Source of the DNA: an uncultured Alphaproteobacteria bacterium | GTDB lineage: Bacteria > Pseudomonadota > Alphaproteobacteria > MPNO01 > DASWLB01 | Assembly (NCBI GenBank): GCA_963817535.1 | Contig: CAWFOW010000011.1 | Location: 46,754-110,753 of the forward strand | Length of the DNA: 64,000 nt | Direction of reading: 5' to 3' | Shown here: piece by piece, positions 1 to 64,000 of the stretch | Numbering within the stretch: position 1 is the stretch's first letter | Layout: each line of letters starts with the position of its first letter | Translations under genes and position numbers: made by a program | The notes under the pieces: model-generated | What the model saw: only the letters and a program-made list of their open reading frames with translations | Told to the model about the DNA's origin: nothing | The model's database searches: none

Positions 1-199
1 GCGAGGCGCGACGGACGCTGTGGTGGGATCGGGCTGTGCCGAGTTGCGTCGCGCGTGCCGGTCCAGCGGGCCGGCAATACGGGATCGGCATAGCGGAGCG
101 CGCCGACCGGCGGCGCCGCGTAGGGCACGCCGCGAAACTGGACAGCACCGTCCAGAGTCAAGCCGCGCAACGCGCCGAACGAAGTTTCGATCTCGGTGT

Positions 200-1663
200 T
201 CATGACTTGCCCTCCTCCGACCATGACGGCGCGGTCAGGCGTCGCTTGCCGTCCGCCGTCGTCGCGGTGCCGGGCTGTTCGAGCCCTTCTTTGTCCCACA
301 GCTGGCAGGTCACCGGCTTGTGCTTCTGGTCCAGCCCTTCGCAGTAGTTGGTGTATTCGCAGAGGCGGACTCGATCCCCTCGCCCGAGCGCGATCTTTCG
401 AAACCAGTCGGGGTCCGCGAGGGACTGACGCGCGGCGCCGACGATGTCGCACGCCCCTTCCGAGAGCAGCCGCTCGGCCGTTTCGAAATTGTGGACGCCG
501 CCGGTGCAGACGACCGGAGTCTCATGTCCTGCCTCGTGGATCGCTTGGCGGATGGAAGCGGTCGCGGCGACATTGCGGCCGAAGGGGCCGCGCGCGTCGG
601 AAAGATACTGCGGCATGCATTCGTAGCCGCTCGGACCGGTATAGGGATAGGCTGCCCAACCGACTGCCGGCTGCTTCGCATCGTCGAACTTGCCGCCGCG
701 CGAGGTGGAGAGGAAATCCATGCCGGCCTTCGCGAACCGGACGCCGAAATAGGCGGCGTCCTCAACGTCGCTGCCTTCCGCGATGCATTCGTCGGCCAGG
801 AACCGGCAACCGACCGCAAAGCCGCGCCCGACCCGGGCGCGCACGGCCGTGAACACCTCGAGGGGCAGGCGTACACGATTCTCCCGCATGCCGCCGTAGC
901 CGTCGGGACGGGTGTTCGTGCGCGACAAAAATGAGGCCATCGTGTAGGCGTGGGCATAGTGCAGTTCCACCCCGGCGAAGCCGGCCGCTTCGGCCCGCGC
1001 GGCCGCGTCAGCGAACAGGGGCGGCAACGCGGCGGGCAGGTCCCGAATGTGGGGAAGGTGCATGTCCGTCACGCGTTCTCGATAGCCGTACTCGAGCGCC
1101 TCGCGCTCGGCAGGGCTGAGGATTTCGGCGCGTACCGGTGCATCGAGCGCGGCGAGGCGTGCCCGCACGTCTGCTTCCGGCGCCTCCGGCATGCCAAGCG
1201 CGCGCCGGTGCTGGTCCGTGATGGCCAGGAACCGCGCGAAGTACCTTTCCGGGTCGGGCCGGCGTCGGATCGCCAGGAAGTCGATGACCTGGATGAACAA
1301 ACGCGTGTGGCCGCCGCTTGCGCGCCGCACCGTTTCGACGAGCTTGCGCAGCCCGGGGATGTAGCGGTCGTGACCGATCCGCAGCAACGGTCCGCTGGGC
1401 ACGTCGCGGACGCCGGTGGCCTCGACCACCAGTCCGCCTGGCCGGCCTCGGGCAAAGCGCTCGTACCACTGGATGACGGCGTCGGTAACGAAGCCATCCT
1501 CGGTCGCGCGCCAGGGAACCATTGCCGGCACCCAGGTGCGTGTCTCGAGCGCAACGGGTCCGATCGAAACGGGAGAGAACAGCCGAGACCGCGCGGCTTC
1601 GTCGCGCGTCGGCACGTGACCGGACGTCGCCTTGAACCGGAGCCGTTCTTGCGGCCGCCACAT
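200..1663 (-). CDS. Old Yellow Enzyme family NADH:flavin oxidoreductase with a ~120-aa Cys-containing C-terminal extension
   Basis: 487-aa ORF. OYE-like TIM-barrel N-terminus (LFSPVSIGPVALETRTWVPAMV, HYAHAY..., GVELHYAHAYTMASFLS). C-terminal CEYTNYCEGLDQKHKPVTC motif is reminiscent of 2,4-dienoyl-CoA reductase-type Fe-S extensions. Confidence 0.7.
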   Translation of the reverse strand: MWRPQERLRFKATSGHVPTRDEAARSRLFSPVSIGPVALETRTWVPAMVPWRATEDGFVTDAVIQWYERFARGRPGGLVVEATGVRDVPSGPLLRIGHDRYIPGLRKLVETVRRASGGHTRLFIQVIDFLAIRRRPDPERYFARFLAITDQHRRALGMPEAPEADVRARLAALDAPVRAEILSPAEREALEYGYRERVTDMHLPHIRDLPAALPPLFADAAARAEAAGFAGVELHYAHAYTMASFLSRTNTRPDGYGGMRENRVRLPLEVFTAVRARVGRGFAVGCRFLADECIAEGSDVEDAAYFGVRFAKAGMDFLSTSRGGKFDDAKQPAVGWAAYPYTGPSGYECMPQYLSDARGPFGRNVAATASIRQAIHEAGHETPVVCTGGVHNFETAERLLSEGACDIVGAARQSLADPDWFRKIALGRGDRVRLCEYTNYCEGLDQKHKPVTCQLWDKEGLEQPGTATTADGKRRLTAPSWSEEGKS

Positions 1664-1692
1664 CCTATGAATTTCCGCTGGCAGCTAAATTA

Positions 1693-1705
1693 TTTCAAGC
1701 TTAAA
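1693..1705. promoter_or_regulatory. Imperfect palindrome TTTCAAGCTTAAA in the OYE/MarR divergent promoter (putative MarR operator)
   Basis: AT-rich island in a GC-rich genome, centred on AAGCTT, between divergent starts. Confidence 0.4.
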
Positions 1706-1713
1706 GTATATAG

Positions 1714-2250
1714 ATGCCCTCGATATGCGCTTGCGGGAATTCGGGGATGGAGGCAGCGACGCGTCCGCTCGACGCTGAGACCAAAGCGGTCGAGCGACCG
1801 GGCGATCACAAGGACGAGCTGCGGCTGTGGCTTCGGCTGTTCAGCTGCACGACCATGATCGAGCGCGAGATCCGCCGCCGCCTGCGCGAGACGTTCCATA
1901 CCACCCTGCCACGCTTCGACCTGATGGCGCAGCTCGACAAGATGCCCGACGGCATGAAGCTGGGCGAACTCTCGCAGCGCCTGATGGTGTCGAACGGCAA
2001 CATCACCGGGCTGGTCGACCGGCTGGTCAGCCAGGGGCTGCTCGACTGCCAGCCGGCGCCGAACGACCGGCGCACCCAGATCGTACGGCTGACCGCCTCT
2101 GGCCGTCGCCAGTTCCGCACCATGGCCACCGCGCACGAAGGCTGGATCGCCGAGATCTTCTCGGGGCTTGATTCGGACGACATCGCGAGATTGATGAAGC
2201 TGACAGCGCAGGCGAAGCAGTCGGCCTACCGGGCGACGCAGCTGCGATGA
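1714..2250 (+). CDS. MarR family transcriptional regulator
   Basis: wHTH MarR signature (GELSQRLMVSNGNITGLVDRLVSQGLL...DRRTQIVRLTASGRRQF). Stop overlaps the next start (ATGA). The true start may be the internal Met at ~1747, because a palindrome sits just upstream of 1714. Confidence 0.8.
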   Translation: MPSICACGNSGMEAATRPLDAETKAVERPGDHKDELRLWLRLFSCTTMIEREIRRRLRETFHTTLPRFDLMAQLDKMPDGMKLGELSQRLMVSNGNITGLVDRLVSQGLLDCQPAPNDRRTQIVRLTASGRRQFRTMATAHEGWIAEIFSGLDSDDIARLMKLTAQAKQSAYRATQLR

Positions 2251-3890
2251 CGGAGCGGTCGGCCCACCTCAACTCGTTCGCGCGCGACAATCTGCCGCCG
2301 CGCGACCAGTGGCCCGACTTGATCTTTACCCTTTCCGAGCTGACCTACCCCGAGCGGATGAATGCGGCGACGGCGTTCCTCGATGCGCGCATCGCGGCCG
2401 GCGACGGCGACAGGATCTGCCTCATCTCTCCCGCCGAGCGCTGGACCTACGCCGAACTCGCCGACCGGGTGAACCGCATCGCCAATGTGCTGACCCGCGA
2501 GCTGGGCATGGTCCCGGGAAACCGCGTGCTGTTGCGCGCCGCCAACGAACCGATGCTGGTGGCGGCCTACTTTGCGGTGCTGAAGGCGGGCGGCATCGTG
2601 GTGCCGACCATGCCGCTGTTGCGCGCGAAGGAGCTGTCCTACCCCATCGGCAAGGCGGAGATCCGCTTAGCCCTGTGCGACGTGCGGCTGTTGGACGAGC
2701 TCGCGAAGGCCGCGCCGGACGGGCGCACGCGTATCGTTACCTGGGGCGACGGCCGGGATGGCGGCCTGGAATCCCTGATGGCCAAGCCCGGCTACGACAC
2801 GTTCGCCGCCTGCGACACGGCGGCCGACGACGTGTGCCTGATCGCCTTCACCTCGGGTACCACCGGGGTGCCCAAGGGCACCATGCATTTCCACCGCGAC
2901 CTGCTGGCGATCTGCGACACCTATGCGCGGCACGTGCTGCGCGCGTCGCCATCCGACCGTTTCATCGGCTCACCACCGCTCGCCTTTACGTACGGGCTCG
3001 GCGGTCTGGTGCTGTTCCCGATGCGTATCGGGGCGAGTTCGGTGCTGTTGGAGAAGGCGCCGCCCGAGACGCTGATGGAGGCGATCGAGACCTGGGGCGC
3101 GACCGTCTGCTTCACCGCGCCCACCGCCTACCGTGCGATGCTGGCGTTGGGCGACAAGTTCGACATCTCGTCCCTGCGCAAATGCGTTTCGGCCGGCGAA
3201 ACCTTGCCCAAGGCGACGTTCGAGGCGTGGCGCGAGGCGACCGGAATCGCGATCCAGGACGGCCTCGGCTCGACCGAGATGCTGCACATGTTCATCTGCT
3301 GTCGCGAAGACGAGATGCGCGGCGGCGCCACCGGCAAGGCGATCCCCGGCTTTGAGGCGCGCGTGATCGATGCGGACGGCAAGGAGGTGCCGCCCGGAAC
3401 CGTCGGCCGGCTGGCCGTGCGCGGCCCGACCGGCTGCCGCTATTTGGCCGACGAGCGCCAGCGCGACTATGTGATCGACGGGTGGAACGTGACCGGCGAC
3501 ACCTATTTGATGGAGCCGGACGGGTACTTCGTGTACCAGGCGCGATCCGACGACATGATCGTCTCGGCCGGCTACAATATTGCGGGTCCGGAGGTGGAAG
3601 CCGCGCTCCTCGAGCACCCGGCGGTCGCCGAGTGCGGCGTGGTGGGCGCGCCCGACCCGGATCGCGGCCAGATCGTGAAGGCCTATGTCGTGCTGCGTGA
3701 GGGACATGTGAGCGACGCTGCACTGGTGCGCGCGCTGCAGGATCACGTCAAGGCGAATATCGCCCCCTACAAGTATCCGCGCGCCATCGATTTCGTGCCT
3801 CGCCTGCCGCGCACGGAAAGCGGTAAGTTGCAGCGGTTCGAGCTGCGCCGTCGGGCGGCGCAGCCGCCGGACGCAACTCAGGCTTGGTAG
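2247..3890 (+). CDS. AMP-dependent aryl/acyl-CoA ligase (benzoate-CoA ligase-like)
   Basis: 547 aa. AMP-binding motifs TSGTTGVPKG, YGSTE-like, GDTY...; the adenylate-forming Lys is near the C-terminus (SGKLQR). Confidence 0.85.
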   Translation: MTERSAHLNSFARDNLPPRDQWPDLIFTLSELTYPERMNAATAFLDARIAAGDGDRICLISPAERWTYAELADRVNRIANVLTRELGMVPGNRVLLRAANEPMLVAAYFAVLKAGGIVVPTMPLLRAKELSYPIGKAEIRLALCDVRLLDELAKAAPDGRTRIVTWGDGRDGGLESLMAKPGYDTFAACDTAADDVCLIAFTSGTTGVPKGTMHFHRDLLAICDTYARHVLRASPSDRFIGSPPLAFTYGLGGLVLFPMRIGASSVLLEKAPPETLMEAIETWGATVCFTAPTAYRAMLALGDKFDISSLRKCVSAGETLPKATFEAWREATGIAIQDGLGSTEMLHMFICCREDEMRGGATGKAIPGFEARVIDADGKEVPPGTVGRLAVRGPTGCRYLADERQRDYVIDGWNVTGDTYLMEPDGYFVYQARSDDMIVSAGYNIAGPEVEAALLEHPAVAECGVVGAPDPDRGQIVKAYVVLREGHVSDAALVRALQDHVKANIAPYKYPRAIDFVPRLPRTESGKLQRFELRRRAAQPPDATQAW

Positions 3891-4357
3891 AGGCGCGCGT
3901 GTCAGCACGTTCTCCGCTTAAAGACTCCGCTGTCCGGTCGCCCGGTTCGCACGAAGTGCTGCTGCCCGCCGGCTGGCCGCGCCCGCGGGGCTACGCCAAC
4001 GGCATCCGCGCGAAAGGCGAGTTCGTCTTCGTCGGCGGAATGGTGGGGTGGGACGCGGCCGGAAATTTCGCCGAAGGCTTCGTCGCCCAGGCACGCCAGG
4101 CGCTGCAGAACGTCCGCGCGGTACTGGCCGAGGGCGGTGCACGGCCCGAGGACGTGGTGCGCCTGACCTGGTACGTGATCGACCTCGACGAATACCGCGC
4201 GAGCCTCGCCGCCCTGGGCGCCGCCTATCGCGAGCTGATGGGCAGCCACTACCCGGCGATGGCATTGGTCCAGGTGGCTGGGCTGGTCGAGCCACGCGCG
4301 CGGCTCGAGATCGAGGCGACGGCGGTGATTCCGGACCGCGCGGAGCGGGCGCGATGA
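3884..4357 (+). CDS. ridA: RidA/YjgF family reactive-intermediate deaminase
   Basis: YjgF/chorismate-mutase-like fold signature (GFVAQARQALQNVRAVLAEGGARPEDVVRLTWYV...IEATAV). Overlaps neighbours at both ends. Confidence 0.75.
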   Translation: MVEARVSARSPLKDSAVRSPGSHEVLLPAGWPRPRGYANGIRAKGEFVFVGGMVGWDAAGNFAEGFVAQARQALQNVRAVLAEGGARPEDVVRLTWYVIDLDEYRASLAALGAAYRELMGSHYPAMALVQVAGLVEPRARLEIEATAVIPDRAERAR

Positions 4358-5169
4358 GCGCTGGTGGCGCGATAGCGACCGCGGCGGCGCCGCCGCCGGT
4401 GATCGTGCTGGACAACGTGTCGGTCGAGTTGTCTGGCGAACGCATCTACAATTCCATCGGATTTGCGGTCCGGCCCGGAGAGTTCCTGTGCATCCTGGGC
4501 CCCTCCGGGTGCGGCAAGTCCACCTGCCTGCGCCTGATGGGAGATCTCTTGCAGGCGAACGGCGGGACCGTGCGCGTCGACGGGCGGACCCCCGCCGAAG
4601 CGTGGGACCAGCTCGCCTACGTGTTCCAGGCGCCGCGCCTTGTGCCGTGGCGCACCGCGCTCGGCAATGTGATGCTGGCGATGGAGCTGCGCTTTGGGCG
4701 GGGTGCCAGGCGCGACATGGAGTCGAAGGGCCGCGCGCTGCTGGACCTTGTCGGGCTCGCCAACGATATCGAGAAATATCCCCGGATGCTTTCGGGCGGC
4801 GAGCGCCAGCGCGTCGCCATCGCCCGTGCCCTGGCGGTCGAGCCGAAGATCGTGCTTATGGACGAGCCGTTTTCGGCGCTGGATCTTAACACGCGCCGCC
4901 GGCTACGCGCCCAGATGATCTCGATCTGGGAGGAGACGGGGAAGACCATCGTCTTTGTCACCCATGACATCGACGAAGCGCTGGTCCTGGCCGACCGGAT
5001 CCTGTTGATGTCGAACAAGCCGACGCGCGTGATCGAGACCATCGAGATTGACCGGCCGCGACCGCGCGACCTGGACGGAACGCCCGAGCTTCGCGCTCAT
5101 CGCGACCATCTGCACCGTTTGTTCCGTCAGCTCGAGCCGGGATCCGAGGAAGAAACCCAACCGGGGTGA
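4354..5169 (+). CDS. ABC transporter ATP-binding protein, NitT/TauT (nitrate/sulfonate/bicarbonate) family
   Basis: Walker A GPSGCGKST, signature LSGGERQRVAIARAL, Walker B IVLMDEPFSALD. Start ATG shares ATGA with the RidA stop. Confidence 0.85.
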   Translation: MSAGGAIATAAAPPPVIVLDNVSVELSGERIYNSIGFAVRPGEFLCILGPSGCGKSTCLRLMGDLLQANGGTVRVDGRTPAEAWDQLAYVFQAPRLVPWRTALGNVMLAMELRFGRGARRDMESKGRALLDLVGLANDIEKYPRMLSGGERQRVAIARALAVEPKIVLMDEPFSALDLNTRRRLRAQMISIWEETGKTIVFVTHDIDEALVLADRILLMSNKPTRVIETIEIDRPRPRDLDGTPELRAHRDHLHRLFRQLEPGSEEETQPG

Positions 5170-5198
5170 GTGGACCCCGAAATACGGAGGCAGACGCA

Positions 5199-6185
5199 AT
5201 GAAGCGAACGATTGTCGGCGCGCTCGGCGCGCTTGCGGTGGCCCTGGTCGCCGCCGGCCCGGCCCTCGCAAAGGAAAGGATCAGCTATGCCTACCTGATC
5301 GATCCCGCCCTGGAGGGCATCTTGTACGGCATCAAGTCAGGCAAGGTGCATTCCGACACGGTCGAACTGGTGGCCACACCGCTGCCGATACCCGCGCTGA
5401 TCCAGTCGACAACGACCAAGCAGTACGACGTGATCATGAACGCCGTGCTGTCGATTCCGCGCGCCCTGGAGAAGGGGCTGAGGATGGAAGTGCTGTCGAC
5501 GGCCCTGCGCTCGGTGCCGAGCGCGGTGAGCGGCGCGGCCTGGGTCAAGAAGGACGGGCCCTACAAGACGCTGGCGGACCTGAAAGGCAAGACGATCGGT
5601 GACACATCGCTGCAATCGACCGGCACCATGTGGACGCGCATTGCCATGTGGAAGAAGCACGGCATTAACGTGATGTACGATAATGGCGACTTCAAATGGG
5701 TGCAGCTTCCGGCCTCGGGCCTTCTTGGCGCGGTGCAGACCGGGCGCATCGACGCAGCGAATCTGATCCACCTTCAGGCGTATGAGGCGCTGAAGTCGGG
5801 CAACTACGTCTCGCTCCTGCACACCGCTCAGGACCTCCACGAAATGTTCGGCGTGCGGCAGGTCTCGGCGGTCAATGTCGGTTATCCCGAGAAGCTCAAC
5901 GCGCGGCCCGATGCGTTCAAGGAGTTCGACCGCATGATCAAGGCCACGGTCGATTATGCCAGTGCCCACACGGCCGAAGTCGGCGAGGCGATTGCGAAGG
6001 AGTTCAAGATCTCGCCCGAGTTCTTCGGCTGGTGGCTTAAGAACTATTCGACGTTTCCCGGTGTGGTAAGCGATGGCGATCTGAAGGCCATGGAAGTGGT
6101 TTGGCAGAACGCGCACGATCTGCACGCGATGGGGACGTTCCCGAAGGCCGAGTCGGTCGTCTGGAAGTACGCGATCCGCGAGTAG
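5199..6185 (+). CDS. ABC transporter substrate-binding protein, NMT1/THI5-like (NitT/TauT family)
   Basis: Signal peptide MKRTIVGALGALAVALVAAGPALA and an SsuA/NMT1-like fold. RBS ggagg upstream. Confidence 0.8.
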   Translation: MKRTIVGALGALAVALVAAGPALAKERISYAYLIDPALEGILYGIKSGKVHSDTVELVATPLPIPALIQSTTTKQYDVIMNAVLSIPRALEKGLRMEVLSTALRSVPSAVSGAAWVKKDGPYKTLADLKGKTIGDTSLQSTGTMWTRIAMWKKHGINVMYDNGDFKWVQLPASGLLGAVQTGRIDAANLIHLQAYEALKSGNYVSLLHTAQDLHEMFGVRQVSAVNVGYPEKLNARPDAFKEFDRMIKATVDYASAHTAEVGEAIAKEFKISPEFFGWWLKNYSTFPGVVSDGDLKAMEVVWQNAHDLHAMGTFPKAESVVWKYAIRE

Positions 6186-6194
6186 ACTGGCCCC

Positions 6195-6992
6195 GTGGCG
6201 CGCGCGCTCGAAAACACCCGGAGCAGGTGGACCGCGGGCCGGCGTTCCCGGTTGGCGGCCCACCTGTTCACGCTCGCCGCGCTCGCGGTGTGGCAGCTTT
6301 ATTCGATGACGGTAGAGCCGTTCGTGATGCCCGGCCCGTGGCCGGTGGCGGAACGGCTCTACCAGTTCCTTACGACGTGGAGCCTCGCCAAGCACACGTT
6401 CTACTCGTTCGGGCATATATTTGCGGCAATGGCGATTTCGTTCCTGGTGGGGAGCGGGCTCGCGTTCCTTGCCCATTATGCTCCGGCCTTCCGTCTTGCC
6501 GTGCATGGGCGGCTGAGCCCGTTCCTGAACTCGTTCTCCGGGATCGGCTGGACGCTGCTCGCCATCGTCTGGTTCGGGGTGAACGACCTGACGGTCATTT
6601 TCGCGATCAGCGTGGTGCTGACGCCCTTCGCCATCATCAACATGCGTGAGGGGCTCGAGACGCTGGATTCCGAGCTGTTGGAGATGTCGGCGAGCTTCAC
6701 CCGCCGGCGTGGCCGGGAGTTCACGCGCATCGTGCTTCCGGCTCTGATGCCCTTCATTTTCGCGACGGCGCGGATCAGCTTCGGCGTGTCGTGGAAGGTG
6801 ACGCTGGCTGCCGAGCTGTTCGGCGGGCGCACCGGGCTTGGCTACCTGTTCAACCTGGCGCGTCAGGATTTCGACATGGCGCTGATCCTGGTTGTGATCG
6901 TGGTCATCATCGCCTTCGTCTACGGCACCGACAGGCTGGTCTTCGCACCGCTCCAGGCTCGGCTCGGCCGCCACCACGAGGCGGAACCGTGA
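6195..6992 (+). CDS. ABC transporter permease (NitT/TauT family)
   Basis: Multi-TM protein with the EAA-like loop typical of BPD permeases. GTG start. Confidence 0.8.
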   Translation: MARALENTRSRWTAGRRSRLAAHLFTLAALAVWQLYSMTVEPFVMPGPWPVAERLYQFLTTWSLAKHTFYSFGHIFAAMAISFLVGSGLAFLAHYAPAFRLAVHGRLSPFLNSFSGIGWTLLAIVWFGVNDLTVIFAISVVLTPFAIINMREGLETLDSELLEMSASFTRRRGREFTRIVLPALMPFIFATARISFGVSWKVTLAAELFGGRTGLGYLFNLARQDFDMALILVVIVVIIAFVYGTDRLVFAPLQARLGRHHEAEP

Positions 6993-7774
6993 CCGCCATC
7001 GCCAGCTCCACGCCGCGCCCGCCCCGGCGCAGGCCGTTCACCCAGCGCGCCATCGCGGATGGGCTGGTGATCGCCGTGCTCGTCGGCTGGTGGCTGGCCG
7101 CGCGCCATCTGCCGGAATTCATCCTTCCTGGTCCGGTGAGTATCGCGAAGACCCTGGCGGCGCTGTTCGTCACCCCGTCGCTCCTGGTCGACACGGCCAC
7201 AAGCGCTTTGCGGGTGATCGTGGCGGTGGTCGTGTCCGTCGCACTGGGTGGCGTGCTCGCAATTCTGCCCTATCGTTGGCCGGTGCTCGACGGCATCGTG
7301 CACGACCGCATCAAGCCGTTCCTCAACTCGTTCCCATCGGTGGGCTGGGCGATCCTCGCGATGGTGTGGTTCGGCACGTCATCCATCTCGGTGATTATCG
7401 TCGAGGTGATGATCCTGACGCCGTTCTGCCTGGTGAACGTGTCGGAAGGCATTCGCGAGCTCGACGATGAGCTGCTCGAAATGGGAGAAAGCTTCACCCG
7501 CAGCCGGCCGCGCGTGATGCTCAAGATCGTGGTGCCGCTTTTGTTGCCCTATGCGGTTTCGGCGGTGCGCATCGCCTACGGCGTGGCGTGGAAGATCGCG
7601 CTGGTTGCCGAGCTGTTCGGAGCGACCAGCGGCCTGGGCTATGTGATGCTCAAGGCGGAGATCGTGTCGGACGCCGCGACGGTTTACGCCACCTGCTTCG
7701 CCATCGTGATCCTGTTCCTTGCCGGCGAGAAGCTGGTGATCGATCCCCTGTCGCGCGTGGTGGCCTACAAATGA
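6989..7774 (+). CDS. ABC transporter permease (NitT/TauT family), second subunit
   Basis: Paralog of the preceding permease (shared ...FLNSF...GW..LA.VWFG... pattern). GTG start overlaps the upstream stop (GTGA). Confidence 0.8.
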   Translation: MTAIASSTPRPPRRRPFTQRAIADGLVIAVLVGWWLAARHLPEFILPGPVSIAKTLAALFVTPSLLVDTATSALRVIVAVVVSVALGGVLAILPYRWPVLDGIVHDRIKPFLNSFPSVGWAILAMVWFGTSSISVIIVEVMILTPFCLVNVSEGIRELDDELLEMGESFTRSRPRVMLKIVVPLLLPYAVSAVRIAYGVAWKIALVAELFGATSGLGYVMLKAEIVSDAATVYATCFAIVILFLAGEKLVIDPLSRVVAYK

Positions 7775-7796
7775 ACAGCTACCCCGAAGGAGAGAC

Positions 7797-9425
7797 GTGA
7801 TGATCACCGCGGATTTGCTGCTGAAGAACGGCAACGTGATGACGATTGATGCGATGTCAACGCGGACCGACGCTGTCGCCATCGCGAACGGGCGCATCGT
7901 CGCGCTCGGCAAGGAGGCACAGGAGCTGGCCGGACCCAACACCCAGATCATCGATCTGGGCGGCCGCACGGCCGTTCCCGGGCTGTTCGACAGCCATATC
8001 CACACGATGATGGGCGGGCAGAACGAGCTCGCGGTTTCGCTCGAGGATGCGAAATCCGTCGCCGACGTGCAGAAGGCCTTCGCAGCCCGCGCGCAAGGCG
8101 CTGCGCCCGGGAACTGGATCCTGGGAGGCAGCGGCTGGCACGAAAGCCAGCTCGCCGAGGGGCGCATGCCGCACCGGAAAGAGCTCGACGCAGTAACGCC
8201 GAATAACCCCGTCTTCCTGCGCAGGGGCGGTCACGTCGCGGTCGCGAACAGCGCGGCCCTGAAAATTGCGGGTATCACGAAGGATACGCCCGACCCGCAT
8301 GACGGTGTGATCGGGCGCGATGCAGGCACCAACGAGCCGAACGGCATGCTGGTCGAGCGCGCGGCCTTCACCCAAGTGCTGAAGCACGTGCCGCGCCCGA
8401 CCCGTGGCGACCTGGTCGAGGGGTTGAAGAGATACACCGCGCGCCTCAATAGTCGCGGCATCACGGCGACGTTGGAGCCCGGCATCAGCCTGGACGAGAT
8501 CGCCGCCTACATGGAGCTGTGGCGCCAGGGGAAGATGACCACGCGGGCGCGTATCCTCCAGCGCATCGCATGTGCGGACGATGTGTCGGGCCTCACCCAG
8601 GTGCTGGCACCCGAGTTCGGCGACGACTGGCTGCGCATCGGCGGCTTCAAGTTCATGGCCGACGGCGGCGTGGAAGCGGCCTTTCTGCGCGAGCCCTATC
8701 GCGTGATCGAGGGCGAGCAGAACGACCCCGATTTCGTGGGGAAGATGGTGCTGCCGCCTGGCGGTCTCGACGAGCTGCGCGAGATGCTGATGGTTGCGGC
8801 CGCACAGGGTTGGCAGGTGCAGATCCACATGGTGGGCGACGCTACGATCGACACCATCGTCGGGCTGGTCGAGGAGGTGGCAAGGAAATATCCGGTCGGC
8901 GATATGCGCTGGACCATGATGCACGTCTTCCTGCCGACCGACGAAGCATTGACCAAGATGAAGCGGCTCGGCCTCCGCGCGACGGTGCAGGACCATCCCG
9001 TTAAGCTTGGTCACAACATGCTGCGCTACTGGGGCGAGGAGCGGGCGTCGCGCTCGATCCCGGTGCGGTCGATCCTCGCGGCGGGCATTCCCACCGGCGG
9101 CGGCACCGATGCCCCCGTTGTCGACTGGAATCCGTTCGAATCAATCTGGTGGATGACCACGCGCAAGGTCTTCGCCCAGGGCGGGGTGCGGGTACTCGGC
9201 CCCGACGAGGCAATCGGCCGCGAGGAGGCGCTGCGCCTCTACACGCTGGGCAGCGCCGAGACCTGCTTCATGGAGAGCATCGTGGGTACGATCGAGCCCG
9301 GCAAGCTCGCCGACATTGCGGTGCTCGATGCCGACCCGATGACGGTCGCCGACGATGCGCTGCGCGACATCAAAGCGGCGCTGACCGTCGTCGGCGGCCG
9401 GATCGTTCATCGCGCGGGGGTCTGA
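7797..9425 (+). CDS. Amidohydrolase family protein (Amidohydrolase_3, metal-dependent hydrolase)
   Basis: 542 aa. N-terminal ...IDLGGRTAVPGLFDSHIHTMMGG metal-binding HxH motif and C-terminal GGTDAPV... typical of the Amidohydro_3 family. RBS aaggagag. Confidence 0.8.
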   Translation: MMITADLLLKNGNVMTIDAMSTRTDAVAIANGRIVALGKEAQELAGPNTQIIDLGGRTAVPGLFDSHIHTMMGGQNELAVSLEDAKSVADVQKAFAARAQGAAPGNWILGGSGWHESQLAEGRMPHRKELDAVTPNNPVFLRRGGHVAVANSAALKIAGITKDTPDPHDGVIGRDAGTNEPNGMLVERAAFTQVLKHVPRPTRGDLVEGLKRYTARLNSRGITATLEPGISLDEIAAYMELWRQGKMTTRARILQRIACADDVSGLTQVLAPEFGDDWLRIGGFKFMADGGVEAAFLREPYRVIEGEQNDPDFVGKMVLPPGGLDELREMLMVAAAQGWQVQIHMVGDATIDTIVGLVEEVARKYPVGDMRWTMMHVFLPTDEALTKMKRLGLRATVQDHPVKLGHNMLRYWGEERASRSIPVRSILAAGIPTGGGTDAPVVDWNPFESIWWMTTRKVFAQGGVRVLGPDEAIGREEALRLYTLGSAETCFMESIVGTIEPGKLADIAVLDADPMTVADDALRDIKAALTVVGGRIVHRAGV

Positions 9426-9426
9426 C

Positions 9427-9897
9427 GTGGCGGGGCAGGGGGCCATCCTGTCGGCGCACGGTCGCAACCATGGCGACCTGGTGGCGGCGCGCGACATTGC
9501 ACGCCTGCCGGCGGCGACCGACAACTACCCGCTGCTGACATTCCGCGAAATCTACGCCACCGTCGGAGTCATCGGACTTCGCATCGGCGAGGAGGCGCGG
9601 GCGCTCGACGGCCGGCCCGTGCGGGTGCGCGGGTACATGGCGCCGCCGGTCGCTGACCGCGACAGCTTCTTCATGCTGACGCGGACCCCGTTCGTTACCT
9701 GTCCGTTCTGCGACCCGGCGGCGAGCTGGCCCGATGACGTGGTACTGGCCTGCCTGGAAAAGGACAGTGCCTTCGTCGATCCGACCCTCGCGGTCGAGCT
9801 GGTCGGCGAGCTCGATATCGGTCCGAAGCGCGACCCTCGGACGGGTACGACGCGCTACGTGCGTCTCGTCGATGCGCGCTGGCAGCTGGTGTCTTGA
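9427..9897 (+). CDS. Hypothetical protein, 156 aa, co-transcribed with the amidohydrolase
   Basis: GTG start 2 nt after the amidohydrolase stop. Contains a CPFCD motif. No family recognised. Confidence 0.4.
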   Translation: MAGQGAILSAHGRNHGDLVAARDIARLPAATDNYPLLTFREIYATVGVIGLRIGEEARALDGRPVRVRGYMAPPVADRDSFFMLTRTPFVTCPFCDPAASWPDDVVLACLEKDSAFVDPTLAVELVGELDIGPKRDPRTGTTRYVRLVDARWQLVS

Positions 9898-9966
9898 TGG
9901 TGCGCGCCGCAATCCGCGCGGGGTGAATCTATTCAAAATAAACAGCCTTATTCTTCAAGAACACCA

Positions 9967-10854
9967 ATGACAAATTCTCAAAATCATTTTTATGTCGATT
10001 CGGAAACTGGATCACTCAGCGACGTGTTGCTGTGTGCTCCAGAATATTATGAATGGGTGCCGCACAACGCGGTCACGAGGCGGTCGATGCAGTCCCTCGG
10101 CAGCTTCGACATGCAGGCCGCGCGGGCTCAATTCGCCGAGTTCGAGCAGGCCTTCGCCGAGGCGGGCGTGAACCGTCATTATCTGATGCCGGACGCCTGC
10201 CTTCCCGATCAGCTCTACACGCGCGATACGAGCCTCGTCACGCCGTGGGGTCCGGTCGTGCTGCAGCCGATGCAGCCCCGCCGCCGCGGCGAGGTCGGGC
10301 CGGTGGTCGATTTCTTTGACCGGGCGGGGGTGGCGCGATGGCGCTGGGCGACCGCGGGCTCGGTCGAAGGCGGCGATATCCATATGATCCGGCCCGGCCT
10401 TCTGGTGATCGGCTATTCGGGCGAACGGACCACGATCGAGGGCGCCCAGCAGGTCGGAGGCTGGTTCCGAGACGCCGGGTGGAAGGTCCGCTACGAGAGC
10501 TTTCCCGAGCATTTTCTCCATTTCGACCTGCTCTTTGCCATGGTTGGCGAGGCGTTGGCGGTCGCCTGCATCGAGGCGCTGTCCGAAGACTATCTTGCCT
10601 GGCTCAAACAGAAGAAAATCGACGTCATTCCCGTGTCCTATGGCGAGGCCATGCGCCTCGGCTGCAACCCCCTTTCGCTCGGCGACAGGCGAGTGATCTC
10701 GTCGGCCACGTGCCGCGAGCTGAATCAGCGGCTTCGGGCTGCCGGAATCCGGGTCTACGACCCCGACATCTCGGTGTTCACCGGGGGCGGCGGAGGGCCC
10801 CGCTGCATGTCGATGGCCCTGCGCCGCGAGCCGCTGGCCCGCCCAAGCAATTAG
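9967..10854 (+). CDS. Amidinotransferase-superfamily hydrolase (dimethylarginine dimethylaminohydrolase / arginine deiminase-like)
   Basis: 295 aa. C-terminal catalytic-Cys motif DISVFTGGGGGPRCMSMAL matches the DDAH/ADI GGxxCMS signature. The first ~100 nt are markedly AT-rich. Confidence 0.7.
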   Translation: MTNSQNHFYVDSETGSLSDVLLCAPEYYEWVPHNAVTRRSMQSLGSFDMQAARAQFAEFEQAFAEAGVNRHYLMPDACLPDQLYTRDTSLVTPWGPVVLQPMQPRRRGEVGPVVDFFDRAGVARWRWATAGSVEGGDIHMIRPGLLVIGYSGERTTIEGAQQVGGWFRDAGWKVRYESFPEHFLHFDLLFAMVGEALAVACIEALSEDYLAWLKQKKIDVIPVSYGEAMRLGCNPLSLGDRRVISSATCRELNQRLRAAGIRVYDPDISVFTGGGGGPRCMSMALRREPLARPSN

Positions 10855-10931
10855 CTGTACGCCGTAGGGAAAATCGGTGTTGGTTAACAGGAACGAATAG
10901 GAACGTCGGGCGCGGCAAAGTCGTGGTATAA

Positions 10932-11978
10932 ATGATCGTCAAGACGTCGGATGTCGAACAATATCGACCTGACGAGAGGCTGAGGCGCGTGAGTAAGATT
11001 CGAATCGACCAATATGTGTCGGGGCCGTCGCCCGATGCGACGATAAGTGTCGCGTCGCCACATGTGCTTGCCGAGGCCGCGGCGATGTGGAAGTTCGCCC
11101 GCCGGGCCGGTTTCGCCGCGGAGCTCAAGGCGCTGCAGCGGCCGCGCGTCGCGCGGTCGGTGACGGCGGCGGTGCTCGACTGGGAGCTGATCGGGCTGGC
11201 GGCGGCTTCCGTCGTCTGGTTGGGCTGGTGGGCGGTGCCGGTCGCGCTGCTGGTCATCGGCAACCGCCAGCGCGCCCTCGGCAACCTGCTGCACGACGCC
11301 TCGCACTGGACGATGGATGGCAACCGGTCCCGGGCGACGGTGCTCGCCAACCTCCTGTTCTGCTGGCCGCTGACCGTGTCGATGGCGGTCTACCGGGCGG
11401 ATCACACCCGGCATCACAAATGCCTCGGCGATCCGGCCGACGACCCCGACTTCATTCACGATCCCGACCGCCTCGCGCGCGGCTGGGTGCGTGTCTGGTT
11501 CGACCAGGTCGGCTCGTGGCGGGGCCTGCGCTCGTCCGTGCTCGGCAATCTCGACCGGATGGAGGGCGCGATGCTGGCCGGCGTGGCCGCATGGTGGTGC
11601 GTCGTTCTCGGTGCGGCGGCCGCCGCGGCGGGACCCTCGGCGGCCTTGGTCTTCCTCGGCCTCTGGGTCGCGGCGCGGGCGACCGTGTTCCATGCGGTCA
11701 CCTGCTTTCGCGAAATCTCCGACCATGTCGGGCTGGTGCCCGGTACGCTGATCGGGTTCAGCCGGAACCATCCGTTCGGCGGGGTGCTGGGCCAACTCGT
11801 GCATCCGCACAACAACGGGTACCACCTGCTGCATCACCTGGACCCCGGCATCCCGTTTCACGCCCTTCCCCGGGCCCACCGGCTGCTGCTGCAATGGCCG
11901 GACTACGCAACGGCCGAACACTGCACGTCCTATTTCGGGGGCGAGGGGAGCGCGGTCCGCTCCTGGGTGTGCCGTTAG
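10932..11978 (+). CDS. Fatty acid desaturase family membrane protein (three His-box di-iron enzyme)
   Basis: His boxes HDASH, HTRHH, HNNGYHLLHH plus hydrophobic TM segments. Confidence 0.75.
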   Translation: MIVKTSDVEQYRPDERLRRVSKIRIDQYVSGPSPDATISVASPHVLAEAAAMWKFARRAGFAAELKALQRPRVARSVTAAVLDWELIGLAAASVVWLGWWAVPVALLVIGNRQRALGNLLHDASHWTMDGNRSRATVLANLLFCWPLTVSMAVYRADHTRHHKCLGDPADDPDFIHDPDRLARGWVRVWFDQVGSWRGLRSSVLGNLDRMEGAMLAGVAAWWCVVLGAAAAAAGPSAALVFLGLWVAARATVFHAVTCFREISDHVGLVPGTLIGFSRNHPFGGVLGQLVHPHNNGYHLLHHLDPGIPFHALPRAHRLLLQWPDYATAEHCTSYFGGEGSAVRSWVCR

Positions 11979-11996
11979 CCGTGGCGTCCGCCGTCG

Positions 11997-12257
11997 TCAC
12001 CGGCGCGCCGCGCGCCAGTCCTCGACCATGGCGGCGAGGGAGGCAAGGGTGTCGAAGCGCTGCGGATCGAACTCGATCTCGGTGAAGTCGACGCCGAACG
12101 CGGTCTCGAGGAATGTGACCAGCTTTATTACCGCCAGCAAGTCGAGGCGGCCGGTCGAGATCAGGGAGGTGGCGTCGGCGAACGGCGCCGAGTCGTTCTG
12201 ATCGCGCAGGAGCTCGGTAAGGTAGGTCCTGATCCTTACCCGATCGTCCTCAGCCAT
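11997..12257 (-). CDS. DltC-like aminoacyl/acyl carrier protein homolog with Leu in place of the phosphopantetheinyl-Ser
   Basis: 86 aa. Four-helix carrier pattern ...ADATSLISTGRLDLLAVIKLVTFLETAFGVDFTEIEF. Start overlaps the MBOAT 3' end by ~22 nt. Confidence 0.6.
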   Translation of the reverse strand: MAEDDRVRIRTYLTELLRDQNDSAPFADATSLISTGRLDLLAVIKLVTFLETAFGVDFTEIEFDPQRFDTLASLAAMVEDWRAARR

Positions 12258-13762
12258 TGATCCATCCCCAGGACATTGAGCAAGAATTCGAGGTGCCAGC
12301 CGAGCGGCGCGTGCGGGAACGGCCCGTCCAGAAACGATAGCAGGCAGAAGAACGTCAACACACCCACCGACGGCAACATCTGGCGCCGCCACCACGGAGC
12401 GTGCGGATCCGCCCGCCGCGGCATGAGCTGGGAGAGGACGATCCCGCCCGCGAGCAGCAGGCAATAGAATGCATAGGTCTGCGACTGGAGCAGACTTTGC
12501 CACATGCCCTGGCTCGCCAGGTCGGGGAGCCTGCGGAATATCTGATGGGACAGGTAGTTGCCGACGCCCGCCGCCATGAACGTGGCGAAGGCCAGCCGCA
12601 GCCGCGGGTGCCGTTTGAAGCAGCGGAGGAACGCCGGGTAGAAGTAGATATGAACCAGCGCTTCCTTGAAATAGTAGTCGTACCGGTTCCAGAACTCGGC
12701 GATGCTGCGTGATGACAATGGTCGGTAAGTATTGCGCAATAGTCTAAATCCCGCCAAACGCGCGAGGGCGACGGCCTTGTGGCCCCAGATCGCGAGGACC
12801 AGCAATCGCTCCGGGAAATTGAGCAGAATTCCCCAGAGCCCGGCCGGACCCGGTCCCTTGCCGGTATCGAGGAAGTGCACGAACGTCTGCGACAGCGGCG
12901 CGATGCCGGCCAGGCCGTAGAAGACGTGGCGCATCAGCCACAGGACGACCGTCAGGACGAACGCCCAGCACAAAAGCTTGAGGCCGGAGAGCTGGGTGGC
13001 CGCCAGTTCCTCGGCCGAGCCGGCCTCGACGCTCCGCCACGACGCGGCACCGCGACCGACCGGCTCGATCACCCAGGGGGCGAAGAAGGGGTGGAAGGCG
13101 GCAAAATGGCGGATCGTCGGCTGGGGCTGGCGGCGCTGCTGATCGAGCAGCGCGTAGCAGAGGAACCAGATGAAGGCCGCCAGCACGGCGGTCAGGCTCC
13201 ACAGCGCCACCTCCGGCAGGCCATGCAGCAGGTTGGCGCAGGCGGCCGCGATCATGGCGAAGCAGGCCAGGTGGACGGCGAGGATCGGCCGCCGCCCGAC
13301 CGGATGGTCGCGCCACTGCCGGGCGAGCCAGAGCACCGCGAGCGCGAGGGGCGCTGCGGCCAGCAGGCTGCCGGCGCGCACCCAGCGTGCCTCGAACATG
13401 CTCTGCAGACCCTGCTGCGCGAGGACCATGGCCTCGAGGCCCGGCGAGAACCAATCCATGTGGATCAGCAGCATGCCGGCACCGCCAACTGCCGCGATCA
13501 AGAAGCGGTGACGGCCGGCCACCCCCGCGACGGACGCGATCAGGGAGACGGTCAGGGCCAGCCTCAGCGAATAGCTGCCCATTAGGTTCAGCAGCACCGC
13601 GAAGGCCAGGAACAGGACCAGCTTGCCGGGGATCGTCTGTGCAAAGGCGACCAGCGCGTCGTCGGTCTCGATCGGCGGCATCCGCCATTTCCAGGGCGGC
13701 TTGCCGAGCCCGGCCTGACGCGCCAGAAGGCCGACGCGGCCGATGAGGGGCGTGGGCGGCAT
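12236..13762 (-). CDS. MBOAT family membrane O-acyltransferase (DltB/AlgI-like)
   Basis: 508 aa, multi-TM. MBOAT signature RSIAEFWNRYDYYFKEALVHIYFYP with the conserved His. Start ATG overlaps the upstream stop (TGATG). Confidence 0.8.
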   Translation of the reverse strand: MPPTPLIGRVGLLARQAGLGKPPWKWRMPPIETDDALVAFAQTIPGKLVLFLAFAVLLNLMGSYSLRLALTVSLIASVAGVAGRHRFLIAAVGGAGMLLIHMDWFSPGLEAMVLAQQGLQSMFEARWVRAGSLLAAAPLALAVLWLARQWRDHPVGRRPILAVHLACFAMIAAACANLLHGLPEVALWSLTAVLAAFIWFLCYALLDQQRRQPQPTIRHFAAFHPFFAPWVIEPVGRGAASWRSVEAGSAEELAATQLSGLKLLCWAFVLTVVLWLMRHVFYGLAGIAPLSQTFVHFLDTGKGPGPAGLWGILLNFPERLLVLAIWGHKAVALARLAGFRLLRNTYRPLSSRSIAEFWNRYDYYFKEALVHIYFYPAFLRCFKRHPRLRLAFATFMAAGVGNYLSHQIFRRLPDLASQGMWQSLLQSQTYAFYCLLLAGGIVLSQLMPRRADPHAPWWRRQMLPSVGVLTFFCLLSFLDGPFPHAPLGWHLEFLLNVLGMDQWLRTIG

Positions 13763-15342
13763 CAGGTGCCTCCGCCGGCCTCGAGCCAATCGAGCAGGGC
13801 GCGCCGGTCAAGCTTGCCGCTGGTCGTCAGCGGCATCGCCGCCAGGATATGAATGGCTGCGGGAACCATGTGCGGCGGAACGCGGCTCCTCAGGGCGTCC
13901 CGCAGCGCCGGTGCAGGGCCGGCCTCGCCGCCGACAAAGCCGACAATGCCCTGGGCGACGCCGTCCGCCACCGGCCACGCGACCGCGGCCACATCTTCGA
14001 CACCGGCCACCACGCGCAGATGCGCCTCGATATCCTCGAGCTCGACCCGGTGCCCGTGGATCTTGATTTGATGGTCAAGCCGGCCGAGGTGGTGAAAACG
14101 ACCGGTTTCGTCCCTCAGCGCAAGGTCGCCGGTCAGGTACCACCGGCGCCCGTCCAGTATGGGGAAACGCTCCGCGGTCAGGTCCGGCGCGCCGAGATAG
14201 CCGATGGCGAGCTGCGCGCCGGCGATGGCGAGCTCGCCAGCCACGTTGTTCGCGACGGGCCGCCGGTCCGGCCCCAGAACCGCCAGCGCGCTGCCGGGGT
14301 GCGGCGTGCCGATCGCCACCACGTCGCGGCCGGGCGTGAGGGCCGGCGTGGCGCCCGGCGCGATCCGCTCGCCGCAGCAATCGACCGTGGCCTCGGTCGG
14401 GCCGTAGAAATTGTCGATCGCGCTGTTGGGCGCGGCCGCCTGCCAGGCGCGCACCGAGGCGAGGGGCAGCGGCTCGCCGCCAAAGGAGGAGTAGCGCAGG
14501 CTGGGTAAGGAACCCGGCGCCAGGGAGCGCGTCTGCCGCATCCAGGTGATCGCGGCCGGGGCCGAGCCCCATACGGTCAGGCGGCGGTCGCGAATGAACC
14601 GGGCGGGCGACACCTGGCTGACCGCCGGAACCACGTGGAGCGACGCGCCGGCCTGCCACGGCAAGAAGATTTCGCCCAGGGACGGATCGAACGACAGCTC
14701 GGTGAATTGGGAGGCGCGGTCCTGCTCGGTCAGCTCTTTGCGGGCCTGCAGCGCGGACAGGTACGCGGCAACCGCGCCGGCGGACACCATGACGCCCTTG
14801 GGCGTGCCGGTGGTTCCCGAGGTGAAGATGACATAGAGCATGTGATCATCGGCCATGTCGGCGGGCGGCTCGAGAGGCTGCGGCTCCGGCAGCGCATCCA
14901 GCGCCAGCACAGAAAGCCCGAGACGATCCGTCCGCAACGCGGCGGCGGCGGAGCCATCGGGCACGAAAGCCAGATGCAGCCGGTCGAGGGTCGTGGGTGT
15001 CAGGCGGCGCACGCCATTGCCGTCGGCGATCACGGCGTCGATTCCGGCGAGGTCGAGCACCGTCTCGATGCGTGCCGCTGGCCAACGCAGCCCGAGGGGC
15101 ACGTAGGTCGCGCCGGCCCAGGCGGCGGCCAGCACCGCCTCCATCGCGACCAGGCTGCGCGAGGCGAGGATGCCGATCCGGCGTCCGGCGCCGTAGCTGC
15201 GGTCGTGCAGCGCAGCAGCCAGACGGCCGCCGCGCCGGGCGAGCTCGCCATAGGACAGGGTGACGCCATCGGCGTCGAGCGCCAGCCGCTCCGGCGCCAG
15301 CCGCGCGCGTTCATAGACTGGCCAGCACGGATTCGTCGTCAT
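13762..15342 (-). CDS. Stand-alone NRPS-type adenylation enzyme (DltA-like aminoacyl-AMP ligase)
   Basis: 526 aa. A-domain cores FTSGTTGTPKGV (A3), FDPSLGEIF (A4), NFYGPTEATV (A5), YLTGDLA (A7), GRLDHQIKIHGHRVELEDIE (A8), PLTTSGKLDRRAL (A10). Confidence 0.85.
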   Translation of the reverse strand: MTTNPCWPVYERARLAPERLALDADGVTLSYGELARRGGRLAAALHDRSYGAGRRIGILASRSLVAMEAVLAAAWAGATYVPLGLRWPAARIETVLDLAGIDAVIADGNGVRRLTPTTLDRLHLAFVPDGSAAAALRTDRLGLSVLALDALPEPQPLEPPADMADDHMLYVIFTSGTTGTPKGVMVSAGAVAAYLSALQARKELTEQDRASQFTELSFDPSLGEIFLPWQAGASLHVVPAVSQVSPARFIRDRRLTVWGSAPAAITWMRQTRSLAPGSLPSLRYSSFGGEPLPLASVRAWQAAAPNSAIDNFYGPTEATVDCCGERIAPGATPALTPGRDVVAIGTPHPGSALAVLGPDRRPVANNVAGELAIAGAQLAIGYLGAPDLTAERFPILDGRRWYLTGDLALRDETGRFHHLGRLDHQIKIHGHRVELEDIEAHLRVVAGVEDVAAVAWPVADGVAQGIVGFVGGEAGPAPALRDALRSRVPPHMVPAAIHILAAMPLTTSGKLDRRALLDWLEAGGGT

Positions 15343-15642
15343 GGAATACGCCGATCAAGTGTCCGGGCGCTTCGGGAACGCCGGCGAGGGGGCGATGCGG
15401 TTGCAGCCTACCCGAGGCATGCGCGAGGGGCCAATGGTGCCACGCCGGGCAATAAAGGCGAGGCGCGCCTCAGGCTGCCTATTTGATCGTACAAGAGCAA
15501 ACTCGCCGAAGCGATAACGCGTCCGCGAGTCCCTGGTGCGCCTGGCTGCCGCCGTGGTCAACGATGACCGGTGACCTGCCCTTCTTAACCGGGTCCAAAA
15601 GGGGAGCTAGTGCGCTTTCCGATCGAACCGGTCCGGCCCTCT

Positions 15643-15696
15643 CCCCCGCCCGGCCACCCAGACCAGCATACTGTCGTTGGGTGGCCGGGCCGGGGG
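15643..15696. repeat. Strong GC-rich hairpin (18-bp stem, 17-nt loop), REP-like palindromic element
   Basis: ccccgcccggccaccca ...17 nt... tgggtggccgggccggggg. No flanking U-tract on either strand. Confidence 0.5.
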
Positions 15697-15808
15697 AAGC
15701 GGGCCGGCGCGATTCCGCGCGAGCGGAAGATGCACTAGGTCATTTACCCATAAATGGGATTCCCATTTTTTGGGAAGGGTGATTCAGTCTCCTCGAAGGG
15801 AGACCGAG

Positions 15809-16578
15809 ATGGCACGTTTCGATCTGACGGATTTCGAGTGGTCTGTGATCCAGCCACTGCTGCCGAACAAGCCGCGCGGTGTGCCGCGTGTTGACGACCG
15901 CCGGGTGTTGAACGGGATTTTCTGGCGGCTTCGCACCGGCGCGCCGTGGGCCGACATTCCCGAGCGTTACGGTCCGCACACGACCTGCGTGAACCGCTTC
16001 AACCGCTGGCGCAGGGCGGGGGTGTGGGATCGGCTTCTCGAGGCGGTTTCCAAGGCTTACGAGGGCGACATCCAGATGATCAACTCCTCGATCATCCGCG
16101 TGCATCAGCACGCCGCCAACGCCCAAAAAAAGACGACCGATCCCGTTGCATGGGTCGCTCGCGCGGCGGGCTGACGACCAAGATCCATGCGCTGGTCGAT
16201 GCGAACGGCCTGCCGATCGTCCTCAAGCTGACCGAAGGCCAGGCCCATGACGGGCGCAGTGCCGAAGACATGTTCGGCTCTCTTGAAGCCGGCGACATCC
16301 TGCTCGCCGACCGGGCCTACGACAGCGACGCGCTCCGGCGAACCCTCGCCATGCGCGGCGCGTGGGGCAACATCAAGCCCATGCCCGGCCGCACCAACAT
16401 CCCAGCCTTCAGCCCGTTTCTTTACCGCTACCGCAACCTCGTCGAGCGCTTCTTCAACAAGCTCAAGCACTTTCGAGCCGTCGCCACCCGCTACGACAAA
16501 AGACCCGAAAACTACCTCGCATCCGTCAAGCTGGCCGCAGCCCGAATATGGATGCGATTTAATGAGTCGATGACCTAG
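15809..16578 (+). CDS. IS5/IS427-group transposase OrfAB (OrfA 15809-16174; OrfB frame continues to 16578 after programmed -1 frameshift)
   Basis: OrfA begins MARFDLTDFEWSVIQPLLP (DUF4096-type N-terminus). OrfB carries the DDE domain ...RGGLTTKIHALVDANGLPI...LLADRAYDSD... Confidence 0.8.
16126..16132 (+). other. Programmed -1 ribosomal frameshift slippery heptamer A_AAA_AAG
   Basis: In the OrfA frame the codons are CAA AAA AAG. OrfB is in the -1 frame relative to OrfA. Confidence 0.7.
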
Positions 16579-16711
16579 TGAAGCGTGCCCGGGTTGCGAT
16601 GAAGGGGGCAAGTCAGCGTCGCAGTCGTCAACGGCGTCGTCATGGGCAGCCACACCTGCATTGCCCAATGATACCGCGGGACCGTGCTGAGAATGGCGTC
16701 GACCGCGTGGG

Positions 16712-17686
16712 TCACTTGGGCAGGTAGGCCTCGGTGTAGAGCGTTGACATGTCGGGCGTGGATTTCAGGAGCTTCATGTCGAGGAACATGCGCTCCAGGG
16801 TCGCCACGGATTCGTGGCCGAACCTGCAATCGTCGGTGAACATCCCGATCGTGCGATCATAGTCCTTCGACGTGACATCTTCCGAATAGCCGGTCACCGC
16901 GCTTTCGACCTTCACGGTCTCTGCCTTGTGCGACTTCATATAGTGAACGGTCTCGATCCAGCCGGCCAGGAAGGCGCGGATCGCCTCGGGGTTGCTCGCA
17001 ATCAGACGGTTGGACGCGAAGATCATGCCCCCCGCGACCGACCCCATATAGGCAGACACGGGGACCAGCGCGCGGCCGATCTTCTTCTCTTCCATTGCGA
17101 GGAATGTCGACGTGCCACCCATATAGGCGTCGATGATGTGCATACGGAATGCCGAGGCGGATGCCGACGGGCTGCTGCCGATCGGCGCCCGCTTGACGCC
17201 GTCGGGGCCCCAGCCCTGAGTGCGCGTGAGCTCCCGCGCCAGCCAGTCCGTCAGCGAGCCCGCGCTCGAAATGCCGATCGTCTTGCCCTTGAGGTCGTCG
17301 ATCGACTTCAGCGGCGAATCCCACGGCACACCGATGACGAAGGGCAGCTGGGACGCATCCTCACAGATCGCGATCATCGGCGCGCCCTTGACGATGAAGG
17401 CCATCTGAATGCCGGCGCCCACGCCGATGTCGATGCTTCCGGCGGTCAATGCCTGCAGCATCTTGCTGCCGCCCTGGAAATCCAGCACCTCGACATCGAG
17501 CCCGCGCTTCTTGAACATGCCAAGCTTGTCGCCGACATTGGCTGCCAAATTGGATTCTGACGTCGCCGCGGATTTGCCGACGACCAGTTTTGTCGCGGCG
17601 CGGGCCGGCGCCGACGTCGCGAGCGCCCCGGCAAGTATGACGGCGAGCGCCGCCCGAATGGTGACAGGCACGCCGTGGTTCCACAT
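16712..17686 (-). CDS. NMT1/SsuA-like periplasmic substrate-binding protein (orphan; paralog of 22636-23610)
   Basis: Signal peptide MWNHGVPVTIRAALAVILAGALATSAPARA. About 60% identical by eye to the 22636 protein. Confidence 0.8.
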   Translation of the reverse strand: MWNHGVPVTIRAALAVILAGALATSAPARAATKLVVGKSAATSESNLAANVGDKLGMFKKRGLDVEVLDFQGGSKMLQALTAGSIDIGVGAGIQMAFIVKGAPMIAICEDASQLPFVIGVPWDSPLKSIDDLKGKTIGISSAGSLTDWLARELTRTQGWGPDGVKRAPIGSSPSASASAFRMHIIDAYMGGTSTFLAMEEKKIGRALVPVSAYMGSVAGGMIFASNRLIASNPEAIRAFLAGWIETVHYMKSHKAETVKVESAVTGYSEDVTSKDYDRTIGMFTDDCRFGHESVATLERMFLDMKLLKSTPDMSTLYTEAYLPK

Positions 17687-17745
17687 CGCCGTCCTTCCCC
17701 TCGTTGTCGGCGTCTGGTGGTGTGCCCTGTGGCACGCCGCCCCGA

Positions 17746-18783
17746 TCAGCCCCGCAAATATCCGCGATCGCGATAGAAGCGCTCGGCGCCCGGATGCAGC
17801 GGTGCACCGCGCGGAGTCTCCGGATCGGGCGTGCAGAGCTGCACCATGTCCAGTGGCCGGAAATTGTCAGTCGGGATGACAAGCTTGCGCGCCTCGATCG
17901 CCTCGCACAGCGCGTAGGCGACGTCGTCCTCCATGTCGGCGTGGACAATCATCGGCCAGCCAGAGAAGTCGACGGCCGTGACCGGCGCGCTGAGGGCGGG
18001 GATGCGCTCTTTCGTCAGATTGATCATGTCGAATCCTTCTGCGGAAAGGCGCGCGTTCACCGCCCCCTCGACCGGCAGGATGCGGAAGCCGTGTTCGAGC
18101 GCGAACTGTCCCCAGCTCAGCAGGCCCTCGTCGAACACGGCGTCGATTTCGCCCTTGCGGATCATTTCGGCGCGATGCGGATGGCTGGGGCGCGAGACGG
18201 AGTGGACCGTACCGCCCCAGGCACGGATGTCGTCGAACGAGAATCCCGACGCCGACATCAGGGCGTTGACCGACAGCATGGTCGGGTCCTCGTCGAACGG
18301 CGGCGCAATTGGGGTGCCGGTCGAGATGCGCAGCGGCGGGCGCCGCTCCCGAATTTGCTCGAGCGAGGTGATGCCGGTCAATTCGTGGACGGCGATGACC
18401 ACGGCGTCCCAGGACGGGAACACCGCGATCGCGCGCAAGGGGAGGGGGCTCTCGAAAGGCGCACATCCCTTGTAGGCGAGGGCGAGCGGCGCGTTGGGGT
18501 TGATCCAGAGCAGCGAGAGGTCTTTTCGTGCGACCCTCAGCAGGTTGTCACGCGAGCCTCCGATCCCGAACGACAGGCCCAGCCCGACGTCAGACGGCGA
18601 ATCGCGTCGGGACTCGATCCGCATCGACAGGTTCGTGCCGAGGCGGGAATCGATCTGGGGGACGTTCGTGCCGCTGCGGGTGGAGCGGCGGGAGAGCGAC
18701 GTGTCGTAGAGCGCCGCCGCCAGCTCGAGAAGACCTTTCGAACGCTGGATGCCCGAGTTGTAACGGGTCGGTATCTCGACCAT
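17746..18783 (-). CDS. TAXI-family-like SBP-fold protein without signal peptide (paralog of 23654-24625)
   Basis: C-terminal ...VDFSGWPMIVHAD...APLHPGAERFYRDRGY resembles the TAXI HPGA..Y signature. N-terminus MVEIP... has no hydrophobic leader. Confidence 0.55.
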   Translation of the reverse strand: MVEIPTRYNSGIQRSKGLLELAAALYDTSLSRRSTRSGTNVPQIDSRLGTNLSMRIESRRDSPSDVGLGLSFGIGGSRDNLLRVARKDLSLLWINPNAPLALAYKGCAPFESPLPLRAIAVFPSWDAVVIAVHELTGITSLEQIRERRPPLRISTGTPIAPPFDEDPTMLSVNALMSASGFSFDDIRAWGGTVHSVSRPSHPHRAEMIRKGEIDAVFDEGLLSWGQFALEHGFRILPVEGAVNARLSAEGFDMINLTKERIPALSAPVTAVDFSGWPMIVHADMEDDVAYALCEAIEARKLVIPTDNFRPLDMVQLCTPDPETPRGAPLHPGAERFYRDRGYLRG

Positions 18784-18810
18784 CTCTCACTCCGACGTGG
18801 ACGGCGCTCT

Positions 18811-19815
18811 CTACTTCGTGACCCCCAGCTTGGCGAGTTCGGCCCGGTAGGCTTCAATCACCTTTTCGCCGTCTGGTGTGGCCTTGAGCCATTGCTCCAC
18901 GACCGGCCGCATCACCTTGCGAAGCTCGCCAAGATCCGAGTCGGACATCTCCGTCACGGTCTGGTGCGCGGCCTCGACCTTTTTTACGCCCATGTCGGTC
19001 TCCTCCTGCGCCGACTTGCCGAGGCTCATCGACAGCTTCAGGCCGGTCGTCGCGTCGAAAACCTTGCGCACATCCTCGGGCAGCTTCGCGTGAGACTCCT
19101 TGTTCATCAGGAGGTACTCCGTCGTCTGACCCAGCGGCGCATTGAGATAGTAGCTCGCCACCTCGGTCAGCTTGTAGGCGGCGACGGCCGCCATTCCGAC
19201 CGTGGCGCCGTCCACCAGCCCACGCTGCATTGCCTGGTAGATTTCGGGCGTAGCGAGTGTGATCGGCGCGCCGCCGAGGACCTCGATCTCCTGGCCATAG
19301 ATGCGCGACGTGACGCTGATCTTCAGGCCGTTCACGTCGCCGATCTTTCGCAGCTCGCGGCGCGAGATGATCGCGGTCGGCGGGAAGCACGAGAAGCCGA
19401 GCGGACGGACCTTCTCGTACTCGTCGGCGATCACGCCGCTGGTGTAGAGCGCCCAGACCGCCTGGGTGCATTGGGCCCCCGTGGCGGGAAAGCCCGGCAG
19501 GGCGGTCACACTCGTCTTCTGAAAGGTCTTGCCCATTATGCCATGCAGCCCGAACACGATATCGGCGACGCCATTCAGCATCCGGTCGTAGCCGTTGCGG
19601 TGCGAGGCGAGCGTACCGCCGGCAAAGATCTGGATCTTGAGCTGTCCGTGTGTCGCCTTCTCGATCTCGTTCGCCCAGGGCACCAGGGTTCCGCCGTAGA
19701 AGTGCGACACGGGCGGCGGCGGGAAGCCGAGCTTCAGCGTGATAGGCGGGGCTGCGTAGGCGGCGAGCGGGGCCACGACGGCGAGCGCAGCGACAACGGG
19801 CCTCAGGATACGCAT
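18811..19815 (-). CDS. TRAP-transporter DctP-family periplasmic solute-binding protein (orphan, no DctQM)
   Basis: Signal peptide MRILRPVVAALAVVAPLAAYA. DctP-like ...LKLGFPPP... Confidence 0.8.
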   Translation of the reverse strand: MRILRPVVAALAVVAPLAAYAAPPITLKLGFPPPPVSHFYGGTLVPWANEIEKATHGQLKIQIFAGGTLASHRNGYDRMLNGVADIVFGLHGIMGKTFQKTSVTALPGFPATGAQCTQAVWALYTSGVIADEYEKVRPLGFSCFPPTAIISRRELRKIGDVNGLKISVTSRIYGQEIEVLGGAPITLATPEIYQAMQRGLVDGATVGMAAVAAYKLTEVASYYLNAPLGQTTEYLLMNKESHAKLPEDVRKVFDATTGLKLSMSLGKSAQEETDMGVKKVEAAHQTVTEMSDSDLGELRKVMRPVVEQWLKATPDGEKVIEAYRAELAKLGVTK

Positions 19816-20141
19816 GTCTTCCTCCCTTTATCTGTTTCCGTCTGCGGCCCCGGGGGCCGCGGCGTGGCACGGTGCGCTCTCTTCTCGGCGCGGCACTGTG
19901 CGACAAGCCCTCCGCGGGCAAGCGACCCAGCGTGCTTGCGAGCGCCTCGCGACTTCGTGCCAGCGTGCCATTCGCCCGGTGACGCAGAAAGCCGGATCGC
20001 TCGCGTGTTGCACTAAGCGCAACAGTGCACAGGGACAGGTTGCCAGACGCCCCGTTGACGGCCACGTTTCGCAAGCTCTCCAACGGCTTCGATGTTCGGC
20101 GAACGGGCCGTTTTTCGTGGAATGAAGAGGCTCCGACACTC

Positions 20142-21347
20142 ATGACCGGCGCGAAAATGTTTAATGAATACAAGGATATGACCATCTCCTACGAGGAGGC
20201 GATCGAGCGGGCGCGAACGATCGTGCCTGTTGCCAAGCGCAACGCTTCCGCCGCCGAGGAGCTGCGCCGGATGCCCGAGGAGAACATCCGGGCCATTCTG
20301 GATTCCGGGCTGATGCCCTTGGTTCGGCCGCGTCGGTTTGGCGGCTATGAAGCGGACTGGATGACGCAGATCGATTGTGTGTCCGAGGTGGCCCGCTTCT
20401 GCGGATCGACCGGCTGGTGCATGACCTTCTTCATCCAGCACCAGTATTTCCTGAGCCTGTTCGGCGAGGAGGCGCAATGCCACGTCTATGAGCGTCAGCC
20501 GGACCCGACCATCCTCACCTCGTTCAACCAGACGGGGAAGGTCAAGGAGGTCAAGGGCGGCTACGAAATCAGCGGCCGCTGGCATTTCGCGTCCGGCGGC
20601 GACTATTGCAAGTGGGCCATCCTCGGCGGCGTGACGCGGAACGAGGATGGCTCGCTCAAGAAGCGGCTGAACTTCCTGCTGGGGCCCGACCAGTTCAAGA
20701 TCGACCGCGTGTGGAACGCGATGGGCCTCAAGGGCTCGGGCAGCAACGACGTGATCGTCGAGCCGGCCTTCGTTCCCGAGAACTTTGTGTACGACCATGA
20801 CGATGCGCTGGTCGGATGTGCGCCCGGCCACACGGTGAACGAGGGTGTCCTCTATCGTATGCCGCTGATCCTGAATTCGGGGTTCGCGGTGATGTCGCCG
20901 CTCCACGGGATCGCCCGAGGCGCGTACGAATCCTTCGTCGAGCTCACCTCCGGGCGCGGTGCGCGGCCGATGGGGGCGCGACCCAGCGATCGGGCGGAGA
21001 CGCAGATCGCGATTGGTGAATCCGGGGCCGAGATCGATCTCGCCTATCTTCTGACCGAACGGCTGACCGCAACGATTTTCCGGGGCGAGAAGGTCACGCG
21101 CGCGGTGGCCACGCGGCACCGGCGCGACATGATGATGGTGCTCAAGCTGCTGCAGCGCGCCGTGGACCGCCTGTTCGACATCAGTGGGGCGCACGGACTT
21201 GACGGGGATCACCCGATCCAGCGCCACTGGCGCGACCTGCACGCGATCGGGCATCATGCGCAGTGGCAGGCCCCGGCGCTGCAGATCGCCGGGCGCGATG
21301 CGCTTGGCCTGCCGCCGCTGCCGAGCGACACGTACCCCTTCGACTAG
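20142..21347 (+). CDS. Acyl-CoA-dehydrogenase-fold flavin-dependent monooxygenase, oxygenase component (HsaA/C2/DszC-like)
   Basis: ~400 aa. N-terminus YEEAIERARTIVPVAKRNASAAEELRRMPEENIRAILDSGLMPLVRPRRFGGYEADW typical of group D two-component monooxygenases. Confidence 0.7.
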   Translation: MTGAKMFNEYKDMTISYEEAIERARTIVPVAKRNASAAEELRRMPEENIRAILDSGLMPLVRPRRFGGYEADWMTQIDCVSEVARFCGSTGWCMTFFIQHQYFLSLFGEEAQCHVYERQPDPTILTSFNQTGKVKEVKGGYEISGRWHFASGGDYCKWAILGGVTRNEDGSLKKRLNFLLGPDQFKIDRVWNAMGLKGSGSNDVIVEPAFVPENFVYDHDDALVGCAPGHTVNEGVLYRMPLILNSGFAVMSPLHGIARGAYESFVELTSGRGARPMGARPSDRAETQIAIGESGAEIDLAYLLTERLTATIFRGEKVTRAVATRHRRDMMMVLKLLQRAVDRLFDISGAHGLDGDHPIQRHWRDLHAIGHHAQWQAPALQIAGRDALGLPPLPSDTYPFD

Positions 21348-21357
21348 GAGTCCCGCG

Positions 21358-22566
21358 ATGACACAGGATCGGCCGTTGGTGATCGTCGGCGGCGGGCTCG
21401 CCGGGCTTGGCATGGCCAACGCCCTCAAGACGTTCGGCTTCGCAGCGGAGGTGTACGAGGCAGCGCCGACATTGGGCGAGATCGGTGCCGCGGTGAATAC
21501 CAGCCCCAACGCGACCAAGGTGCTGCAGGCGGTCGGGCTGGGTGAGAAGATCGCCGAGGTCGGCAACCTGTCGCCCGGCATCTACACCCGCAACATGCAG
21601 ACCGGCGAGTTCGTCGAGTTCAGGGACCGGCGGAAGGAGCCCCTGCGCCATGGCGCACCGCACTATTCCTACCATCGCGCCGACCTGTTGAACGTGCTGG
21701 CCAGCGGGATCGACCCGAAGACAGTCCATCTCGGCCACCGCCTGGCCGGGATCGAGGAGCATCCCGACCGGGTGACGCTGAAATTCTCCAACGGCGTCTC
21801 GGTCGAGGCCGATCTGGTCATCGGCGCGGACGGCGTCCGGTCGGTGATCCGCCAGGCGCTCTATGGCGACGACAACCCGACCTATACCGGCCAGATGGTG
21901 TGGCGTTCGCTGCTCAAGGGTAGCGACGTGCCGCCCGAGGTGCTGGAGCCGAACGGCCACGTCCAGTGGGTCGGGCCGGGCTGCCACTTCATCGCCTACT
22001 ACATTCGCGGCCGCGAGCTGGTGAACATCGTCACCCAGGAGGACACGGACAAGTGGGTGGCGGAGGGATGGTCGACCCGCGGCGACGTCGACGAGATGCG
22101 GCGCAGTTTCCCGGACCCCGAGCCACGCCTTGCCAATATCCTCAGCATCGTCACGGAATGCTCGAAATGGGGCCTGTTCACCCGGCCGCTGACCGAGAAC
22201 TGGGGACGCGGTCGCATCCAGCTGATCGGCGATTCGGCGCACGCGATGCTGCCGAACGCCGGACAGGGGGCGTGCCAGGCGTTCGAGGACGCGTACATCC
22301 TGGCGCATTGGTTGCAGGCCTGTCCCGACCCGGTCGAGGCCTTCGCCAACTTCCGTCGCATTCGCATCCCGCGCGTCCACGCGGTGCAGCGCATTTCGCT
22401 GGCCAACGCGAAATTCAAGCACATGCACGACGCCAAGGCGCAGAAGGATCTGATCGCGGCGGGCAAGGGAAGCACGCAGGGCCATGCCGAATGGCTGTGG
22501 GGCTACGACCCCATTCTCGATTGGGACAAGGTGCCGTCTGTCCCGGAACTCGGAGTGCCAGCCTAA
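21358..22566 (+). CDS. FAD-dependent aromatic hydroxylase (salicylate 1-monooxygenase / 3-hydroxybenzoate 6-hydroxylase-like)
   Basis: Rossmann motif VIVGGGLAGLGMA, DLVIGADGVRSVIR, GDSAHAMLPNAGQGACQAFEDA. Confidence 0.8.
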   Translation: MTQDRPLVIVGGGLAGLGMANALKTFGFAAEVYEAAPTLGEIGAAVNTSPNATKVLQAVGLGEKIAEVGNLSPGIYTRNMQTGEFVEFRDRRKEPLRHGAPHYSYHRADLLNVLASGIDPKTVHLGHRLAGIEEHPDRVTLKFSNGVSVEADLVIGADGVRSVIRQALYGDDNPTYTGQMVWRSLLKGSDVPPEVLEPNGHVQWVGPGCHFIAYYIRGRELVNIVTQEDTDKWVAEGWSTRGDVDEMRRSFPDPEPRLANILSIVTECSKWGLFTRPLTENWGRGRIQLIGDSAHAMLPNAGQGACQAFEDAYILAHWLQACPDPVEAFANFRRIRIPRVHAVQRISLANAKFKHMHDAKAQKDLIAAGKGSTQGHAEWLWGYDPILDWDKVPSVPELGVPA

Positions 22567-22635
22567 TAGAAACGTCAGTGGCGCGGCCGTTTGCGCGTCT
22601 CGAAACCATAATTCTGAACACGGTGGAGGAACGTC

Positions 22636-23610
22636 ATGAGAGCGAACCTGTTGCACGCGGCGACCCGATACGCGCTCGGGATCGTGGTCGGATCGGCGTT
22701 GCTGTCACTCCCGGCTCAGGCCGACACCACCCTCGTCGTCGGCAAGGCGAACCCGAACGCGGACAACACCATTCCCGTCAATGTCGGCGACCGGCGCGGC
22801 ATCTTCAAGAAGCACGGGCTCGACCTGAAGATCATCGACTTCCAGGGCGGCAGCAAGATGATCCAGGCGATGATCGCGGGGAACATCGATATTGCGGTCG
22901 GTGCAGGTGTCGAGATGGCGTTCATTGCCCGTGGATCGCCGATGATGGCCGTGTGCGAGAGCGCTTCGACGATTCCCTTCCTCAGCGTCGGGATACCTTG
23001 GGACTCGCCGATCAAGTCGCTCAAGGATCTCAAAGGAAAGAAGATCGGCGTGTCGAGCTCGGGCTCGCTCACCGATTGGCTGGCGAAGCAACTCGCCATC
23101 AAGCAGGGCTGGGGAATCGACGGCGTCAAGCGCGCCCCGATCGGCGGCAGCCCCACCGCGTCGATGGCGGCCTTCAAGGCAAATCTGATCGATGCCGACA
23201 TCGGGGGCACGGCCACGTTCCTGCGCATGTCGGAATCCAAGGTTGGGAAGGTGCTGGCGCCCGCCTCGTCCTACATGGGCCACATCGCGTCGGGCGTGCT
23301 CTACGCATCGAACAAGCTGATCGAAAGCAATCCCGCTGCGGTCAAGGCGTTCGTCGCAGGATGGCTCGATACGATCAAGTTCATCCGGGCGAACAAGGCC
23401 GAAACGGTGAAGATCGAAATGTCCGTCACGAAATACACGGAGAACGTGATGTCGCAGGAGTATGACTTCGTGGTCGGCATGTACACGTCGGATTGCAAGT
23501 TCGACGCTCAGTCGCTCGACACGCTCAAGCAATCGTTCGCCGACCTGAAGCTCCTGAAGGAGGAACCCGACATGTCGAAGCTTTACACCGAAGCCTTCCT
23601 GCCGAAATGA
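22636..23610 (+). CDS. NMT1/SsuA-like periplasmic substrate-binding protein (orphan; paralog of 16712-17686)
   Basis: Signal peptide MRANLLHAATRYALGIVVGSALLSLPAQA. Shared blocks FQGGSKM, DLKGK.IG.SS.GSLTDWLA. Confidence 0.8.
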   Translation: MRANLLHAATRYALGIVVGSALLSLPAQADTTLVVGKANPNADNTIPVNVGDRRGIFKKHGLDLKIIDFQGGSKMIQAMIAGNIDIAVGAGVEMAFIARGSPMMAVCESASTIPFLSVGIPWDSPIKSLKDLKGKKIGVSSSGSLTDWLAKQLAIKQGWGIDGVKRAPIGGSPTASMAAFKANLIDADIGGTATFLRMSESKVGKVLAPASSYMGHIASGVLYASNKLIESNPAAVKAFVAGWLDTIKFIRANKAETVKIEMSVTKYTENVMSQEYDFVVGMYTSDCKFDAQSLDTLKQSFADLKLLKEEPDMSKLYTEAFLPK

Positions 23611-23653
23611 TCTGGCCGCCCGTCGCCCGCAGTTCCGCAAGAGGAAACCACCC

Positions 23654-24625
23654 ATGTTGACCATCCCCAAGGTAATCCGCACGCCGCCCATCATTCGGTC
23701 GCGGCTGATGCTCGAGACCGTGTCCGAGCTGGTCGCTGCGGACGAGTGGCAGAACAAGCAGGTGATGATCCTGATGCGCCCGCAGGGCGACGACAAATGG
23801 CGCATCCGCTTCTTCGCAAGCGACAGCCCCGCATCGGTCGAGGCGGTGGCGAGCGGGGAGGCGGATATCGCCATCTGCAATCCGGGCGGCGTGCTGGGCA
23901 TGGCGATGCGGGGACGCGGCCCTTACAAGAAGGCCCATCCGTTCCGGTCGATCATGGTGCTGCCGCAGTTCGACCAGCTCGGCTTCGCAGTCAGCGGGGA
24001 GACCGGCCTCAAGACGCTGGCGGACCTCAAGCGGACGCGCTTTCCGCTCCGCGTGTCCCTGCGCGGCCAGCCGGACCATTCCGTTCATTTGATCACGAAC
24101 CACGTGCTCGGCGCCTACGGCATGTCGCTCGACGACATCAAGAGCTGGGGCGGCAAGGTCGTGTACACCGAGGGCATGCCTTACGGGCCGGACCGTCTGG
24201 GCGCGGTCAAGCGCGGCGAGCTGGACGCCGTGTGGGACGAGGCGCTGCCTTTGTTCGCGAACGAGGTGATCGCGATGGGCATGCGGTTCCTCGCGGTCGA
24301 TGAGCCGCAGCTGAAATCGCTCGAGGCGGACGGGCTGATGCGTCAGGCGATCACGGACGAGGAATATCCCGGTCTGGGCGAGACTGTCTGGTCGGTGGAT
24401 TTCAGCGGCTGGCCGGTGTTCTGCCTGGAGAGCGCCCCCGACGACATGATCTATTATTTCTGCGCGGCGCTCGATGCGCGCAGGGACCGCATCCCGTGGT
24501 GGGACAGCGAGGGCCGGCCTTTGCCTCTCGAAAAGCTGTGCAAGGACAGCAAGGAGGGGCCGCTCTACCTTCCGCTCCATCCCGGGGCAGAACGGTACTG
24601 GCGGGAAAAGGGCTACATTTCCTAA
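23654..24625 (+). CDS. TAXI-family-like SBP-fold protein without signal peptide (paralog of 17746-18783)
   Basis: N-terminus MLTIP... with no leader. C-terminus VDFSGWPVFCLE...LPLHPGAERYWREKGY. Good RBS aagaggaaa. Confidence 0.55.
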   Translation: MLTIPKVIRTPPIIRSRLMLETVSELVAADEWQNKQVMILMRPQGDDKWRIRFFASDSPASVEAVASGEADIAICNPGGVLGMAMRGRGPYKKAHPFRSIMVLPQFDQLGFAVSGETGLKTLADLKRTRFPLRVSLRGQPDHSVHLITNHVLGAYGMSLDDIKSWGGKVVYTEGMPYGPDRLGAVKRGELDAVWDEALPLFANEVIAMGMRFLAVDEPQLKSLEADGLMRQAITDEEYPGLGETVWSVDFSGWPVFCLESAPDDMIYYFCAALDARRDRIPWWDSEGRPLPLEKLCKDSKEGPLYLPLHPGAERYWREKGYIS

Positions 24626-24730
24626 GCGGTGGCCCAAGGTTCCGCCGCGGTCGCACTTGACCGATGCGCGGCGGCCGTGCTGAGATTCGCTTTCAGGCCA
24701 CGCACCTCTTGAAACCAATTCGAGGCTCTA

Positions 24731-25594
24731 GTGGCCTCGTTGCGGCGCCTGGAAGAGGCACCACCGCATATGCTGCGCACCGCAAAAGGCGTCGAGGAAT
24801 CGGGCACTGCGCCGGCGGCGGTCGGCGCTACGGGCGCCGTTCTGCGGCGTGCGCCGCCCGGGTCGACAGCGCGACAAGCCCTCAAGATTCTCGAACTCTT
24901 TTCGCCCGAGGAGCCAGTGCTCGGCGTTTCGGAAATCAGCCGGCGCCTTGGTGTGCACAAGAGCAACGTGTCGCGGCTGGTGGCGGCGTTGATGGGCGAA
25001 GGCTTCCTGGCCCGCACCGAAAACGGCCGCTACCGCCTCAGCCTCCGGCTCTACGTGATGGGGGCGAGCATCACGCACAGTCACGCGCTGTATCAGGCCG
25101 CGCTTGCGGAGCTGAGCGACGTACGCATCATCACGGGCGAGAGTACCCATCTCGCGGTCCTGGTGGATGCGGAGGTCGTCCACCTCGAGCGCCTCCGCTC
25201 CGACTACCTCATGAAAAGTCACATACGTTCGGGCAGCCATGTGCCCGCGCACGCGACGAGCACCGGGAAGGCGTTGCTTGCCTACGCGCCCAGCGAAACA
25301 TTCGATACGGTGGTCGCGCGCGGACTGCGCCGTTTTACCACGCGTACGCTGACGGACCCGGAGGCATTGCGCACCGAACTGAGCGGCGTCCGGCTGCGCG
25401 GCTATGCACTGGACCGGGGCGAGTTCCTGAAGGGGATCACCTCGCTCGCCGTCCCCATCGTCGCGCGCGACCGCCAGACCGTTGCCGCGATGGCGGTGGT
25501 GGCGCCGTCCGATCGCATGACCGGGCTTCACATGCGCGATACGCTGCGCGTCCTGCAAGGCGTAGCCGCTCGGATCGCCCGACAGAACGCTTAA
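24731..25594 (+). CDS. IclR family transcriptional regulator
   Basis: HTH ...LGVSEISRRLGVHKSNVSRLVAALMGEGFL... plus a C-terminal IclR effector domain. Confidence 0.85.
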   Translation: MASLRRLEEAPPHMLRTAKGVEESGTAPAAVGATGAVLRRAPPGSTARQALKILELFSPEEPVLGVSEISRRLGVHKSNVSRLVAALMGEGFLARTENGRYRLSLRLYVMGASITHSHALYQAALAELSDVRIITGESTHLAVLVDAEVVHLERLRSDYLMKSHIRSGSHVPAHATSTGKALLAYAPSETFDTVVARGLRRFTTRTLTDPEALRTELSGVRLRGYALDRGEFLKGITSLAVPIVARDRQTVAAMAVVAPSDRMTGLHMRDTLRVLQGVAARIARQNA

Positions 25595-27114
25595 GCCTTC
25601 CGGTCGGGCAGCTCGCGTAGGGCCGTTTTCAGCACCTTGCCATAGTTGTTCTTGGGAATGGCGTCGACGAAGCGGTAGGCGCGGGGCCGCTTGAAGCGCG
25701 CGATGTGGTCGAGGCAGAGCGCGTCGAGCTCGGCCTCCGAGGCGTTGGCGCCGGGCCGGCAGACGACGAACGCGATCACCTCTTCGCCCCAGTCGGGGTG
25801 GGGCCGGCCGATCACTGAGACTTCCAGAACGCGCGGATGCTTGAGCAGCACCTCCTCCACCTCGCGGGGATAGATGTTGCTGCCGCCGGAGATGATGACG
25901 TCCTTCACGCGATCCTTGAGGGTGAGATAGCTGCTCTCGTCGAACGCGCCGACGTCGCCGGTGTGCAGCCAGCCGGCGCGCAGCGTCGCGGACGTCGCCG
26001 CTGCATTACCCCAATAGCCTTTCATCACGGCTGGGCCACGGACCAGAACTTCGCCGACCTGACCCTGCGGCACGTCGACGTCCTGTTGGTCGCAAACGCG
26101 CACCTCGACGCCGGCGAAAGCCCGTCCGACGGAGGCGAGCCGCGCCAGGTCGCCGGCGTCGCCGTGATCCGCACGCGCGAGGCACGTAATCGTCATCGGC
26201 GACTCGCCCTGGCCGTAGATCTGCACCAGCTTCGGCCCAAAAATTTCGAGTGCCGCGACGCAACCCTCCGCGTACATCGGCCCGCCCCCGTAGACGAGGG
26301 TCTTCAGGTTCCGGAAATCGGCATCGCCCGCGCCCGGCGCGCGTACCAGCCGCATCACCATGGTCGGCGCGAAAAAGAACGTCACGCCGTGATGGGCGCG
26401 GAGCAGCGTGAAGATTTCGTCCGGTTCGAACCCGCCGCTCTCGGGGATAACGTGGCACGCGGCCCGCGCGAGGTGCGGCAGGATATAAAGCCCCGAGCCA
26501 TGGGACATCGGCGCCGCGTGGATGATGGAATCGCCGGACGTAATCCCGTCCACGTTGGCGAAATAGGCGCGCGTCATCGCCGCGAGGTTGCCATGGCTCA
26601 GCATCGCGCCCTTGGGGCGACCTGTGGTGCCCGATGTATAGAACAGCCACGCGAGATCGTCGGACTGGACGACGCGCATCGGGGCCGGATCTGCGCCCAG
26701 GAATCGGCTGTAGTCCGGGCTTCCGGCGCATACGATGGCTTGCAGCGTGGAATTGCCGCGTGCCGCTTCCACGACCGCGCCTGCGAGATCGTGGCTGACG
26801 AAACAGGCACGCGCACCGGAATCATCCAGGATCCACGCGAACTCGCGGGGATGCAGCTTGGCGTTCATCGGGACGGCGACGAGCCCCGCGTGCCACGCGG
26901 CGAGAAGCACCTCGACGTATTCCGGCGTGTTCGACATGGCAATCGCGATCCGGTCGCCATCGCCGAGCCGCAATTCGCCGCGCAACGCGGCGGCCAGGCG
27001 CGCGACACGTTCCGCGAGCGCTCGATAGGTCAGGATCGGCGTTTCGCCGTGCGCGATCGCCGGGAGATCGCCGTGGCGAGACGCGCTGTCGACCAGCAGC
27101 CCCGCGAGGTTCAC
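25591..27114 (-). CDS. AMP-dependent acyl-CoA synthetase
   Basis: YTSGTTGRPKGAMLSH, YGQGESP, TGDVG, NYGKVLK. GTG start overlaps the thiolase stop (GTGA). Confidence 0.8.
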   Translation of the reverse strand: MNLAGLLVDSASRHGDLPAIAHGETPILTYRALAERVARLAAALRGELRLGDGDRIAIAMSNTPEYVEVLLAAWHAGLVAVPMNAKLHPREFAWILDDSGARACFVSHDLAGAVVEAARGNSTLQAIVCAGSPDYSRFLGADPAPMRVVQSDDLAWLFYTSGTTGRPKGAMLSHGNLAAMTRAYFANVDGITSGDSIIHAAPMSHGSGLYILPHLARAACHVIPESGGFEPDEIFTLLRAHHGVTFFFAPTMVMRLVRAPGAGDADFRNLKTLVYGGGPMYAEGCVAALEIFGPKLVQIYGQGESPMTITCLARADHGDAGDLARLASVGRAFAGVEVRVCDQQDVDVPQGQVGEVLVRGPAVMKGYWGNAAATSATLRAGWLHTGDVGAFDESSYLTLKDRVKDVIISGGSNIYPREVEEVLLKHPRVLEVSVIGRPHPDWGEEVIAFVVCRPGANASEAELDALCLDHIARFKRPRAYRFVDAIPKNNYGKVLKTALRELPDRKA

Positions 27115-28274
27115 CTCAGCTTCTCGAGGATGCTGGCATAGTTGGCCACGCCGGTTCCACCCATGTTGAACACGCCGGCGAGGCGTGCGCCCGGAATCTG
27201 CATGCCACCTGCCTGTCCCTCGAGCTGCATCGCCGCAAGGACATGCATGGAAACGCCTGTGGCGCCGATCGGGTGGCCCTTCGATTTGAGCCCGCCCGAT
27301 GGGTTGATAGGCAGGCGCCCGTCCTTCTCCGTCCAGCCCTCGTCGATCGCACGCGCCCCGCCGCCGTGGGGCGTGAGGCCAATGGCTTCGTAGGTCATCA
27401 GCTCGGCGATGGTGAAACAGTCGTGGACCTCCATGAGCTGAAGGTCGTCGAGCCTGACGCGCGCCTCGGCGAAGGCCGCCTGCCACGCATGGGCGGCGCC
27501 CTCAAGGCGGGTCGCGTCCCGCCGGCGGATCGGCAGGAAGTCGTTGACGTGCTGCGCCGCCCGAAACACGACGGCCTTGGGGCCGGCAAGCGCGGTGTCC
27601 AGATCGGCCAGCACCAGAGCCGCAGCGCCATCGGTTACCGGCGAGCAGTCCGTGCGGCGCAGCGGCCCGGCCACCATCGGGTTCTTGTCGGACGTCGCGG
27701 CGCAAAACGCGTAGCCCAGATCCTTCTGGAAATGCGCATAGGGGTTGACGGCGCCGTTCTTGTGATTCTTGGCGGCGATGCGGGCCAGCGCGTCGGACTT
27801 GTCGCCGAAACGCTGGAAGTAGCGGTCGGCGATGTGCCCGAATATGTCGGCAAAGCTCGCGTGGTCGCTTTCGTCCTTGAGATAGCTTGCCTTGGTCAGT
27901 ATCTCGCCAATGGCAGCACCGGCCAGTTCCGTCATCTTTTCGACGCCGACCACCAGCACGATACGCGCCTTCCTCGCGTCGATCGCGTGCAGTCCTTGAT
28001 AGATTGCGGCCGATCCAGTCGCGCACGCGTTCTCAACCCGTGTCGCCGGCTTGAAGCGCAAATCGTCGTGCGCCTGAAGCACCAGCGAGGCCGGAAAATC
28101 CTGCTTCACGAAGCCGGCGTTGAAGGTGCCGAGATAGATCTCATCGACGTCCTTCGGTGCGATTTGCGCGTCGGCCAGCGCCGCTCCGGCGACGTCGACG
28201 ATCATCGACTCGACGTCGATTCCATCGTGTTTGCCGAATTTGCCGTGCGCCCAGCCGATGATGCAAGCAGTCAT
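27111..28274 (-). CDS. Thiolase-like / SCP-x-type lipid-transfer protein thiolase
   Basis: 387 aa. Thiolase C-terminus NPSGGLKSKGHPIGATGV and catalytic Cys region. Paralog of 33054-34208. Confidence 0.75.
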   Translation of the reverse strand: MTACIIGWAHGKFGKHDGIDVESMIVDVAGAALADAQIAPKDVDEIYLGTFNAGFVKQDFPASLVLQAHDDLRFKPATRVENACATGSAAIYQGLHAIDARKARIVLVVGVEKMTELAGAAIGEILTKASYLKDESDHASFADIFGHIADRYFQRFGDKSDALARIAAKNHKNGAVNPYAHFQKDLGYAFCAATSDKNPMVAGPLRRTDCSPVTDGAAALVLADLDTALAGPKAVVFRAAQHVNDFLPIRRRDATRLEGAAHAWQAAFAEARVRLDDLQLMEVHDCFTIAELMTYEAIGLTPHGGGARAIDEGWTEKDGRLPINPSGGLKSKGHPIGATGVSMHVLAAMQLEGQAGGMQIPGARLAGVFNMGGTGVANYASILEKLR

Positions 28275-28505
28275 GGTACGGCGATGATGTCACGGGCCGG
28301 GGCGGGCCGACAAGTCGCCCGGCGGGCGCGCGATCTTGCTGCCTTGACATTCGGGGCGGCGCCAACATAGCCATTGCCGGGCGGTTGTCTATAAAGACTA
28401 AAATCGCGCGTGAGCCTGCTTGCGAATGCTCCGGACCCGCGTCGAAAAGACGGGTCGGGCCAGGGCGTCGTGGGACGCACGAGATGTTGGAGTGGAGGCA
28501 CGGCC

Positions 28506-29708
28506 ATGGCCAGTGATCAAGTCATCATCGCCGGCGGCGGGATCGGGGGATTCGCGGCGGCGCTCGCGCTCAGCCGCAAGGGCCGTCCCGTGAAGCTGCT
28601 GGAGCAGGCGTCGGAATTCGGCGAGGTGGGGGCCGGCATCCAGATTGGCCCCAACGTGTTCAAGATGTTCGACGTCCTTGGTGTCACGGATGCGATTCGT
28701 GATGTCGCGGTGTTCCCCGACAAGCTCATCATGCGCGACGCGTTGACGGGTGCGCTGATTACCAGCGTGCCGATCGGGTCCCCGGCCTTCCGCGCGCGCT
28801 ATGCCTATCCGTACGGGGTCATCTACAGACCCGACCTCCACAATGTGCTGATCCATGCGGCGCAGGCCTCACCCCTGGTCGAAACCCAGGTCAATCAGAA
28901 GGTGACGGGCTTCGAGGATACCGGCGCCAAGGTGCGCGTGTTCACCGAAGGCGGAACGACTCACGAGGGCGCGGCGCTGATCGGCGCGGACGGGCTGTGG
29001 TCGGCCATTCGTGCGAAGCTGGTCGGCGACGGCAAGCCGCGCGTGTCGGGGCATATCGCCTATCGCGCGGTGCTCCCCACCGCCGAGGTCCCCGAGCACA
29101 TCCGCCAGAACAACGTCGTGCTCTGGGCCGGTCCCAGGACCCATCTCGTCCACTATCCGCTGCACCGGGGCGACATCTACAACTTGGTCGCGGTGTTCCA
29201 CAGCGACCGCTACGAGGAAGGCTGGGACACATACGGCGATCCCGAGGAGTTGAACGCCCGCTTCCGCGGCGAGCACCAGGACGTGCTGACCATGCTCGGC
29301 AAGATCGAAAGCTGGCGCATGTGGGTCCTCTGCGACCGCGAGCCGATCCGCGACTGGAGCCGGGGCAGGGTCACGCTGCTGGGCGATGCGGCCCACCCGA
29401 TGCTCCAATACCTGGCGCAGGGCGCGTGCATGGCGACCGAGGACGGTGTTTGCCTGGCGACCCGCGTCGTGGCCAACGGCGACGACTACGAAACGGCGTT
29501 CAAGGAGTACGAAAAGCTGCGATACCTGCGCACCGCGCGGGTCCAGCTGACGGCGCGCCTGTTCGGCGACATCTATCATGCCGCGGGCGCAACGGCCGAT
29601 CTGCGCAACATGCTGCTGAGCGCCCAGGACCCGACCAAGCCCGGCGAAGGGATGGCGTGGCTGTACGAGGGGCTCGACGATACCGGCGCCCAGCAGTTCG
29701 GCGGATAG
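28506..29708 (+). CDS. FAD-dependent aromatic hydroxylase (paralog of 21358-22566)
   Basis: VIIAGGGIGGFAAAL, IGADGLWSAIR, GDAAHPMLQYLAQGACMATEDG. Confidence 0.8.
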   Translation: MASDQVIIAGGGIGGFAAALALSRKGRPVKLLEQASEFGEVGAGIQIGPNVFKMFDVLGVTDAIRDVAVFPDKLIMRDALTGALITSVPIGSPAFRARYAYPYGVIYRPDLHNVLIHAAQASPLVETQVNQKVTGFEDTGAKVRVFTEGGTTHEGAALIGADGLWSAIRAKLVGDGKPRVSGHIAYRAVLPTAEVPEHIRQNNVVLWAGPRTHLVHYPLHRGDIYNLVAVFHSDRYEEGWDTYGDPEELNARFRGEHQDVLTMLGKIESWRMWVLCDREPIRDWSRGRVTLLGDAAHPMLQYLAQGACMATEDGVCLATRVVANGDDYETAFKEYEKLRYLRTARVQLTARLFGDIYHAAGATADLRNMLLSAQDPTKPGEGMAWLYEGLDDTGAQQFGG

Positions 29709-29747
29709 CGGCTTTGCGATGCGCAGGATTTTTCCGAGGAAACGGCC

Positions 29748-30152
29748 ATGGAGCGAACCGCCACGTGCCATTGCGGGGACCTGCGGGTGATCGCCTCGGG
29801 TGATCCAGACGCGGTGTATCTCTGCCATTGCAGCGCCTGCCAGCACAGGACCGGCGCGGTCGTTCACGCGGGAAGCCGGTTCAAGCGGACGCAGGTCAGG
29901 ATCGAAGGCGCGGCAATGGTCTACGAGCGGGTCGGCGACAGCGGCGGCACGGTCCGCTATCACTTTTGTCCCCGATGCGGCACGAACCTTTACTGGACGC
30001 AGGATCGGTTCCCGGACAGCTACGGCATCGCCGTCGGGGCGTTCGCCGATCCGGCGTTTCCGGTGCCGACGGCCTCGCTGTGGGAAGAGAGCAAGCACGC
30101 CTGGGTCGGATTGCCGGCGGGAATCGCCTGCTTTCGCCAGGGCCGCGTCTGA
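29748..30152 (+). CDS. GFA (glutathione-dependent formaldehyde-activating / CENP-V-like) family Zn protein
   Basis: CHCG...CHCSACQ...CPRCG Cys pattern. Confidence 0.7.
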   Translation: MERTATCHCGDLRVIASGDPDAVYLCHCSACQHRTGAVVHAGSRFKRTQVRIEGAAMVYERVGDSGGTVRYHFCPRCGTNLYWTQDRFPDSYGIAVGAFADPAFPVPTASLWEESKHAWVGLPAGIACFRQGRV

Positions 30153-30182
30153 CGCGCTGGCCGGGGGCTTGCCCGCGGCTCC

Positions 30183-31310
30183 CTACGAGGCGATCACCGG
30201 TGACTTCTCGTGGTCGGTGAAGTTCTTGCCCGCGTCGAAGCGGATGATGTCGTTTCCGGGCTGATCCCGCACGACGCCGTGTGGATCACGACCCGCCTCG
30301 ACGGCGGCGATCGAGTTGAAGGCCAGCTTGCGCCACATCACGACGCCGCGATCAGACGTGGCGAGGAACTCGCGGGTGCGGTCGTGGATCAGCCCCTGGC
30401 TTTCCTGCGCGGCCCGATCCTGGTCGTCCGACGCGAGGCCCCACCAGCCGTCCTCGACGCGCTCATAGACACCGCGGACAGTCGCCTTGAGGCCGCGGCA
30501 CTCGCGCTTGTAAGGGCCTTGCGGCTTGAACCGGCTTTCCACGAAGAACGTCGTGGTGGTGTGGTCGTCGGTGGGCACGCGGATATGCAGGAACTCGCTC
30601 GGCAGGCTGCCCGCGCGCGCGTTGTGGCGCCGCGTGGATGAGGGAAAGATGTCGTGCACGATGTTGCGATTGCCGCCGGGATATTCCGACTGGGTGCGGA
30701 ACCCGTACCAGGTCGGAGAAAACTCGACCTCCGGGCGCTTGAGCGCGATAGACGGATAGACCGACGCGTGCAGCGCCATGCTGTGATAGGTGTCGACGCC
30801 GTTCTCGGCGCGCTGCACCCAGTTGCAATGATCGTCGGCCGCCCAGACGGTGCGGTCGCAATCGTCGAGGAACAGCAGGTCGTAGCGCGGCAGTTGGGGC
30901 GCGGGAAGTGGGCCAAGATACGCAAAGACCAGCCCGGCCGCCACTTGCACTTGGGCCGACCGCACGCACACCTCTTCGTGGAGGCGGCTGCCCGGCGGCT
31001 CGGCCGGCATTTCGAGGCACTGCCCGCCGGCATCGTAAAGCCAACCGTGATAGCAGCAGCGAAGTCCGCGGTCCTCGACGCGGCCGAGCGTCAGGAGCGC
31101 CCGCCGATGCGCGCAAACGGCCTCGAGCATTCCGATGCGTCCCGCGCCGTCCCGGAACAGGACGAACTCCTCGCCCAGAAGGCGGATCGCCATCGGCTTC
31201 GATTCGATCTTCTCCTCGAACCAAACCGGCCACCAGTAGCGCCGCAGCATTTCGCCGCCGGGCGTTCCCGGACCGACACGCGTCAACCTTTCATTCTCTT
31301 CCGGAGTCAT
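30183..31310 (-). CDS. Rieske non-heme iron oxygenase alpha-type subunit (single-subunit, phthalate-family/VanA-KshA-like)
   Basis: Rieske CAHRRALLTLG...CCYHGW. Mononuclear iron ENGVDTYHSMALH. No beta subunit gene adjacent. Confidence 0.8.
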   Translation of the reverse strand: MTPEENERLTRVGPGTPGGEMLRRYWWPVWFEEKIESKPMAIRLLGEEFVLFRDGAGRIGMLEAVCAHRRALLTLGRVEDRGLRCCYHGWLYDAGGQCLEMPAEPPGSRLHEEVCVRSAQVQVAAGLVFAYLGPLPAPQLPRYDLLFLDDCDRTVWAADDHCNWVQRAENGVDTYHSMALHASVYPSIALKRPEVEFSPTWYGFRTQSEYPGGNRNIVHDIFPSSTRRHNARAGSLPSEFLHIRVPTDDHTTTTFFVESRFKPQGPYKRECRGLKATVRGVYERVEDGWWGLASDDQDRAAQESQGLIHDRTREFLATSDRGVVMWRKLAFNSIAAVEAGRDPHGVVRDQPGNDIIRFDAGKNFTDHEKSPVIAS

Positions 31311-31586
31311 CGGACGTATCCCCGCTTGCGTCAGGGCCTCCCTGGCTAGCCCGCGGGAAGTATACCGCTTGCACCCCGACCAGCAAGGTCGAAGGGATTT
31401 CGTCGGACGAAATCATCCGACGTGACTGGATATCGGTGGTGATCGAGTATAGAGTTTTTGGAACGAGCTCGCGCCGGGGGATCGAATGACCGTCGTTACA
31501 TTCCGCCGCGGTGTTGCCCGCTCCGGCCCGTCCCGCCGGGATTTCGGCGTCGTACTTGCGGCCATGATCACGGTTGGATTCGCGGC

Positions 31587-32606
31587 ATGACCCAGACCAT
31601 GAAGGCGGTTCGCCTGTTCGCGCATGGCGGGCCGGAAGCCCTGACCTACGGCGACTTTCCGATTCCCGAGGTCGGGCCTGACGACGTGCTGGTGCGCGTG
31701 CTGGCGACCACGGTTTCGGGCTGGGACGTCAAGTACCGGATCGGCGAGTCCGGGGGCGCGCCGCCGTTTAAGCTGCCGATGCAGCCGGGCCGTGACGCGG
31801 CGGGCGTCGTCGAGGCGGTCGGCGACCGGGTGACCGCATTCAAGCCCGGCGATCGTGTGGTGGGCCTGGTGCATCCCGTTGGCCCCAAGGGAGAAAGCAT
31901 CTATCCCGGCCATATCACGTTCGGCGGCAACGCCCAGTTCGTCGCGCGGCCCGAAGGGCAGTGGTTGGCCTTGCCGGCGCATGTCGAGCCGGCGGCCGCG
32001 GCCGCGGCGATGTGGTCGTATTCCACCTCGCATCGCGTCATGCTCGACCGGCTCGGATCGCGGCTGGGCGATACGGACTTCGTCGTCGGCGGCTCCGGCG
32101 GCATGGGATCGGCAATCCTCGATCTCGCCAAGGCGATGGGCGTGCGCACGATCGCCTACACCCGCTCGCCGGCGAAGGTGGAATTCCTGCGCCGCCTGGG
32201 CGCGACCGAGGTCGTGGTGGCGCAGGACGATGCCGCGGCGGCGGTCCGCAAGCTGGCGCCGCCCGCTGGCTGCGACGGCGCGATCGAGTGCAGCGGCGCG
32301 CAGGACATGATGCGGCTGTGCATCGACGTGCTGCGCCGTGGGGGTACGTTCATTCCCGTTGCGTCCGAGGGCCGGCCGGCGCCGATGCCGATCACGGTGG
32401 CGGACTGCACCCGACTGGAGTTGACCATCCGGGGCGCACGGGCGTCGACTTATGCCGATCAGCGCGCCGTGGTGGACCTTCTCGCGCAGGGGCGAATCAG
32501 CCCGGCCATCGATACTGTGATGCCGCTGTCCGAGCTGCGTCGGGCGCACGAACGCCTCCAATCCGGTACGGTGCTCGGGCGGATCGTGCTGGATCCGTGG
32601 CGCTGA
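31587..32606 (+). CDS. Zn-dependent alcohol dehydrogenase / quinone oxidoreductase (MDR superfamily)
   Basis: GroES-like N-terminus, NAD(P) Rossmann motif VVGGSGGMGSAILDLAKAMG. Confidence 0.8.
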   Translation: MTQTMKAVRLFAHGGPEALTYGDFPIPEVGPDDVLVRVLATTVSGWDVKYRIGESGGAPPFKLPMQPGRDAAGVVEAVGDRVTAFKPGDRVVGLVHPVGPKGESIYPGHITFGGNAQFVARPEGQWLALPAHVEPAAAAAAMWSYSTSHRVMLDRLGSRLGDTDFVVGGSGGMGSAILDLAKAMGVRTIAYTRSPAKVEFLRRLGATEVVVAQDDAAAAVRKLAPPAGCDGAIECSGAQDMMRLCIDVLRRGGTFIPVASEGRPAPMPITVADCTRLELTIRGARASTYADQRAVVDLLAQGRISPAIDTVMPLSELRRAHERLQSGTVLGRIVLDPWR

Positions 32607-32635
32607 CGGCGGCATGACGGCAAAGAGTTGAATCC

Positions 32636-33037
32636 ATGTCACGACCGGTCATTCCCGCCGCCAACTTCGACACCCAGCCATTCTGGGAGGGCTGCGCACG
32701 CGGCGAACTCCTGCTGCAACGCTGCGACGCATGCGGGTCCTATCGCCATCCGCCGAGCCCTGTCTGCCCGAACTGCCTGAGCGACAAGCATGCCTGGGTC
32801 CCGTCCAGCGGGCGCGGCAAGGTCTATACTTTCGTGGTGGTCCGCGAGACCCGGGCCCGCGGCTGGGACAAGATGGTGCCCTACGTCGTAGCCGTCATTT
32901 CGCTCGACGAGGGACCGCACATGCTGACCGACCTGATCAATGTCGCGCCGGAAGCGGTGACGATCGACATGCCCGTCGCGGTAACGTTCGAAGAGCTCGA
33001 CGGGACGACCCGGCTGCCGCTCTTTCGGCCGGCATGA
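32636..33037 (+). CDS. Zn-ribbon/OB-fold protein (DUF35), partner of SCP-x thiolase
   Basis: CDACGSYRHPPSPVCPNC zinc ribbon followed by an OB fold. Immediately precedes a thiolase. Confidence 0.7.
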   Translation: MSRPVIPAANFDTQPFWEGCARGELLLQRCDACGSYRHPPSPVCPNCLSDKHAWVPSSGRGKVYTFVVVRETRARGWDKMVPYVVAVISLDEGPHMLTDLINVAPEAVTIDMPVAVTFEELDGTTRLPLFRPA

Positions 33038-33053
33038 GGGGAGCCACGCCGCT

Positions 33054-34208
33054 ATGACCGGGATCAGCGGACGGTATGCAATCGCAGGAGTTGGCGAATC
33101 CGACGTCGGACGCCATCTCGGGCGCTCCGGCATGGCGCTCCATCTCGAAGCGATCACTCGCGCGCTGGACGACGCCGGCCTGGAAAAATCCGACGTCGAC
33201 GGTCTGTTGGTCCGGCCGAGCCGGAGCGAGCCGCAGTTCAACTACTCGGCGGTGCTTGCCGGTCGGCTCGGAATCCAGCCCACCTATTTCTCCGACGTGG
33301 CGCTCGGCGGGGCGTCGTCCGCCTCCATGATCCTCGACGCCGTCGCGGCGCTCGAAGCGGGGCTGTGCACGACGGTGCTCTGCGTTAACGGCGACGCCCA
33401 GACCGCGCGCGGCGCGGTCCGCCGGGGCGGGCTGACCAACTGGATCGAGGATTTCGAGCGGCCGTTCGGCATGATCGGCGCACCCGAAAGCTATGGACTC
33501 GGCGCGCGCCGGCACATGCACGAGTACGGCACGACCAGCGAGCAGTTCGGGCAGATCGCCGTAGCTTGTCGCAAGCATGCCAGCCTCAACCCCGCCGCGA
33601 CATTCCGCACGCCAATGACGCTGGCCGATCACCAGGCGTCCCGCTACGTGGTCGAGCCGCTTCGCCTGCTCGATTGTTGCCCCGTGACGGACGGGGCGGG
33701 CGCGGTCATCGTGACTAGCGCCGAGCGGGCGCGCGACCTGGCGCAGCCTCCCGTATTCCTGCTCGGGCTGGGGCAGGGTTTTACCCACTCGGACCTGCCC
33801 TACGCGTCGTCGATGACCACCGTCTCGATGCGAAGCGCGTCGGAGCGTGCGTACGCCATGGCGGGGCTCGGCCCAACGGATATCGACCTGGCCCAGCTCT
33901 ACGATTGCTTCACCTCGGTCGTGCTGGTGACGCTCGAGGATTACGGGTTCTGCAAGAAGGGCGAGGGCGGCGCGTTCGTTGAGGACGGCCGGATCGAGCT
34001 CGGCGGCGAGCTGCCGGTCAATACCGGCGGCGGGCTGCTGTCGCACGCTCATGCGAGCGGCATGATGCTGGTCACCGAAGGGGCGATACAGATCCGCGGC
34101 GCGGCCGGGGATCGCCAGGTCGCCCACGCGGAAACGGCCATCGTCAGCGGACAGTGCGGCGTGACCGGGATCAACGTCTGCCTGATTTTCGCCAAGCATC
34201 TGAACTGA
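33054..34208 (+). CDS. Thiolase-like / SCP-x-type thiolase
   Basis: 384 aa. Thiolase N and C blocks (NTGGGLLSHAHASGMMLV). Confidence 0.8.
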   Translation: MTGISGRYAIAGVGESDVGRHLGRSGMALHLEAITRALDDAGLEKSDVDGLLVRPSRSEPQFNYSAVLAGRLGIQPTYFSDVALGGASSASMILDAVAALEAGLCTTVLCVNGDAQTARGAVRRGGLTNWIEDFERPFGMIGAPESYGLGARRHMHEYGTTSEQFGQIAVACRKHASLNPAATFRTPMTLADHQASRYVVEPLRLLDCCPVTDGAGAVIVTSAERARDLAQPPVFLLGLGQGFTHSDLPYASSMTTVSMRSASERAYAMAGLGPTDIDLAQLYDCFTSVVLVTLEDYGFCKKGEGGAFVEDGRIELGGELPVNTGGGLLSHAHASGMMLVTEGAIQIRGAAGDRQVAHAETAIVSGQCGVTGINVCLIFAKHLN

Positions 34209-34300
34209 TGCCATTTTTGATCGGATGATTTCGTCCGACGATCTGGCATTTCGGGTTGCTCGTGCGAAGAGAGTTTGTATAGTCGAGAGGGAGGACGGAG

Positions 34301-34834
34301 ATGGCCGAACGTGAGCGCACCCGGGTGCGCGAGAAGGAGCCGCCCCGCGTCAGCTCCTACGAGCTCGCGATCAAGAACATGCGGGAATTCGCCGAGCGGA
34401 ACATGTTCGGCCGGATCGTGTGCAAGCTCGAGGACACCGAGCAGAACCTGACTCGGCAGGGCCGGCTTCGCACCTATCTCGGATTCACGGTCAAGGACAC
34501 GCCGCTCCAGGATTGGGTCGTCTTCACGCACGAGATCCGCACCGCGTCCGGCAAGCACCGGCACCAGGGCGGGCTGATCATCTATGTCATCGACGGGACG
34601 GGATACTCCATCGTCGACGGCGAGCGAGTCGATTGGGAGAAGGGCGATCTGGTTCTCCTGCCGCTTCGCGAAAAGGGCGTCGAGCACCAGCATTTCAATA
34701 CCAACCCGGAGAAGCCCGCCGTGTGGATGGCCTTCATCCGCCGTGCCCTCCAGGACTATGTCGCCTCGGAGATCACCCAGTCGGAGCCCTCGCCGGAGTA
34801 CAAGGCTGCCGAGGCGGCCGGTCGCGCGGAATGA
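34301..34834 (+). CDS. Small cupin-domain protein (paralog of 41905-42423)
   Basis: Conserved-barrel motif GGLIIYVIDGTGYSIVDGERVDWEKGDLVLLP...QHFN. Confidence 0.6.
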   Translation: MAERERTRVREKEPPRVSSYELAIKNMREFAERNMFGRIVCKLEDTEQNLTRQGRLRTYLGFTVKDTPLQDWVVFTHEIRTASGKHRHQGGLIIYVIDGTGYSIVDGERVDWEKGDLVLLPLREKGVEHQHFNTNPEKPAVWMAFIRRALQDYVASEITQSEPSPEYKAAEAAGRAE

Positions 34835-34838
34835 TGCG

Positions 34839-36060
34839 ATGAGCGCCGCCCGCCCGCTGCCCTTGTCCGGCATTCGCGTGCTCGATTTCGGGCATATCGT
34901 GGCGGGCCCCTTCTGCGTGCGGATGCTGGCGGATCTCGGCGCCGACGTCGTCAAGATCGAGACGGCATCGCGCCAGGGGCGCACCGGCGCCCGGCGCGGC
35001 AGCAGCGGACGGGGCGGCAATACCAGTGGTCGGACGCCGATTCTGTTTCACATCAACCGCAACCGCCGGTCCATCGACCTCGACCTGAAGACCGAGCGCG
35101 GTTGTGACGTCGCGCACCGGCTTGTCGATGTCGCGGACGTGATCGTCGAGAATTTCTCGAGCGGCGTCATGGATCGACTCGGGTTCGGCTACGACGCGCT
35201 GGCAACCACCAATCCGCGGCTCGTCTACGCCAGCATGTCGGCCTTCGGCCATTCGGGTCCGCACCGAGACTGGACCGGCATGAACGTCACGCTCCAGGCC
35301 TGCTCCGGCCTGATGCTCGCGACCGGACGGGCCGGCGATCCGCCGATCGGGATCTCCAACAGCTGGAACGACTATATCGGCGGGCTTCACGCCGCGGTCG
35401 CGATCATCGGCGCCCTGTCCGAGCGCGCGCAGACCGGCCGTGGCCGTCATCTCGACGTGTCGCAGTTCGAATGCAGCGTCGCGATGATCGGCAGCCTGCT
35501 GCTTTCCAGCATTATCGACCGGGCACCGCCTGAGCGTATCGGAAGCCGCTCGCGCGCCGTCGCGCCTCAGGGCTGCTATCGCTGCGCCGGCGAGGATCAA
35601 TGGTGCGCGATCAGCGTGCAGGACGACGAGCAGTGGCGCGCGCTCGTCGACGAGCTTGGCGAGGCCGCGACGTCTTTTCACGATCCGCGCTACGCGACCC
35701 TGGCCGGCCGGCTCGAGAATCACGACGCGATCGACGAAGTGATCGAATTCTTGGACCCAGGAGCTTGGTCCGACGGACGTCGAGCGCCGCCTCGGTGCGC
35801 GCGGCGTACCGGGGGCCGCGATGCGGCGCGGCGACGAGATAGCCGGTATGGAGTCCTGGCGCCAGGTTTTGCGCCCGGTCGCGGGTCGGGACGGGCCGTC
35901 TGAAAGGTCCGTCGGGTTGCCGTTCACCTTCGGCGGGTGCGCCCCGGTGGGCGCAACGCCCGCGCCCCGCATGGGCGAGCAGGGGCGCGAGGTCGTGCGC
36001 GACTGGCTGAAGCTCGATGATCGTGCGGTCGAGGAGCTGTTCCCGGAGGTTTCGGTCTGA
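34839..36060 (+). pseudogene. Family III CoA-transferase (CaiB/BaiF) gene with apparent +1 frameshift near 35755-35770
   Basis: N-terminus LSGIRVLDFGHIVAGPFCVRMLADLGADVVKIE. The C-terminal CaiB block (ELGPTDVERRLGARGVPGAAMRRGDEIAG...APRMGEQGREVVRDWLKLDDRAVEEL) is in the +1 frame (track ORF 35821-36060). Confidence 0.65.
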
Positions 36061-37179
36061 TGGCGCGCATCCTCGACCTGACGAGCGTGACGGGCGCGTA
36101 TGGCATGCGCCTCCTGGCCGAGATGGGTCACGAGGTGGTGCGTGTCGAGCGTCCCGAAGGCGACGAGGTGCGGCGCCTTTACCCGCATATCGGCGCCGTA
36201 CCGGACGCCGAGTTCGAGCGCGTTTCATCAGTTCCTCAACGCCGGCAAGCGCAGCTTTGCGGTGGACGTCGAAACCGAGGACGGGCGGCGCCGGCTTCTG
36301 GCCCTGGTCGCTACGGCGGACGCGATGGTGGCGAGCCTGCCGCTGCCACTCGACGAGGACGCATTGCACGCCGCCAACCCGGATATGGTCCTTGTTCGGC
36401 TCGACGACGGGCCGCCCGAGCTCTGCGGCTTCGCGGCATCGGGGCTGCTTGGCATTACAGGGGAGCCCGATGGCCGGCCGGTTCCGCTCGGCGGTCACGT
36501 TCCCAGCTCGGCCGTCGGCATCTATGTCGCGATGGCGACCGCCGCCGCGCTGTTCGCCCGTGACGGCGCCGGCGCGGGGCAGTTGGTGGATGTCTCGGCG
36601 GAGCAGTGCCTCGCCGCGCTTGCCGAGCAGGTCTGGGTTGAGTACGCGTCGTCGGGCGAGACGCTGGAGCGGCTCGGCTCGTGCGGCGGCGTCACGGCGC
36701 TCGCCGGCGCGCTTCCGTGCGCGGACGGCCACTGGATGGTGAGCGTACCGCCCGACCCGCAGGGCTGGGCGAACTTCGTCCAGCTCGTGCCGGACCCCGC
36801 GTTCAAGGACGATGCGTCGATGGCCGACGAGGCACTGCGGCGAGAGCGGAAGCACGAGATTCTCGATCGCGTCGCGGTTTGGTCGACGCCGCGCAAGAAG
36901 GCCGAGATCGTCGAGGAGGCGCAGCGCCGGCACATCCCCGCGGCGCCGGTGTCGAGCCCGGACGAGCTTGCCCACAATCCGCAGCTTCTCGCGCGCGGCT
37001 TCCTGCGCGAGGTCGATCATCCTGTCGCGGGCAGGATCAATTTTCCGGTGGGAGCGCTGGCAAGCCTCTGGGGACGATCGCCTCCCCTGGCGCCGCGCCT
37101 TGGCCAGGACAATGCCGCAATCCTGAATGAGCTCGACAATTCGGCCGATGATCCCGCGCAACCGTCGCGCGGCACGTGA
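36060..37179 (+). pseudogene. Second family III CoA-transferase (CaiB/BaiF) gene with apparent +1 frameshift near 36215-36235
   Basis: N-terminus MARILDLTSVTGAYGMRLLAEMGHEVVRVERPEGDEV is in frame 36060. The remainder, FHQFLNAGKRSFAVDV...HPVAGR..., is in frame 36100. Confidence 0.65.
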
Positions 37180-38339
37180 CCGACCAGGGGAGACCTCCGA
37201 TGACGACAGCCTGTCTTGCCCCTAACGGCATGAACGTCTATCGCGGCGATGCGGCCGTGACACGCCTTCTCGTCGGTACGGCGAACGGCGTGGTGGTGCT
37301 CGAACGCACGCCAGGAAGCGACTGGGCGGTGACCGGCATGACGCTCGACGGGCCGCATATCAGCTCGCTTCTGATTGAGCCCGTACGCGGCGGCATCTTC
37401 GCCGGGGTGCATCGCGGCGGCATCTATTACAGCCCCGACGGCGGCCGGAGCTGGGAGCCGCGCAGCGAAGGCATTACGATCGAGCACGTGTTCACCCTGG
37501 GCTGCACGGTCGAGAACGGCGAGCCGGTCATCCTTGCGGGCACCGAGCCGGTCAGCGCGTTCTGCAGCCGCGACGAGGGGCGGAGCTGGAAGGAGTTGCC
37601 GGGGCTACACGACATGAAGGGCAAGGAAAAGTGGATGTTCCCCATGCCGCCCCATGTCGCGCATGCGAAGACGATCGCGGTCGATCCGCGCGATCCGAGG
37701 ACCATCTATGTCGGCATCGAGCAGGGTGGGCTTTTCAAGACCGTCGATGGCGGACAGAACTGGCGCGAGCTCGAATCCTATTGGCGACCCGAGGACGAGG
37801 CGTACCGGGACGTTCACCAGATCGTGCTGCGTCCGAACCATCCCGACGAGGTCTACATGACCGGCGGCATGGGGCTCTATCGCAGCATGGACGGCGGCGA
37901 AAACTGGACGCACCTGACCGAGCGGCACGGCTTCCGCATTGGATATCCCGACAAGCTGATCTTCGCGCCCGACGACGACCGCACGATGTATATGTGCGGT
38001 TCGATGGGCAACCCGGGCACCTGGATCGAGCTGCATACCGCGAACGCGACCGTCCTGGTGAGCCACGACCGCGGCGAGACCTGGGCTTCTGCACATAAGG
38101 GTTTGCCCGACCCGATGACCGCCAATCTCGAAGCAATGTGCCGCTACGACTCGCCCGATGGGTTCGAGCTGTTCGCCGGCACGACCGAGGGCAAGGTCTA
38201 TTGCAGCGAAGGCGGCAGCAACAAATGGCGCCTGATCGCTGGTGAGTTGGCGCCGGTCTCGAAGGTCGCGCATTTCCGGCTGCTGCTACCGGGTGCCGTG
38301 TCCTCGCGCGGCAAGCGCCCGACCCAAGCGCCGGCATAA
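37176..38339 (+). CDS. BNR/Asp-box repeat beta-propeller protein, no signal peptide (paralog of 44627-45721)
   Basis: Repeated S-x-D-x-G-x-(T/S)-W motifs: SPDGGRSW, SRDEGRSW, TVDGGQNW, SMDGGENW, SHDRGETW. Confidence 0.6.
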   Translation: MTDQGRPPMTTACLAPNGMNVYRGDAAVTRLLVGTANGVVVLERTPGSDWAVTGMTLDGPHISSLLIEPVRGGIFAGVHRGGIYYSPDGGRSWEPRSEGITIEHVFTLGCTVENGEPVILAGTEPVSAFCSRDEGRSWKELPGLHDMKGKEKWMFPMPPHVAHAKTIAVDPRDPRTIYVGIEQGGLFKTVDGGQNWRELESYWRPEDEAYRDVHQIVLRPNHPDEVYMTGGMGLYRSMDGGENWTHLTERHGFRIGYPDKLIFAPDDDRTMYMCGSMGNPGTWIELHTANATVLVSHDRGETWASAHKGLPDPMTANLEAMCRYDSPDGFELFAGTTEGKVYCSEGGSNKWRLIAGELAPVSKVAHFRLLLPGAVSSRGKRPTQAPA

Positions 38340-38350
38340 GCCCCAGCGCC

Positions 38351-39400
38351 ATGGACAAGCCGCAGGCGGCCACGCTCGACGAGCTACAGGCGTGGATCGG
38401 CCGCGAACATCACTTCGCGGGCGTCGACGAGGTTTCGCGCAACGACATAAGGCGCAAGCTCGAAGCCTATTGCTTCGACTGCCCGCTGCACTACGACAAT
38501 GCGGTGGCGCGGGCGCACGGCTATCGCGGCCTGGTCGCTCCCGTATCGATGACACCGCTCTGGGCCATGCCGGCATACTGGAGTCCCGGCGACCCGGTCG
38601 CCTTCGTGCCCGGTGCGCGAGAAAATCCGGGCGGCATGAGGACCGACTTGCCGATCGTCTTCCCGCGCGGCGTGAACACGGGCACGGAGTGGGAGTTCTT
38701 CGAGCCGCTCTATCCCGGCGACGAACTCGAGGGAGTCTGGCGTCTGGCCGAGATCAAGCCGCGCCAGACGCGTCTCGGCAACGGGGCGTTTCTGATCGTC
38801 GACACCGACATCCACAAGCGGACGGGCGAACTGGTCGCGAAGAACCGCAATACCAACTATCGCTATACCGAGAATCCGGACGGCGCCAAGCGGGAAAAGC
38901 GCGACGCATCGAAGTCGGACGCGCCGCCGACCGAAATCGCCGCGCCCGTGGTGACGTCGGCAGAGCCGCCGGATTGGAGCCGGCAGCTCCGCTTCGGTGA
39001 CGTGGCGGTCGGCGACGAGGTGCCGTCTTACGCCCTGTGGCTGAGCTACCAGCGTATCGTGATGAGCGTCGCGGTTGACCGCATGTTCTCTGGCATCCAC
39101 CACAACCGCGAGCGCGCCCGCGAAGCGGGGTTCGGCGACATCATCTTCAATACCCGCAGCTACGAGATGCTGTTCGAGGCGATGCTGCGCCGCTGGATCG
39201 GCTTGGATGGGCGGATCCGGAGGCTCGGTCCGTTCCGTATGGGTGGCAGCAGCTACCCTGACGACGTGGTCACCGCGCGCGCCACGGTCGTCGATACCGA
39301 GTCCGGCGCTGCAGAGCGGCGGATCAAGGTCGAGCTCGTCGCGACAAACAATAGAGGCGAGGCGGCGCGCGGCGAGGCGGAGGTCGAGCTACCCGCATAG
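38351..39400 (+). CDS. Double hot-dog MaoC-like (R)-specific enoyl-CoA hydratase/dehydratase
   Basis: 349 aa with N- and C-terminal hotdog halves. C-terminal MaoC-like ...FNTRSYEMLFEAMLRRWIG... Confidence 0.65.
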   Translation: MDKPQAATLDELQAWIGREHHFAGVDEVSRNDIRRKLEAYCFDCPLHYDNAVARAHGYRGLVAPVSMTPLWAMPAYWSPGDPVAFVPGARENPGGMRTDLPIVFPRGVNTGTEWEFFEPLYPGDELEGVWRLAEIKPRQTRLGNGAFLIVDTDIHKRTGELVAKNRNTNYRYTENPDGAKREKRDASKSDAPPTEIAAPVVTSAEPPDWSRQLRFGDVAVGDEVPSYALWLSYQRIVMSVAVDRMFSGIHHNRERAREAGFGDIIFNTRSYEMLFEAMLRRWIGLDGRIRRLGPFRMGGSSYPDDVVTARATVVDTESGAAERRIKVELVATNNRGEAARGEAEVELPA

Positions 39401-39455
39401 GCGCCGAGACGTCTTTGCGGGAGCGGCGCCCGCGCGGTTTCGTGAGGAGGAGCGA

Positions 39456-40937
39456 ATGGGTATTCGAAGCGGCACGGAGGTCCTTGCCGGGCTGCGCGAC
39501 GGTCGCGCGGTCTTTATCGATGGCGAGCGCGTGGTCGATGTCACGCGCGACCCGCGCTTCCGAGGCGCCGCGCGCACCGTTGCCGCGCTCTATGATATGC
39601 AGCACCAGCCGGAGCAGCGCGACACGCTGACTTATTCGTCGCCCAGTACCGGCGAACGGGTCGGGCTCTCCTTCATCGAACCCAAGTCACAGGACGACCT
39701 CCGCCGCCGCCGCGAAATGGTCAAATGCTGGCACGATTCGACGCTCGGCATGTTCGGACGTGCGCCCGATTTCCTCAACGTCCTCATCAGCACGTTCGGT
39801 TCGTGCGCCGAGGCATTCGGACCGGACTATGGCCCGAACATGCGTGCCTATTACGAGCGCGCCCGCGAGGGCGACCTGGTCGCGACCCACACGCTCAGCA
39901 ATCCTCAGGTCGATCGCACGCGCAACGTCGCGGCGCAGGAGAAGGATCTCGCGGCGCATGCGGTCGGCGACAACGACAAGGGCATCGTCATTCGCGGCGC
40001 CCGCATGCTGGCCACGCTCGCGGCCTATTCCGACGAGCTGCTGGTCATGCCGCCGCCATCGGGCCGCATGCCGGAGACCGAGGAGGCGAAGCCCTACGCT
40101 ATCGCGTTCGCCATTCCGGTCGCGACGCCGGGACTTCGGCTGATCTGCCGGCCGAGCGTCATGCATCTGGGCGCAGGCTCGGCACTCGATTACCCCCTGT
40201 CGGCGCGCTACGACGAGACCGACTGCATGGTGATATTCGACGACGTGCTTGTCCCGTGGGATCGGGTGTTCGTTTATCGTGACGTTCCGACCTATAACGC
40301 ACTCTACCGCCGCAGCGGCGCGTCGGCCCAGATGGCGCACCAATTCGTCACCAAGGACCTGGCGAAGGCCGAATTCATGATGGCGCTCGCCTTCGCACTG
40401 GTGCGCACGACCAAAGTCGACGAGTTTCTGCATATTCAGGGTGCACTTGCCGAGCTCATCAACCACGCCGAGGTGATCCGCTCCTGCCTGATTGCGTCGG
40501 AGCTCGGCGCGCGCCCGTCGCGCTACGGGATCATGATGCCGGCGGCGGGACCGCTCGACGCGATGCGACTGATGTTTCCGCAGATGTTCCGGCGCGCCTG
40601 CGAGATCATGCAGATCGTCGGTGCCGGGGGGCTGGTGATGGTGCCGTCCTTCGCGGAAGTCGAAGGTGCGCTGGCGTCCGACGTCGAAACCTACTATCAG
40701 GCGGCCAATGCCGACTCGCAAAGCCGCATAAAGCTGTTTCGCCTCGCCTTCGACTCGGCGCTGTCGAGCTTTTCCGGCCGGCAGCAGCTCTACGAACGCT
40801 ATTTTGCGGGCGATCCCGTTCGCGCCGCGGGCGGCCTCTACAACGCCTACGACAAGGAGCCGCACGTCGCGCGCATCTGGGACGTGCTCGACCGCTTCGA
40901 GCGGGAGGCACGGGACGACAGCGACGATTCTGTGTGA
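39456..40937 (+). CDS. 4-hydroxyphenylacetate 3-monooxygenase oxygenase-component family (HpaB-like) flavin monooxygenase
   Basis: 493 aa. HpaB-family blocks (GDLVATHTLSNPQVDR, KGIVIRGARMLATL). Strong RBS gaggagg. Confidence 0.75.
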   Translation: MGIRSGTEVLAGLRDGRAVFIDGERVVDVTRDPRFRGAARTVAALYDMQHQPEQRDTLTYSSPSTGERVGLSFIEPKSQDDLRRRREMVKCWHDSTLGMFGRAPDFLNVLISTFGSCAEAFGPDYGPNMRAYYERAREGDLVATHTLSNPQVDRTRNVAAQEKDLAAHAVGDNDKGIVIRGARMLATLAAYSDELLVMPPPSGRMPETEEAKPYAIAFAIPVATPGLRLICRPSVMHLGAGSALDYPLSARYDETDCMVIFDDVLVPWDRVFVYRDVPTYNALYRRSGASAQMAHQFVTKDLAKAEFMMALAFALVRTTKVDEFLHIQGALAELINHAEVIRSCLIASELGARPSRYGIMMPAAGPLDAMRLMFPQMFRRACEIMQIVGAGGLVMVPSFAEVEGALASDVETYYQAANADSQSRIKLFRLAFDSALSSFSGRQQLYERYFAGDPVRAAGGLYNAYDKEPHVARIWDVLDRFEREARDDSDDSV

Positions 40938-40970
40938 CGAGTGGAACCGGGCGGGAGCTGGATTGCGACC

Positions 40971-41681
40971 TTACGATTCGCCCGAGAAGAATCCTTCGGC
41001 TGCGTCAAGGATCGCCTGGCCGGAATTGTGCACGTGCTGGCGCATCGCGCGGTCGGCGCCCTTCGCGTCACCTTTCAGGATGGCCTTGACCACGCGGCCA
41101 TGCTCGAGGCGCGAGCGGCGCACGGCGGAAGGAGCGCGCTGGATCCGGTGAAACTGCAGCTCGAAGACCGAGAGGTTGGCCTGTTCCAGATAGCCCGGCA
41201 GCTCGTTGTGGCGCGCTGCCTCGACCACGAGAGCGTGGAACATTTCGTTGTATTCGGCGTAGCTCCAGTTCGGGATGCCGCGGTCCCAACGTCGCTCGAT
41301 GTCGATGAGTCGCTTGCGCTGCGCGGCATCGATCCATTCGGCGGCGCGTGCCGCCGCGAATCCCTCCAGCAAGGCGCGGATCTGGTTGGTCTCCGCGAAT
41401 TCGCGGCGCGAGATCTTGCGGATGCTCGCGCCGCGATAGAGCTCGATCTGGACGATGCCGTCGGCTTCCAGCCGACGCAGCGCCTCGCGCACGGAGCCCC
41501 GGCTGACCTGGAACTCACGCATGATGTCGGGCTCGACGAGTCGCTGGCCAAGCACGTAGCGGCCGTGTCGGATGCCGCGCTTGATCGAGTTGATGACGTG
41601 GTCGACGGCGGATACGGCGCCGACGGGGCCCGCCGGTATCGGTTCTTCGGTCTTCACGTTCGCCGTGGCACCCGTCGTCAT
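40971..41681 (-). CDS. GntR family (FCD-type) transcriptional regulator
   Basis: HTH ...RLVEPDIMREFQVSRGSVREALRRLEADGIV... plus a C-terminal FCD domain. Confidence 0.85.
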   Translation of the reverse strand: MTTGATANVKTEEPIPAGPVGAVSAVDHVINSIKRGIRHGRYVLGQRLVEPDIMREFQVSRGSVREALRRLEADGIVQIELYRGASIRKISRREFAETNQIRALLEGFAAARAAEWIDAAQRKRLIDIERRWDRGIPNWSYAEYNEMFHALVVEAARHNELPGYLEQANLSVFELQFHRIQRAPSAVRRSRLEHGRVVKAILKGDAKGADRAMRQHVHNSGQAILDAAEGFFSGES

Positions 41682-41904
41682 TGCCGTTCCTGCCCGCGCT
41701 GCTGCGCGCCTGTTAACGCCACCGGACCGGTGCCGGCGACCTTAGTGATGCCTGATGTCGGCTCACCTGACAAGCGGGTCGACAGGCGTTCAACGATTTC
41801 GTACAACGATATTAGGTCTGGCATCCCCGGCGCGAGGGGGCCTGCGCCCGGCTTCGAGTGGGTTCGACCGGATGCGCGTACCGTGATCTCGGGAGGCGGA
41901 AGAT

Positions 41905-42423
41905 ATGTCTGAGGAACGGACGAAGAGGCTGGCGGCGACCAATTTCTGGGACGAGTTGTTCAAGCTCCGCGACCAGCAGCGCGAACGGCGCTCCTCGGGC
42001 CTGCAGGTGATCAAGGGCTCGCAGCTGCCGCAAGAGATCAACCGCCAGGGTTTGATGCGCTGGTACATGCACCCGTCCATCACGGACACGATCCTCTCTA
42101 CCCACATCTTCTTCGAGCAGGAGGTACCACCGGGCAGCCGCTCGGGCCGGCTCAAGTTCCAGGGCGAACAGGTGATCTACATCCTCGAGGGCAAGGGCTA
42201 CACGCTGGTCGACGGCGTCAAGCATCGTTGGAAAGCCGGTGACGTGCTCAACCTTCCGATACGCAAGGAAGGCATCATCATCCAGCATGTGAACGAGGAT
42301 CCGGATGCGCCGGCGAAGTTCGTTGCAGCGGAGCCGAACCTGTACGCATGCACCGGCGTAGATCGCGGCTCCGGTTTCGAGCAGCTTGAGGATGCGCCCG
42401 AATACCGTCGCTCGGACCGCTAG
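41905..42423 (+). CDS. Small cupin-domain protein (paralog of 34301-34834)
   Basis: GEQVIYILEGKGYTLVDGVKHRWKAGDVLNLP...QHVN. Confidence 0.6.
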   Translation: MSEERTKRLAATNFWDELFKLRDQQRERRSSGLQVIKGSQLPQEINRQGLMRWYMHPSITDTILSTHIFFEQEVPPGSRSGRLKFQGEQVIYILEGKGYTLVDGVKHRWKAGDVLNLPIRKEGIIIQHVNEDPDAPAKFVAAEPNLYACTGVDRGSGFEQLEDAPEYRRSDR

Positions 42424-42561
42424 GCAGGCCGATGGCGGGCCTGTATCCCATCGAAATGGCACCTTAAAGCAGAGCCCAATGCGCTGCCGACGAGGCTTTG
42501 GATGAGTCACACGAACGCCGTTCACGATGGCGACCCGAGAAAGACCAAAGGAGGAAACAAG

Positions 42562-43563
42562 ATGACACGACTTTTCCTGCTCGCCGTGCTTGCCGTAGTT
42601 GCGGCCGGTCCGGCATCGGCCGCCGAGCCGATGACGCTCAAGATGAACTGGACGGTGATGCCGGCCAACATGTCGGCGTTGATGCCGTTGGTGCCCAAGG
42701 AGATCTACCGCCATTGGGGCAAGAGCTACGTGCTTGAGCCCGAGCGCATGCGCGGCTCGGGACCGGCGCTGACGGCGCTCGCGGCCGGGACGATCCAGCT
42801 ATCGACGTCCAGCCCGCAGTCGTTGGTGAACGCCGTCCAGCAGGCCAAGATCGACATCGTCGCGCTCGGCCAGGAGCTGACGACCGACCTGCCGGGCTAT
42901 GCCAGCGCCGGGACGTTCTGGGTGCGCAAGGACTCGGGGATCAACAGGATCGAGGACCTCAAGGGCAAGGTCGTTGCCGTCAACGCCTATGGCAGCCAGA
43001 TCTACGGCGTGATGCGCGCCAAGCTCAAGCAGCACGGACTCGAGGCCAGGAAGGACTACCAGGTCGTCGAGCTTCGGCTGCCAACACATCTTTCGGCGCT
43101 CCAGTCGAAGCGCGTGGATATGGCTTTCCTTCTGCTGCCGTTCAACTACAACGCCGAGCGGGATCCTTCGGTCAAGCTGCTGTTCAAGATGGGCGACGTC
43201 GCCGGTCCGCAGGAAACCGTGCTGTTCACCGCCAAACGCGATTGGCTGAGCAAGAATCATGCGGTGGTGGTCGACTTCCTTGAGGACATGTTGCGCTTCC
43301 GGCACTGGCTCTACGACCCCAAGACACGCATGCAGGCGATCGAGACCATGTCCAAGTTCACGAAGATTCCCGTAAAGTCATATGCGAGCTGGGCCTTCAC
43401 GAACCGAGACAATTACCGCGACCCGAACGGGCTGATCGACGTCGCTCGGCTTCAGAAGAACGTCGACTTCCTGAAGGCCTCGGAGGTCGTGCCCGAGACG
43501 ATCGATGCGAAAGCCCATGTGGATCTGTCGTATGTCAAGGAGGCCGCCGCACGGCTCAAGTAG
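42562..43563 (+). CDS. NMT1/SsuA-like periplasmic substrate-binding protein (orphan)
   Basis: Signal peptide MTRLFLLAVLAVVAAGPASA. RBS aaaggagga. Confidence 0.75.
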   Translation: MTRLFLLAVLAVVAAGPASAAEPMTLKMNWTVMPANMSALMPLVPKEIYRHWGKSYVLEPERMRGSGPALTALAAGTIQLSTSSPQSLVNAVQQAKIDIVALGQELTTDLPGYASAGTFWVRKDSGINRIEDLKGKVVAVNAYGSQIYGVMRAKLKQHGLEARKDYQVVELRLPTHLSALQSKRVDMAFLLLPFNYNAERDPSVKLLFKMGDVAGPQETVLFTAKRDWLSKNHAVVVDFLEDMLRFRHWLYDPKTRMQAIETMSKFTKIPVKSYASWAFTNRDNYRDPNGLIDVARLQKNVDFLKASEVVPETIDAKAHVDLSYVKEAAARLK

Positions 43564-43689
43564 CCAGGCCAAGTCAATCCCCGGCGTCGCGCCGGTGCGT
43601 CGGATCGGACTGTGTTAATGGCCGTTCGGTGGCAGTAGGGTGAGCCTCTGCTGCTACCACAGCCTGAACGCTGCAAGAGGGGAACCGTC

Positions 43690-44622
43690 GTGCCGATCGT
43701 CTTGGGCCTTGCGTCTTCGCACACGCCGTCGATGTTCGTCGCGGCCGATAAATGGCCGATGGTTCACCAGGGTCTTGTGCGCGACGTTCCCCAGCCGGCA
43801 CAAATCGCGCGCGAGACGCCCGACGTCATCGCGGAGCAAGTAGAGCGCGTGAGGCAGGGTTTCGCGGCGCTTCGGGCCGAGCTCGAGGCCGCAAAGCCCG
43901 ACGCGCTTATCATCCTGGGCGACGACCAGAACGAGCTGTTCTCGAACGCGTTGATCCCGAGCTTCGCCATCTTCATCGGCGAGGCGGCCGAAGGGACCTA
44001 CAGCATCACCTTCGTCGGCGAAAAGCCACAGGACAACTGGATGAATCTACCCTGCCATCCCGACCTGGCGCGGGTGGCGCTCGAAGGCCTCATCGAGCGC
44101 GGTTTCGACCTTGCCTATTCCGAAAAGCTGGTCCCGCTCGCCCGACCGGAAATCGGGATCGGTCATGCGTTCACCCGGATCAGCCGCGCGATGCGTTTGG
44201 CGGACTCGGGCATCCCGATCATCCCGATCTTCACCAATGCCTATCACCCGCCGCTGCCGAGCGCCGCGCGATGCTATGCGCTGGGCCAGGCGCTGCGCGA
44301 TATCTTCGCGAAACGCCCGGAACGCATTGCCATCTATGGTTCCGGTGGGCTGTCGCACGATCCGCGCGGGCCGCGCGCCGGGTGGGTGGACGAGCCGCTG
44401 GACCGGTGGGTGCTGGACCGGATCGCGCGCGGAGAAGGCGCGCAGCTTCGCAACCTCTTCACGACGGACTCCGCGACGTTGCGTGGTGGGACCGGCGAAA
44501 TCCGTAACTGGGTGGCGGTGGCAGGTGCCTATGACGGGCGCAAGGGGACGGTCGTGGACTACATCCCGTCCCACCATGCCGTGACCGGCCTCGGCTTCGC
44601 CTATTGGAACGAAGCCGCCTGA
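43690..44622 (+). CDS. Class III extradiol ring-cleavage dioxygenase (LigB family)
   Basis: 310 aa. LigB-type motifs (LASSHTPSMF..., GSGGLSHDP). Confidence 0.8.
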   Translation: MPIVLGLASSHTPSMFVAADKWPMVHQGLVRDVPQPAQIARETPDVIAEQVERVRQGFAALRAELEAAKPDALIILGDDQNELFSNALIPSFAIFIGEAAEGTYSITFVGEKPQDNWMNLPCHPDLARVALEGLIERGFDLAYSEKLVPLARPEIGIGHAFTRISRAMRLADSGIPIIPIFTNAYHPPLPSAARCYALGQALRDIFAKRPERIAIYGSGGLSHDPRGPRAGWVDEPLDRWVLDRIARGEGAQLRNLFTTDSATLRGGTGEIRNWVAVAGAYDGRKGTVVDYIPSHHAVTGLGFAYWNEAA

Positions 44623-44626
44623 ACGA

Positions 44627-45721
44627 TCACGCAGGCTGCAGCGGGCGATAATGGCGCCCCTTGGTGACCGGGGCGAGGCTGCCGGCGATCATCGTCCAGT
44701 TCTCCGCCCCGTCCTCGCTCGCCATGACGATGCCGTCCGTCGTTCCGGCGAAAAGAACGAACCCGCCGGGATATGTGGCAAGACTCATCGCCTCGATGTT
44801 GGCGCGCCGGCTTTCGGGAAAGCCCCGGCTCGCATCGGTCCAGGTCAGGCCCCGGTCGAGGCTTCGCGCGACCGTCCCGTCGGCGAAGCGGGACGTTTGC
44901 CAAGTGCCAGGGTCCTTCCCGGCACCGGCCATGAACATCGTATCGTGATCGAGCGGCGAGACGAAAAAGTGGTCCGGATACCCGATGCGAAAGTCGTTGT
45001 CGATGATCAGTGTCCAGCTTTCGCCCGCGTCGTAGCTGCGATAGAGCCCCATGCCGGTCGTCATGTAGAGTTCGGCCGAGCTCGACGGGTGGACGACGAT
45101 CAGGTGAATGTCACGATACGTCCAATCGCTCGGCTTCGAATAGTCGTCCAGAACGCGCCAGCTCGCGCCGCCGTCGGTCGTCTTCAAAAGGTCGCCCTGT
45201 TCGACTCCCGCATAGATCACGTTCGGATCGTGCGGATCGACAGTCATCGTCTTCACGTGCGCCTCGTGCGGCGGGCTCGGAAACGACCACTTCTCGCGCC
45301 CCCTGGTCTCCTTTACGCCCGGTAGCTCGATCCATGCCCGGCCGTAATCGTTGCTGCGGAACATCGAGGCCGGTTCGGTGCCGGCATAGAGCACGACGGC
45401 ATCGCCGTGATGTGCGTAGCCGAGCGAAAACACGTGCCCGATCGTAATGCCGTTCGAGCGGGGCTCCCACGTCTCGCCGCCATCCGCGCTGAAGAACAGG
45501 CCACCGGAATGCATGCCGGCGAAGATGCCGCCACGGCGGGGCTCGATCATGATCGAGCTGCAATGGTGCCCCTCCAGCCTCAGGCCTTGCTCGGCCCAGG
45601 GGGCATTCGGCGTTTCGCGCTCGAGGACGCTGATGCCGCGCAGCGTCGCGACGAGAAGGCGCGTCGGCGGAGAATCGCCGGTCATCTGATTCTGGCCATT
45701 CGGCGACAGGCACGCAATCAT
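44627..45721 (-). CDS. BNR/Asp-box repeat beta-propeller protein (paralog of 37176-38339)
   Basis: SADGGETW, SNDYGRAW, TTDGGASW, SYDAGESW, SLDRGLTW. About 55% identical to its paralog by eye. Confidence 0.6.
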   Translation of the reverse strand: MIACLSPNGQNQMTGDSPPTRLLVATLRGISVLERETPNAPWAEQGLRLEGHHCSSIMIEPRRGGIFAGMHSGGLFFSADGGETWEPRSNGITIGHVFSLGYAHHGDAVVLYAGTEPASMFRSNDYGRAWIELPGVKETRGREKWSFPSPPHEAHVKTMTVDPHDPNVIYAGVEQGDLLKTTDGGASWRVLDDYSKPSDWTYRDIHLIVVHPSSSAELYMTTGMGLYRSYDAGESWTLIIDNDFRIGYPDHFFVSPLDHDTMFMAGAGKDPGTWQTSRFADGTVARSLDRGLTWTDASRGFPESRRANIEAMSLATYPGGFVLFAGTTDGIVMASEDGAENWTMIAGSLAPVTKGRHYRPLQPA

Positions 45722-45757
45722 GTCAACCTCGCCTCTGCCCTAGGGGCTGTCCAATAA

Positions 45758-45774
45758 GTTACATACTGCACAAT
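45758..45774. promoter_or_regulatory. Operator-like motif GTTACATACTGCACAAT upstream of the BNR gene
   Basis: Shares the GTTA.A.ACTGCA.AA core with the palindrome at 46857-46879. Confidence 0.4.
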
Positions 45775-45795
45775 ATATATCGTCGTATCGCAGGC

Positions 45796-46773
45796 CTACA
45801 GCCGCAGCAGTCGTTCGGCATTGCCATGGGCGATCTTCTCGCGGTCCGCGGCGCTGAGGTCGATCTTGTTCCAGAACTCCATCGCCGTGCTGTTGGCCTC
45901 GTAGGGCCAGTCGATCGCCCAGAGCATGCGGTCCGCACCGATGGCGAGCAGGGTGCAGACGAAAGCCGGCTCGAACCAGTTGCCGCTCGCCGCCACATAA
46001 AGATTGTCGTGGATGTATTCGAGCGGCGTTTTCGCAAGCCCGCGCTGCCTTGCCACGAGATGCGTGTGTTCGTGCAGGCGATGCATCGCGAAGGGCAGCC
46101 CTTCGCCCAGATGTCCCATGATGATCTGAAGCTTCGGATAGGCGTCGAACACGCCCGCGAACAGCATGCGCAGGAAATGGATGCTAGTATCGACCGCGAA
46201 GCCCCAGCCCGGCCGCGCGAGCACGTCCTCGTAACCCTGGAAATAGGCCTTCATCGCATCGGGATGCGGTAGTGCCGGGTGCAGGAAGATCGGAACGTCG
46301 AGCGTCTCCGCCCGCTCGAATATGGGCCAGTACGCCTTGTCGTCGAGGAAGCTTCCGTTGGTATGGCCGTGGACCATTGCGCCAACGAAGCCGTGATCCT
46401 TGACGCAGCGTTCGAGCTCATCGGCCGAGGCTTCCGGCACCACGGTCGGCAGGGCGGCAAACCCGGCGAACCGCTTGGGGTGCTCGGCTTTTGCGACGGC
46501 AAGCCGTTCGTTAACCGCCTTCGCCATGGCGTTCGCCTCGCCCGGCGTGAAGCGCGACACCATCGGCATGTTGAACGACAGCACTTGGACGTCGATGCCC
46601 GCGGCGTCCATGTGCTTCAGACGGGACGGGCCGAGCTCGTCGAGCTCGAAGCCGATATCGTGCCCGATCGCGGCGCTGCGGGATGTCATGTAGAAGCTGC
46701 GGGCCTCGTTGACCTGCGCCTTCTCCCGGAAGGAGGGGAGGGAGAAATGCTCCTCGATGGCGATGATTCGCAT
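45796..46773 (-). CDS. Amidohydrolase_2 family metal-dependent hydrolase/decarboxylase (ACMSD/LigW/LigJ-like)
   Basis: MRIIAIEEHF start block, HPALPHPDAMKAY, IDWPYE... motifs of the amidohydrolase-2 family. Confidence 0.75.
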   Translation of the reverse strand: MRIIAIEEHFSLPSFREKAQVNEARSFYMTSRSAAIGHDIGFELDELGPSRLKHMDAAGIDVQVLSFNMPMVSRFTPGEANAMAKAVNERLAVAKAEHPKRFAGFAALPTVVPEASADELERCVKDHGFVGAMVHGHTNGSFLDDKAYWPIFERAETLDVPIFLHPALPHPDAMKAYFQGYEDVLARPGWGFAVDTSIHFLRMLFAGVFDAYPKLQIIMGHLGEGLPFAMHRLHEHTHLVARQRGLAKTPLEYIHDNLYVAASGNWFEPAFVCTLLAIGADRMLWAIDWPYEANSTAMEFWNKIDLSAADREKIAHGNAERLLRL

Positions 46774-46856
46774 GCATTTATCCTGTGCGCCGGCCATGGT
46801 CTATGGCCTTTCGATAGCCCGACGGTAGCATCGCGGCCGCTGGACGGGAAGGTCAA

Positions 46857-46879
46857 AATGTTATACACTGCATAACATT
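46857..46879. promoter_or_regulatory. Palindrome AATGTTATAcactgcATAACATT abutting the Rieske alpha start codon, in the divergent amidohydrolase/Rieske promoter
   Basis: 7-8 bp inverted arms ATGTTATA/TATAACAT with the ACTGCA core. AT-rich. Confidence 0.45.
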
Positions 46880-48184
46880 ATGAAGGCGTCCGACCTCATC
46901 GACCTCGAAGCCGGAACCCTCAATCGGGAAATCTTCTCGAGCGAGGAGATATTCCAGCGCGAGCTCGAGCGCGTGCTCGCCCCGGCCTGGAGTTATGTCG
47001 GCCATACCAGCCAGATCCCGGACAAGGGCGACTTTTTCCTGTCGCGCTGCGGGACGGAGGCCGTCATCGTCGCGCGTGGCCGGGACGGCACGGTCCGCGT
47101 GATGCTGAACAGCTGCCGTCATCGCGGCATGCCGGTCTGCCGCTACGATGCTGGCAACACGTCAAGCTTCGTCTGCAGCTATCACGGGTGGTCCTACGCG
47201 ATTGACGGCGCGCTCGACGGCGTGCCGCGCAAGGAACGCTACCAGGGCCGGCTCGAGTGCGAGAAATGGGGATTGGTCCAGGCCCGCGTGAGCGTGTTCC
47301 ACGGCTCCATCTGGGCGACGTTCGACGAGGCCCTGCCGACGTTCGAGGACTATCTCGGCCCGGACATGCAGTTCTATCTGCGATCCCTGCTGCAGGGGCC
47401 GGATGGCGATGACGACGGCTACGAGGTGATCGGTGGGATCGTCAAATGGCAGATCCCGTGCAACTGGAAGTTCGGCGCGGAGAACTTCGCCGGTGACCAC
47501 TACCACGGCTACAGCCATATCTCGGTCGAGCGCCTGTCGGTGGGGCTGAGCGGCAAGAAATCGCGGCACAATTTCGCCGCCGTAAAGACGCCACGCCAGG
47601 CGATGAGCGTCGCGGCGCCCGATCGCGGCCACACGATCCGGGCCAGCGTCTACCAGGCACTTGCCGGATACGACCCGCAAATGGGCGCGCCCGACGAGGT
47701 GAACGAGTATTACCAGAAGTGCCACGAGGAACGGCAGAGACGCCTGGGAGACAAGTCGCGCCTGCTGATCCACGGCGGCGTGATCTTTCCCAACACGCAT
47801 TTCAACAGCGCCGGGCGAACGACCATCGGCGTCTGGCTGCCGCTTTCCGCCTCCCGGACGGAGGTGTGGCGCTGGCTGTTCGTGCCGCGGAACGCGCCCG
47901 CGACCGTGAAGGACACGCTGCGCGAATATTATCTGCGCTATGCGGGGCCCGCAGGTCTGGTCGAGCAGGACGACATGGAAAACTGGTCGGCAGCGCAGCG
48001 CGGCACCCAGAGCCTCGTCGCGCGCCGATACCCGTTCAATTACCAGCTTGCGATGGGGCTGACGCGACGGGCGACGCCGGACGAATGGCTTGGCGACGAG
48101 GTGACGATCACCGAGGGCGTTGCCGAGCATAACCAGCGTGCGTTCTACGGCCACTGGGCGAATCTCATGGCAGGCGAGCCTTGA
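46880..48184 (+). CDS. Rieske aromatic ring-hydroxylating dioxygenase, alpha subunit
   Basis: Rieske CRHRGMPVCRYDAGNTSSFVCSYHGW. Catalytic-domain His/Asp motifs. Confidence 0.85.
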   Translation: MKASDLIDLEAGTLNREIFSSEEIFQRELERVLAPAWSYVGHTSQIPDKGDFFLSRCGTEAVIVARGRDGTVRVMLNSCRHRGMPVCRYDAGNTSSFVCSYHGWSYAIDGALDGVPRKERYQGRLECEKWGLVQARVSVFHGSIWATFDEALPTFEDYLGPDMQFYLRSLLQGPDGDDDGYEVIGGIVKWQIPCNWKFGAENFAGDHYHGYSHISVERLSVGLSGKKSRHNFAAVKTPRQAMSVAAPDRGHTIRASVYQALAGYDPQMGAPDEVNEYYQKCHEERQRRLGDKSRLLIHGGVIFPNTHFNSAGRTTIGVWLPLSASRTEVWRWLFVPRNAPATVKDTLREYYLRYAGPAGLVEQDDMENWSAAQRGTQSLVARRYPFNYQLAMGLTRRATPDEWLGDEVTITEGVAEHNQRAFYGHWANLMAGEP

Positions 48185-48717
48185 CGCCCACAGACCGCAC
48201 CCAGGCGCTAGAAGCGTTGCTGCTGCAGTCGGACGTCGAGCGCTTCTTCAGCGCCGAAGCCGAGATGCTCGACGAGCGGCGCTTCGACGACTGGCTCGAA
48301 CTGCTGCACGAGGACCTGCACTACTGGATGCCGATCGCGCGCAACGTGCGGTTCGACGCGCCCGAACTCGAATATACGCGCGAGCATCGCGATGCGAACT
48401 GGTTCGATGAGGGTAAGGACACGCTGCGCAAACGGGTGCAGCAAATTCAGGGCGGCGATCATTGGGCGGAGGAGCCGCGGTCGCGCACGACGCATCTCGT
48501 GGCAAACGTGCGGGTCGCGGCGACCAACGGTGCGGATATTACCGTCAAGTGCCGCTTCATCGTCTACACCAACCGCCTCGAGCACGAGTTCGAATTCTTC
48601 GTCGGCAAGCGCGTCGACGTGCTGCGCCGCGACGGTGGGACGTTGATGCTTCTGCGCCGCGCGATCTATCTCGACCAGAGCGTGCTCCTGTCGCGAAACC
48701 TGACCACCTTCTTCTAG
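48181..48717 (+). CDS. Ring-hydroxylating dioxygenase beta subunit
   Basis: NTF2-like beta-subunit pattern (EAEMLDERRFDDWLELL...). TTG start overlaps the alpha stop. Confidence 0.8.
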   Translation: MTPTDRTQALEALLLQSDVERFFSAEAEMLDERRFDDWLELLHEDLHYWMPIARNVRFDAPELEYTREHRDANWFDEGKDTLRKRVQQIQGGDHWAEEPRSRTTHLVANVRVAATNGADITVKCRFIVYTNRLEHEFEFFVGKRVDVLRRDGGTLMLLRRAIYLDQSVLLSRNLTTFF

Positions 48718-48720
48718 GAG

Positions 48721-49182
48721 GTGGCGATTTCAACGCGGCGCGTAAAAGATACCTCGGGTGGGCTCACGGACAGTCTGGACTTTCTGATCCGGGACACGCG
48801 ACTTCTGCTCACGAGGCAGATCGAGGTCCGGGTGGAAAAGCAGGGCATTCCGCTGCGAAGCTGGTTTCCGCTCCGCGTTCTATACAAGCGTGAAGGGATC
48901 ACCCAGCGCGAGCTCGGCTTGCTGCTGGGATATGGCGACGCGCATGCGGGGGTGATTGTGCGTTCCATGGAGCGCCGGCGGTTGATCGAACGGCGCCCGA
49001 GCCAGACGGACAAGCGCCGGATCGATCTCTATCTGACGCCGGAAGGAAAGAAGATGGCGCGCCAGACCCTGCGCCACATGCGGGCCATCAATGCTCGGAT
49101 CGTGGCGGGCTTCAGCGCCGCCGACGAACGGGCCTTCCGGTCGCTCCTGTCGCGAGCGCACGAAAATCTCGAAGAGACATGA
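48721..49182 (+). CDS. MarR family transcriptional regulator
   Basis: wHTH ...GITQRELGLLLGYGDAHAGVIVRSMERRRLIERRPSQTDKRRIDLYLTPEGKK. GTG start, RBS ctaggagg. Confidence 0.75.
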   Translation: MAISTRRVKDTSGGLTDSLDFLIRDTRLLLTRQIEVRVEKQGIPLRSWFPLRVLYKREGITQRELGLLLGYGDAHAGVIVRSMERRRLIERRPSQTDKRRIDLYLTPEGKKMARQTLRHMRAINARIVAGFSAADERAFRSLLSRAHENLEET

Positions 49183-49268
49183 CGACGGATGTCGTGACGC
49201 CGATGTCAATGATACGTCCGTTCTCTCCAAAGGCCGGTCCAACCAAAGCCTCATAGGGACATCTCATC

Positions 49269-50282
49269 ATGATTCGCCGAAATCTCGCCGTCGCCGCCGC
49301 CGTTGCCGGTCTTGTCGCTGGTGCGATGGCGCCCGCACGCGCGGACGAGCCGACCGTGCTCAAGTTCGCCTATCCGGGGCCGCTGGCGAGTTGGCCTGCG
49401 ACGAAGGGCGTCGCGCCGTGGGCGGCCAAGATCAAGGCGGCGTCCGGCGACCTCGTGGAGATCAAGATCTATCCCGGCATCGCGAGCTACCGCAATGTGT
49501 ACGACCGCATCCTCAACGGCGTTGCGGATTTCGGCTTCGGCACGTTCGGACGTATCGAAGGCCAGTTTCCGAAGACCTCCGTCACCGGATTGCCGTTCCT
49601 CGCGGACAACAGCGTCGAAACCGGGCTCGGTGTCTGGCGGCTCTATGCCAAAGGTGTCATTGCCGACGAATATCGCCGCGTGAAGCCCATCGCGATGTTC
49701 GGGTTCGGCAATTCCGAGCTCTTCCTGACCAGCGCCATCAAGTCGCTGGACGACCTTAAGGGCTTGAAGGTCTTCGCGAATGGCCGGTCCGTCGCACGAA
49801 TCGTCACGCTTGTCGGTGCCGTTCCGATCACGTCCAATCCCGCCGAGCTGTTCCAGGGGTTGAACCGCGGCATTGCGCATGGCGCAGTGTTTACCTGGTC
49901 GGGTGTCCAGCAGTTCAAGCTCGTCGAGCTGATCAAGTTCGACATCAACATCCCTTTCGGCCGGACGGGCGGATACTTTTTCATGAACAAGGAGGCGTTC
50001 GCGCGCCTCCCCGCGAAGGCGCAGCAGGCGATCGACAAGTATAGCGGTGACGACCTATCCCGGTTCATGGGCCAGGAAGCCGACAACCAGGACGAAGCGG
50101 ACCGGGCGCACGTCATGGCGGCCAATCCGAACCAGAAGGGCATGAAGCTTTCGGCTGCGGAGCTGGACAAGCTGCGCCACGTCCTGGCACCGGTGACCGA
50201 CGAGTGGGTCAAGGCCACGCCCGATGGGGCCAAGGTCCTTGCCGCCTATCGCGCCGAGGTCGAGGAGATGCGCAAGCACTGA
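49269..50282 (+). CDS. TRAP-transporter DctP-family solute-binding protein (orphan; paralog of 18811-19815)
   Basis: Signal peptide MIRRNLAVAAAVAGLVAGAMAPARA and DctP fold. Confidence 0.8.
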   Translation: MIRRNLAVAAAVAGLVAGAMAPARADEPTVLKFAYPGPLASWPATKGVAPWAAKIKAASGDLVEIKIYPGIASYRNVYDRILNGVADFGFGTFGRIEGQFPKTSVTGLPFLADNSVETGLGVWRLYAKGVIADEYRRVKPIAMFGFGNSELFLTSAIKSLDDLKGLKVFANGRSVARIVTLVGAVPITSNPAELFQGLNRGIAHGAVFTWSGVQQFKLVELIKFDINIPFGRTGGYFFMNKEAFARLPAKAQQAIDKYSGDDLSRFMGQEADNQDEADRAHVMAANPNQKGMKLSAAELDKLRHVLAPVTDEWVKATPDGAKVLAAYRAEVEEMRKH

Positions 50283-50330
50283 CGCTGACTACCAAGGAGC
50301 GCTACGTTTCGACGGGGGCGTGGGGCGAAT

Positions 50331-51095
50331 TCAGGCCTCGGCCACGACGGCGCGCGACAGGTGAAAGCGCCGGGACAGGACGCCCACGAGCCCGCCGATC
50401 GAAATCCAGAACACCGCCGAGGTGAGGAGGGCGGCGATCAAGAACTCGTGCTGCAGCGCTGCCGGGGCGAGTCCGGCGTGCACCTCCGGCTCGGGTGCGC
50501 CGATGACATGCGGGATGACCAGGGCCAGAGCACCGGCCGCCTTGGCCAACCCGCCCTTGCCGTAGACGAGCAGCGCGATGCCGATTCCCGTCGCCGCAGC
50601 TGTTCCGACCCACCAGACCTGGCGCGCCGCAAGGTCGGCGGTCGCGGTTCCCGGAAGCTCCGGCGGGAGGCCGAGCGCCGGTGCGGCGGCGAAAGCGAGG
50701 AAGCCAGCCCCGCCCCAGGCCAGCCCCGCTTTCAGAGTCGCTTCGGTGCGGCGCAGGGCGAAGGCGGCCGCGACCACGAGGGCGCCGCCTACGGCGAGGA
50801 TCGTGTTGGTGATCAGCGTCCAGATGCCGCGCTCGACCGGCGAGGCGGGCTCCCACGCCTTATCCCCGTCACCGTGCGCTTGATGCTGATGGGCGGCCAT
50901 GTCGTCGGTATGGCCCGCATGGGAATGCACCTGTGGCGGCCCCGCCGCTTCGTACTTCTCGGCCTCCACGATAAGGGGCACCGACCAAATCAACTGCAGG
51001 ACGCTAACGGAAACGCCCGCTACGGCGCCCGCGATCAGGGCGACCATAAAAATCCGCGCGAGCATTGCGTCGTACCTTGCGCGGCTTCGCGTCAA
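50331..51095 (-). CDS. cbtA: CbtA-family cobalt transporter subunit
   Basis: Multi-TM protein with His-rich loop HSHAGHTDDMAAHQHQAHGDGDK. Start overlaps the cbtB stop. Confidence 0.7.
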   Translation of the reverse strand: MTRSRARYDAMLARIFMVALIAGAVAGVSVSVLQLIWSVPLIVEAEKYEAAGPPQVHSHAGHTDDMAAHQHQAHGDGDKAWEPASPVERGIWTLITNTILAVGGALVVAAAFALRRTEATLKAGLAWGGAGFLAFAAAPALGLPPELPGTATADLAARQVWWVGTAAATGIGIALLVYGKGGLAKAAGALALVIPHVIGAPEPEVHAGLAPAALQHEFLIAALLTSAVFWISIGGLVGVLSRRFHLSRAVVAEA

Positions 51096-51277
51096 TGGCA
51101 GGGGAAGGCAAAGGTGTGGCGCCCGTCGTGCGCGGCGTTGTGAATCGCCGACGGCTGGGCGAACCCGACCCCGTAGATCAGGAACAGCCCAAGCAGCATC
51201 GCCGCCGTGACCGCGGGAATGCGCGCGATGAGGTCATGGTCCAGCCTGTCGGCAAGAACACGAGTCCCGGTAATCAT
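51092..51277 (-). CDS. cbtB: CbtB-family small cobalt transporter subunit
   Basis: 61 aa, one TM helix, C-terminal HDGRHTFAFPCH motif. Confidence 0.65.
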   Translation of the reverse strand: MITGTRVLADRLDHDLIARIPAVTAAMLLGLFLIYGVGFAQPSAIHNAAHDGRHTFAFPCH

Positions 51278-51439
51278 AATCCTTCTCCTTGTTGTTCGGT
51301 CGTTGCGGTCCGCCGGACCTTGATGTTTGCCACGCCTTGTGGGGCCGCAACCTTCCGCAGAGCGCCACGACGAACCGCTCGAGACAAGCCTAGAATCAGG
51401 CAGCCGGCAGTTCCGAGCGGAGCGCCCGCTTCCGATGAT
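51278..51439 (-). ncRNA. Candidate cobalamin (B12) riboswitch in the cbtBA leader
   Basis: Minus-strand GGAAGCGGGCGCTCCG...GGCTGCC...GTGGCGCTCTGCGGAAGG loosely resembles the GGGAAG/GCTGCC/B12-box/GGAAGG elements. The cbtAB genes are classically B12-riboswitch controlled. Confidence 0.35.
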
Positions 51440-52201
51440 CTATAGGTACTTCGTTGGGCGCCGGATGGTACGCCACATGTGTGCGACTGGCGAGTTGTCG
51501 TAACCGAGCCCTTCCTCCGGCTGACGGAAATTGCGCCCGATGATGTCGACGAACGGGTCCATGCTGACAACCGCGTTCGGATCGAACGAGTAGATGTCGT
51601 GCACCGTGATCAGGCGCGCCGTCATGTACCACTTGTGGTTCCGCGCGCGCCAATATGCTTCCTTGATGTAGTCGTCGGGCTCATAGTCCGCGCCGAAATA
51701 GCTGGTGTAGAGCTCGGGATACTTGTAGCCGACGGACTCGTCGGGGAAGAAGCGCAGCGCCTGATGCGCGCGGATCGCCCAGCTTACCTCCTCGTCGACA
51801 TAGGGCTCGATGAGCTGGGCGCCCCAATAGCCGTGGTCGCTCTTTATGAACAGCCCGTTCGCGATGTCGTGCAGCAGACAGGCGAGAATGATCTTCTCCT
51901 CCATCCCGGCCTTGAGGGCGTGGGTCGCGCTTTGCAGCAGGTGATTGGCGCCGCGCATGCGCAACTCGAAGTAGTCGAGCAGGGTGGGCTTCGCGGGCAT
52001 CTTCGGCAGGCGCGGATCGTCGCCGATCAGAAACAGCTTGCCCGCATGCTTCCTCTGTTCGGCGATGCCCATGCCGATGGCGCCGAGATGGCCATCCTCC
52101 ATGTTGGCGAGCGCCGACTTGGTCAGGATCACGTCGAGCTCGTCGCTCATCTTCAATTCGAGGTCGTCGGCAAGCTCGGACAGGTTCGCTTTGGTGGCCA
52201 T
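51440..52201 (-). CDS. HD-domain protein, myo-inositol-oxygenase (MIOX)-like family
   Basis: NHLLQSATHA...LLHDIANG...WAIRAHQALRFFPD...VHDIYSFDP parallels the MIOX H..Q / HD / ...H....YP.. / ...FD.. pattern. Confidence 0.5.
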   Translation of the reverse strand: MATKANLSELADDLELKMSDELDVILTKSALANMEDGHLGAIGMGIAEQRKHAGKLFLIGDDPRLPKMPAKPTLLDYFELRMRGANHLLQSATHALKAGMEEKIILACLLHDIANGLFIKSDHGYWGAQLIEPYVDEEVSWAIRAHQALRFFPDESVGYKYPELYTSYFGADYEPDDYIKEAYWRARNHKWYMTARLITVHDIYSFDPNAVVSMDPFVDIIGRNFRQPEEGLGYDNSPVAHMWRTIRRPTKYL

Positions 52202-52418
52202 GGGGTCATCCTCCCGTCAGGGGCGTGCGTCCATCCCGATTGGGGAAAAGCCTAGTCCAAGGCGCAATGCCCGGCAAAGGTTTTGGCAAGACCTGTCATT
52301 TAGGTGTCGCCGGTTCTGCCCCCGCTGGAGCCGGAACCAGCCATGAACTAGTATGCGGCCCGAACCGTCAATTGGGTGCTGCTCGCCAAGTCCTGGTCCG
52401 AGCTCGAGGAGAACAACT

Positions 52419-54041
52419 ATGACATCTCTCACCGCGACGCCAGCCTGGCAGGCGCTCACGACCCACTATGCGAAAATCAAGGACCTGCACCTGAGAAACC
52501 TGTTCGCCGACGATCCCGGCCGTGCCGAGCGGATGTGTGCCGAGGGCGCCGGCCTGTTCCTCGACTACTCGAAGAACCGGATCACCGACGATACGCTGCC
52601 CCTGCTACTGAAGCTCGCCGAGGAACGCGGTGTGGCCGCCCGGCGCGACGCAATGTTCGCGGGCGAGGCGATCAACACCACGGAGCGCCGCGCGGTGCTG
52701 CACGTGGCCCTCCGCGCGCCGCGAAGTGCCCGCATCGAGGTCGACGGGGCCGATGTGGTGCCTGATGTTCATCGGGTGCTGGACGCGATGGCGGATTTCA
52801 CGACGCGCCTGCGCAACGGCAGCGGGACAGGCCATACGGGGAAGCGCATCCGCAATGTCGTGAATATCGGTATCGGCGGGTCGTATCTCGGGCCCGAGAT
52901 GGCCTATCGCGCGCTGCGCCCGTTCAGCGACCGCTCGATGACATTCCGCTTCGTCGCTAATGTCGACGGTGCCGATTTCGGCGAGGCGACGCACGACCTC
53001 GACGCGGCCGAGACGCTGTTCATCGTCTCGTCGAAGACCTTCACGACGCTGGAGACCATGACCAACGCGGCGACGGCGCGCGCCTGGCTGGTCGGAAAGC
53101 TCGGCTCCGACAAGGCGGTGGCTAAGCATTTCGCGGCGGTCTCGACCAATATCCCTGCCGTCACAAAGTTCGGCATCGACGAGGCCAACACGTTCGGCTT
53201 CTGGGACTGGGTCGGCGGCCGCTATTCGATGGACAGCGCCATCGGGCTGTCCACGATGATCGCTTTGGGGCCGGATAACTATCGCGACCTGCTCGCGGGC
53301 TTCCATGCGATGGACGAGCATTTCCGCACGGCACCCGCGGCCCGCAACCTGCCGATGCTGCTCGGGCTCCTTACGGTCTGGTACAACAACTTCTTCGGCG
53401 CGCAGACCGTCGGTGTCATGCCGTACTCGGCCCACCTCGCGCGCTTCCCCGCCTATCTCCAACAACTGCAGATGGAGAGCAACGGCAAGCATGTCGATCT
53501 CGACGGCGACGTCGTCGACTATCAGACAGGCCCCGTCATCTGGGGCGAGCCTGGCACGGACGGCCAGCACTCATTCTACCAGCTGATCCATCAAGGCACG
53601 AAGCTCATCCCTTGCGACATGATCGGCTTCTGCCGCCCGCTGAGTCCGCTCGCCGATCAGCATGACCTGCTGATGGCCAACCTGTTCGCGCAGGCCGAAG
53701 CGCTGGCTTTCGGCAAGACCGCCGAGGAACTGGAGGCCGAAGGCTCGCCCAGCTTCCAAACGCCCCATCGAGTCGCCGAGGGTAACCGGCCGACCAACCT
53801 GATCCTGGCCGAGAAGCTCGACCCCGCGACGCTGGGAAGCCTAGTGTCATTGTACGAGCACTCGGTCTTCACTCAAGGCGCAATCTGGGGGATCGACAGC
53901 TTCGATCAGTGGGGCGTCGAGCTGGGCAAGGTCTTGGCCAGCCGCATCATCCCCGAACTCGGCCACGAAACTGAGCCGAAGCTGGCACATGACTCATCGA
54001 CCAACGCGCTGATTACGCGTTACCGGCGCTTGCGCGGGTGA
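52419..54041 (+). CDS. pgi: Glucose-6-phosphate isomerase
   Basis: 540 aa. PGI signature blocks ([40 protein letters not shown], the conserved catalytic Glu/His region). Confidence 0.9.
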
Positions 54042-54048
54042 TGCGGGC

Positions 54049-54827
54049 CTAGTTCATCGTCAGCCCGCCGGACACGCTGATCGCCTGTCCGGTGATATAG
54101 CCGCCGGCACCCGAGGCAAGGAACGCCATGGTGCCGGCGATCTCGCGGGCTGTTCCGGGTCGCTTTAGCGGTACGCGGCGGATCATCTCCTCGACGATCT
54201 TGGAGCCGGTGGTGCCGCGACTGCGCAGCCCGTCGAGCGTCGGTCCCTCTGTCGGTCCCGGACAGACGACGTTTACGGTGATACCGTTGCGTCCGACTTC
54301 ACGCGCAAGCGCTTTCGCGAAGGCGATCATTCCGCCATGCGCCGCCGATGCGACGGCGGCGCCGGACTGGCCGACCTTGCCGCCGTCCGATCCGACCTGC
54401 ACGATCCGTCCGGCCCCCTGAGCCACCATGTGTGGTACGACCGCGCGTGCGAGATTGACGAACCCCATCATCTGCACGGCGACCAGATCTCGCCATACCT
54501 CAGGCGACTGCTCGGTGAACAGTACGAACCCTTCGTCCGATCGCCAGCCGACGCAGCTCGCCAGAACGTCGATCCGACCGTACTCGGCGAGAACACTGGC
54601 GGTCCATGCCTCGACGGCCTTGAGATCGGAAACGTCGAGCTTATCCAATCGGGCCCGTCGCCCCAATGACCTGACGTCCTCCAACGCGGCCCGCGCCTCG
54701 CCGTCGCGCGAATGGTAGGTCAGTGCGAGGTCTGCGCCGCACTCGGCAAAGACGCGCGCCACGTCGCGGCCGATCCCGCCGGCCGCCCCCGGTATCAGCG
54801 CCACCTTGCCGATCAGGTCGATCATTT
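54049..54827 (-). CDS. SDR family oxidoreductase
   Basis: GAAGGIGRDVA cofactor motif. Catalytic region and NVVCPG. Confidence 0.8.
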
Positions 54828-55042
54828 CCCCGGAATCCCTCGTGCGATTTCTGCCCAACTTATATCCGGGCGAATCCGACGCGTACACCGGTTGTCTGCG
54901 AAGGCTGGACATGGGGGCCCGACACCGGCGAATATTCGCCAAGGAACACGTCTTTCGCGGAACGGATCGGGCAGGAGCCGGCGCGCCGCATTCTGGCCGG
55001 AACCAGACAGGCTCTCGATCCGTGCCCTTGGGAGGAAGCGCC

Positions 55043-55966
55043 ATGAAGACCGTCACCATCTGCTCGATCGACTACGTCGAAACCCACGAGGCTGGGATCG
55101 GCCGGGCTGGCCGCATGCTCGCCAAGGGCTTCCCCCTCGACACGGGCATCCCTGGCGTCGAGATGGAGTTTGCCTGGACGCACTACTTCCCGGGCTACGG
55201 GACGCCACGCCACAAGCACACGTTCGACCAGTTCCGCTTCGCGCTTGAAGGCCCGCGCGAGATCAAGGGCGGGGTGCTCGCGCCCGGCGATTGCGGCTTC
55301 TACCCCGAAGGCGTGCTTTACGGGCCACAGCTCCAGACCGAAGAATCATCGGGGCTGGGGCTGCAGTTCATGGGCCCGAACGGCGGGCTTTACCTGACCC
55401 ACGAGGCGCTGCAGAACGCGCGCAAGGAGTTGTCGGCCGAAGGTGCGACGTTCGAGGGCGGCGTCTATACGCGCGTCATGCCGGGCGGGCGCAAGGTCAA
55501 CATGGATTCGCACGCCGCGTGCTACGAGAAGATCACCGGTCACAAGCCGAAATTCCCCAAGGGCCGGATCGACGGGCCGGTGATCATGCGGGCCGATGCG
55601 GCGAAGTGGGTGCCCGACCGGCGGATCGCGGGGCTTGAGCACAAGCATTACGGCAGCTTCGGCGAATACCGTTCGGGCATCGGCATGCACCGCCTCGCGC
55701 CCGGCGCCAAAATCCCGGCGCACGTCCAGGAGGACGCGGAGATCGTCTATTTTACCGAGGGCTCGATCGAGTATGACGGCAGGACTTGGCTGGGTGGCAG
55801 GACGCGCGAGCGCGGCACCTACATGTTCATCCAGAACGGCGCCGAGGTGAAGGAGATCGCCTCGAAGACGGGCGCGACCTGCCTGTTTATCTCGCTGCCC
55901 ATGCTGGCCGATATCGAGGCCGAGCGCGCCATGGCGGCACGGGCTCGCGAAACCGTCGACGCGTGA
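55043..55966 (+). CDS. Bicupin-like cupin-domain protein
   Basis: 307 aa with two cupin-like halves (His-containing G(X)5HXH-like segments). No closer family recognised. Confidence 0.5.
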   Translation: MKTVTICSIDYVETHEAGIGRAGRMLAKGFPLDTGIPGVEMEFAWTHYFPGYGTPRHKHTFDQFRFALEGPREIKGGVLAPGDCGFYPEGVLYGPQLQTEESSGLGLQFMGPNGGLYLTHEALQNARKELSAEGATFEGGVYTRVMPGGRKVNMDSHAACYEKITGHKPKFPKGRIDGPVIMRADAAKWVPDRRIAGLEHKHYGSFGEYRSGIGMHRLAPGAKIPAHVQEDAEIVYFTEGSIEYDGRTWLGGRTRERGTYMFIQNGAEVKEIASKTGATCLFISLPMLADIEAERAMAARARETVDA

Positions 55967-55973
55967 GGATTCG

Positions 55974-57017
55974 ATGAAGTTCGGATTGTTCGACCACGTC
56001 GACCGCTCGACCCTGCCGCTCGCGGAGCAGTTCGACAAGCGCCTGGAATTCATCGCCGCGGCCGACAAGACCGACTTCTACTGCTACCACGTGGCCGAGC
56101 ATCACGCGACGCCGCTCAACATGGTGCCGGTGCCGGGCGTGTATCTCGGCGCGATCGCGCGCACGACCGAGCGCATCCGCTTGGGCCCGCTAGTCTACCT
56201 CCTGACGCTCTATTCGCCGTTGCGGCTCATAGAGGAGATCTGCATCCTCGATCATCTGTGCCACGGACGGCTCGATGTCGGGGTTGGGCGCGGCGTCTCA
56301 CCCTTCGAGCTCAACTACCACAACATCGATTTCGCGACGACGCGCGAGGTGTTTCTCGAAGCGCTCGATGCGGTGATCCATGGGCTCACTCACGACACGC
56401 TCGAGCACGAGGGCAAGCATTTCAGCTACAAGAACGTGCCGATGGAATTGCGCCCCCTCCAGGCGCCTCACCCGCCCATCTGGTATCCGTCCTCTGGGGC
56501 CGAGAGCTCGGCCTTCATTGGCGCAGCCGGTTATCACTACTCCACGCTAGGCACGGTCGAGGCGGCGAGAAAATGCGTCGACGCCTACAAGGCCGCCTAT
56601 GCCAAGCGCGGCGGTGCGTCAGGCGCGGCGACCGGGTTTCCAGGCGGCCCGGCGATCGGCGTGAACCGGCATGTCGTGGTTGCCGAGACCGATGCCGCCG
56701 CGAAGCGCATCGCCGAGCCGGCCTATGACGCGTGGTACGCCAGCCTGACCAAGCTGTGGCGCGAGAATAAGGTGCAGGGTCCTGCCATCACCCGCGACAC
56801 CGTCTCGCATCTTGACGAGGCGATGAAGGGTGGCTCGTTCATCGTGGGCTCGCCGTCCACGGTGCGCGCAGAGATCGAGCGCCAGGTGGCGGCGATCGGC
56901 GTCAACTATTTCGTCTGCGGCATGTATTTCGGCACGATGGCGCACGGCGACGCGATGCAGTCGCTCGCCCTCTTTGCCGACGAGGTAATGCCGCACTTCA
57001 GCCGGGTCGCAGCCTGA
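55974..57017 (+). CDS. LLM-class (luciferase-like) flavin-dependent oxidoreductase
   Basis: MKFGLFDH..., TIM-barrel LLM blocks (LDHLCHGRLDVGVGRG). Confidence 0.8.
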   Translation: MKFGLFDHVDRSTLPLAEQFDKRLEFIAAADKTDFYCYHVAEHHATPLNMVPVPGVYLGAIARTTERIRLGPLVYLLTLYSPLRLIEEICILDHLCHGRLDVGVGRGVSPFELNYHNIDFATTREVFLEALDAVIHGLTHDTLEHEGKHFSYKNVPMELRPLQAPHPPIWYPSSGAESSAFIGAAGYHYSTLGTVEAARKCVDAYKAAYAKRGGASGAATGFPGGPAIGVNRHVVVAETDAAAKRIAEPAYDAWYASLTKLWRENKVQGPAITRDTVSHLDEAMKGGSFIVGSPSTVRAEIERQVAAIGVNYFVCGMYFGTMAHGDAMQSLALFADEVMPHFSRVAA

Positions 57018-57039
57018 CCGGTCGCGCCGCGCAGCCACG

Positions 57040-58794
57040 CTACTCCGAACGTTCGACCTTGCCTTCCGGTGTGACTTGAACGCCGTAGTCCCGCGTCGCC
57101 GCTTCCGGCGACACGTAGCCGCGCCGCACGTCGCGCGCCACCTCCTCGACGGGGCGATCTCTCGCGGGGCCATACCCGCCGCCGCCGCCGGTCTCGACCA
57201 GCACCAGGTCGCCTGGGCGCAGGACCAGGTCGTCGGTCTTGTTGGCAAGGATCGGCGCGCCGCCTTCGGCGCGGTGCACTTCGACACGGCCGGTCGCGCC
57301 GGGTCCCCCGCCGAGCACGCCCCAGGGCGGGCATCCCGTGCGGTCGACATTGGTCCGGAGCACGCATTCGGCCAGCATGCGGTAGCGCTTGACGAAGCCG
57401 AGCCCGCCGCGAAACCGGCCGGCGCCGCCGGAATCGGCACGCAGGGACAGCTCCTCGTAGCGGTAGGGATAGATCGTCTCCTGCAGTTCCATCGGGATGA
57501 TGCGCGTGTCCCCATGCGCCATGCTGCGGAACGGGCCCGCCCCGTCACGCGCGGCGCAGGCGCCCCAGCCGCCGTGGCCCGAGTCGTGGCAGTTGAACGG
57601 ACGCCCGTTGGGCAGGCGCCCGGCGAAACCCACCGAGGAGTAGGTGCCGAAATGCGCGCCCGTCACCCGTTCGGGCAGCGCCTTTTCCATCGCCTTGATG
57701 AAGGTGTCGACGATGGTCGGGAAGGGGGTGCCGTACATGCCCATCGGCGCCGTCGGCTTGGCGCTGACGATCTTGCCTGGCGGCAGGACGAGCTTCAGCG
57801 GGCGGAACGTGCCTTCATTGGCGGGCTCGCCCGAGGCGATCAGGTACATGAACGCGACGCGCGCCGTGGTGACACCGCCGCCGTGATGGCCGGAATTGAT
57901 GCAGCCCTCGACCTCGGGCGGCATGTCCGAGTAGTCGATCGTCATATCGTCGCCGGCGACGATCACCTTCACCCTGATCGGGATGCGAATCTCGTGCACC
58001 CCGTCATTGTCGAGGAACGCCTCGGCCTCGTAAGTGCCGTCGGGAATGGCGCGGATGCGATCTCGGACCGCGGCCTCGCACTGGTCGAGGATCAGGTTCA
58101 CTGCCGAATGATAGGTGTCGAGCCCGAATTTGTCGGCGAGCCGCGCGGTCAGATCACGCCCCAGCAGGCAGCCGGAAAGCTGCGCCTCGATGTCGCCCAT
58201 CAGCTCCTGCGGGAAGCGCGTGTTGTCCTCGATGATGCGGTAGATCTCCTCGATCGGTTCGCCCTTCGACCAGATCTTGATGGTGCGGTACTGGATCCCC
58301 TCCATGAAGATGTCGGTGGAGGAGTACGAGGCCGAGCCGACAGCCGCGCCGCCGATGTCGATCCAGTGCACGTTGATGGCGAAGAAGCCGATCAGGGTCG
58401 TGCCGTCCGGGCCGGCATAGATCGGCGTGTACATCACCGTGTTGTTCAGATGCTGGCCCTGCACCGACGGCGCATTGCAAACGACGACGTCGCCCTTGTG
58501 CAGCCGTTCCTTGCCATAAATCTTCAACCCGTCACGCACAGCGCTTCCCACGGCGTCGGCGACGAAGATCGGCATGCCCCCATTGCATTGCGCGATCAGC
58601 CGCCCGTCCGCGTCGGTCATGCCGACGGCGTAGTCCTTGTATTCGTAGATATAGGGGCTGAACGCCGTCCGGGTGATGTTGGCGTCGATCTGATCGGTGA
58701 TCGAGACGATGCCGTGGCGGATCACTTCGAGCGTGATCGGATCGATCGCCGCCGCTTCAGCGGCAGCAGGCGGGCGAAGCTGGGTTGTCGCCAT
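57040..58794 (-). CDS. Hydantoinase B / oxoprolinase family protein (HyuB)
   Basis: 584 aa. HyuB blocks (GDVVVCNAPSVQGQHLNN..., GGYGP...). Confidence 0.85.
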   Translation of the reverse strand: MATTQLRPPAAAEAAAIDPITLEVIRHGIVSITDQIDANITRTAFSPYIYEYKDYAVGMTDADGRLIAQCNGGMPIFVADAVGSAVRDGLKIYGKERLHKGDVVVCNAPSVQGQHLNNTVMYTPIYAGPDGTTLIGFFAINVHWIDIGGAAVGSASYSSTDIFMEGIQYRTIKIWSKGEPIEEIYRIIEDNTRFPQELMGDIEAQLSGCLLGRDLTARLADKFGLDTYHSAVNLILDQCEAAVRDRIRAIPDGTYEAEAFLDNDGVHEIRIPIRVKVIVAGDDMTIDYSDMPPEVEGCINSGHHGGGVTTARVAFMYLIASGEPANEGTFRPLKLVLPPGKIVSAKPTAPMGMYGTPFPTIVDTFIKAMEKALPERVTGAHFGTYSSVGFAGRLPNGRPFNCHDSGHGGWGACAARDGAGPFRSMAHGDTRIIPMELQETIYPYRYEELSLRADSGGAGRFRGGLGFVKRYRMLAECVLRTNVDRTGCPPWGVLGGGPGATGRVEVHRAEGGAPILANKTDDLVLRPGDLVLVETGGGGGYGPARDRPVEEVARDVRRGYVSPEAATRDYGVQVTPEGKVERSE

Positions 58795-58810
58795 GGCGGA
58801 ACTCCCGGAC

Positions 58811-60868
58811 CTAGCTGCTGGGGGTGCAGTATACGCGGATCTCGCCCAGCGCGCCGATCTCGAACCGGTCGCCGGGCCAGACCACCGTGGTCGAGCCGTA
58901 CTCCTCGATGATCGCGGGGCCGGCGGCGGCGAAGCCGGGGGCGAGGGCGAAGCGGTCATAGACCCTTGTCTCGACCATCCCGCCGGCATCGGCGAAATAG
59001 ACCGGGCGCGTGCCACGATCGCCGCCGCCCGCGGCAAGCGCTCGGGTCAGCCGGCCGAGATCGGGCCGGTCGAATCGGGCCGCCGTCGACAGATGCAGCG
59101 CCTGCACCTCGACCGCGGCCTTCGAATCGGCATGTCCGTAACGGCGCTGATAGTCGCGGTCGAACGCGGCGCGGATCGCGCCGGCATCGGCAAGGCCTGT
59201 AATCGGCACCTTGATGTTGTGGCGTTGGCCGCGATAGCGCATCTCCGCGGCGCGCTCGAACAAGACCTCGTCGTTGCCGATTTCGCGCCGGATGGCATCC
59301 TGCGACTGCGCCTCCATCTGCTCGAACTCGATGGCCATGGTCGCAATGGTCGGATCGTCGAGCACACCCACGTAGGTTTTTGAGGTGTCGAGCCGCGCGT
59401 CTGCCATCAGCATCCCCGACGCCGAGAAGTTGCCCGGCTCGGGCGGGATCACCACCATCGGGATGGCGAGCTCGCGCGCCAGGGCTGAGGCGTGCAACGG
59501 CCCGCCACCGCCATAGCTGAACAGCACGAAGTCGCGCGGGTCGCGCCCGTGCTCCACCGTCTGGCGTCGTATGGCGCCAGCCATGATGATCGTCGCGATC
59601 GAGACGATGCCGTCGGCCATGGCGACCGCCCCGCCGGCGCCCGTATAGCCGAGCGGCGTGCCGACGCGGTCGAGGATCGCTTTCTCCGCAGACGCGCGGT
59701 CGAGCGTGAGTTCGCCGCCGAGGAATCTCGCCGGGTCGAGCCGGCCGAGCACGAGGTTCGCATCGGTCACGGTCGGCTCCGTCCCGCCACGCCCGTAGCA
59801 GACGGGGCCGGGGGTCGAGCCGGCCGAGCGCGGCCCCACATGCAGCCGGTTCTGCCCATCGAGCCAGGCGATCGATCCGCCGCCCGACCCGACCTCGATG
59901 ATGTCGATCACCGCCGCCTTGATCGGGTATCCCTGCACATAGCCGCCGGCGAAGTAGATGGAATCGACCGAGAAACGCCCGTCCTCGACCAGCGCGCATT
60001 TTGCCGTCGTGCCGCCCATGTCGAACGAGATCACGTTCGCGAAGCCGAGTGCCTCCGCGTAAGCGGCGGCGCCGATGCAACCGCCGATGGGGCCCGACTC
60101 GACCAGCGCGATAGGTTGCCGCACCGCGCGCTCGGCGGACAGCACACCGCCATTCGAGCCCATCATGAACAGTGAGCCCTCAAACCCGTCGTCGCGCAGC
60201 GCGCGATCGAGCCGGCCGACATATCCGGAGACCAACGGCCCGACGAAGGCATTCGCCGCCACCGTCGAGGTGCGCTCATACTCGTACCACTCGCGCGAGA
60301 GCTCCGTGCCGTGCGTGACGTACACGTCGGGCAGGAGCCGGGTCAGAAGTTCGGCCGCGCGCTCTTCATGCGCGGGATTTGCATAGGAGTTCATGAAGGA
60401 AAGCGCGATGGCTTCGACGTTCTCGGCCGCAAGAACATCGGCCAGCTTTGCGATCCCTGCTTCATCGAGCGGCGCGAGTTCCGCCCCATCGGAGCCCACG
60501 CGCTCCGCCACTTCGTAGCGCAGTTCGCGGGGGATCAACGGCTCGTCGCGCTGGTAGTGCAGGTCGAACGGGTCCGGCCGGTTGCCGCGCGCGATTTCGA
60601 GCACGTCGCGGAAACCCTCGGTTGCGATCAGCGCGGCCTTGGCGCCCTGGCGCTGGATCAACGCGTTGATCACCAGGGTCGTGCCGTGATTGACGAAGCG
60701 CACCTTGGATGGGTCGGTGCGCGCCTTGCGCAGGCAATCGGCAATGCCGGCAACGAAATTGTCGTAGGTCGTCGGGCTCTTCGTGTAGCGGACATCGCCC
60801 GTTTCGTGGTCGAACGCGACGAGGTCGGTGAACGTGCCGCCGATATCGACGGCAATGACGTAAGCCAT
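58811..60868 (-). CDS. Hydantoinase A / oxoprolinase family protein (HyuA)
   Basis: 685 aa. MAYVIAVDIGGTFTDLV, IISFDMGGTTAKCALV ATPase folds. Confidence 0.85.
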   Translation of the reverse strand: MAYVIAVDIGGTFTDLVAFDHETGDVRYTKSPTTYDNFVAGIADCLRKARTDPSKVRFVNHGTTLVINALIQRQGAKAALIATEGFRDVLEIARGNRPDPFDLHYQRDEPLIPRELRYEVAERVGSDGAELAPLDEAGIAKLADVLAAENVEAIALSFMNSYANPAHEERAAELLTRLLPDVYVTHGTELSREWYEYERTSTVAANAFVGPLVSGYVGRLDRALRDDGFEGSLFMMGSNGGVLSAERAVRQPIALVESGPIGGCIGAAAYAEALGFANVISFDMGGTTAKCALVEDGRFSVDSIYFAGGYVQGYPIKAAVIDIIEVGSGGGSIAWLDGQNRLHVGPRSAGSTPGPVCYGRGGTEPTVTDANLVLGRLDPARFLGGELTLDRASAEKAILDRVGTPLGYTGAGGAVAMADGIVSIATIIMAGAIRRQTVEHGRDPRDFVLFSYGGGGPLHASALARELAIPMVVIPPEPGNFSASGMLMADARLDTSKTYVGVLDDPTIATMAIEFEQMEAQSQDAIRREIGNDEVLFERAAEMRYRGQRHNIKVPITGLADAGAIRAAFDRDYQRRYGHADSKAAVEVQALHLSTAARFDRPDLGRLTRALAAGGGDRGTRPVYFADAGGMVETRVYDRFALAPGFAAAGPAIIEEYGSTTVVWPGDRFEIGALGEIRVYCTPSS

Positions 60869-61014
60869 GCGGGGTGGGCCTTCTCTTCAAACAGGCGGAG
60901 GCGGGCGCGCTCGACACGCCCTCGGGGTGCAGCTAGTATCTTTACCGATTTCAGCGCGTTTCGCTTGCGCAGGCAACACCCGAGCCGGCCGACCGCGCCA
61001 CAAAACCAATCGTC

Positions 61015-62127
61015 ATGCGGGAGGGAACCATCGTGACATACAGCATTCGAGTACGGCCGCTTTGGGCGGTTGCCGCGTTCGCCGTCTTTGTCGGCGCCGC
61101 GTCGCTGCCAGCTGCGGCTGCGGACATGACGCCGGAATTGCAGAAAGTGATCGCGGGTGCCAAGGCGGAGGGTTCGTTGCACCTGTCCTACGCGAGCAAC
61201 ATCCTGGGTGGTGCGGATGGCGCGCGGCTCGCGGCGAAAGCGATCAAAGAGAAGTACGGCGTATCGCTCGACATCAACTTTACGCCGGGCCCGTCCTTCG
61301 CGCAGATGGCGACGAAGCTGTATACGGAAATGCAGGCCCAGCAGAAGGCTTCGACCGACGTCTATAACGGTACCGCGGTGCAGGTTTCGCCCTATCTGTC
61401 GCGCGGCCTGTGGCGTTCGATCGAATGGACAAAGCTCTATCCGGGTCGCATCACAGCCGAGATCGCCGAGGCCGATGGCCGCGCGCTCCGGGTGGTGACC
61501 TCGCTTTCGGGGGTTCTCTACAATAAGAACACCGCGCCCGAATTCGGCAAGATCGTCACGATGAACGACCTCTTGAAGCCGCAGTACAAGGGCAAGGTCT
61601 TTACGACGCCCTACCTCGCCGGCTTCGACGTTCTGCTCGCGGACGACGTATGGGGCTACGACAAGACGCTGGCCTACGTGCAAAAGCTGTCGAAGCAGGT
61701 TGGCGGTCTGATGCCGTGTGCGGCTACCGACCGTATCGCGTCGGGCGAGGTTCCCGGCCTCGCAATCGACTGCAGCGGTAGCGAAGAGAACACGGCGAAA
61801 TACAAGAACGTCCTCGGTCACGTGATCATTCACGATGCAGCGATGCGGCGCTACAATTACCTGTGTATCCCGAAGAACGCCGAACACCCGAACGCGGCCA
61901 TCCTGTTTGGGCTCTACGCGTCGTCACCCGAAGGGCAGAGGGACATGGCGTTCGGCCTGTTCGGCGCCGATCTCGATACCTATCCGGAAGCCCAGACGCA
62001 CGCGCGCGTGGCGGCCCTCCAGAAGGTGGGGGTGAAGTTCACGGATGTCACGATCGACTGGTGGACGTCGCAGAAGAACGTCGGCGCCAACCTCAAGAAG
62101 CTGACCGCCATCATTCGCAAACGATAG
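61015..62127 (+). CDS. ABC transporter periplasmic substrate-binding protein (iron(III)/family-1 type)
   Basis: Signal peptide ...PLWAVAAFAVFVGAASLPAAAA. SBP_bac_1-like. Confidence 0.7.
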   Translation: MREGTIVTYSIRVRPLWAVAAFAVFVGAASLPAAAADMTPELQKVIAGAKAEGSLHLSYASNILGGADGARLAAKAIKEKYGVSLDINFTPGPSFAQMATKLYTEMQAQQKASTDVYNGTAVQVSPYLSRGLWRSIEWTKLYPGRITAEIAEADGRALRVVTSLSGVLYNKNTAPEFGKIVTMNDLLKPQYKGKVFTTPYLAGFDVLLADDVWGYDKTLAYVQKLSKQVGGLMPCAATDRIASGEVPGLAIDCSGSEENTAKYKNVLGHVIIHDAAMRRYNYLCIPKNAEHPNAAILFGLYASSPEGQRDMAFGLFGADLDTYPEAQTHARVAALQKVGVKFTDVTIDWWTSQKNVGANLKKLTAIIRKR

Positions 62128-62197
62128 GCGGACGCCGCCGTTCCGTCCCGGAGCCTTCGCGGGCTCCGGGCACGGATGGCGCAAACGACAGCGACGC

Positions 62198-63949
62198 ATG
62201 GTGAGTATCGCCGATCGTCCGGCGCGGGGCGCCGCACGGGCCAGCCGCCGCGAATGGCTGCCGTCGCTGTTCGTCGGGCTCGCCGTCCTGGTGAGCATCA
62301 CCGTGGCCGCGCTTCTCGCCGTGGTCATCTGGCTCAGCTTCGTCGAGGGCACGCCGGGCGACGCCCAGCTCATCTATACGCTCCAGCATTATCGCGAGAT
62401 ATTCCTCGACAGCTTCACCTATCGGGTGATCGGCAACACTATTCTGTTCTCGACGATTACGCTCGCAGTGGCGCTCAGCCTCGGCCTGCCGATGGCCTAC
62501 CTCATCGAGCGCACCGACTTCCCGGCCAAGCGTCTCGTCTTCACGCTTCTGACCGTCGCTCTGCTCATTCCGGCTTACGCGGTGGCGATGGGATGGGTGT
62601 TCCTGCTCAATCCGCGCATCGGACTGATCAACACCGCGCTGCGCCAGGTCTTCGGGCTGGCCAACTCTCCCTTCAATATCTCGACGATATTGGGCATGGG
62701 AATCGTCGAGGGGCTGAGCCTCACGCCGGTCACCTTCGTGATGACGGCGATCGTGTTCCGTTCGATGGACGCCTCGCTCGAGGAGGCGTCGCGAATGTCC
62801 GGCGCGACGATCGGGCAGACGCTTCGGCGGGTTACCTTGCCGGTCGCGTGGCCGGGAATCCTGGCCGCGAGCATCTACGTCTTCACGATCGGTTTCGCAG
62901 CGTTCGACGTGCCCGCGATCATCGGGCTCTCGAGCCGCATCTTCACGTTTTCGACCTATGTCTATCTTCAGGTGAGCCCGACCGAGGGCCTGCCACAATA
63001 TGGCGGCGTGGCCGCGCTCAGCGTGTTCATGGTCGCGCTCGCGATCGTCCTGAGCTGGTGGTACGGGCGCGTCCAGAGGCGCGCGCCGCAATTCGCCGTG
63101 ATCACCGGCAAGAATTATCGGCCCAGCCAGATCCGGCTGGGCCGCCTGAAATGGGTCGCGGTCGCATTCGTTGCGATCTATTTCCTGTTCAGCCAGGTTC
63201 TCCCCGTCCTCACCTTGATCTGGTCGGCCGGGCTTCCGTTCCTTCAGCCCGTCAGCGCGGCGGCCTTCGAAAGCCTGTCCTTCACGAATTTCCGCGCCTT
63301 GCCACAGGGGCTGGTGCTGAACGGACTGCGCAACACCGTCGGACTCATGCTCATCGTGCCGACGATCACGGTGACGCTCAGCGTGGCGGTCTCGTGGGTC
63401 GTGCTGCGCTCGCGCCTCCGTTTCCGCGCGCTGTTCGACTTCTTCGCCTTCCTGCCGCATACCGTGCCCGCCATCGTGTTCAGTGTCGCGGCGTGGCTTC
63501 TCGCGCTGTTCGTGCTACAGGGCACGGTCCCGATCTACGGCACCATCTGGATCCTAGTTCTGGTCTACGTCGTCGCCACGATCAGCTACGGCTCGCGCAT
63601 GACCAACAGCGCGATGATCCAGATCCATAGCGAGCTTGAGGAATCCGCGCGGGTCAGCGGTGCCGGACTCGGCGGCATCATGCGCTCGATCGTCGTGCCG
63701 CTGCTCGGCCCGGCGATGATGTATGCCTGGATCTGGATCGCGCTGCTTGCCTATCGCGAGCTGACCCTGCCGGTCGTGCTGTCGACCAGCGACAACCAGC
63801 CGCTCTCGGTCGTCGTCTGGAGCCTCGTCCTCAGCTCTTCCTACGGCCAGGGATCGGCCGTCGCCGTCGGGATGCTGGTGCTGCTGATCCCGATCCTGGG
63901 GCTCTACTGGAGCGTCGCGCGCCGGACCGGGATCGTGCCGCAGGGCTGA
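62198..63949 (+). CDS. ABC transporter permease, fused two-domain (iron(III)-type, FbpB-like)
   Basis: 583 aa with two repeated six-TM permease modules, each with an EAA loop. Confidence 0.8.
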   Translation: MVSIADRPARGAARASRREWLPSLFVGLAVLVSITVAALLAVVIWLSFVEGTPGDAQLIYTLQHYREIFLDSFTYRVIGNTILFSTITLAVALSLGLPMAYLIERTDFPAKRLVFTLLTVALLIPAYAVAMGWVFLLNPRIGLINTALRQVFGLANSPFNISTILGMGIVEGLSLTPVTFVMTAIVFRSMDASLEEASRMSGATIGQTLRRVTLPVAWPGILAASIYVFTIGFAAFDVPAIIGLSSRIFTFSTYVYLQVSPTEGLPQYGGVAALSVFMVALAIVLSWWYGRVQRRAPQFAVITGKNYRPSQIRLGRLKWVAVAFVAIYFLFSQVLPVLTLIWSAGLPFLQPVSAAAFESLSFTNFRALPQGLVLNGLRNTVGLMLIVPTITVTLSVAVSWVVLRSRLRFRALFDFFAFLPHTVPAIVFSVAAWLLALFVLQGTVPIYGTIWILVLVYVVATISYGSRMTNSAMIQIHSELEESARVSGAGLGGIMRSIVVPLLGPAMMYAWIWIALLAYRELTLPVVLSTSDNQPLSVVVWSLVLSSSYGQGSAVAVGMLVLLIPILGLYWSVARRTGIVPQG

Positions 63950-63959
63950 CGCCGCGAGC

Positions 63960-64000
63960 CGGCTCAGTGCCGCTCGGCGACGTCGATCAGCGTTCCATCG
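63960..64000 (-). CDS. 3' end of an unidentified minus-strand gene running off the window
   Basis: Stop codon TGA at 63960 on the minus strand. Only ~13 codons visible. Confidence 0.3.

Follow-up and report, generated by a model that had tools for sequence, protein, structure and literature searches.

An AT-rich island across the start of a pentein-superfamily gene in a GC-rich alphaproteobacterial locus, apparently recoded in place

Results

Gene organization at the locus

We analyzed a 64 kb stretch of alphaproteobacterial DNA (the window), in which a forward-strand gene encodes a 295-aa protein of the pentein superfamily (DDAH/ADI/ArgZ-like; 9967-10854, start ATG at 9967; Pfam, AlphaFold, and Foldseek). 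The gene is preceded on the same strand (4354-9897) by genes for an ABC ATPase, an NMT1-type binding protein, two permeases, an Amidohydro_3 protein (7797-9425), and a 156-aa protein with no assigned family (9427-9897), according to Pfam, NCBIfam, and the gene calls of contig L086. The gap from the last of these genes to ATG 9967 is 69 nt. The amidohydrolase and the ABC importer that the first-pass annotation had placed ahead of the gene were thus all found. Its proposal that importer and enzyme together serve a guanidino/amide utilization route gained no backing from conserved synteny, as no window neighbor recurs in 80 homologous loci (0/80). At the three homolog loci whose gene calls we inspected, the gene lies beside PotABCD-type transporter genes, with a LysR gene in two and with creatininase and Rieske genes in one (Vineibacter). 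Downstream on the same strand is a gene for a membrane protein of the FA_desaturase fold (10932-11978; PF00487, 1.2e-28), distantly similar to the arginine hydroxylase GntB; its match to the GntB model NF041365 (6.4e-37, 127.6 bits) is under the cut-off of 380. Possible starts of this gene are 10932, 10990, and 11085, the last being the public call.

The pentein protein matched PF02274 (ADI) with 66.1 bits against a gathering threshold of 22.8, and PF19420 (DDAH_eukar) with 61.2 bits against 23. Across 24 family members, residues C280, H185, E134, and D87 do not vary, and a HMMER alignment placed E134, H185, and C280 on the E/H/C positions of P. aeruginosa DDAH, which we take to be the catalytic triad of that enzyme, confirming the Cys-His-Glu signature noted at first pass. 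The AlphaFold model (pLDDT 90.5, pTM 0.89; residues 11-40 at 82-96) and Foldseek predicted a five-fold beta-beta-alpha-beta propeller that includes the N-terminal strand (residues 16-22). Searched against the PDB, the model retrieved AGAT, NnhA, ADI, DDAH, and ArgZ at TM 0.74-0.82 and E ~1e-17.

The fold is common to P. aeruginosa DDAH (1h70/3rhy), cyanobacterial ArgZ/AgrE (6juy/6lrf), ADI, NnhA (9azg), AGAT, and SxtG; of these, NnhA is a 2-nitroimidazole nitrohydrolase, ArgZ/AgrE an arginine dihydrolase, and AGAT and SxtG are amidinotransferases. Unlike these enzymes, to which it is 14-24% identical, the window protein scored far below the NCBIfam equivalog cut-offs, both for DDAH (NF045659, 66.6/300; NF045660, 53.9/340; NF045658, 45.5/450) and for arginine deiminase/ArgZ (TIGR01078, the ArcA test, 53.3/489; NF052232, 48.6/450). 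No amidinotransferase model was among the Pfam or NCBIfam matches, and the likeness to the AGAT/SxtG type is at the level of the fold only (1jdw and 6u1r; TMq 0.77-0.79, 14-16% identity, targets of 340-360 aa versus 295 aa). Nearly all of the 120 homologs listed are 282-315 aa long and cover 94-99% of the query. The protein belongs to a distinct subfamily, of which every named member among the matches listed is alphaproteobacterial or from an alphaproteobacterial MAG.

An AT-rich island spans the gene start

The core of the island (9924-10056, 133 bases) has a GC content of 0.35 against a window mean of 0.657 (z = -6.5, based on 130-nt windows with an sd of 0.047; 9924-10053 has GC 0.354). This region is the GC minimum of all 64 kb at window sizes of 60, 100, 130, and 160 nt, the second-lowest 130-nt window having GC 0.485; in other terms, the AT content is 65% versus 34% in the genome over ~130 bp across the gene start. 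The AT-richness first reported for 9898-10060 is therefore real over most of that range, while 9898-9923 proved to be GC-rich (0.67-0.73 in 30-nt windows); the sequence originally quoted lies at 9931-9996. The abrupt return to high GC inside the gene was also borne out, with GC back up to 0.70 by 10060-10089. Relative to ATG 9967, the island extends from -43 to +90 and comprises a 43 nt leader and codons 1-30 of the 295-aa gene.

The leader (9924-9966), directly 5' of the start codon, has a GC content of 0.30 and is poor in G: the G fraction in 91-nt windows reaches its window-wide minimum here (0.10 vs 0.335 ± 0.047). It holds 3 G vs 10 C, an asymmetry that is statistically weak, and over the whole island A ~ T and G ~ C. 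Codons 1-30 (9967-10056) are recoded to A/T-ending rare codons, with a GC3 of 0.32-0.37 vs 0.85 in the body of the gene. The 5' coding 87 nt have GC 0.38 vs 0.67 and GC3 0.37 vs 0.85 in the gene body, and the 25-codon block from codon 5 has the lowest GC3 (0.32) among 16,725 blocks from 51 coding-type ORFs (mean 0.847, sd 0.081). A second GC3-block background, over 643 comparator-locus ORFs, was set aside because over-extended ORFs overlap neighboring genes out of frame and confound it. A CAI-like index was 0.30 for codons 2-30 and 0.67 for the remainder of the gene; the rare codons used (ACA, TCT, ACT, GGA, TCA, TTG, GCT, and CCA) each make up at most 0.08 of their synonymous class. The compositional step thus persists in both sliding-window GC and codon usage, two of the checks proposed at first pass.

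The tract is identical in the ENA contig L086 (99.77% identity over 20.8 kb) and is also present in the Logan assembly L002 (99.87% over 3.9 kb) with a single G>A difference at 9997, and its occurrence in three independent assemblies rules out an assembly artefact. It is invariant between strains that have 45 differences elsewhere in the 20.8 kb. The 71-nt core is single-copy in the window with up to three mismatches allowed, which speaks against a repeated or mobile element. Flanking direct repeats were also rejected as insertion scars: an 18-nt pair (9901-9918 and 10054-10071) is only 72% identical, which is chance level, and the copy at 10054-10071 is ancestral coding sequence common to the closest relative (locus L001).

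The island is derived and lineage-specific

When the N-terminus and the remainder were searched separately, both residues 8-31 and the remaining protein matched one and the same ortholog best (P0002; 0.75 vs 0.82). Nucleotide identity to the closest ortholog was 0.69-0.80 in codons 1-33 and 0.73-0.91 elsewhere, and third-position identity to the closest relative did not drop in the AT-rich part. Differences from L001 that exchange a strong for a weak base were one-sided in codons 5-30, where 14 had A/T in the window and 0 the opposite, versus 55 and 69 in the rest of the gene. The codons at these differences have G/C in the third position in 53-92% of 60 other orthologs, so the A/T third positions are derived.

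The encoded segment is well conserved. We estimated a dN/dS of ~0.09 for codons 5-30 and 0.10 for the rest of the gene, with a synonymous divergence of 2.12 (saturated, over 26 codons) versus 0.98, and the near-invariant residues S12, E13, G15, L17, L21, L22, C23, P25, Y28, and W30 are all retained. The dN/dS value, together with the order of the N-terminus in the predicted fold, indicates that the segment is translated. None of 61 orthologous loci has a comparable 5' AT-dip; orthologs have a mild version (median z -0.89, median 5' deficit 0.05), and a scan of JGI metagenomes found no closer relatives. The island is thus not a feature conserved across the family, and the AT-rich 5' end shared by orthologs that the first-pass annotation had considered as the mark of a conserved regulatory element was absent. 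Given the common nearest relative, the undiminished identity, the low dN/dS, the 14:0 bias to A/T, and the lack of a dip in orthologs, the AT-richness is derived and lineage-specific, lying mainly in synonymous sites of a translated, conserved N-terminus.

RNA structure around the start codon

We found no Shine-Dalgarno (SD) motif (GGAG, GAGG, or AGGA) in the -20 to -4 region of ATG 9967. The closest relative, L001, also has no SD-like motif; under a lenient criterion, one is present in 42 of 58 other orthologs, and many other genes in the window have one too. The predicted MFE of the -40 to +50 region is -7.2 kcal/mol, making it the least structured 90-mer on the plus strand of the window (window, -32.7 ± 6.6; gene body, -34.3 kcal/mol). 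The same region in orthologs has -27.3 ± 6.5 kcal/mol, the least structured among them reaching -14.7. Against its own dinucleotide shuffles the 90-mer gave z = +1.1, so the low structure follows from composition and carries no extra sign of selection on folding. L001 has only a weak dip (GC 0.55-0.58, MFE -25), which argues that SD loss alone does not force recoding.

Further into the coding sequence, we observed a predicted 14-bp RNA hairpin at +41 to +76 (10007-10042; MFE -19.0 kcal/mol, z = -4.5), which is specific to this lineage and built largely from window-specific codon choices. None of 200 shuffles was as stable, and across the 64 kb only 0.13% of 46-nt windows have a z of -4.5 or lower. 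A conserved coding-region RNA structure was rejected: the hairpin is not kept in 60 orthologs (mean z -0.2; on average 8.8 of 14 pairs formable), and RNAalifold returned no consensus. The post hoc significance of the hairpin is estimated at about 1-3%.

DNA-level elements in and around the island

No sigma-70-like promoter was found upstream of ATG 9967 at default or relaxed thresholds, no intrinsic terminator was detected between the upstream operon and the pentein gene in a terminator scan, and a search of 9600-11100 against Rfam at E <= 1 matched no known riboswitch or other RNA family. The best sigma-70-like match of the region is antisense (10076->10046; 9/12, spacer 19). A GC-rich stem-loop that directly follows the upstream gene's stop codon (9903-9922, plus strand; MFE -13.6 kcal/mol) was rejected as a terminator, having no T-run, no hit in the terminator scan, and a z of -0.62, which is not statistically unusual. 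No local alignment of the island with intergenic regions of high AT elsewhere in the window, among them the MarR promoter region, scored above shuffles, which argues against a shared operator.

Two GANTC (CcrM-type) sites, at 9925-9929 and 9997-10001, lie inside the island. Two or more such sites occur in only 3.3% of 133-nt windows, and the count is marginally above the expectation from local composition (estimated at 0.44). The G>A difference of the Logan assembly falls on the second site, one of five GANTC positions at which that assembly differs from the window.

Discussion

A translation-initiation region as the favored reading

With about even confidence, we read the island as a region of translation initiation that arose in situ within this lineage and carries to an extreme the GC-poor, unstructured starts known from GC-rich genomes. 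Of the regulatory or translation-initiation region offered at first pass as one of two explanations, the initiation part is thus the one we favor, while the promoter part found no sigma-70-like -35/-10 pair 5' of the ATG to stand on. The extreme composition is centered on the start codon (-43 to +90), and G is depleted more than C in the leader, a strand asymmetry expected of a constraint at the RNA level. Against this reading, the dip runs to +90, beyond the ribosome footprint and beyond the first 30-nt windows of the published trend.

The lack of an SD motif, the 69-nt gap, and the lack of a recognizable promoter or terminator suggest that translation of the gene probably starts either at an internal site within a GC-rich polycistronic mRNA or on a transcript of its own that is weakly defined. 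Translation initiation would presumably be the selective agent, and ATG 9967 the start used in vivo. Selection would have swapped G/C for A/T in the leader and, at synonymous positions, in codons 1-30, and a few conservative amino-acid changes may likewise have been driven towards A/T-rich codons. The outcome would be ~85 nt (-43 to +40) that are G-poor and essentially unstructured, and that a 30S subunit could bind without an SD helix. Codons unable to become AT-rich (the D-V-L-L-C segment) would be locked in the hairpin at +41 to +76, which would keep them from pairing back onto the start region; the hairpin would presumably act as an insulator.

In GC-rich genomes, the region just 3' of the start codon is especially GC-poor and weakly folded (Gu, Zhou & Wilke 2010; PMC2816680), a genome-wide trend measured in the first 30-nt windows. 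The island resembles such starts: in a genome of 66% GC, both GC and predicted structure dip at the start codon, chiefly through the use of rare A/T-ending synonymous codons. However, its amplitude (GC3 0.32 vs 0.85, z = -6.5) and length (to +90) are far above the average effect, and it is unique among the 51 ORFs of the window, absent in the 61 orthologs, and accompanied by the new hairpin. Enrichment of rare codons at the N-terminus reportedly raises expression by lowering structure (work attributed to Goodman et al. in 2013 and Bentele et al. in 2013). Initiation independent of an SD on unstructured A/U-rich leaders is also known, from enhancers dependent on ribosomal protein S1 and from "standby" sites. 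The island gene is similar to these in having no SD, an A-rich, G-poor leader, and very low predicted structure; unlike them, its predicted unstructured zone runs deep into conserved coding sequence.

By itself, the island reveals no new kind of system. It offers a clean natural example of the power of nucleotide-level selection over synonymous sites: in a single lineage, the GC3 of thirty codons at a conserved enzyme N-terminus would have fallen from ~85% to ~35%, with purifying selection on the protein remaining normal. It also points to a design for synthetic biology in GC-rich hosts, with an insulating hairpin placed after an A/U-rich, G-poor leader and early codons.

Alternative explanations

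A tentative alternative, which we hold to be possible but unlikely, is that the island acts at the level of DNA, as a binding or nucleation site for an AT-preferring protein (a MucR/Ros- or H-NS-type silencer), as a promoter that is methylation-sensitive (GANTC) or otherwise atypical, or as an antisense promoter; the pentein gene and the GntB-like gene downstream would then be under its transcriptional control. Fragments bound by MucR1 in Sinorhizobium fredii are 54-85% AT against a genome average of 36.9%, with recruitment falling as GC rises (PMC9410896), and the 65% AT of the island fits this composition. All named homologs are alphaproteobacterial, a class with conserved MucR. The two GANTC sites, the antisense orientation of the best sigma-70-like match, a dip longer than a ribosome site, and the balance of A with T and of G with C, as expected of a duplex-level property, also fit. 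Like known alphaproteobacterial MucR/Ros and other xenogeneic-silencer targets, the island exceeds the genome average in AT over 100-200 bp at a gene start (PMC9410896; PMC7710501). However, those targets are horizontally acquired AT-rich islands (PMC9410896; PMC7710501), whereas this tract is a derived recoding, in place, of a native, vertically related gene segment. Moreover, the island has no motif in common with AT-rich intergenic DNA elsewhere in the window, the A-tracts are not phased, no sigma-70-like promoter precedes the ATG, and two GANTC sites are only marginally above the 0.44 estimated by chance. More speculatively, a regulatory module in synonymous sites, either a doubly GANTC-marked silencer or methylation switch or a translational gate of rare codons and hairpin, could keep the pentein enzyme off until needed; we regard this as rather improbable. 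Such a module might also govern the adjacent GntB-like hydroxylase; on this reading, the two genes, along with convergent ones for a stand-alone adenylation domain, a carrier protein, and a 517-aa protein of no assigned family, may produce or alter a metabolite derived from arginine.

It seems improbable that the tract is a functionless by-product of local A/T-biased mutation or of relaxed codon selection at the 5' end. The roughly twofold higher synonymous divergence of codons 5-30 (the saturated estimate from 26 codons) is consistent with it, as is the occurrence in related genomes of similarly deep intergenic AT-rich islands at ~3 per 0.9 Mb. However, the tract is sharply bounded and centered on the start codon, it is unchanged between strains that differ at the 45 other positions, and the same substitutions create the 14-bp hairpin. 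Among 11 comparably AT-rich comparator segments, no more than one lies across a coding-type ORF, which in that case is only the over-extended longest frame. Nor is there a strand-specific C>T signature, GC skew being negative and AT skew ~zero; transcription-coupled deamination was rejected on the same grounds, as the skews in the island do not fit it.

We consider it very doubtful that translation really begins at Met41 (10087) and that the AT-rich stretch is a decaying former N-terminus, now a 5' UTR. Public gene calls start at an ATG that lies 6 nt behind an internal GAGG (10077-10089, plus strand), and the stored calls for two other assemblies of the organism, L002 and L086, give 255-aa products (P0001 and P0121); P. 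aeruginosa DDAH, at 254 aa, aligns by sequence from residue 41. However, the upstream reading frame is intact, its dN/dS is 0.09 in codons 5-30, it keeps all near-invariant N-terminal residues of the family, and residues 11-40 are confidently modeled as strand 16-22 and helix 35-44. The ArgZ alignment begins at residue 20, and the length and query coverage of nearly all 120 listed homologs also fit the longer protein. As judged from the model, initiation at Met41 would leave the product without strand 16-22 and most of helix 35-44; it would lose the near-invariant residues as well. The Met41 start in public calls is thus probably a mis-annotation, in which gene finders trained on GC-frame signals would have missed the true start in the two other assemblies, and AT-rich starts of GC-rich genomes are probably mis-annotated elsewhere too. 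The peptide MTNSQNHFYVDSETGSLSDVLLCAPEYYEWVPHNAVTR is a marker whose presence would speak against the Met41 start.

Finally, the first-pass proposal of a mosaic gene, its N-terminus brought in from a low-GC donor by recombination, is hardly credible: the compositional step is abrupt, and the genomic context differs from that of all homologs, indicating a rearrangement near the gene, but there is no phylogenetic discordance between N-terminus and body, identity to their common nearest relative is not lowered at the nucleotide level or at third positions, the changes are directional and in place, the AT-rich part itself holds derived features in common with L001 (residue 8 is F in both but W in 52 of 60 others, and the two have nearly the same DNA, TTTTTxTGTCGATTCGGA), and the best 120 matches from 5.8 billion proteins included no homolog of low GC that fits the N-terminus better.

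An AT-rich island covers the leader and first 30 codons of a pentein gene

The compositional step reported by the first-pass annotation survived windowed GC calculation. GC at 9924-10053 was 0.354 against a window mean of 0.657 (z = -6.5 for 130-nt windows, sd 0.047), and the tract was the GC minimum of the 64 kb at window sizes of 60, 100, 130, and 160 nt; the next-lowest 130-nt window had a GC of 0.485. AT-rich sequence had been placed at 9898-10060: its core, 9924-10056, held, but the first 26 nt (9898-9923) were GC-rich. The sequence quoted at the time lies at 9931-9996, and GC recovers to 0.70 by 10060. The island comprises a 43 nt leader and the first 30 codons of the pentein gene (9967-10854, +; 295 aa), the sole long ORF with coding-type GC3 at this position. 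A 25-codon block from codon 5 has a GC3 of 0.32, the lowest of 16,725 blocks from 51 coding-type ORFs (mean 0.847, sd 0.081), and many of codons 2-30 account for only 3-8% of their own synonymous class in this genome. The island sequence was identical in a 1.48 Mb ENA contig of the same organism (L086; 99.77% over 20.8 kb) and was also found in a Logan assembly (L002; 99.87%), therefore an assembly artefact is ruled out.

In 0.9 Mb of related genomes, 11 segments of 130 nt fell at least 0.25 under their locus mean, and three fell at least 0.30. None of the 11 reached clearly into coding sequence: one overlapped an ORF of uncertain true start, and that only in its over-extended longest frame; a second shared 5 nt with an ORF. 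Intergenic AT-rich islands this deep are therefore ordinary, and the unusual aspect here is the 87-90 nt reach into conserved coding sequence. The three comparators of equal depth (a drop of at least 0.30) lie at 3241-3370 of locus L076, directly downstream of its orthologous pentein gene, at 7465-7594 of L030, and at 2007-2136 of L071; the first two overlap no coding-type ORF and the third only the over-extended frame. The second-lowest-GC 60-mer of the window (1667-1726; 0.35) sits in the divergent intergenic gap between an OYE/flavoenzyme gene (200-1663, -) and a MarR gene; it probably serves as operator/promoter for the upstream operon and has no similarity to the island.

We compared 61 orthologous loci anchored on the DSETG motif, namely the closest-relative locus (L001) and 60 genome loci at 46-60% identity. 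The equivalent 130 nt had a median z of -0.89 (minimum -2.73), and the 5' coding GC deficit reached at most 0.13 (median 0.05), versus 0.29 in the window. The same AT-rich 5' end, which the first-pass annotation had considered for orthologs, was not seen at the window's depth in any of the 61 loci. Thus, the family-wide dip is mild, and the window's lineage carries an extreme version of it. Across codons 5-30, A/T was in the window at all 14 A/T-versus-G/C differences from L001, compared to a split of 55 to 69 in the rest of the gene. At the codons concerned, the third position was G or C in 53-92% of the 60 other orthologs, which makes A/T the derived state, specific to the lineage of the window.

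The island may be a translation-initiation region

No Shine-Dalgarno-like motif was found before ATG 9967. L001 likewise has none and has the upstream AAGAAC in common with the window; such a motif was present in 42 of 58 other orthologs (by a lenient criterion) and before many window genes. The leader contains three G in 43 nt, and the G fraction is at its window-wide minimum here. The predicted MFE of the region from -40 to +50 was -7.2 kcal/mol, compared to -27.3 ± 6.5 kcal/mol in orthologs and -32.7 ± 6.6 kcal/mol for 90-mers across the window, of which it is the least structured on the + strand. Because its z was +1.1 against its own shuffles, the low predicted structure is explained by composition alone. 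A 14 bp hairpin is predicted at 10007-10042 (+41 to +76; -19 kcal/mol), with a z of -4.5 that only 0.13% of 46-nt windows attained. Its arms are built by window-specific codons (ACT GGA TCA CTC AGC ... TGT GCT CCA G), and it is absent from the orthologs.

The island is real, extreme, and specific to this lineage; it is not mosaic, and membership of a known class, in an unusually strong form, explains it best. The most economical reading, which we hold with middling confidence, is that the island is the translation-initiation region of a gene without a Shine-Dalgarno motif in a GC-rich mRNA. Selection would have removed G/C, hence structure, from the initiation region, and the hairpin would sequester the few codons held G-rich by amino-acid constraint. 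In genomes rich in GC, the stretch just past the start codon is particularly GC-poor and weakly folded (PMC2816680). The island would be an extreme instance of these documented start regions; however, the dip is longer than expected from that trend or from the footprint of a ribosome, and, counting against the initiation reading, L001, which also lacks a Shine-Dalgarno motif, dips only weakly. The regulatory promoter that had also been proposed found no support. Scans in and around the island detected neither a sigma-70-like hexamer pair nor an intrinsic terminator, and no Rfam family matched. A relaxed promoter scan gave no + strand match upstream of ATG 9967, its best match being antisense (10076 to 10046, 19-nt spacer). 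Since the 69-nt gap lacks a promoter or terminator, the pentein gene is possibly an internal cistron.

The main rival, a tentative one, places the function in the DNA duplex, as a MucR/H-NS-type silencer site or an atypical or methylation-sensitive promoter. The island fits the composition preference of MucR/H-NS-type sites (PMC9410896) and contains two GANTC sites, but xenogeneic silencing does not predict an origin in place, and no mark of a specific operator was found. We detected no motif common to the island and AT-rich intergenic regions elsewhere in the window, and an 18-nt direct repeat flanking the island was at chance level. That neutral mutational bias made the island seems improbable to us.

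The window and L002 (ERR11594398) differed at five positions (9139, 9566, 9997, 10722, and 11001), all of them on GANTC sites, which make up about 1.2% of the 3.9 kb compared. The pattern resembles a systematic miscalling of bases at CcrM-type m6A sites; if so, this organism would methylate GANTC, and the apparent D11N change in L002 would be an artefact. The window contains 143 GANTC sites where 203 would be expected.

The AT-rich segment appears to be translated

The pentein protein exceeded the gathering scores of Pfam ADI and DDAH_eukar, all NCBIfam equivalogs for DDAH, ADI, and ArgZ scored far under their cut-offs, and, in the PDB, P. aeruginosa DDAH and ArgZ matched weakly by sequence (~1e-9). 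The Cys-His-Glu signature noted earlier was borne out, with C280, H185, and E134 aligning with the corresponding positions of DDAH. An AlphaFold model (24 homologs as input; pLDDT 90.5) had AGAT, NnhA, ADI, DDAH, and ArgZ as Foldseek neighbours (TM 0.74-0.82). The protein is a pentein superfamily member of a distinct subfamily, whose named members in the match lists are all alphaproteobacterial or from alphaproteobacterial MAGs.

In the gene calls stored for L002 and L086, Met41 (10087) serves as the start codon, giving 255-aa products (P0001 and P0121), and an internal GAGG lies 6 nt before that codon. We consider Met41 decidedly unlikely as the true start because homologs are 282-315 aa among the matches listed, with alignment beginning at about residue 8; because S12, E13, G15, L17, L21, L22, C23, P25, Y28, and W30, each with a family conservation of 90% or more, are all kept here; because the model gives residues 11-40 a pLDDT of 82-96, with a strand at 16-22 and a helix at 35-44; and because codons 5-30 have a dN/dS of 0.09 against the closest relative, versus 0.10 for the remaining codons. 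By the same evidence, the AT-rich segment appears to be translated under ordinary protein-level constraint. The stored calls are likely a start-codon mis-annotation; the gene finder seems to have passed over the AT-rich true 5' end.

The N-terminus shares its nearest relative with the rest of the protein

A mosaic N-terminus from a low-GC donor, as first proposed, is highly improbable, both parts of the gene having one nearest relative at normal identity. When the best 120 listed homologs were ranked by identity separately for residues 8-31 and 32-295, the L001 protein (P0002, GCA_038116835.1; 83% identity overall) came first for both (0.75 and 0.82). Codon-aligned nucleotide identity to L001 ranged from 0.69 to 0.80 over codons 1-33 and from 0.73 to 0.91 over the remaining codons, and third-position identity was equal in the two. 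Residue 8 is Phe in the window and L001 and Trp in 52 of 60 other orthologs; alongside Phe8, in the most AT-rich part, the DNA of the two is almost identical, and both are derived characters common to the pair.

The pentein gene lies in a lineage-specific context

Upstream on the same strand are genes for MarR, a benzoate-CoA-ligase-family enzyme, RidA, an NMT1-type ABC importer, Amidohydro_3, and a 156-aa protein (9427-9897) with a C-x2-C motif (TCPFCDP) and no Pfam or NCBIfam match. The start of the last overlaps the Amidohydro_3 stop (9425/9427), so these two genes are probably translationally coupled. Downstream is a GntB-like membrane di-iron hydroxylase of FA_desaturase fold, a distant relative of the guanitoxin arginine gamma-hydroxylase GntB, whose model it matched at 127.6 bits, under the cut-off of 380. 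Convergent to it are genes for a carrier protein (~11997-12257; weak OlsHI ACP match), a 517-aa protein unmatched in Pfam or NCBIfam (12236-13789), and a stand-alone amino-acid adenylation domain (13762-15342; above cut-off for TIGR01733, at 329 bits). The region 10932-15342 may be a small biosynthetic cluster.

The suggested guanidino/amide utilisation route with the importer and amidohydrolase lacked synteny support, as none of the window neighbours recurs beside 80 homologs. Three homolog loci were examined for their called genes: they had PotABCD-type transporter genes (3/3) and LysR (2/3), and one of them (Vineibacter) had creatininase and Rieske genes. The context of the pentein gene is therefore lineage-specific, and this may explain its need for new expression signals.

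The ECF/EcfG-type promoter consensus is GGAAC-N16-17-CGTT. By eye, the AT-poorer gap before the desaturase-fold gene (10889-10930) resembles such a promoter, with a tandem GGAACG-N5-GGAACG and a CGTG ~17 nt on. An IS element (~15809-16578; DUF4096 + DDE_Tnp_1 transposase, a 256-aa call on L086) with a low-GC left end (15727-15800) separates the NRPS-like genes from an NMT1/DctP binding-protein gene block. The sampled region 16700-41700 is densely catabolic, encoding several NMT1-type and DctP binding proteins, acyl-CoA dehydrogenase, thiolases, a family III CoA-transferase, FAD monooxygenases, a LigXa-like Rieske oxygenase, HpaB, a ChsH2-like OB-fold protein, and IclR and GntR regulators.

Follow-up and report, generated by a model that had tools for sequence, protein, structure and literature searches.

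The window, i.e., the whole stretch of 64,000 nucleotides that was analyzed, contains three consecutive genes on the reverse strand (A, M and C), a fourth gene which converges on them (Des) and an insertion sequence. The features referred to in the following are:

10932-11978, forward strand: Des, convergent gene for a GntB-like integral-membrane di-iron oxygenase, ORF of 348 aa
11997-12257, reverse strand: C, DltC/PCP-like carrier protein, 86 aa
12138-12140, reverse strand: codon 40 of C, TTG (Leu); in the family TCG (Ser), the phosphopantetheine attachment site
12236-13762, reverse strand: M, MBOAT-fold polytopic membrane protein of an unannotated family, 508 aa
12545-12547, reverse strand: codon of His406 of M, the sole invariant His and presumed MBOAT catalytic His
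12662-12694, reverse strand: motif F357-W-N-R-Y-D-Y-Y-F-K-E367 of M, counterpart of W285-N-R-W-H289 in DltB
13762-15342, reverse strand: A, stand-alone NRPS-type adenylation enzyme, 526 aa
15733-16580, forward strand: IS5-family insertion sequence, context only and outside the A-M-C system

The start codon ATG of M takes its A from the stop codon TGA of gene A (TGATG), and the genes of M and C overlap by 22 nt; the translational coupling described for the three genes in the preliminary description was confirmed at identical positions. GC3 amounts to 0.86-0.87 in each of the genes. Short overlaps of this kind were also found in two related loci (L007 and L008). The preliminary description had regarded comparable loci as rare in Gram-negative bacteria, which does not hold for this family: Relatives of M were identified in at least 381 species-level genomes, mostly of diderm bacteria from soil, water and wastewater, and 79 of the loci were fetched for comparison. 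The A-M-C triad is present in the same order in 68 of these 79 loci, which derive from other species, and the arrangement is therefore not due to chance. The phyla concerned are Proteobacteria, Acidobacteriota, Nitrospirota, Desulfobacterota and Gemmatimonadota, and the cultured representatives include Variovorax humicola, Shinella kummerowiae, Bradyrhizobium neotropicale, Rhizobium sp. BK376 and Nitratireductor sp. XY-223.

For the determination of conserved partners, the ORFs up to 7 kb away from M in both directions were clustered for all 79 loci. Only A and C and, in one subclade, Des emerged, and the three-gene unit is embedded in varied, housekeeping-type neighborhoods. An SGNH partner of the DltD/PatB/AlgJ type was found within 7 kb of M in none of the 79 loci, a location elsewhere in the genome being possible, and the search for a DltX-like small ORF, which covered the region upstream of A, revealed no conserved candidate. 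The absence of DltD and DltX noted earlier for the window thus extends to the related loci. Some genomes carry two triads (L070, L076), and decayed versions exist as well, namely loci with M only and a truncated carrier remnant in L021.

In A, the Pfam domains AMP-binding (227.7 bits) and AMP-binding_C (29.9 bits) were detected, and the enzyme passes the model for amino-acid adenylation TIGR01733 (329 bits, cutoff 317.4). With the core motifs A3-A10 legible in the translation, the earlier assignment to the NRPS-type A-domains was borne out. The best solved relatives are NRPS A-domains, followed by AlmE (4oxi, 239 bits) and DltA (159 bits). As a DltA equivalog A was rejected (TIGR01734, 210.2 bits, cutoff 559.85; NF003417, 218.6 bits, cutoff 476). 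A grouping with fatty-acyl-AMP ligases, which the preliminary description had asked to be considered, was checked also: A scores as an amino-acid A-domain, and the top model for fatty-acyl-AMP/CoA ligases reached 176.5 bits (cutoff 476), well under the amino-acid adenylation and NRPS models. The positions of the specificity code were anchored on an alignment with LgrA and then compared across the loci. In GrsA order the code consists of D219, P220, G223, G259, S286, G288, F312, V320, D321 and K510 (DPGGSGFVDK), and comparison with verified codes revealed no match. D219 and K510, corresponding to Asp235 and Lys517 in GrsA numbering, are kept in the window's enzyme as well as in each of the 59 relatives that were compared. 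Within the window's subclade the code is fixed as DPGGSG[LF]VDK with a wide-open pocket, not a small one of the glycine type, and in other clades the codes vary.

M adopts an MBOAT fold according to its predicted structure. DltB was the best match by two methods, with an identity of 12%, and MBOAT7, LPCAT3 and DGAT1 are strong structural matches, too; the structure of MprF occurred among the Foldseek matches only at a non-significant level (E 1.7). The Pfam MBOAT models PF03062 and PF13813 gave no match to M even at E-values up to 10, Pfam MBOAT did not match seven distant relatives either, and none of the Pfam and NCBIfam MBOAT/DltB models recognizes M or its 56 close relatives. M was also rejected as a DltB equivalog (TIGR04091, 13.4 bits over 38 residues, cutoff 375). 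A profile of the M family found nothing among the PDB sequences and only 850 clusters in a sequence library of 1.84 billion; judged by this low count, it does not appear to extend to the canonical MBOAT families.

Within the motif of M, which was compared using the DltB residue numbers of PMC11035591, N359, R360, Y364, F365, K366 and E367 are invariant in all 79 family members. At position 362, which corresponds to His289 of DltB, there is no conservation, with Tyr, Phe or Asp occurring. His406 is likewise present in 79 of 79 members, together with G401 and N402, inside a predicted helix (386-410), and N359/R360 of FWNRY lie 47 residues upstream of it (about 35-47 in MBOATs). Judged from motif spacing, His406 would be the counterpart of His336 in DltB. 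The motif F.Y..F occurs in the C-terminal 60 aa of none of the 79 M proteins. M is thus a member of the MBOAT superfamily by its fold and invariant His and not by sequence profile, and of the former designation as a DltB/AlgI-type MBOAT only the level of fold stands. An affiliation to the AlgI/PatA clade without dependence on a carrier, likewise considered in advance, did not emerge, as M lies outside this clade and adjoins a carrier gene in 68 of the 79 loci.

The carrier C scored 18.4 bits with the Pfam model PP-binding (PF00550), which is under the cutoff of 20.8. Its sequence matches in the PDB are carrier proteins, including the D-alanyl carrier protein 1dv5 (E 5e-5), and C is more similar to DltC and PCPs than to the ACPs of FAS. 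Eight homologues are 56-81% identical, and for five of them PF00550 is recorded. Two candidate assignments were discarded: the DltC equivalog (TIGR01688, 15.3 bits, cutoff 52.35; NF003464, 19.1 bits, cutoff 68) and the ornithine-lipid carrier of OlsH/OlsI (ACP_for_OlsHI, NF052616, 36.9 bits, cutoff 130). In the window the sequence around the attachment site reads GRLD-L40-LAV, with Leu40 opposite the Ser of DltC in the alignment. This Ser was found without exception in the 67 other loci and the eight database homologues, and L089 and L090, two nearly identical assemblies, have it as well. Judged by these sequences, the carrier family possesses the Ser attachment site of PF00550 proteins, in the (D/x)S motif where helix 2 begins, which is missing in the window's copy. 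The likeness to DltC that had been described persists in the alignment; the replacement of the essential Ser had been overlooked.

Also overlooked was the IS5 element, which is located 390 nt upstream of the start codon of A. It is bordered by inverted repeats of 22 nt (15733-15754 and 16559-16580), and its two transposase ORFs match NF033580 with 136 and 152 bits. The same element is found at the same place in L089, whose carrier retains the Ser. An influence of the element on cassette expression is conceivable.

Since the carrier reads Leu at the attachment site, the window's copy may be inactive or mis-called. A decaying, non-functional locus, which would be compatible with the other explanations discussed below, falls short of even odds but has to be reckoned with. 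The isolated position of Leu40 among the Ser-bearing carriers is consistent with it, as are three window-private substitutions clustered within 56 nt of the carrier gene, the nearby IS5 element and the degenerate loci elsewhere in the family. On the other hand, A, M and Des show no truncation, retain every conserved motif and have a normal codon bias, and the element interrupts no gene and accompanies an intact Ser in L089. Moreover, a contig from short reads, which matches the window everywhere else, contradicts it at the private site 12194, so that an error in base-calling or assembly is possible.

Des likely starts at 11085, which results in a protein of 297 aa. With a score above the cutoff for PF00487 (FA_desaturase), the His boxes and a fold like that of desaturases and AlkB, it belongs to the membrane di-iron FA_desaturase/AlkB superfamily. 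The source databases label it "fatty acid desaturase", and the preliminary description had deduced a lipid target from the presence of a desaturase. This deduction appears weak, as Des is far closer to GntB, the L-arginine gamma-hydroxylase of guanitoxin biosynthesis, than to lipid desaturases: The GntB model NF041365 scored 120-138 bits in Des and three orthologues and was the best match by about 100 bits, models of carotene hydroxylases and lipid desaturases reached 31 bits or less and DesA/DesB 18 or less. In two orthologues the GntB match is one stretch over nearly the whole model. Des was rejected as a GntB equivalog (127.6 bits, cutoff 380); it shares the His boxes of the FA_desaturase type with GntB but is found in another genomic context, without a GntC-type cyclase. 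GntB is a transmembrane enzyme and its substrate is free L-Arg (bioRxiv 10.1101/2023.03.21.533663). Of the 12 genome-scan loci with the window's A code, 11 contain Des, which was absent from all loci with different codes; the cassette of this subclade has Des as its fourth conserved gene. In L002-L005 a gene with an ACT domain (amino-acid-binding type) lies beside Des. Because Des is GntB-like and co-occurs with the fixed code DPGGSG[LF]VDK, a hydroxylated amino acid is a likelier substrate than a lipid. As the GntB match stays well under its cutoff, Des could also act on something else, including the product of M.

Comparison with known systems enabled a more precise placement of the cassette. 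With the Gram-positive DltABCD/DltX system it has in common an adenylation enzyme, an MBOAT-fold protein and a DltC-like carrier, the order A-B-C and coupled translation. In contrast to Dlt, no DltD (SGNH), DltX or FxYxxF shuttle motif was found at its loci; M is about 90 aa longer than DltB, is invisible to the MBOAT/DltB HMMs and lacks a conserved counterpart of His289; A is no DltA equivalog and its code varies by clade; the hosts are mostly diderm and the window's subclade adds a GntB-like oxygenase. Since A-M-C recurs and SGNH protein, DltX and FxYxxF were not found, the cassette is Dlt-like by design and not a dlt orthologue. The Dlt architecture described earlier is therefore retained as far as design and gene order are concerned, and not in the sense of orthology.

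The AlmEFG system of Vibrio cholerae is a Gram-negative envelope modification which attaches glycine to lipid A (PMC4278540). It likewise combines a DltA-like adenylation enzyme and a DltC-like carrier, and A scores higher against AlmE than against DltA. The transferase AlmG is an LpxL-type lipid A acyltransferase, not an MBOAT; no AlmG-like gene is conserved beside the triad and the code of A is not of the glycine type. The MBOAT-SGNH systems PatA/PatB, AlgI/AlgJ and WssH/WssI resemble the cassette in their MBOAT-fold enzyme, a cytoplasmic thioester donor and acyl transfer across the membrane. [quoted passage not shown] The A-M-C loci differ from them in the donor, which there is acyl-CoA and not a carrier protein, and neither shuttle nor SGNH partner was found. 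MprF, which transfers amino acids onto membrane lipids, may be a functional analogue with respect to the hypothetical product of the cassette; it uses aminoacyl-tRNA and has an unrelated fold. OlsH and OlsI are a GH3-like enzyme and an alpha/beta-hydrolase (PMC12493201); C, by contrast, is accompanied by an A-domain enzyme and an MBOAT.

Three explanations compete with aminoacyl transfer by such a cassette. A and C could constitute a minimal NRPS loading module, in which case M would form an ester between the amino acid and a small molecule that might be secreted. The nearest relatives of A are NRPS modules, GntB-type hydroxylases are known from a toxin pathway, and codes that diversify by clade as well as double triads are typical of secondary metabolism. 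We nevertheless regard a natural product as unlikely, because conserved NRPS/PKS genes, such as those for condensation or thioesterase functions, do not occur beside the triad, A and C have no conserved partner other than an integral membrane transferase, and the unit is compact and lies in varied housekeeping-type surroundings. Less probable still is lipid remodeling, in which A would be a fatty-acyl-AMP ligase loading an ACP, Des would desaturate or hydroxylate the acyl chain and M would be a lipid O-acyltransferase of the LPCAT/DGAT type. The Pfam family, fold and database name of Des and the structural similarity of M to MBOAT7, LPCAT3 and DGAT1 agree with it. It is opposed by the scores of A, which passes the amino-acid model with the fatty-acid ligase models lower and far under their cutoffs, by the invariance of its alpha-amino-binding Asp, by the preference of Des for the GntB model over DesA/DesB and by the likeness of C to DltC and PCPs. 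A true dlt (D-alanylation) orthologue like the Bordetella dra locus, with dltD and dltX lost or relocated, is hardly credible: gene order, DltB as the closest solved structure to M, the alignment of C with 1dv5 and the weak partial TIGR04091 match on the FWNR region of M would suit it, but the DltA/B/C models stay far under their cutoffs (210 versus 560, 13 versus 375 and 15 versus 52 bits), A is nearer to NRPS A-domains and AlmE with codes that vary between clades and an open pocket, DltD and DltX are found in none of the 79 loci, and the M profile does not appear to reach canonical MBOATs.

We therefore favor, with a probability of roughly 0.7, a carrier-dependent aminoacyl-transfer cassette with an MBOAT-fold enzyme, analogous to Dlt and forming a separate, unannotated family of mostly diderm hosts. 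For this cassette we infer from homology and analogy which amino acid is activated, what accepts it and in which direction the transfer proceeds. Des would hydroxylate a free amino acid; the analogy with GntB points to arginine or to a different long amino acid of polar or basic character. A would adenylate the amino acid and load it as a thioester onto the phosphopantetheine arm of C, as its homologs suggest. M might then dock the loaded carrier at the cytoplasmic face and pass the aminoacyl group via His406 to an acceptor that offers a hydroxyl group or an amine and lies either within the membrane or on its periplasmic side. As an SGNH partner, a DltX microprotein and an FxYxxF shuttle were not found at the loci, M probably acylates the final acceptor directly, like eukaryotic MBOATs; lipids, glycans and proteins all come into question as acceptors. 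For the substrate we tentatively propose a basic amino acid that is hydroxylated, for instance hydroxy-arginine. More speculative still, M may represent a new class of bacterial MBOATs which transfers carrier-bound aminoacyl groups directly to a lipid of the membrane or a glycan of the envelope in diderm bacteria, without Tyr shuttle or SGNH partner, the amino acid being set by the A-domain and being, in the window's subclade, a non-proteinogenic, hydroxylated basic one (e.g., gamma-hydroxy-arginine) supplied by Des.

To our knowledge, the Gram-positive Dlt pathway, a target for antibiotics, has so far been essentially the only known case in which an MBOAT carries out carrier-dependent aminoacylation. 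The M family is separate from this pathway and unseen by the present domain models, and its members bear no annotation beyond "hypothetical protein"; the specificities of the adenylation enzymes have become diverse, triads are duplicated in some genomes, and the apparatus of Tyr shuttle and SGNH protein, at present regarded as characteristic of bacterial MBOAT systems, was not found at the loci. If the proposed direct transfer is true, hundreds of environmental Proteobacteria and Acidobacteriota would possess, in this cassette, a means of cationic envelope modification that does not depend on tRNA. As the triad is present in cultured strains, the question is open to experiment. Solving the cassette would reveal what diderm bacteria attach to their envelope by the carrier/MBOAT route and would test whether a bacterial MBOAT can acylate a final acceptor directly, and it could uncover a use of hydroxy-arginine-type amino acids beyond toxin biosynthesis.

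The window carries a compact cassette of three minus-strand genes, hereafter the triad, encoding a non-ribosomal peptide synthetase (NRPS)-type adenylation enzyme (A), a membrane protein with a predicted MBOAT fold (M) and a carrier (C). A convergent gene for a GntB-like "desaturase" (Des) and an insertion sequence adjoin it:

13762-15342, minus strand, adenylation enzyme A, 526 aa
12236-13762, minus strand, membrane protein M, 508 aa; start codon ATG overlaps the stop codon of A by one base (TGATG)
11997-12257, minus strand, carrier C, 86 aa; starts 22 nt before the stop codon of M
10932-11978, plus strand, Des, convergent with the triad; ends 18 nt from the stop codon of C
15733-16580, IS5-family element of 848 bp with 22-nt imperfect inverted repeats, 390 nt upstream of A and shared with the near-identical assembly L089

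All three triad genes have a GC3 of 0.86-0.87, the marked GC preference at third codon positions that is typical of genuine genes (window GC 66%). The A-M-C order was found again in other organisms, and the 22-nt overlap of M and C is identical in the related loci L007 and L008/L009. The three coupled genes recognized in the preliminary description are thus borne out by ORFs, GC3 and the recurrence of order and overlap, and their arrangement is not due to chance. Rfam, promoter and terminator scans of the cassette and its leader gave chance-level matches only. Between the start codon of A and the left end of the insertion sequence lies a GC-rich 18-nt inverted repeat (15643-15695, 94% complementary, 17-nt loop), which likewise had only chance-level matches in Rfam and could be either a former terminator or a REP-like element. 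The transposase of the IS5-family element occupies two ORFs that overlap (15677-16174 and 15946-16578), in keeping with a programmed frameshift, and its closest DNA matches, at about 79% identity, are located on alphaproteobacterial plasmids (Sphingobium, Aminobacter, Methylobacterium). A tblastn search of M against plasmids gave no match.

In a scan of one genome per species, a relative of M was present in 381 genomes. Examination of 79 loci revealed A, M and C together in 68 of them. Hosts belong to the Alpha-, Beta-, Gamma- and Deltaproteobacteria, the Acidobacteriota (Bryobacterales, Terriglobales), Nitrospirota, Desulfobulbaceae and Gemmatimonadota, and include the cultured representatives Variovorax humicola, Shinella kummerowiae, Bradyrhizobium neotropicale, Rhizobium sp. 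BK376, Nitratireductor sp. XY-223 and Mesorhizobium sp. KR2-14. V. humicola KACC 18501 and S. kummerowiae CCBAU 25048 are among the triad hosts without Des. Clustering of all ORFs within 7 kb of M in the 79 loci yielded no conserved partner beyond the triad and Des and no SGNH (DltD-like) gene, and a search upstream of A yielded no conserved small ORF resembling the microprotein DltX. In line with the earlier reading, no DltD- or DltX-like gene was thus found near the triad.

Several loci deviate from the simple cassette. Two Bryobacterales loci (L070, 2638-9669; L076, 1955-9410) encode two complete triads back to back in divergent orientation; their A-domain code was taken from one copy per locus. 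A Terriglobales MAG (L055, 6206-9461) has two adjacent M genes. Four further loci encode an M (about 7900-9450) roughly 50% identical to that of the window with no A, C or Des nearby; they derive from a MAG labelled uncultured Streptomycetaceae (L017), an uncultured betaproteobacterium (L021), a Burkholderiales MAG (L022) and a Burkholderiaceae MAG (L023). In L021 a truncated, frame-shifted carrier remnant is found at 9532-9921. It seems that in some lineages the cassette decays or M is re-used alone.

No name or domain for M was found in the databases: all 306 database relatives are unnamed or annotated as "hypothetical protein", without any recorded Pfam domain. M itself has no match in Pfam, and to the DltB model of NCBIfam it matches over just 38 residues, with 13 bits. 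No MBOAT match was obtained with Pfam or NCBIfam for 56 close and seven distant relatives, even at E values up to 10, and the M family profile matched no PDB sequence at the same threshold. As this profile matched only 850 clusters among 1.84 billion representatives, it appears not to reach the large canonical MBOAT families. With the sequence searches empty, M is linked to MBOATs by fold comparison only. An AlphaFold model built from the 56 sequences is confident (pLDDT 89.2, pTM 0.87), and all seven Foldseek matches with E values of 0.001 or lower are to DltB, PORCN or HHAT; the predicted structure unambiguously has the MBOAT fold. The MBOAT assignment proposed earlier consequently stands on the side of the fold, but not on that of the HMM searches (PF03062 and others).

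Over 79 family members, which are 31-54% identical to the M of the window, H406 is the sole invariant histidine. It is located in a predicted membrane helix beside the invariant residues G401 and N402, downstream of the motif F357-W-N-R-Y-x-Y-Y-F-K-E367, in which N359, R360, Y364, F365, K366 and E367 are invariant. The active site of DltB comprises W285, W288, H289 and the invariant H336 (PMC11035591). Judged by motif and spacing, FWNRY would be the counterpart of W285-N-R-W in DltB and H406 that of H336. Position 362, the counterpart of H289, is not conserved (Y, F or D).

The acyl-shuttle motif FxYxxF, which together with an SGNH partner defines bacterial MBOAT-SGNH systems, Dlt included (PMC12148441), was detected at the C-terminus of none of the 79 proteins. 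The triad resembles Dlt on the donor side, with adenylation enzyme, carrier and MBOAT, and is unlike it on the acceptor side, where neither an SGNH gene, a small ORF nor the FxYxxF motif was found. DltA models of NCBIfam score 210-219 bits on A against cutoffs of 476-560, and among solved relatives of A DltA reaches 159 bits. A true dlt orthologue, for which the donor side speaks, is therefore less well supported than a separate aminoacyl-transfer system.

A contains the Pfam domains AMP-binding and AMP-binding_C and passes the NCBIfam amino-acid adenylation model TIGR01733 (329 bits, cutoff 317.4), and fatty-acid ligase models score below those of DltA, in agreement with the stand-alone amino-acid A-domain described before. 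Among solved structures, its closest relatives are NRPS adenylation domains (LgrA, 8xjz, 8k4r), followed by AlmE of V. cholerae (4oxi, 239 bits). For the specificity code proposed for extraction in the preliminary description, the ten Stachelhaus positions were placed by core motifs and checked against an alignment with LgrA, which gave DPGGSGFVDK in the window. Every locus of the Des-containing clade has the code DPGGSG[LF]VDK; other clades have many differing, mostly bulky-lined codes, such as DIFFLSLVVK, DLHLVCIVIK, DLFFLCLLAK, DHFFLALVDK and DVQIIGHVCK. The varied codes, together with Asp235 and Lys517, which are universal across the A relatives compared, suggest that members of the family activate alpha-amino acids and that their substrates have diversified. 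The pocket of the Des clade is fixed and unusually open (Gly, Gly, Ser, Gly) with an acidic last residue, coincides with the appearance of Des and would fit a long polar or cationic side chain, e.g., hydroxy-arginine. No published A-domain code matching DPGGSG[LF]VDK was found in the literature searched. As a lead only, it resembles in eight of ten positions DPWGFGLVDK, which we take to be the arginine code of microcystin McyC. In Bradyrhizobium neotropicale (L049, 6370-7917) and Mesorhizobium sp. KR2-14 (L028, 9678-11255) the enzyme encoded beside M and C reaches no more than 103-156 bits in comparison with the A of the window; these triads may use a different class of adenylate-forming enzyme, perhaps with a non-amino-acid substrate.

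Within the clade of the window Des is a conserved fourth gene of the cassette. Its tail-to-tail placement with C recurs in loci from Azonexus (L002), Chromatiales and Acidobacteriota and in marine loci, all of which differ in their other neighbors. Des was present in 11 of the 12 genome-scan loci with the A-domain code of the window, and is absent from triads whose M is only about 35% identical. NCBI places its start at 11085, for a protein of 297 aa. Des belongs to the Pfam family FA_desaturase with invariant His boxes, and its predicted model has the desaturase/AlkB fold. The preliminary description had taken it as a hint of a lipid target. The family assignment stands, but GntB is the best NCBIfam match by about 100 bits (120-138 bits in four orthologues, in two of them as a single stretch over nearly the whole model), compared with 31 bits or less for CrtR and 18 or less for DesA/DesB. 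A fatty-acyl or lipid pathway, consistent with the FA_desaturase domain, is thus less well supported than amino-acid transfer. GntB is the L-arginine gamma-hydroxylase of guanitoxin biosynthesis, a transmembrane enzyme which hydroxylates free L-arginine (bioRxiv 10.1101/2023.03.21.533663). Since the GntB scores lie well below the equivalog cutoff of 380, the substrate of Des is proposed tentatively. In seven loci of the Des clade an ACT_7-domain protein of 134-146 aa is encoded beside Des (e.g., L002, 12753-13157; L005, 10791-11231; L025, 5875-6303), which points to amino-acid chemistry; the gene is absent from the window.

On its other side Des is flanked by a plus-strand block:

5166-10854, plus strand, whole block: NMT1-type binding protein, ABC permease and the three genes below
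7797-9425, plus strand, Amidohydro_3 enzyme (amidohydrolase)
9427-9897, plus strand, 156-aa protein without family
9967-10854, plus strand, DDAH/arginine-deiminase-fold enzyme

By its content the block resembles an uptake and degradation pathway for a guanidino compound. It was rejected as part of the system, as it accompanies the cassette in the species of the window only; the block is suggestive, but a connection with the arginine-type chemistry presumed for Des would be conjectural. Paralogous genes for periplasmic binding proteins (16712-19815 and 5166-6185; three of NMT1/THI5 and one of DctP type) cluster around the cassette, most of them without an adjacent permease gene.

C can be aligned to carrier proteins of the peptidyl and D-alanyl type (1dv5, E 5e-5); its score is just below the cutoff of Pfam PP-binding (18.4 against 20.8). 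Its best NCBIfam match, to the OlsHI ornithine-lipid pathway, was rejected, as the score is far below the cutoff and the pathway enzymes are unrelated. At the expected phosphopantetheine serine the window reads G-R-L-D-L40-L, whereas serine occupies this column in all 67 other loci and in the eight closest database homologs. In two assemblies almost identical to the window, L089 (99.8% over 21.6 kb) and L090 (98.4%), the codons are AAC TCG instead of the GAC TTG of the window. Three substitutions private to the window (12139, 12143, 12194) fall within 56 nt in similar sequence contexts; the motif around them is not depleted across the window. A short-read contig that matches the window at every other position over 3.5 kb differs from it at 12194; its sequence stops one base short of 12143. 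Of the 42 differences between L089 and the window (4434-24267), many are located in or next to TCGA or TCG (TCG versus TTG, TCGA versus TCAA), in both directions; errors of base calling where long-read assemblies cover a methylated motif, or hot spots of deamination, could be the cause. This pattern bears on the reality of the exchange in the carrier, which may be either a genuine inactivating mutation or a base-calling error. A, M and Des are intact, and a possibly inactive copy in the window is compatible with any functional reading.

Among known systems, Dlt, AlmEFG (PMC4278540) and MBOAT-SGNH acetylation (PMC12148441) come closest, and the triad differs from each of them in a defining component. 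No description of an A-MBOAT-carrier triad in Gram-negative bacteria was found in the literature searched. A small natural-product pathway around the NRPS-type enzyme is less well supported. Best supported is a system that transfers aminoacyl groups from a carrier by a logic like that of Dlt. Gene content, folds and conservation patterns are what the analysis shows, and each chemical step is inferred. Des would produce a hydroxylated amino acid, which A would activate and load onto C. M would then transfer it from the carrier thioester onto an acceptor located within the inner membrane or beyond it and, given the lack of shuttle motif and SGNH partner, this transfer would probably be direct.

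Follow-up and report, generated by a model that had tools for sequence, protein, structure and literature searches.

The 64,000-nucleotide stretch of alphaproteobacterial DNA analysed here (the window) carries a gene for a small DltC-like carrier protein among three other genes of a putative aminoacyl-carrier module, with an insertion sequence nearby. The features of the locus are as follows.

15733 to 16580, plus strand: insertion sequence of the IS5 family; imperfect terminal inverted repeats of 22 nt; transposase in two ORFs (programmed-frameshift type)
13762 to 15342, minus strand: stand-alone amino-acid adenylation enzyme of the DltA/NRPS A-domain type, 526 aa (PF00501, E=2.7e-67; TIGR01733, 329 bits, above the cut-off)
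12236 to 13762, minus strand: polytopic membrane protein, 508 aa, with a predicted DltB/MBOAT fold (Foldseek, AlphaFold2 model) and no Pfam family
11997 to 12257, minus strand: DltC-like aminoacyl carrier protein gene, 86 aa, with its ATG at 12257 and its stop at 11997-11999
12138 to 12143, minus strand: presumed GANTCG hexamer over the carrier codons Asp39-Ser40, GACTCG, present as GACTTG
12138 to 12140, minus strand: carrier codon 40, TTG (Leu), at the phosphopantetheinyl-Ser position; true codon presumably TCG
10932 to 11978, plus strand: membrane di-iron enzyme, FA_desaturase/GntB-like (PF00487, E=1.2e-28; NF041365 GntB, 127.6 bits, below the cut-off)

The order on the minus strand is adenylation enzyme, membrane protein and carrier, the last being the third gene of a tightly coupled operon toward which the di-iron gene is convergent. 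The stop of the adenylation gene overlaps the start of the membrane-protein gene by 1 nt, and the first 22 nt of the carrier gene are shared with the 3' end of the membrane-protein gene. The adenylation enzyme matched PF00501 and PF13193 and reached 218.6 of the 476 bits that the DltA subfamily model NF003417 requires, while the closest A-domains in the PDB were LgrA module 2 and AlmE (4oxi; E=1.2e-69 for AlmE). Its specificity code, DPGG-P-G-F-VCK, is kept in seven orthologues as DPGG[PS]GLVCK and has small residues at positions 239 and 278. The extraction of the code reproduced DAWTIAAICK for GrsA, which we take to be the reference code, and the code of the present enzyme is unlike what is presumably that for glycine. 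As Asp235 and Lys517 are kept, the substrate is expected to be an alpha-amino acid.

The membrane protein has 474 homologues, all labelled "hypothetical", and neither a Pfam MBOAT match nor more than a weak local match to the DltB model TIGR04091 (13.3 bits versus 375) was obtained for it. The best Foldseek matches of its AlphaFold2 model (pLDDT 82.9) were nonetheless the DltB structures 6bug_C (E=1.3e-4, probability 1.0, TM 0.49/0.59) and 8jem, followed by the MBOATs PORCN, HHAT and DGAT1. Invariant positions include H164, H406, H490 and the motif EFWN(R)Y..YFKE, with G-N-x3-H406 lying 48 residues after the EFWN motif; EFWN.Y..YFKE and G-N-x3-H406 presumably correspond to the two histidine regions conserved in MBOATs. 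The best named relative of the di-iron protein is GntB, the guanitoxin arginine hydroxylase. Its gene is the most constant neighbour of the carrier, being present in 10 of the 11 distant loci compared (L001-L011, the exception being the short L008) as well as in the two close relatives L012 and L013 described below, and the constant core over ten distant loci consists of the A-domain, the carrier and the convergent GntB-like enzyme. The membrane protein is absent between the A-domain and carrier genes in four of the nine genomic loci. No DltD/SGNH gene was found in the cassette or its flanks, either in the window or in the distant loci, and no PPTase gene was seen beside the cassette in the window, L001, L006 or L007.

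Several properties of this module recall the Dlt systems of Gram-positive bacteria. The carrier is like DltC in its length of about 80 residues, its helical bundle and the G-x-x-D-S-[LM] motif of its family at the start of helix II, and, as in a Dlt locus, its gene adjoins those of a DltA-type adenylation enzyme and of a membrane protein with a predicted DltB/MBOAT fold. In contrast to canonical Dlt, a GntB-like di-iron enzyme is a constant neighbour and DltD/SGNH is missing from the vicinity; the hosts also differ from those of canonical Dlt, being mostly Proteobacteria, although the nine loci include one MAG each from Acidobacteriota and Streptomycetaceae. The combination of a stand-alone A-domain (AlmE) with a small carrier (AlmF) in a Gram-negative bacterium is shared with AlmEFG, the system for glycine modification of lipid A in Vibrio cholerae, but the putative transferase here has a predicted MBOAT/DltB fold, whereas AlmG is an LpxL-type acyltransferase. 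Judging by its gene content, the module is predicted to work like a Dlt/Alm-type aminoacyl-carrier cassette, rather than being a member of the canonical Dlt system. The adenylation enzyme would load an alpha-amino acid onto the holo-carrier, the DltB-fold MBOAT-like protein would probably pass the amino acid across or into the membrane, and the GntB-like di-iron enzyme would probably modify the substrate or the product. An arginine-like substrate is a guess, drawn solely from the GntB-like and DDAH-like neighbours.

The carrier itself, read in its minus-strand frame as MAEDDRVRIR...ISTGRLD-L-LAVIKLVTFLE, has leucine at residue 40. An earlier note on this DNA had proposed that this TTG codon occupies the phosphopantetheinyl-Ser position, and the sequence, the family profile, the AlphaFold2 model and the orthologues all bear this out. 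Among PDB sequences the family profile matched DltC 1dv5 best, with GrlDSlavvklv aligned onto GLLDSMGTVQLL (E=1e-7) and "...tGrlDSlavvklv..." onto "...TGLLDSMGTVQLL..."; PltL and other PCPs were also matched (PDB matches with E=1e-7 to 1e-4). The AlphaFold2 model of the carrier (pLDDT 91.6, pTM 0.82) is a small helical bundle of about 80 residues, as expected of phosphopantetheine-dependent carriers, with helices at 3-19, 40-54 and 71-85, and residue 40 is thus the first residue of helix II. All eight database homologues (58-83% identical, gapless alignment) have G-R-[LI]-D-S at columns 36-40, and Ser40 is likewise present in all nine genomic loci of other species, where its codon is TCG in eight and TCC in one. 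Orthologues with TCG here, which the note had named as an outcome that would refute it, were thus found, and its remark that TTG lies one transition from TCG holds, the step from the ancestral TCG to the TTG of the window being a single C to T change. By codon usage in the window TTG accounts for 8.4% of Leu codons, and TCG is the preferred Ser codon (41.6%).

These data bear on the possibility that the protein belongs to a Ser-less carrier family, loaded or used without phosphopantetheine or else through S31 or S34. The window protein does fall just under the cut-off for PF00550 (18.4 bits versus 20.8), a model for which a precomputed match exists in five of eight carrier homologues. However, Ser40 was found in 17 of 17 non-identical orthologues (the eight database homologues and the nine genomic loci) and in a near-identical relative, within the invariant G-R-[LI]-D-S. 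The two other serines, which belong to the TSLIS segment suggested in the note as an alternative site at the helix-II N-cap, fall in the 20-39 loop of the AlphaFold2 model, with residue 40 and not these at the N-terminus of helix II; S34 is variable among homologues, and S31, although invariant in ten aligned database sequences, is Pro in the L004 orthologue. The chance that such a family exists here is vanishingly small, and on the evidence of these alignments and the model we consider it excluded. All 17 orthologues and the close relative P0010 have the Ser of the D-S-[LM] motif at the helix-II N-terminus; it is absent only from the window as assembled, and we attribute its absence to a base-calling error and not to the protein. 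Against the DltC family NF003464 the carrier scored 19.1 bits, far under the cut-off of 68. The best NCBIfam name, ACP_for_OlsHI, which denotes a part of the planctomycete GH3-type ornithine-lipid pathway (PMC12493201), was dropped as the score was 36.9 bits against a cut-off of 130.

An exact-protein look-up of the window carrier found no record, and the one other sequence in its 90%-identity cluster was P0010, whose gene lies on two contigs, the 1.48-Mb L012 from a metagenome and the 6.4-kb L013 from Logan. Over 20,261 bp, at window positions 1998-22256, identity to L012, an assembly of the same species, is 99.79%; exact-protein look-ups of four window ORFs with which to stretch the comparison past 20 kb found no record. 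When JGI short-read metagenomes were searched with two DNA patterns for the same species, the first gave no match and the second gave two chance matches on unrelated contigs. The L012 carrier has N22, N39 and S40 where that of the window has D22, D39 and L40, and these three positions are invariant in all homologues other than the window and L012/L013 carriers. The three differences are all transitions and all lie inside GACTCG. One and the same GANTC site has been altered in both ways, to GACTTG in the window (S40L) and to AACTCG in L012 and L013 (GAC to AAC, D39N), and D22N in L012 falls at a second GACTCG.

This pattern extends over the whole alignment, in which 43 differences were listed (41 substitutions and two indels). 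The 49 GANTC sites make up 1.2% of the aligned columns, yet they account for 11 of the 41 substitutions (27%; odds ratio 31, p=1.5e-12). Every one of the 11 destroys the motif, and 10 are GANTCG to GANTTG or its reverse complement, CGANTC to CAANTC: six GANTCG to GANTTG changes on the window side (18380, 16082, 12139, 7261, 4450 and 2271) and four CGANTC to CAANTC changes on the L012 side (16568, 12194, 12143 and 2275). The eleventh, on the L012 side, is GATTC to GGTTC. A CpG occupies the affected position (CGANTC) in all observed cases. Two window-specific changes away from the carrier are described here.

16082, plus strand: window-specific GANTC-breaking change; CAACTC in the window where L012 and the four IS5 copies used as outgroups have CGACTC; Arg to Gln in the transposase
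18380, minus strand: window-specific GAATTG versus GAATCG in L012; Ser to Leu in an NMT1_3-type binding protein; not outgroup-polarised

In every case that could be polarised the motif-breaking allele was the derived one, based on the 17 orthologues for 12139, 12143 and 12194 and on four outgroup IS5 copies from finished alphaproteobacterial plasmids for 16082 (derived in the window) and 16568 (derived in L012). Outgroup polarisation reached two of the six window-specific GANTC changes; at position 4450 (Asn/Asp33 of an ABC ATPase) the residue is not conserved in the PDB homologues. At two GANTC sites, 12139/12143 and 2271/2275, each assembly is altered, one on either side of the motif. Such double alterations would follow if miscalls affected a substantial share of the sites in each assembly, and would be very unlikely for independent mutations in genomes 0.2% apart.

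The coding effects of the two classes of substitution were also distinct. Changes bound to GANTC were non-synonymous in 10 cases and synonymous in one, whereas the ratio was 7 to 20 among the 27 other coding substitutions (p=6e-4). The latter look like true strain differences that have been filtered by selection, and those at GANTC look unfiltered. A rival reading of the codon is a genuine and recent C to T mutation, by which the carrier would have become unable to be phosphopantetheinylated and the Dlt-like module newly non-functional. Such a mutation would have produced exactly the base that is present in the deposited sequence, at one transition from the ancestral TCG, and the window and L012 represent different strains separated by genuine SNPs, as their 27 coding differences off GANTC are 74% synonymous. 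Nevertheless, the change at codon 40 belongs to the motif-bound, selection-blind class, which also separates two assemblies of a single population (L012 and L013), and the sister assembly L012 is altered in the same 5-bp motif. Elsewhere the module is undamaged: its other genes are full-length, the adenylation gene is identical between the window and L012, and the membrane protein differs at one variable residue (H/Q180). Among the GANTTG/CAANTC sites in the four module genes, carrier codon 40 is the only one at which undoing the change would bring back the orthologue consensus.

The insertion sequence had been cited in the earlier note as being consistent with a freshly dead module, and an IS5 copy is indeed situated upstream of the operon. 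It is, however, intergenic, about 390 bp upstream of the adenylation gene, and interrupts no ORF of the module. Moreover, the same copy is present in L012, whose carrier has Ser40, so that it is not linked to S40L, and the proposal of a decayed module is left without support. Taken with the evidence from the substitutions, a genuine S40L mutation seems unlikely. The closest relatives of the element are in Hyphomicrobiales and Sphingomonadales, with homologous copies in alphaproteobacterial plasmids. The possibility that its two-ORF transposase resulted from a 1-bp deletion error in the window was dropped, as four outgroup copies show the two-ORF form in the window to be native, the insertion being in L012.

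L013, the raw-read assembly (Logan) of the L012 population, was compared with L012 over approximately 5.9 kb. The two agree at every non-GANTC SNP down to window position ~9710, beyond which L013 is chimeric, and they differ by just three extra GANTCG to GANTTG changes (15527, 11002 and 9997) and one 1-bp indel in each of the two. This pattern indicates what would be a recurrent miscall at the level of the reads. L012 and L013 probably share source reads and hence are not independent witnesses for their own alleles.

A different biological account is that CcrM sites are real mutational hotspots, with G to A changes 5' of the methylated adenine that struck the Asp-Ser of the carrier independently in two sister strains. 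The strong enrichment of differences at GANTC, and the alteration of both strains at the same site, are what such hotspots would produce, and if they were real then S40L in the window strain and D39N and D22N in L012 would be real as well, as the Asp-Ser coded by GAY-TCG is itself a GANTC site. Four observations speak against them. Of the changes, 91% are non-synonymous, versus 74% synonymous for the other SNPs, and so they have not been exposed to selection; they also separate L012 from L013, which are otherwise alike in every SNP; and they correspond to the published signature of Oxford Nanopore artefacts (PMC11610573, PMC12710330). Lastly, their direction follows the orientation of the contigs, all 10 being G to A on the plus strand when each contig is read in its own orientation (binomial p=0.002, provided that the window is oriented as in its source record), which argues against a biological origin since biology cannot know contig orientation. 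To our knowledge, there is no mechanism that would make a G next to m6A hypermutable. We judge such hotspots to be highly improbable, and less probable than an ordinary point mutation.

The remaining reading of the TTG codon, a sequencing or assembly error, was one of three that the earlier note had left unranked, and it is the one favoured by our results, the codon lying in a GANTC(G) site and the same transition being found in ten other discrepancies. The cell-cycle N6-adenine methyltransferase of Alphaproteobacteria, CcrM, acts on GANTC (PMC12710330). Lohde et al. reported that "ambiguous" positions in R10.4.1/Kit 14 data are caused by methylation, are nearly always A/G or C/T confusions and have RA/TY as their minimal motif across 32 species, meaning that the ambiguous purine is directly 5' of an A (PMC11610573). 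GANTC-associated SNP errors have been described in Nanopore assemblies of agrobacteria, in which methylation-aware models lower them (PMC12710330), and of Brucella (PMC12392509). Large Nanopore-only sets of soil MAGs have been generated using Guppy 6.x and a single round of Medaka 1.8 (PMC12313526), and L001 and L006, two of the loci compared here, are explicitly attributed to that project. The window and L012 probably derive from Nanopore-only data too, judging by the error pattern and the naming of the contigs.

The carrier site conforms to the RA/TY rule, being C[G>A]AGTC on the plus strand with the affected G directly 5' of the GANTC adenine, and near-identical assemblies disagree recurrently at this motif, both between the window and L012 (11 of 41 substitutions) and between L013 and L012. 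The likeness to methylation-induced Nanopore errors thus lies in a G to A or C to T confusion directly 5' of the adenine of an m6A motif. As in the published cases, only some instances of the motif are affected, and the errors survive polishing, are mostly in coding sequence and create false alleles. The present case differs from those in that the errors were deduced from the comparison of assemblies, not from reads or signal, and in an apparently high rate, about six of ~41 GANTCG/CGANTC hexamers in the window and four in L012.

Composition of the window was examined as a further source of evidence. GANTC is depleted 2.2-fold, with 143 sites versus 321 +/- 20 expected; under-representation of this motif is typical of genomes in which it is functional, as known from CcrM biology. 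The deficit, together with the relatives of the IS5 element, is consistent with a CcrM-bearing alphaproteobacterium, in which GANTC would presumably be methylated. Over the whole window the ratio GANTTG/(GANTTG+GANTCG) was 0.38, versus 0.21 in 15 other contexts (p=6e-8), an excess that could in part be explained by natural avoidance of GANTC. No strand asymmetry was seen in the whole-window counts, and testing codons in frame for TTG after GAN gave no significant result in the window. Neither the Rfam scan nor the tRNA scan of the window gave a match. Among plasmid DNA matches to window positions 2000-9500, most were alphaproteobacterial by count, although the best-scoring ones were from Ralstonia, a betaproteobacterium.

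Based on the motif context of the codon, the recurrence of this class of change between assemblies and the absence of selective filtering, we conclude that the TTG is very probably a consensus error of a Nanopore-only assembly at a methylated GANTC, the true codons being GAC TCG (Asp-Ser). The true Asp39-Ser40 codons would contain a GANTC that is a target for CcrM-type methylation. When native methylated DNA was read, the base caller would have called the G located 5' of the methylated A as A ("RA", or "TY" on the other strand), turning what was presumably CGAGTC on the plus strand into the CAAGTC that is present in the window. The minus, coding strand would then read GAC TTG, and the wrong base would have been kept through polishing. 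Asp-Ser encoded as GAY-TCN always contains GANTC, which makes the D-S-[LM] motif of carrier proteins a predictable victim of this artefact, and as TCG is the preferred Ser codon here the Asp-Ser hexamer takes the error-prone form GANTCG.

If the true codon is TCG, the carrier keeps its phosphopantetheine serine and the surrounding Dlt-like module is intact. The carrier should therefore be read as Ser40 in an intact module, and its codon gives no basis for pseudogenisation, IS-linked decay or a cofactor-less carrier. More broadly, the cofactor site of carriers such as ACP, PCP and DltC would be a built-in target of the artefact in Nanopore-only assemblies of CcrM-bearing bacteria. It would appear either as D-L (GAY-TTG) or as N-S (AAY-TCG), both of which were found in two deposited assemblies of one species. 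This indicates the need to mask GANTTG/CAANTC in screens of such MAGs for inactive carriers or losses of active-site Ser or Asp, and in analyses of dN/dS. The cassette, which is uncharacterised, occurs widely among environmental Proteobacteria, and it includes a family of proteins with a predicted DltB fold that has more than 470 members and no Pfam model.

The GANTC-breaking change class attributed to Nanopore miscalling (GANTCG to GANTTG, or CAANTC on the plus strand) was found at five further sites in the window, 18380, 16082, 7261, 4450 and 2271, at each of which the change is specific to the window relative to the sister-assembly contig L012. Only the site at 16082 could be polarised with outgroups. 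Four of the five changes alter an amino acid:

S to L, NMT1_3-type binding protein
R to Q, IS5 transposase
D to N, ABC ATPase
D to N, second AMP-binding enzyme

GANTTG/CAANTC hexamers number 72 in the whole window, ~33 above the prediction from other contexts, and additional GANTC miscalls are therefore likely beyond 22 kb. GANTC itself is strongly under-represented across the whole 64 kb, with 143 occurrences against the 321 ± 20 expected from dinucleotide-preserving shuffles of the window. Assembly error can be only part of that deficit, which is consistent with a genome that makes biological use of the motif (CcrM).

L012 carries changes of its own, in its DltC-like carrier, P0010, and in other genes:

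L012 10001-10261 (window 11997-12257), P0010 carrier gene
window 15733-16580 and L012 ~6215, IS5-family element bounded by imperfect inverted repeats of 22 nt

In P0010 the substitutions D22N and D39N, at positions where Asp is otherwise invariant, result from AACTCG in place of GACTCG (window 12194 and 12143). These belong to the same artefact class as the GANTC changes in the window, and the deposited P0010 sequence is therefore probably erroneous, as is the window carrier. At window 11001, adjoining GATTC/GAATC, the insertion of an A in L012 cuts the call of its desaturase-like gene to 297 aa. Another extra base, near window 16041, fuses the IS5 transposase ORFs, which have the native two-ORF (programmed-frameshift) form in the window, and is probably an indel error in L012.

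Two transversions 3 bp apart distinguish the window from L012 at 8039-8042 (CTCGAGCG versus CTCCAGGG), both synonymous and within a CTCGAG palindrome. Several other window/L012 differences lie in or adjoin TCGA, perhaps because this is a second methylated motif, perhaps by chance. L013, a Logan contig of the L012 population, is nearly identical to both the window and L012 up to ~5940, and between there and 6401 (window ~9710-9247) its identity to them is about 75%. This segment probably reflects a chimera formed in the de Bruijn graph, with either a paralogue or a different strain.

The cassette that includes the carrier, and its neighbors, are as follows:

7797-9425, plus strand, Amidohydro_3 gene
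9967-10854, plus strand, DDAH/arginine-deiminase-superfamily gene
10932-15342, cassette (also present at the more distant loci L001-L011)
12236-13762, minus strand, 508-aa membrane protein with a DltB/MBOAT fold

The DDAH-superfamily and Amidohydro_3 genes adjoin the cassette in the window species, but this adjacency is not conserved in other genomes, and for that reason they are probably not members of the module. The membrane protein belongs to a family that no Pfam or NCBIfam model covers; it has at least 474 homologs in metagenomes, all labeled 'hypothetical', and H164, H406, H490 and an EFWN.Y..YFKE motif are invariant. This MBOAT-like protein is part of the cassette at some loci, but not all; the other components are a stand-alone A-domain (code DPGG.G[LF]VCK), a GntB-like di-iron enzyme in convergent orientation and the DltC-like carrier. 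The cassette is compact and appears to be mobile. Its genomic surroundings vary among the genomes that carry it, which are Beta- and Alphaproteobacteria, Acidobacteriota and other MAGs.

Follow-up and report, generated by a model that had tools for sequence, protein, structure and literature searches.

Two neighboring genes in the 64-kb stretch of DNA analyzed here (hereafter, the window) each change reading frame midway, which raises the question of whether the CoA-transferase they encode has been inactivated, is translated by an unusual route, or is intact and has been misread. The first gene (A) starts with ATG at 34839 (MSAARPLPLSGIRVLDFGHIVAGPF...) and stays in frame 0 (coordinate modulo 3) until ~35748, and its conserved C-terminal blocks (SWTQELGPTDVERRLGARGVPGAAM...APRMGEQ...) lie in frame 1, ending at a stop codon at 36058-36060. 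The second gene (B) starts with ATG at 36060 (MARILDLTSVTGAYGM...), is in frame 0 until ~36213, and continues from site 2 on in frame 1 (SSAFHQFLNAGKRS...) to a stop codon at 37177-37179. The two genes are arranged in tandem and are translationally coupled, with the stop codon of A overlapping the ATG of B in a TGATG at 36058-36062; the stop codon of B likewise overlaps the GTG start (37176) of the next gene, a BNR-repeat gene. The features are listed in Table 1.

Table 1. Parts of genes A and B and the two sites at which the reading frame changes (window coordinates)
Feature	Position	Strand	Description
Gene A 5' part, BbsF-like family III CoA-transferase (putative)	34839..35748	+	303 N-terminal codons, frame 0, including the conserved Asp of WNDYIGG; from ORF list, translation, and Pfam
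Gene A 3' part	35749..36060	+	103 C-terminal codons and stop, frame 1; from translation
Gene B 5' part, BbsE-like family III CoA-transferase subunit (putative)	36060..36213	+	51 N-terminal codons, frame 0
Gene B 3' part	36214..37179	+	321 remaining codons and stop, frame 1; from Pfam
Site 1	35745..35750	+	GAATTC, i.e., GAATC (GANTC) with an extra T at 35748/35749
Site 2	36210..36215	+	GAGTTC, i.e., GAGTC (GANTC) with an extra T at 36213/36214

The first-pass annotation had described a tandem pair of family III CoA-transferase genes, each with a +1 frame change, and translation, Pfam, and a codon scan all confirmed this description. When one T was removed from each gene, the Pfam family PF02515 (CoA_transf_3; CaiB/BaiF), whose curated cut-off is 23.3 bits, matched gene A with 322 bits over profile positions 1-365 of 366 and gene B with 201 bits over positions 5-366 of 366. 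The codon scan, a Viterbi analysis of codon composition across the whole 64-kb window that was independent of the earlier estimates, revealed same-strand frame switches without a stop codon at 35756/7 (site 1) and 36223/4 (site 2), and no further frameshifts in the window. Two other candidates were rejected, one in the intergenic leader of pgi (52449) and one at an ordinary gene boundary (62196). The ranges originally proposed for the shifts (35755-35770 and 36215-36235) were correct as to the region, but the exact sites, 35748/49 and 36213/14, are 2-7 nt away. The products of the truncated ORFs in the window are identical to the public records P0241 (354 aa) and P0243 (345 aa), both encoded on a 758,314-bp NCBI/ENA contig; thus, the deposited data already contain the frameshifts, and the window did not introduce them.

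Both lesions sit in a Glu-Ser codon pair that forms a GANTC. Without the extra T, site 1 reads GAA TCT TGG (E-S-W), and single-frame orthologs of gene A have IESWT, IEAWT, or LETWT at this place. Gene A is 70-73% identical to full-length 400-aa orthologs, and the tblastn match of one of them (P0002) breaks at residues 303/304. The relatives nearest to the window organism belong to Stellaceae (Alphaproteobacteria). A comparison with more distant genomes uncovered adjacent A and B genes, each in a single frame, in nine of them (six being short-read-style k141 Stellaceae assemblies). Many pairs of A and B orthologs are found on shared contigs. At the place homologous to site 2, a k141-named, Illumina-assembled Stellaceae MAG (L009) has an in-frame GAATCGAGC. 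Closer to the window, the relative L003 (99.4% identical overall) has GAG-TCGAGC at site 2, without the extra T, and an intact 380-aa gene B. In addition, residues 1-51 of P0242, from an intact relative, are 100% identical to the product of gene B 36060..36213, and its residues 52-380 are 99.1% identical to the frame-1 part.

We consider it highly probable that both frameshifts are errors in the consensus of a metagenome assembled from Nanopore reads alone, made at methylated GANTC sites, and not mutations. GANTC is the m6A motif of the methyltransferase CcrM in Alphaproteobacteria. In the mechanism that we propose, the host would be a Stellaceae-related alphaproteobacterium whose group has a CcrM that methylates the GANTC adenine on both strands; the modified base would upset basecalling, such that the A, or the T opposite, is called twice; and the wrong call, being the majority at both sites, would survive polishing and yield GAATTC and GAGTTC. 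The true A and B genes would then be intact, each coding for one subunit of a BbsF/BbsE-like family III CoA-transferase. This account presumes that GANTC is methylated in the window organism, that the reads are from Nanopore, and that the A/B enzyme is active. The contigs of the sister assemblies have Flye-style names (contig_N), as in the Nanopore MAGs of the MFD project, whose methods were Guppy super-accurate basecalling, Flye, and a single round of Medaka 1.8 (PMC12313526).

For Brucella and agrobacteria, two published reports tie errors in Nanopore assemblies to GANTC/CcrM methylation (PMC12392509; PMC12710330). The known motif errors (at GANTC/CcrM in those groups and at GATC/Dam in enterobacteria) lie inside or adjoining the methylated motif, as they do here; they affect part of the motif occurrences, recur across samples, and are mostly coding. 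In contrast, the errors described there are mainly substitutions, whereas in the present case, for which methylation is assumed, a 1-nt duplication of A or T within GANTC produces a frameshift.

Indels that separate the window from its sister assemblies fall on the same motif. Altogether, 12 of 36 inter-assembly indel events were GANTC-associated (~0.7 expected), with GANTC plus or minus 1 nt making up ~1.6% of the window. More specifically, the comparison of the window with L002, L003, and L014 revealed 8 GANTC-associated events among 25 (0.5 expected; P = 2e-8), and further regions gave 4 among 11 (0.18 expected; P = 2e-5), including 4 of the 5 new events on contig_11352 (loci L019 and L021). 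Most of the GANTC-associated events are duplications of an A or T within the motif: GAGTC became GAGTTC, or in complement GACTC became GAACTC, at 369, 34451, 36213, 42932, 43038, and 53992, and GAATC became GAATTC at 37777. Several GANTC duplications in the sister assemblies disrupt genes that are whole in the window (a cupin gene, hydantoinase B, and the N-terminus of a thiolase). Systematic indel errors in GC-rich sequence had been one of the explanations offered by the first-pass annotation; the GANTC evidence supports the error part of it, but not the GC-rich cause, since it is the T of GANTC that is duplicated. Homopolymer context did not account for the lesions either, as at both sites T becomes TT in mixed sequence, outside any homopolymer or tract of unusual GC-richness.

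The motif is strongly depleted in the window (143 occurrences versus 321 +/- 20 in shuffles), which, along with the Stellaceae affinity of the nearest relatives, hints indirectly at its methylation. Of about 145 GANTC sites in the window, however, only two carry a lesion, 465 nt from each other within the same 35-39 kb patch, and purely motif-driven error is insufficient to explain this. The low-coverage relatives L002, L016, and L013 also have many indels away from GANTC.

The Logan k-mer contigs of run ERR11594398, which is the same strain, match the window at 99.7-100% identity. Three of the six ends of these contigs fall inside or adjoin a GANTC, and none was found at GANTC among the contig ends of another run (ERR11571143) or at either end of the Logan contig L014. 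Over 1.09 kb, L014 is identical to the window except for one substitution and a difference at the GANTC at 35717, where it has GAATCTCAC for GAATCAC. L002 has GAAAATC at this place. Calls at the motif are thus unstable within a single sample. L014, a k-mer contig of the raw run, carries both extra Ts, and all three assemblies have the site-1 T, which is also how a real mutation would be expected to look.

Genuine pseudogenisation, the other option of the first-pass annotation, would mean that each subunit gene was knocked out by a real 1-bp insertion, at site 1 in an ancestor of the three strains and at site 2 later. We regard this as unlikely. It is consistent with the presence of the extra Ts in both the polished assembly and the k-mer contig of the run, and with the sharing of the site-1 T by three assemblies from different samples (the window, L002, and L003; the Logan contig L014 has it as well). 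Sister assemblies carry more lesions in the same operon, as a decaying locus would, and the two lesions hit two subunits of one enzyme, the loss of one of which would relax selection on the other. Against it, both lesions and a third of the other indels fall on GANTC, i.e., on ~1.6% of positions, and we know of no mutational process that duplicates a single T at GANTC. Moreover, comparable GANTC lesions of the sister assemblies strike unrelated genes across the 64 kb, and gene B is intact in the closest relative. Nor did any finding support the first-pass suggestion that the AMP-ligases of the region take over from a lost CoA-transfer step.

Selection downstream of site 1 and the distribution of the site-2 T also disfavor pseudogenisation. 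A pseudogene would be expected to show relaxed selection (omega ~1) past the shared lesion, and gene A departs from this, with an omega of 0.20-0.23. The synonymous bias in the shifted frame persists past site 1: variable sites read in that frame comprise 11 synonymous and 8 non-synonymous ones (P = 0.004-0.02 against neutral, with small counts), and in the unshifted frame the same stretch looks neutral, with 4 synonymous and 11 non-synonymous sites. As in single-base frameshift pseudogenes, a truncated ORF (354 and 345 aa here) precedes a conserved remainder that lies in another frame; unlike in such pseudogenes, no relaxed selection is seen downstream, and the lesions coincide with a motif of technical error. 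The window and the divergent L002 share the site-2 T, and L003, with only 3 differences from the window within 36000-36999, lacks it; hence, the distribution of this T conflicts with strain relatedness. Site 1 is uninformative in this respect, as all three assemblies have the extra T. In L002, the site-2 T is offset by a 1-nt deletion 17 nt upstream, which could be read as real compensatory evolution.

A variant in which the extra Ts are real is that GANTC sites are true hot spots of single-base duplication in the population and that the CoA-transferase is decaying by mutagenesis linked to methylation sites. If true, such decay would also cover the other genes hit in sister strains; we hold it to be very unlikely.

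Mixing of strains, independent of methylation, deserves less credence still: the 35-39 kb region would be haplotype-variable among co-occurring strains, and a chimeric consensus would leave stray indels. Strain divergence rises to 3-5% exactly in this patch (under 0.6% elsewhere), and it is here that indels cluster in all three assemblies. The same gene pair has several frameshifts away from GANTC (CC to C and similar) in another long-read MAG, L013; not every error in the pair is motif-linked. However, strain mixing leaves unexplained that the two lesions have one form, a T duplicated within GANTC, and it does not explain the GANTC indels well outside the patch (369, 10999, 42932, 43038, 53992, and 57988); L014, from the same run, otherwise matches the window over its length. 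Rather than competing with the methylation-linked explanation, strain mixing may be a co-factor to it.

Programmed +1 ribosomal frameshifting, in which the Ts are real and full-length subunits arise when ribosomes switch frame at each site, has next to no plausibility, in agreement with the first-pass annotation, which had judged it much less likely: both parts of each gene appear constrained, the sites are alike locally (GAR-TTC), and a +1 shift is needed for the full-length product, as in prfB, but every ortholog examined is single-frame, so the shift site is not conserved; the 99.4%-identical relative without the site-2 T encodes the protein directly; neither site has the slippery run or codon and in-frame stop of the prfB type, frame 0 being open for 150 and 350 nt further; and two such devices at once, in adjacent genes and exactly on a methylation motif, are not credible.

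If the methylation-linked reading is correct, Nanopore-only MAGs of Alphaproteobacteria can contain spurious GANTC frameshifts, which recur across samples and therefore seem conserved. The truncated proteins are deposited (here P0241 and P0243) and may inflate pseudogene counts or hide pathway steps, and we suggest screening for GAANTC or GANTTC hexamers at a frame switch. The biology of the locus is little altered, as A and B belong to a well-populated CoA-transferase family and are most likely intact.

Judged by sequence similarity, the A/B pair appears to be BbsF/BbsE-like. The best match of gene A in the PDB over the full chain is 9fn0_B (173 bits, versus 94 bits for 9fn0_A), and the best full-length matches of gene B are 4ed9_A (110.7 bits) and 9fn0_A (107.1 bits, versus 69 bits for 9fn0_B); A and B are thus each nearest to a different Bbs subunit. 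We take Asp169 of formyl-CoA transferase to be the catalytic aspartate of family III. In pairwise alignments only, the Asp of WNDYIGG in gene A stands opposite the conserved Asp of 4ed9 (FADIFTG) and 10uh (MTDIVAG), and gene B has a Ser (VPSSAVG) at this position, as expected for a non-catalytic partner subunit. Like the benzylsuccinate CoA-transferase BbsEF (PDB 9fn0), A and B are two adjacent paralogous family III genes, and their neighbors include a Zn-finger/OB protein and a thiolase, which recall BbsAB, as well as a hydratase (PMC10818641). Unlike BbsEF, they are arranged with the F-like gene before the E-like one, their similarity to it is moderate, and the CaiB/BaiF protein 4ed9 scores equal or higher for both. 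The cluster combines side-chain beta-oxidation with aromatic degradation, and its context is aerobic (HpaB, LigB, and Rieske oxygenases), in contrast to the anaerobic toluene pathway of BbsEF; given this context, the substrate of A/B probably differs from that of the succinyl-CoA:(R)-benzylsuccinate enzyme.

Two tandem family-III CoA-transferase genes (genes A and B), both on the + strand within 34839-37179, each change reading frame once. In gene A, the conserved C-terminal part (SWTQELGPTDVERRLGARGVPGAAM...APRMGEQ...) is found in frame 1, and gene B resumes in frame 1 at SSAFHQFLNAGKRS and continues up to its stop. The gene B ATG overlaps the gene A stop (TGATG), and a BNR-repeat gene begins at a GTG that in turn overlaps the gene B stop. 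The frameshifts reported for both genes in the first-pass annotation were confirmed by the ORF reading, by the end-to-end match to Pfam CoA_transf_3 once one base is dropped per gene (322 bits for A and 201 bits for B), and by the public records P0241 (354 aa) and P0243 (345 aa), which are the window's truncated products and come from a 758,314-bp NCBI/ENA contig. A codon-composition Viterbi scan revealed these two as the only stop-less same-strand frame switches in the whole 64 kb; two further candidates were dismissed, one as an intergenic leader and the other as a normal gene boundary.

Window coordinates of the genes, the two lesions, and related features
Feature	Position	Strand	Detail
Gene A	34839-36060	+	ATG 34839; N-terminal part in frame 0 (coordinate mod 3), MSAARPLPLSGIRVLDFGHIVAGPF...; TGA 36058-36060
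Gene B	36060-37179	+	ATG 36060; 51 codons in frame 0, MARILDLTSVTGAYGM...; stop 37177-37179
Site 1, extra T	35748/49		GAA TTC TTG G (35745-35754) becomes GAA TCT TGG (E-S-W) without one T
Site 2, extra T	36213/14		GCCGAGTTCGAGC in the window vs GCCGAG-TCGAGC in L003
GAGTC to GAGTTC, or complement GACTC to GAACTC	369, 34451, 36213, 42932, 43038, 53992		window vs compared sequences
GAATC to GAATTC	37777		window vs compared sequences
BNR/Sortilin-type beta-propeller genes	37176-38339, 44636-45760
IS5/IS427-type transposase	15677-16578		two overlapping ORFs; canonical A AAA AAG heptamer at 16125-16131

Both lesions are a T duplicated within GANTC (GAATC and GAGTC), each motif being formed by a Glu-Ser codon pair. 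Orthologs of gene A (~400 aa, 70-73% identity) carry ...HHDEIDAAIESWT... in a single frame, and the sister locus L003 (99.4% identical) has an intact gene B encoding the 380-aa protein P0242. The two frameshifts, present in the deposited sequence, are very probably methylation-motif consensus errors of long-read assembly.

The CcrM adenine methyltransferase of Alphaproteobacteria acts on GANTC (PMC12710330), and this class includes the Stellaceae, the nearest relatives for genes A and B. The window was compared with three sister assemblies bearing Flye-style contig names (L002; contig_11352, with loci L003, L015, L019, and L021; and L016) and with Logan k-mer contigs of run ERR11594398 (L001, L014, and L018; 99.7-100% identity to the window). 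This comparison uncovered 25 indel events, 8 of them GANTC-associated (0.5 expected, P = 2e-8), and additional regions yielded 4 of 11 (P = 2e-5); contig_11352 contributed 5 new events there, 4 of them GANTC-associated. Duplication of the motif's A or T accounted for most of the associated events. Genes intact in the window are broken by GANTC changes in the sister assemblies: only 35 aa of the cupin are left, the hydantoinase B frame is split, and the start of the thiolase is missing. Three of six ERR11594398 k-mer contig ends lie in or adjoin GANTC, vs 1.6% expected. Because L014 equals the window over 1,091 nt save at GANTC 35717 (GAATCTCAC vs GAATCAC in the window), and L002 reads GAAAATC there, calls at GANTC are unstable even inside one sample. 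GANTC-linked Nanopore assembly errors are known from published benchmarks on Brucella and agrobacteria (PMC12392509, PMC12710330). MAGs with the same contig naming come from the Microflora Danica long-read project, the presumed source of the window, which used Guppy super-accurate basecalling, Flye, and a single Medaka 1.8 round (PMC12313526). The finding is biologically ordinary, and its chief use is as a warning that Nanopore-only alphaproteobacterial MAGs can carry false frameshifts linked to GANTC. The motif itself is strongly depleted across the window (143 sites vs 321 +/- 20 in dinucleotide-preserving shuffles), which fits a biological role for it in this genome.

That real insertions inactivated both genes is improbable. 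In their favor, both extra Ts occur in a k-mer contig of the raw run and the site-1 T is identical in three assemblies, just as a real insertion would appear. Against the artifact reading, the lesions hit only 2 of the window's ~145 GANTC sites, 465 nt apart, and many errors in L002, L016, and L013, relatives with low coverage, have no link to GANTC. However, the site-2 T is shared by the window and L002 (52 mismatches over 36000-36999) and absent from L003 (3 mismatches there), a distribution that fits recurrent systematic error better than inheritance. L002 also lacks 1 nt at a point 17 nt upstream of this T, which restores the frame and is possibly a real compensation; by a rough estimate, a chance pairing is not unlikely, because the indel density around site 2 in L002 is ~6 per kb. 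Since the site-1 T is common to all three assemblies, the downstream 100 codons of gene A should have drifted if it were real. Instead, the shifted frame holds 11 synonymous and 8 non-synonymous variable sites (P = 0.004-0.02; Nei-Gojobori omega ~0.2), vs 4 and 11 in the unshifted frame, although few sites are counted and the test could be blurred by recombination. In addition, A and B are adjacent and single-framed in nine genomes (six k141-named Stellaceae MAGs, one Rhodospirillales MAG, and two Eremiobacterota/Vulcanimicrobiota MAGs), and the k141-named Stellaceae MAG L009 has GAATCGAGC in frame at the position homologous to site 2. Of the two options raised initially, indel error is favored by the GANTC enrichment, and pseudogenization is disfavored by strain fit, selection, and orthologs.

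Programmed frameshifting, ranked low in the first-pass annotation, was rejected, given the single-frame orthologs and the missing site-2 T in L003; neither a slippery codon nor a stop was found at sites 1 and 2, where the 0-frame stays open for a further 150 and 350 nt. Elsewhere, the IS5/IS427-type transposase looks like a genuine user of programmed -1 frameshifting, as a -1 slip at its heptamer would connect ...NAQKK with KDDRSRCMGRSRGGLTTKIH.... The sister contig L021 carries one inserted nucleotide at window position 16042, which fuses the two transposase ORFs into a 256-aa call via an out-of-frame stretch.

Both sites lie within 35-39 kb, a patch in which the strains diverge by 3-5%, vs <0.6% outside (mismatches per kb, window vs L002/L003), and the indels of all assemblies cluster there. 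The patch (35000-39000) spans genes A and B and the BNR-repeat gene in otherwise near-identical strains, and resembles recombination tracts or a haplotype-variable region; lower consensus quality from mixed haplotypes may plausibly be a co-factor. The window's gene B (...PSRGT*) stops 7 codons short of its L002 and L003 counterparts (...PSRGTRPTRGDLR*), suggesting that a substitution created the earlier stop; this C-terminus varies among orthologs. Deposited copies of the pair are often corrupted: another long-read MAG (MFD05513.bin.2.149, L013:4693-6980) carries at least four non-GANTC frameshifts, and the public record P0151 is a fused 630-aa A-B product.

Gene A aligns at full length with benzylsuccinate CoA-transferase chain 9fn0_B (173 bits) and gene B with chain 9fn0_A (107 bits). 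Scores against the unnamed CaiB/BaiF protein 4ed9 are comparable or better for each gene. Pairwise alignments place the conserved Asp in the gene A product (WNDYIGG) and Ser at the aligned position in B, suggesting that one subunit is catalytic and the other is not, as in heteromeric family-III enzymes. The neighborhood comprises a zinc-type alcohol dehydrogenase, a Zn-finger/OB protein with an SCP-x-type thiolase (BbsAB-like), a cupin, genes A and B, a BNR-repeat protein, a MaoC-type hydratase, HpaB, a GntR regulator, LigB, and Rieske oxygenases. The most likely predicted role of the pair is to activate, by CoA transfer, an aromatic or dicarboxylic acid that would then be hydrated and cleaved by a thiolytic or retro-aldol step; the suggestion that AMP-ligases stand in for a lost transferase was backed by no result. 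Two BNR/Sortilin-type genes lie within this aromatic-degradation cluster, unusual company for CoA-transferase and hydratase genes, and one is translationally coupled to gene B, an arrangement kept in L003.
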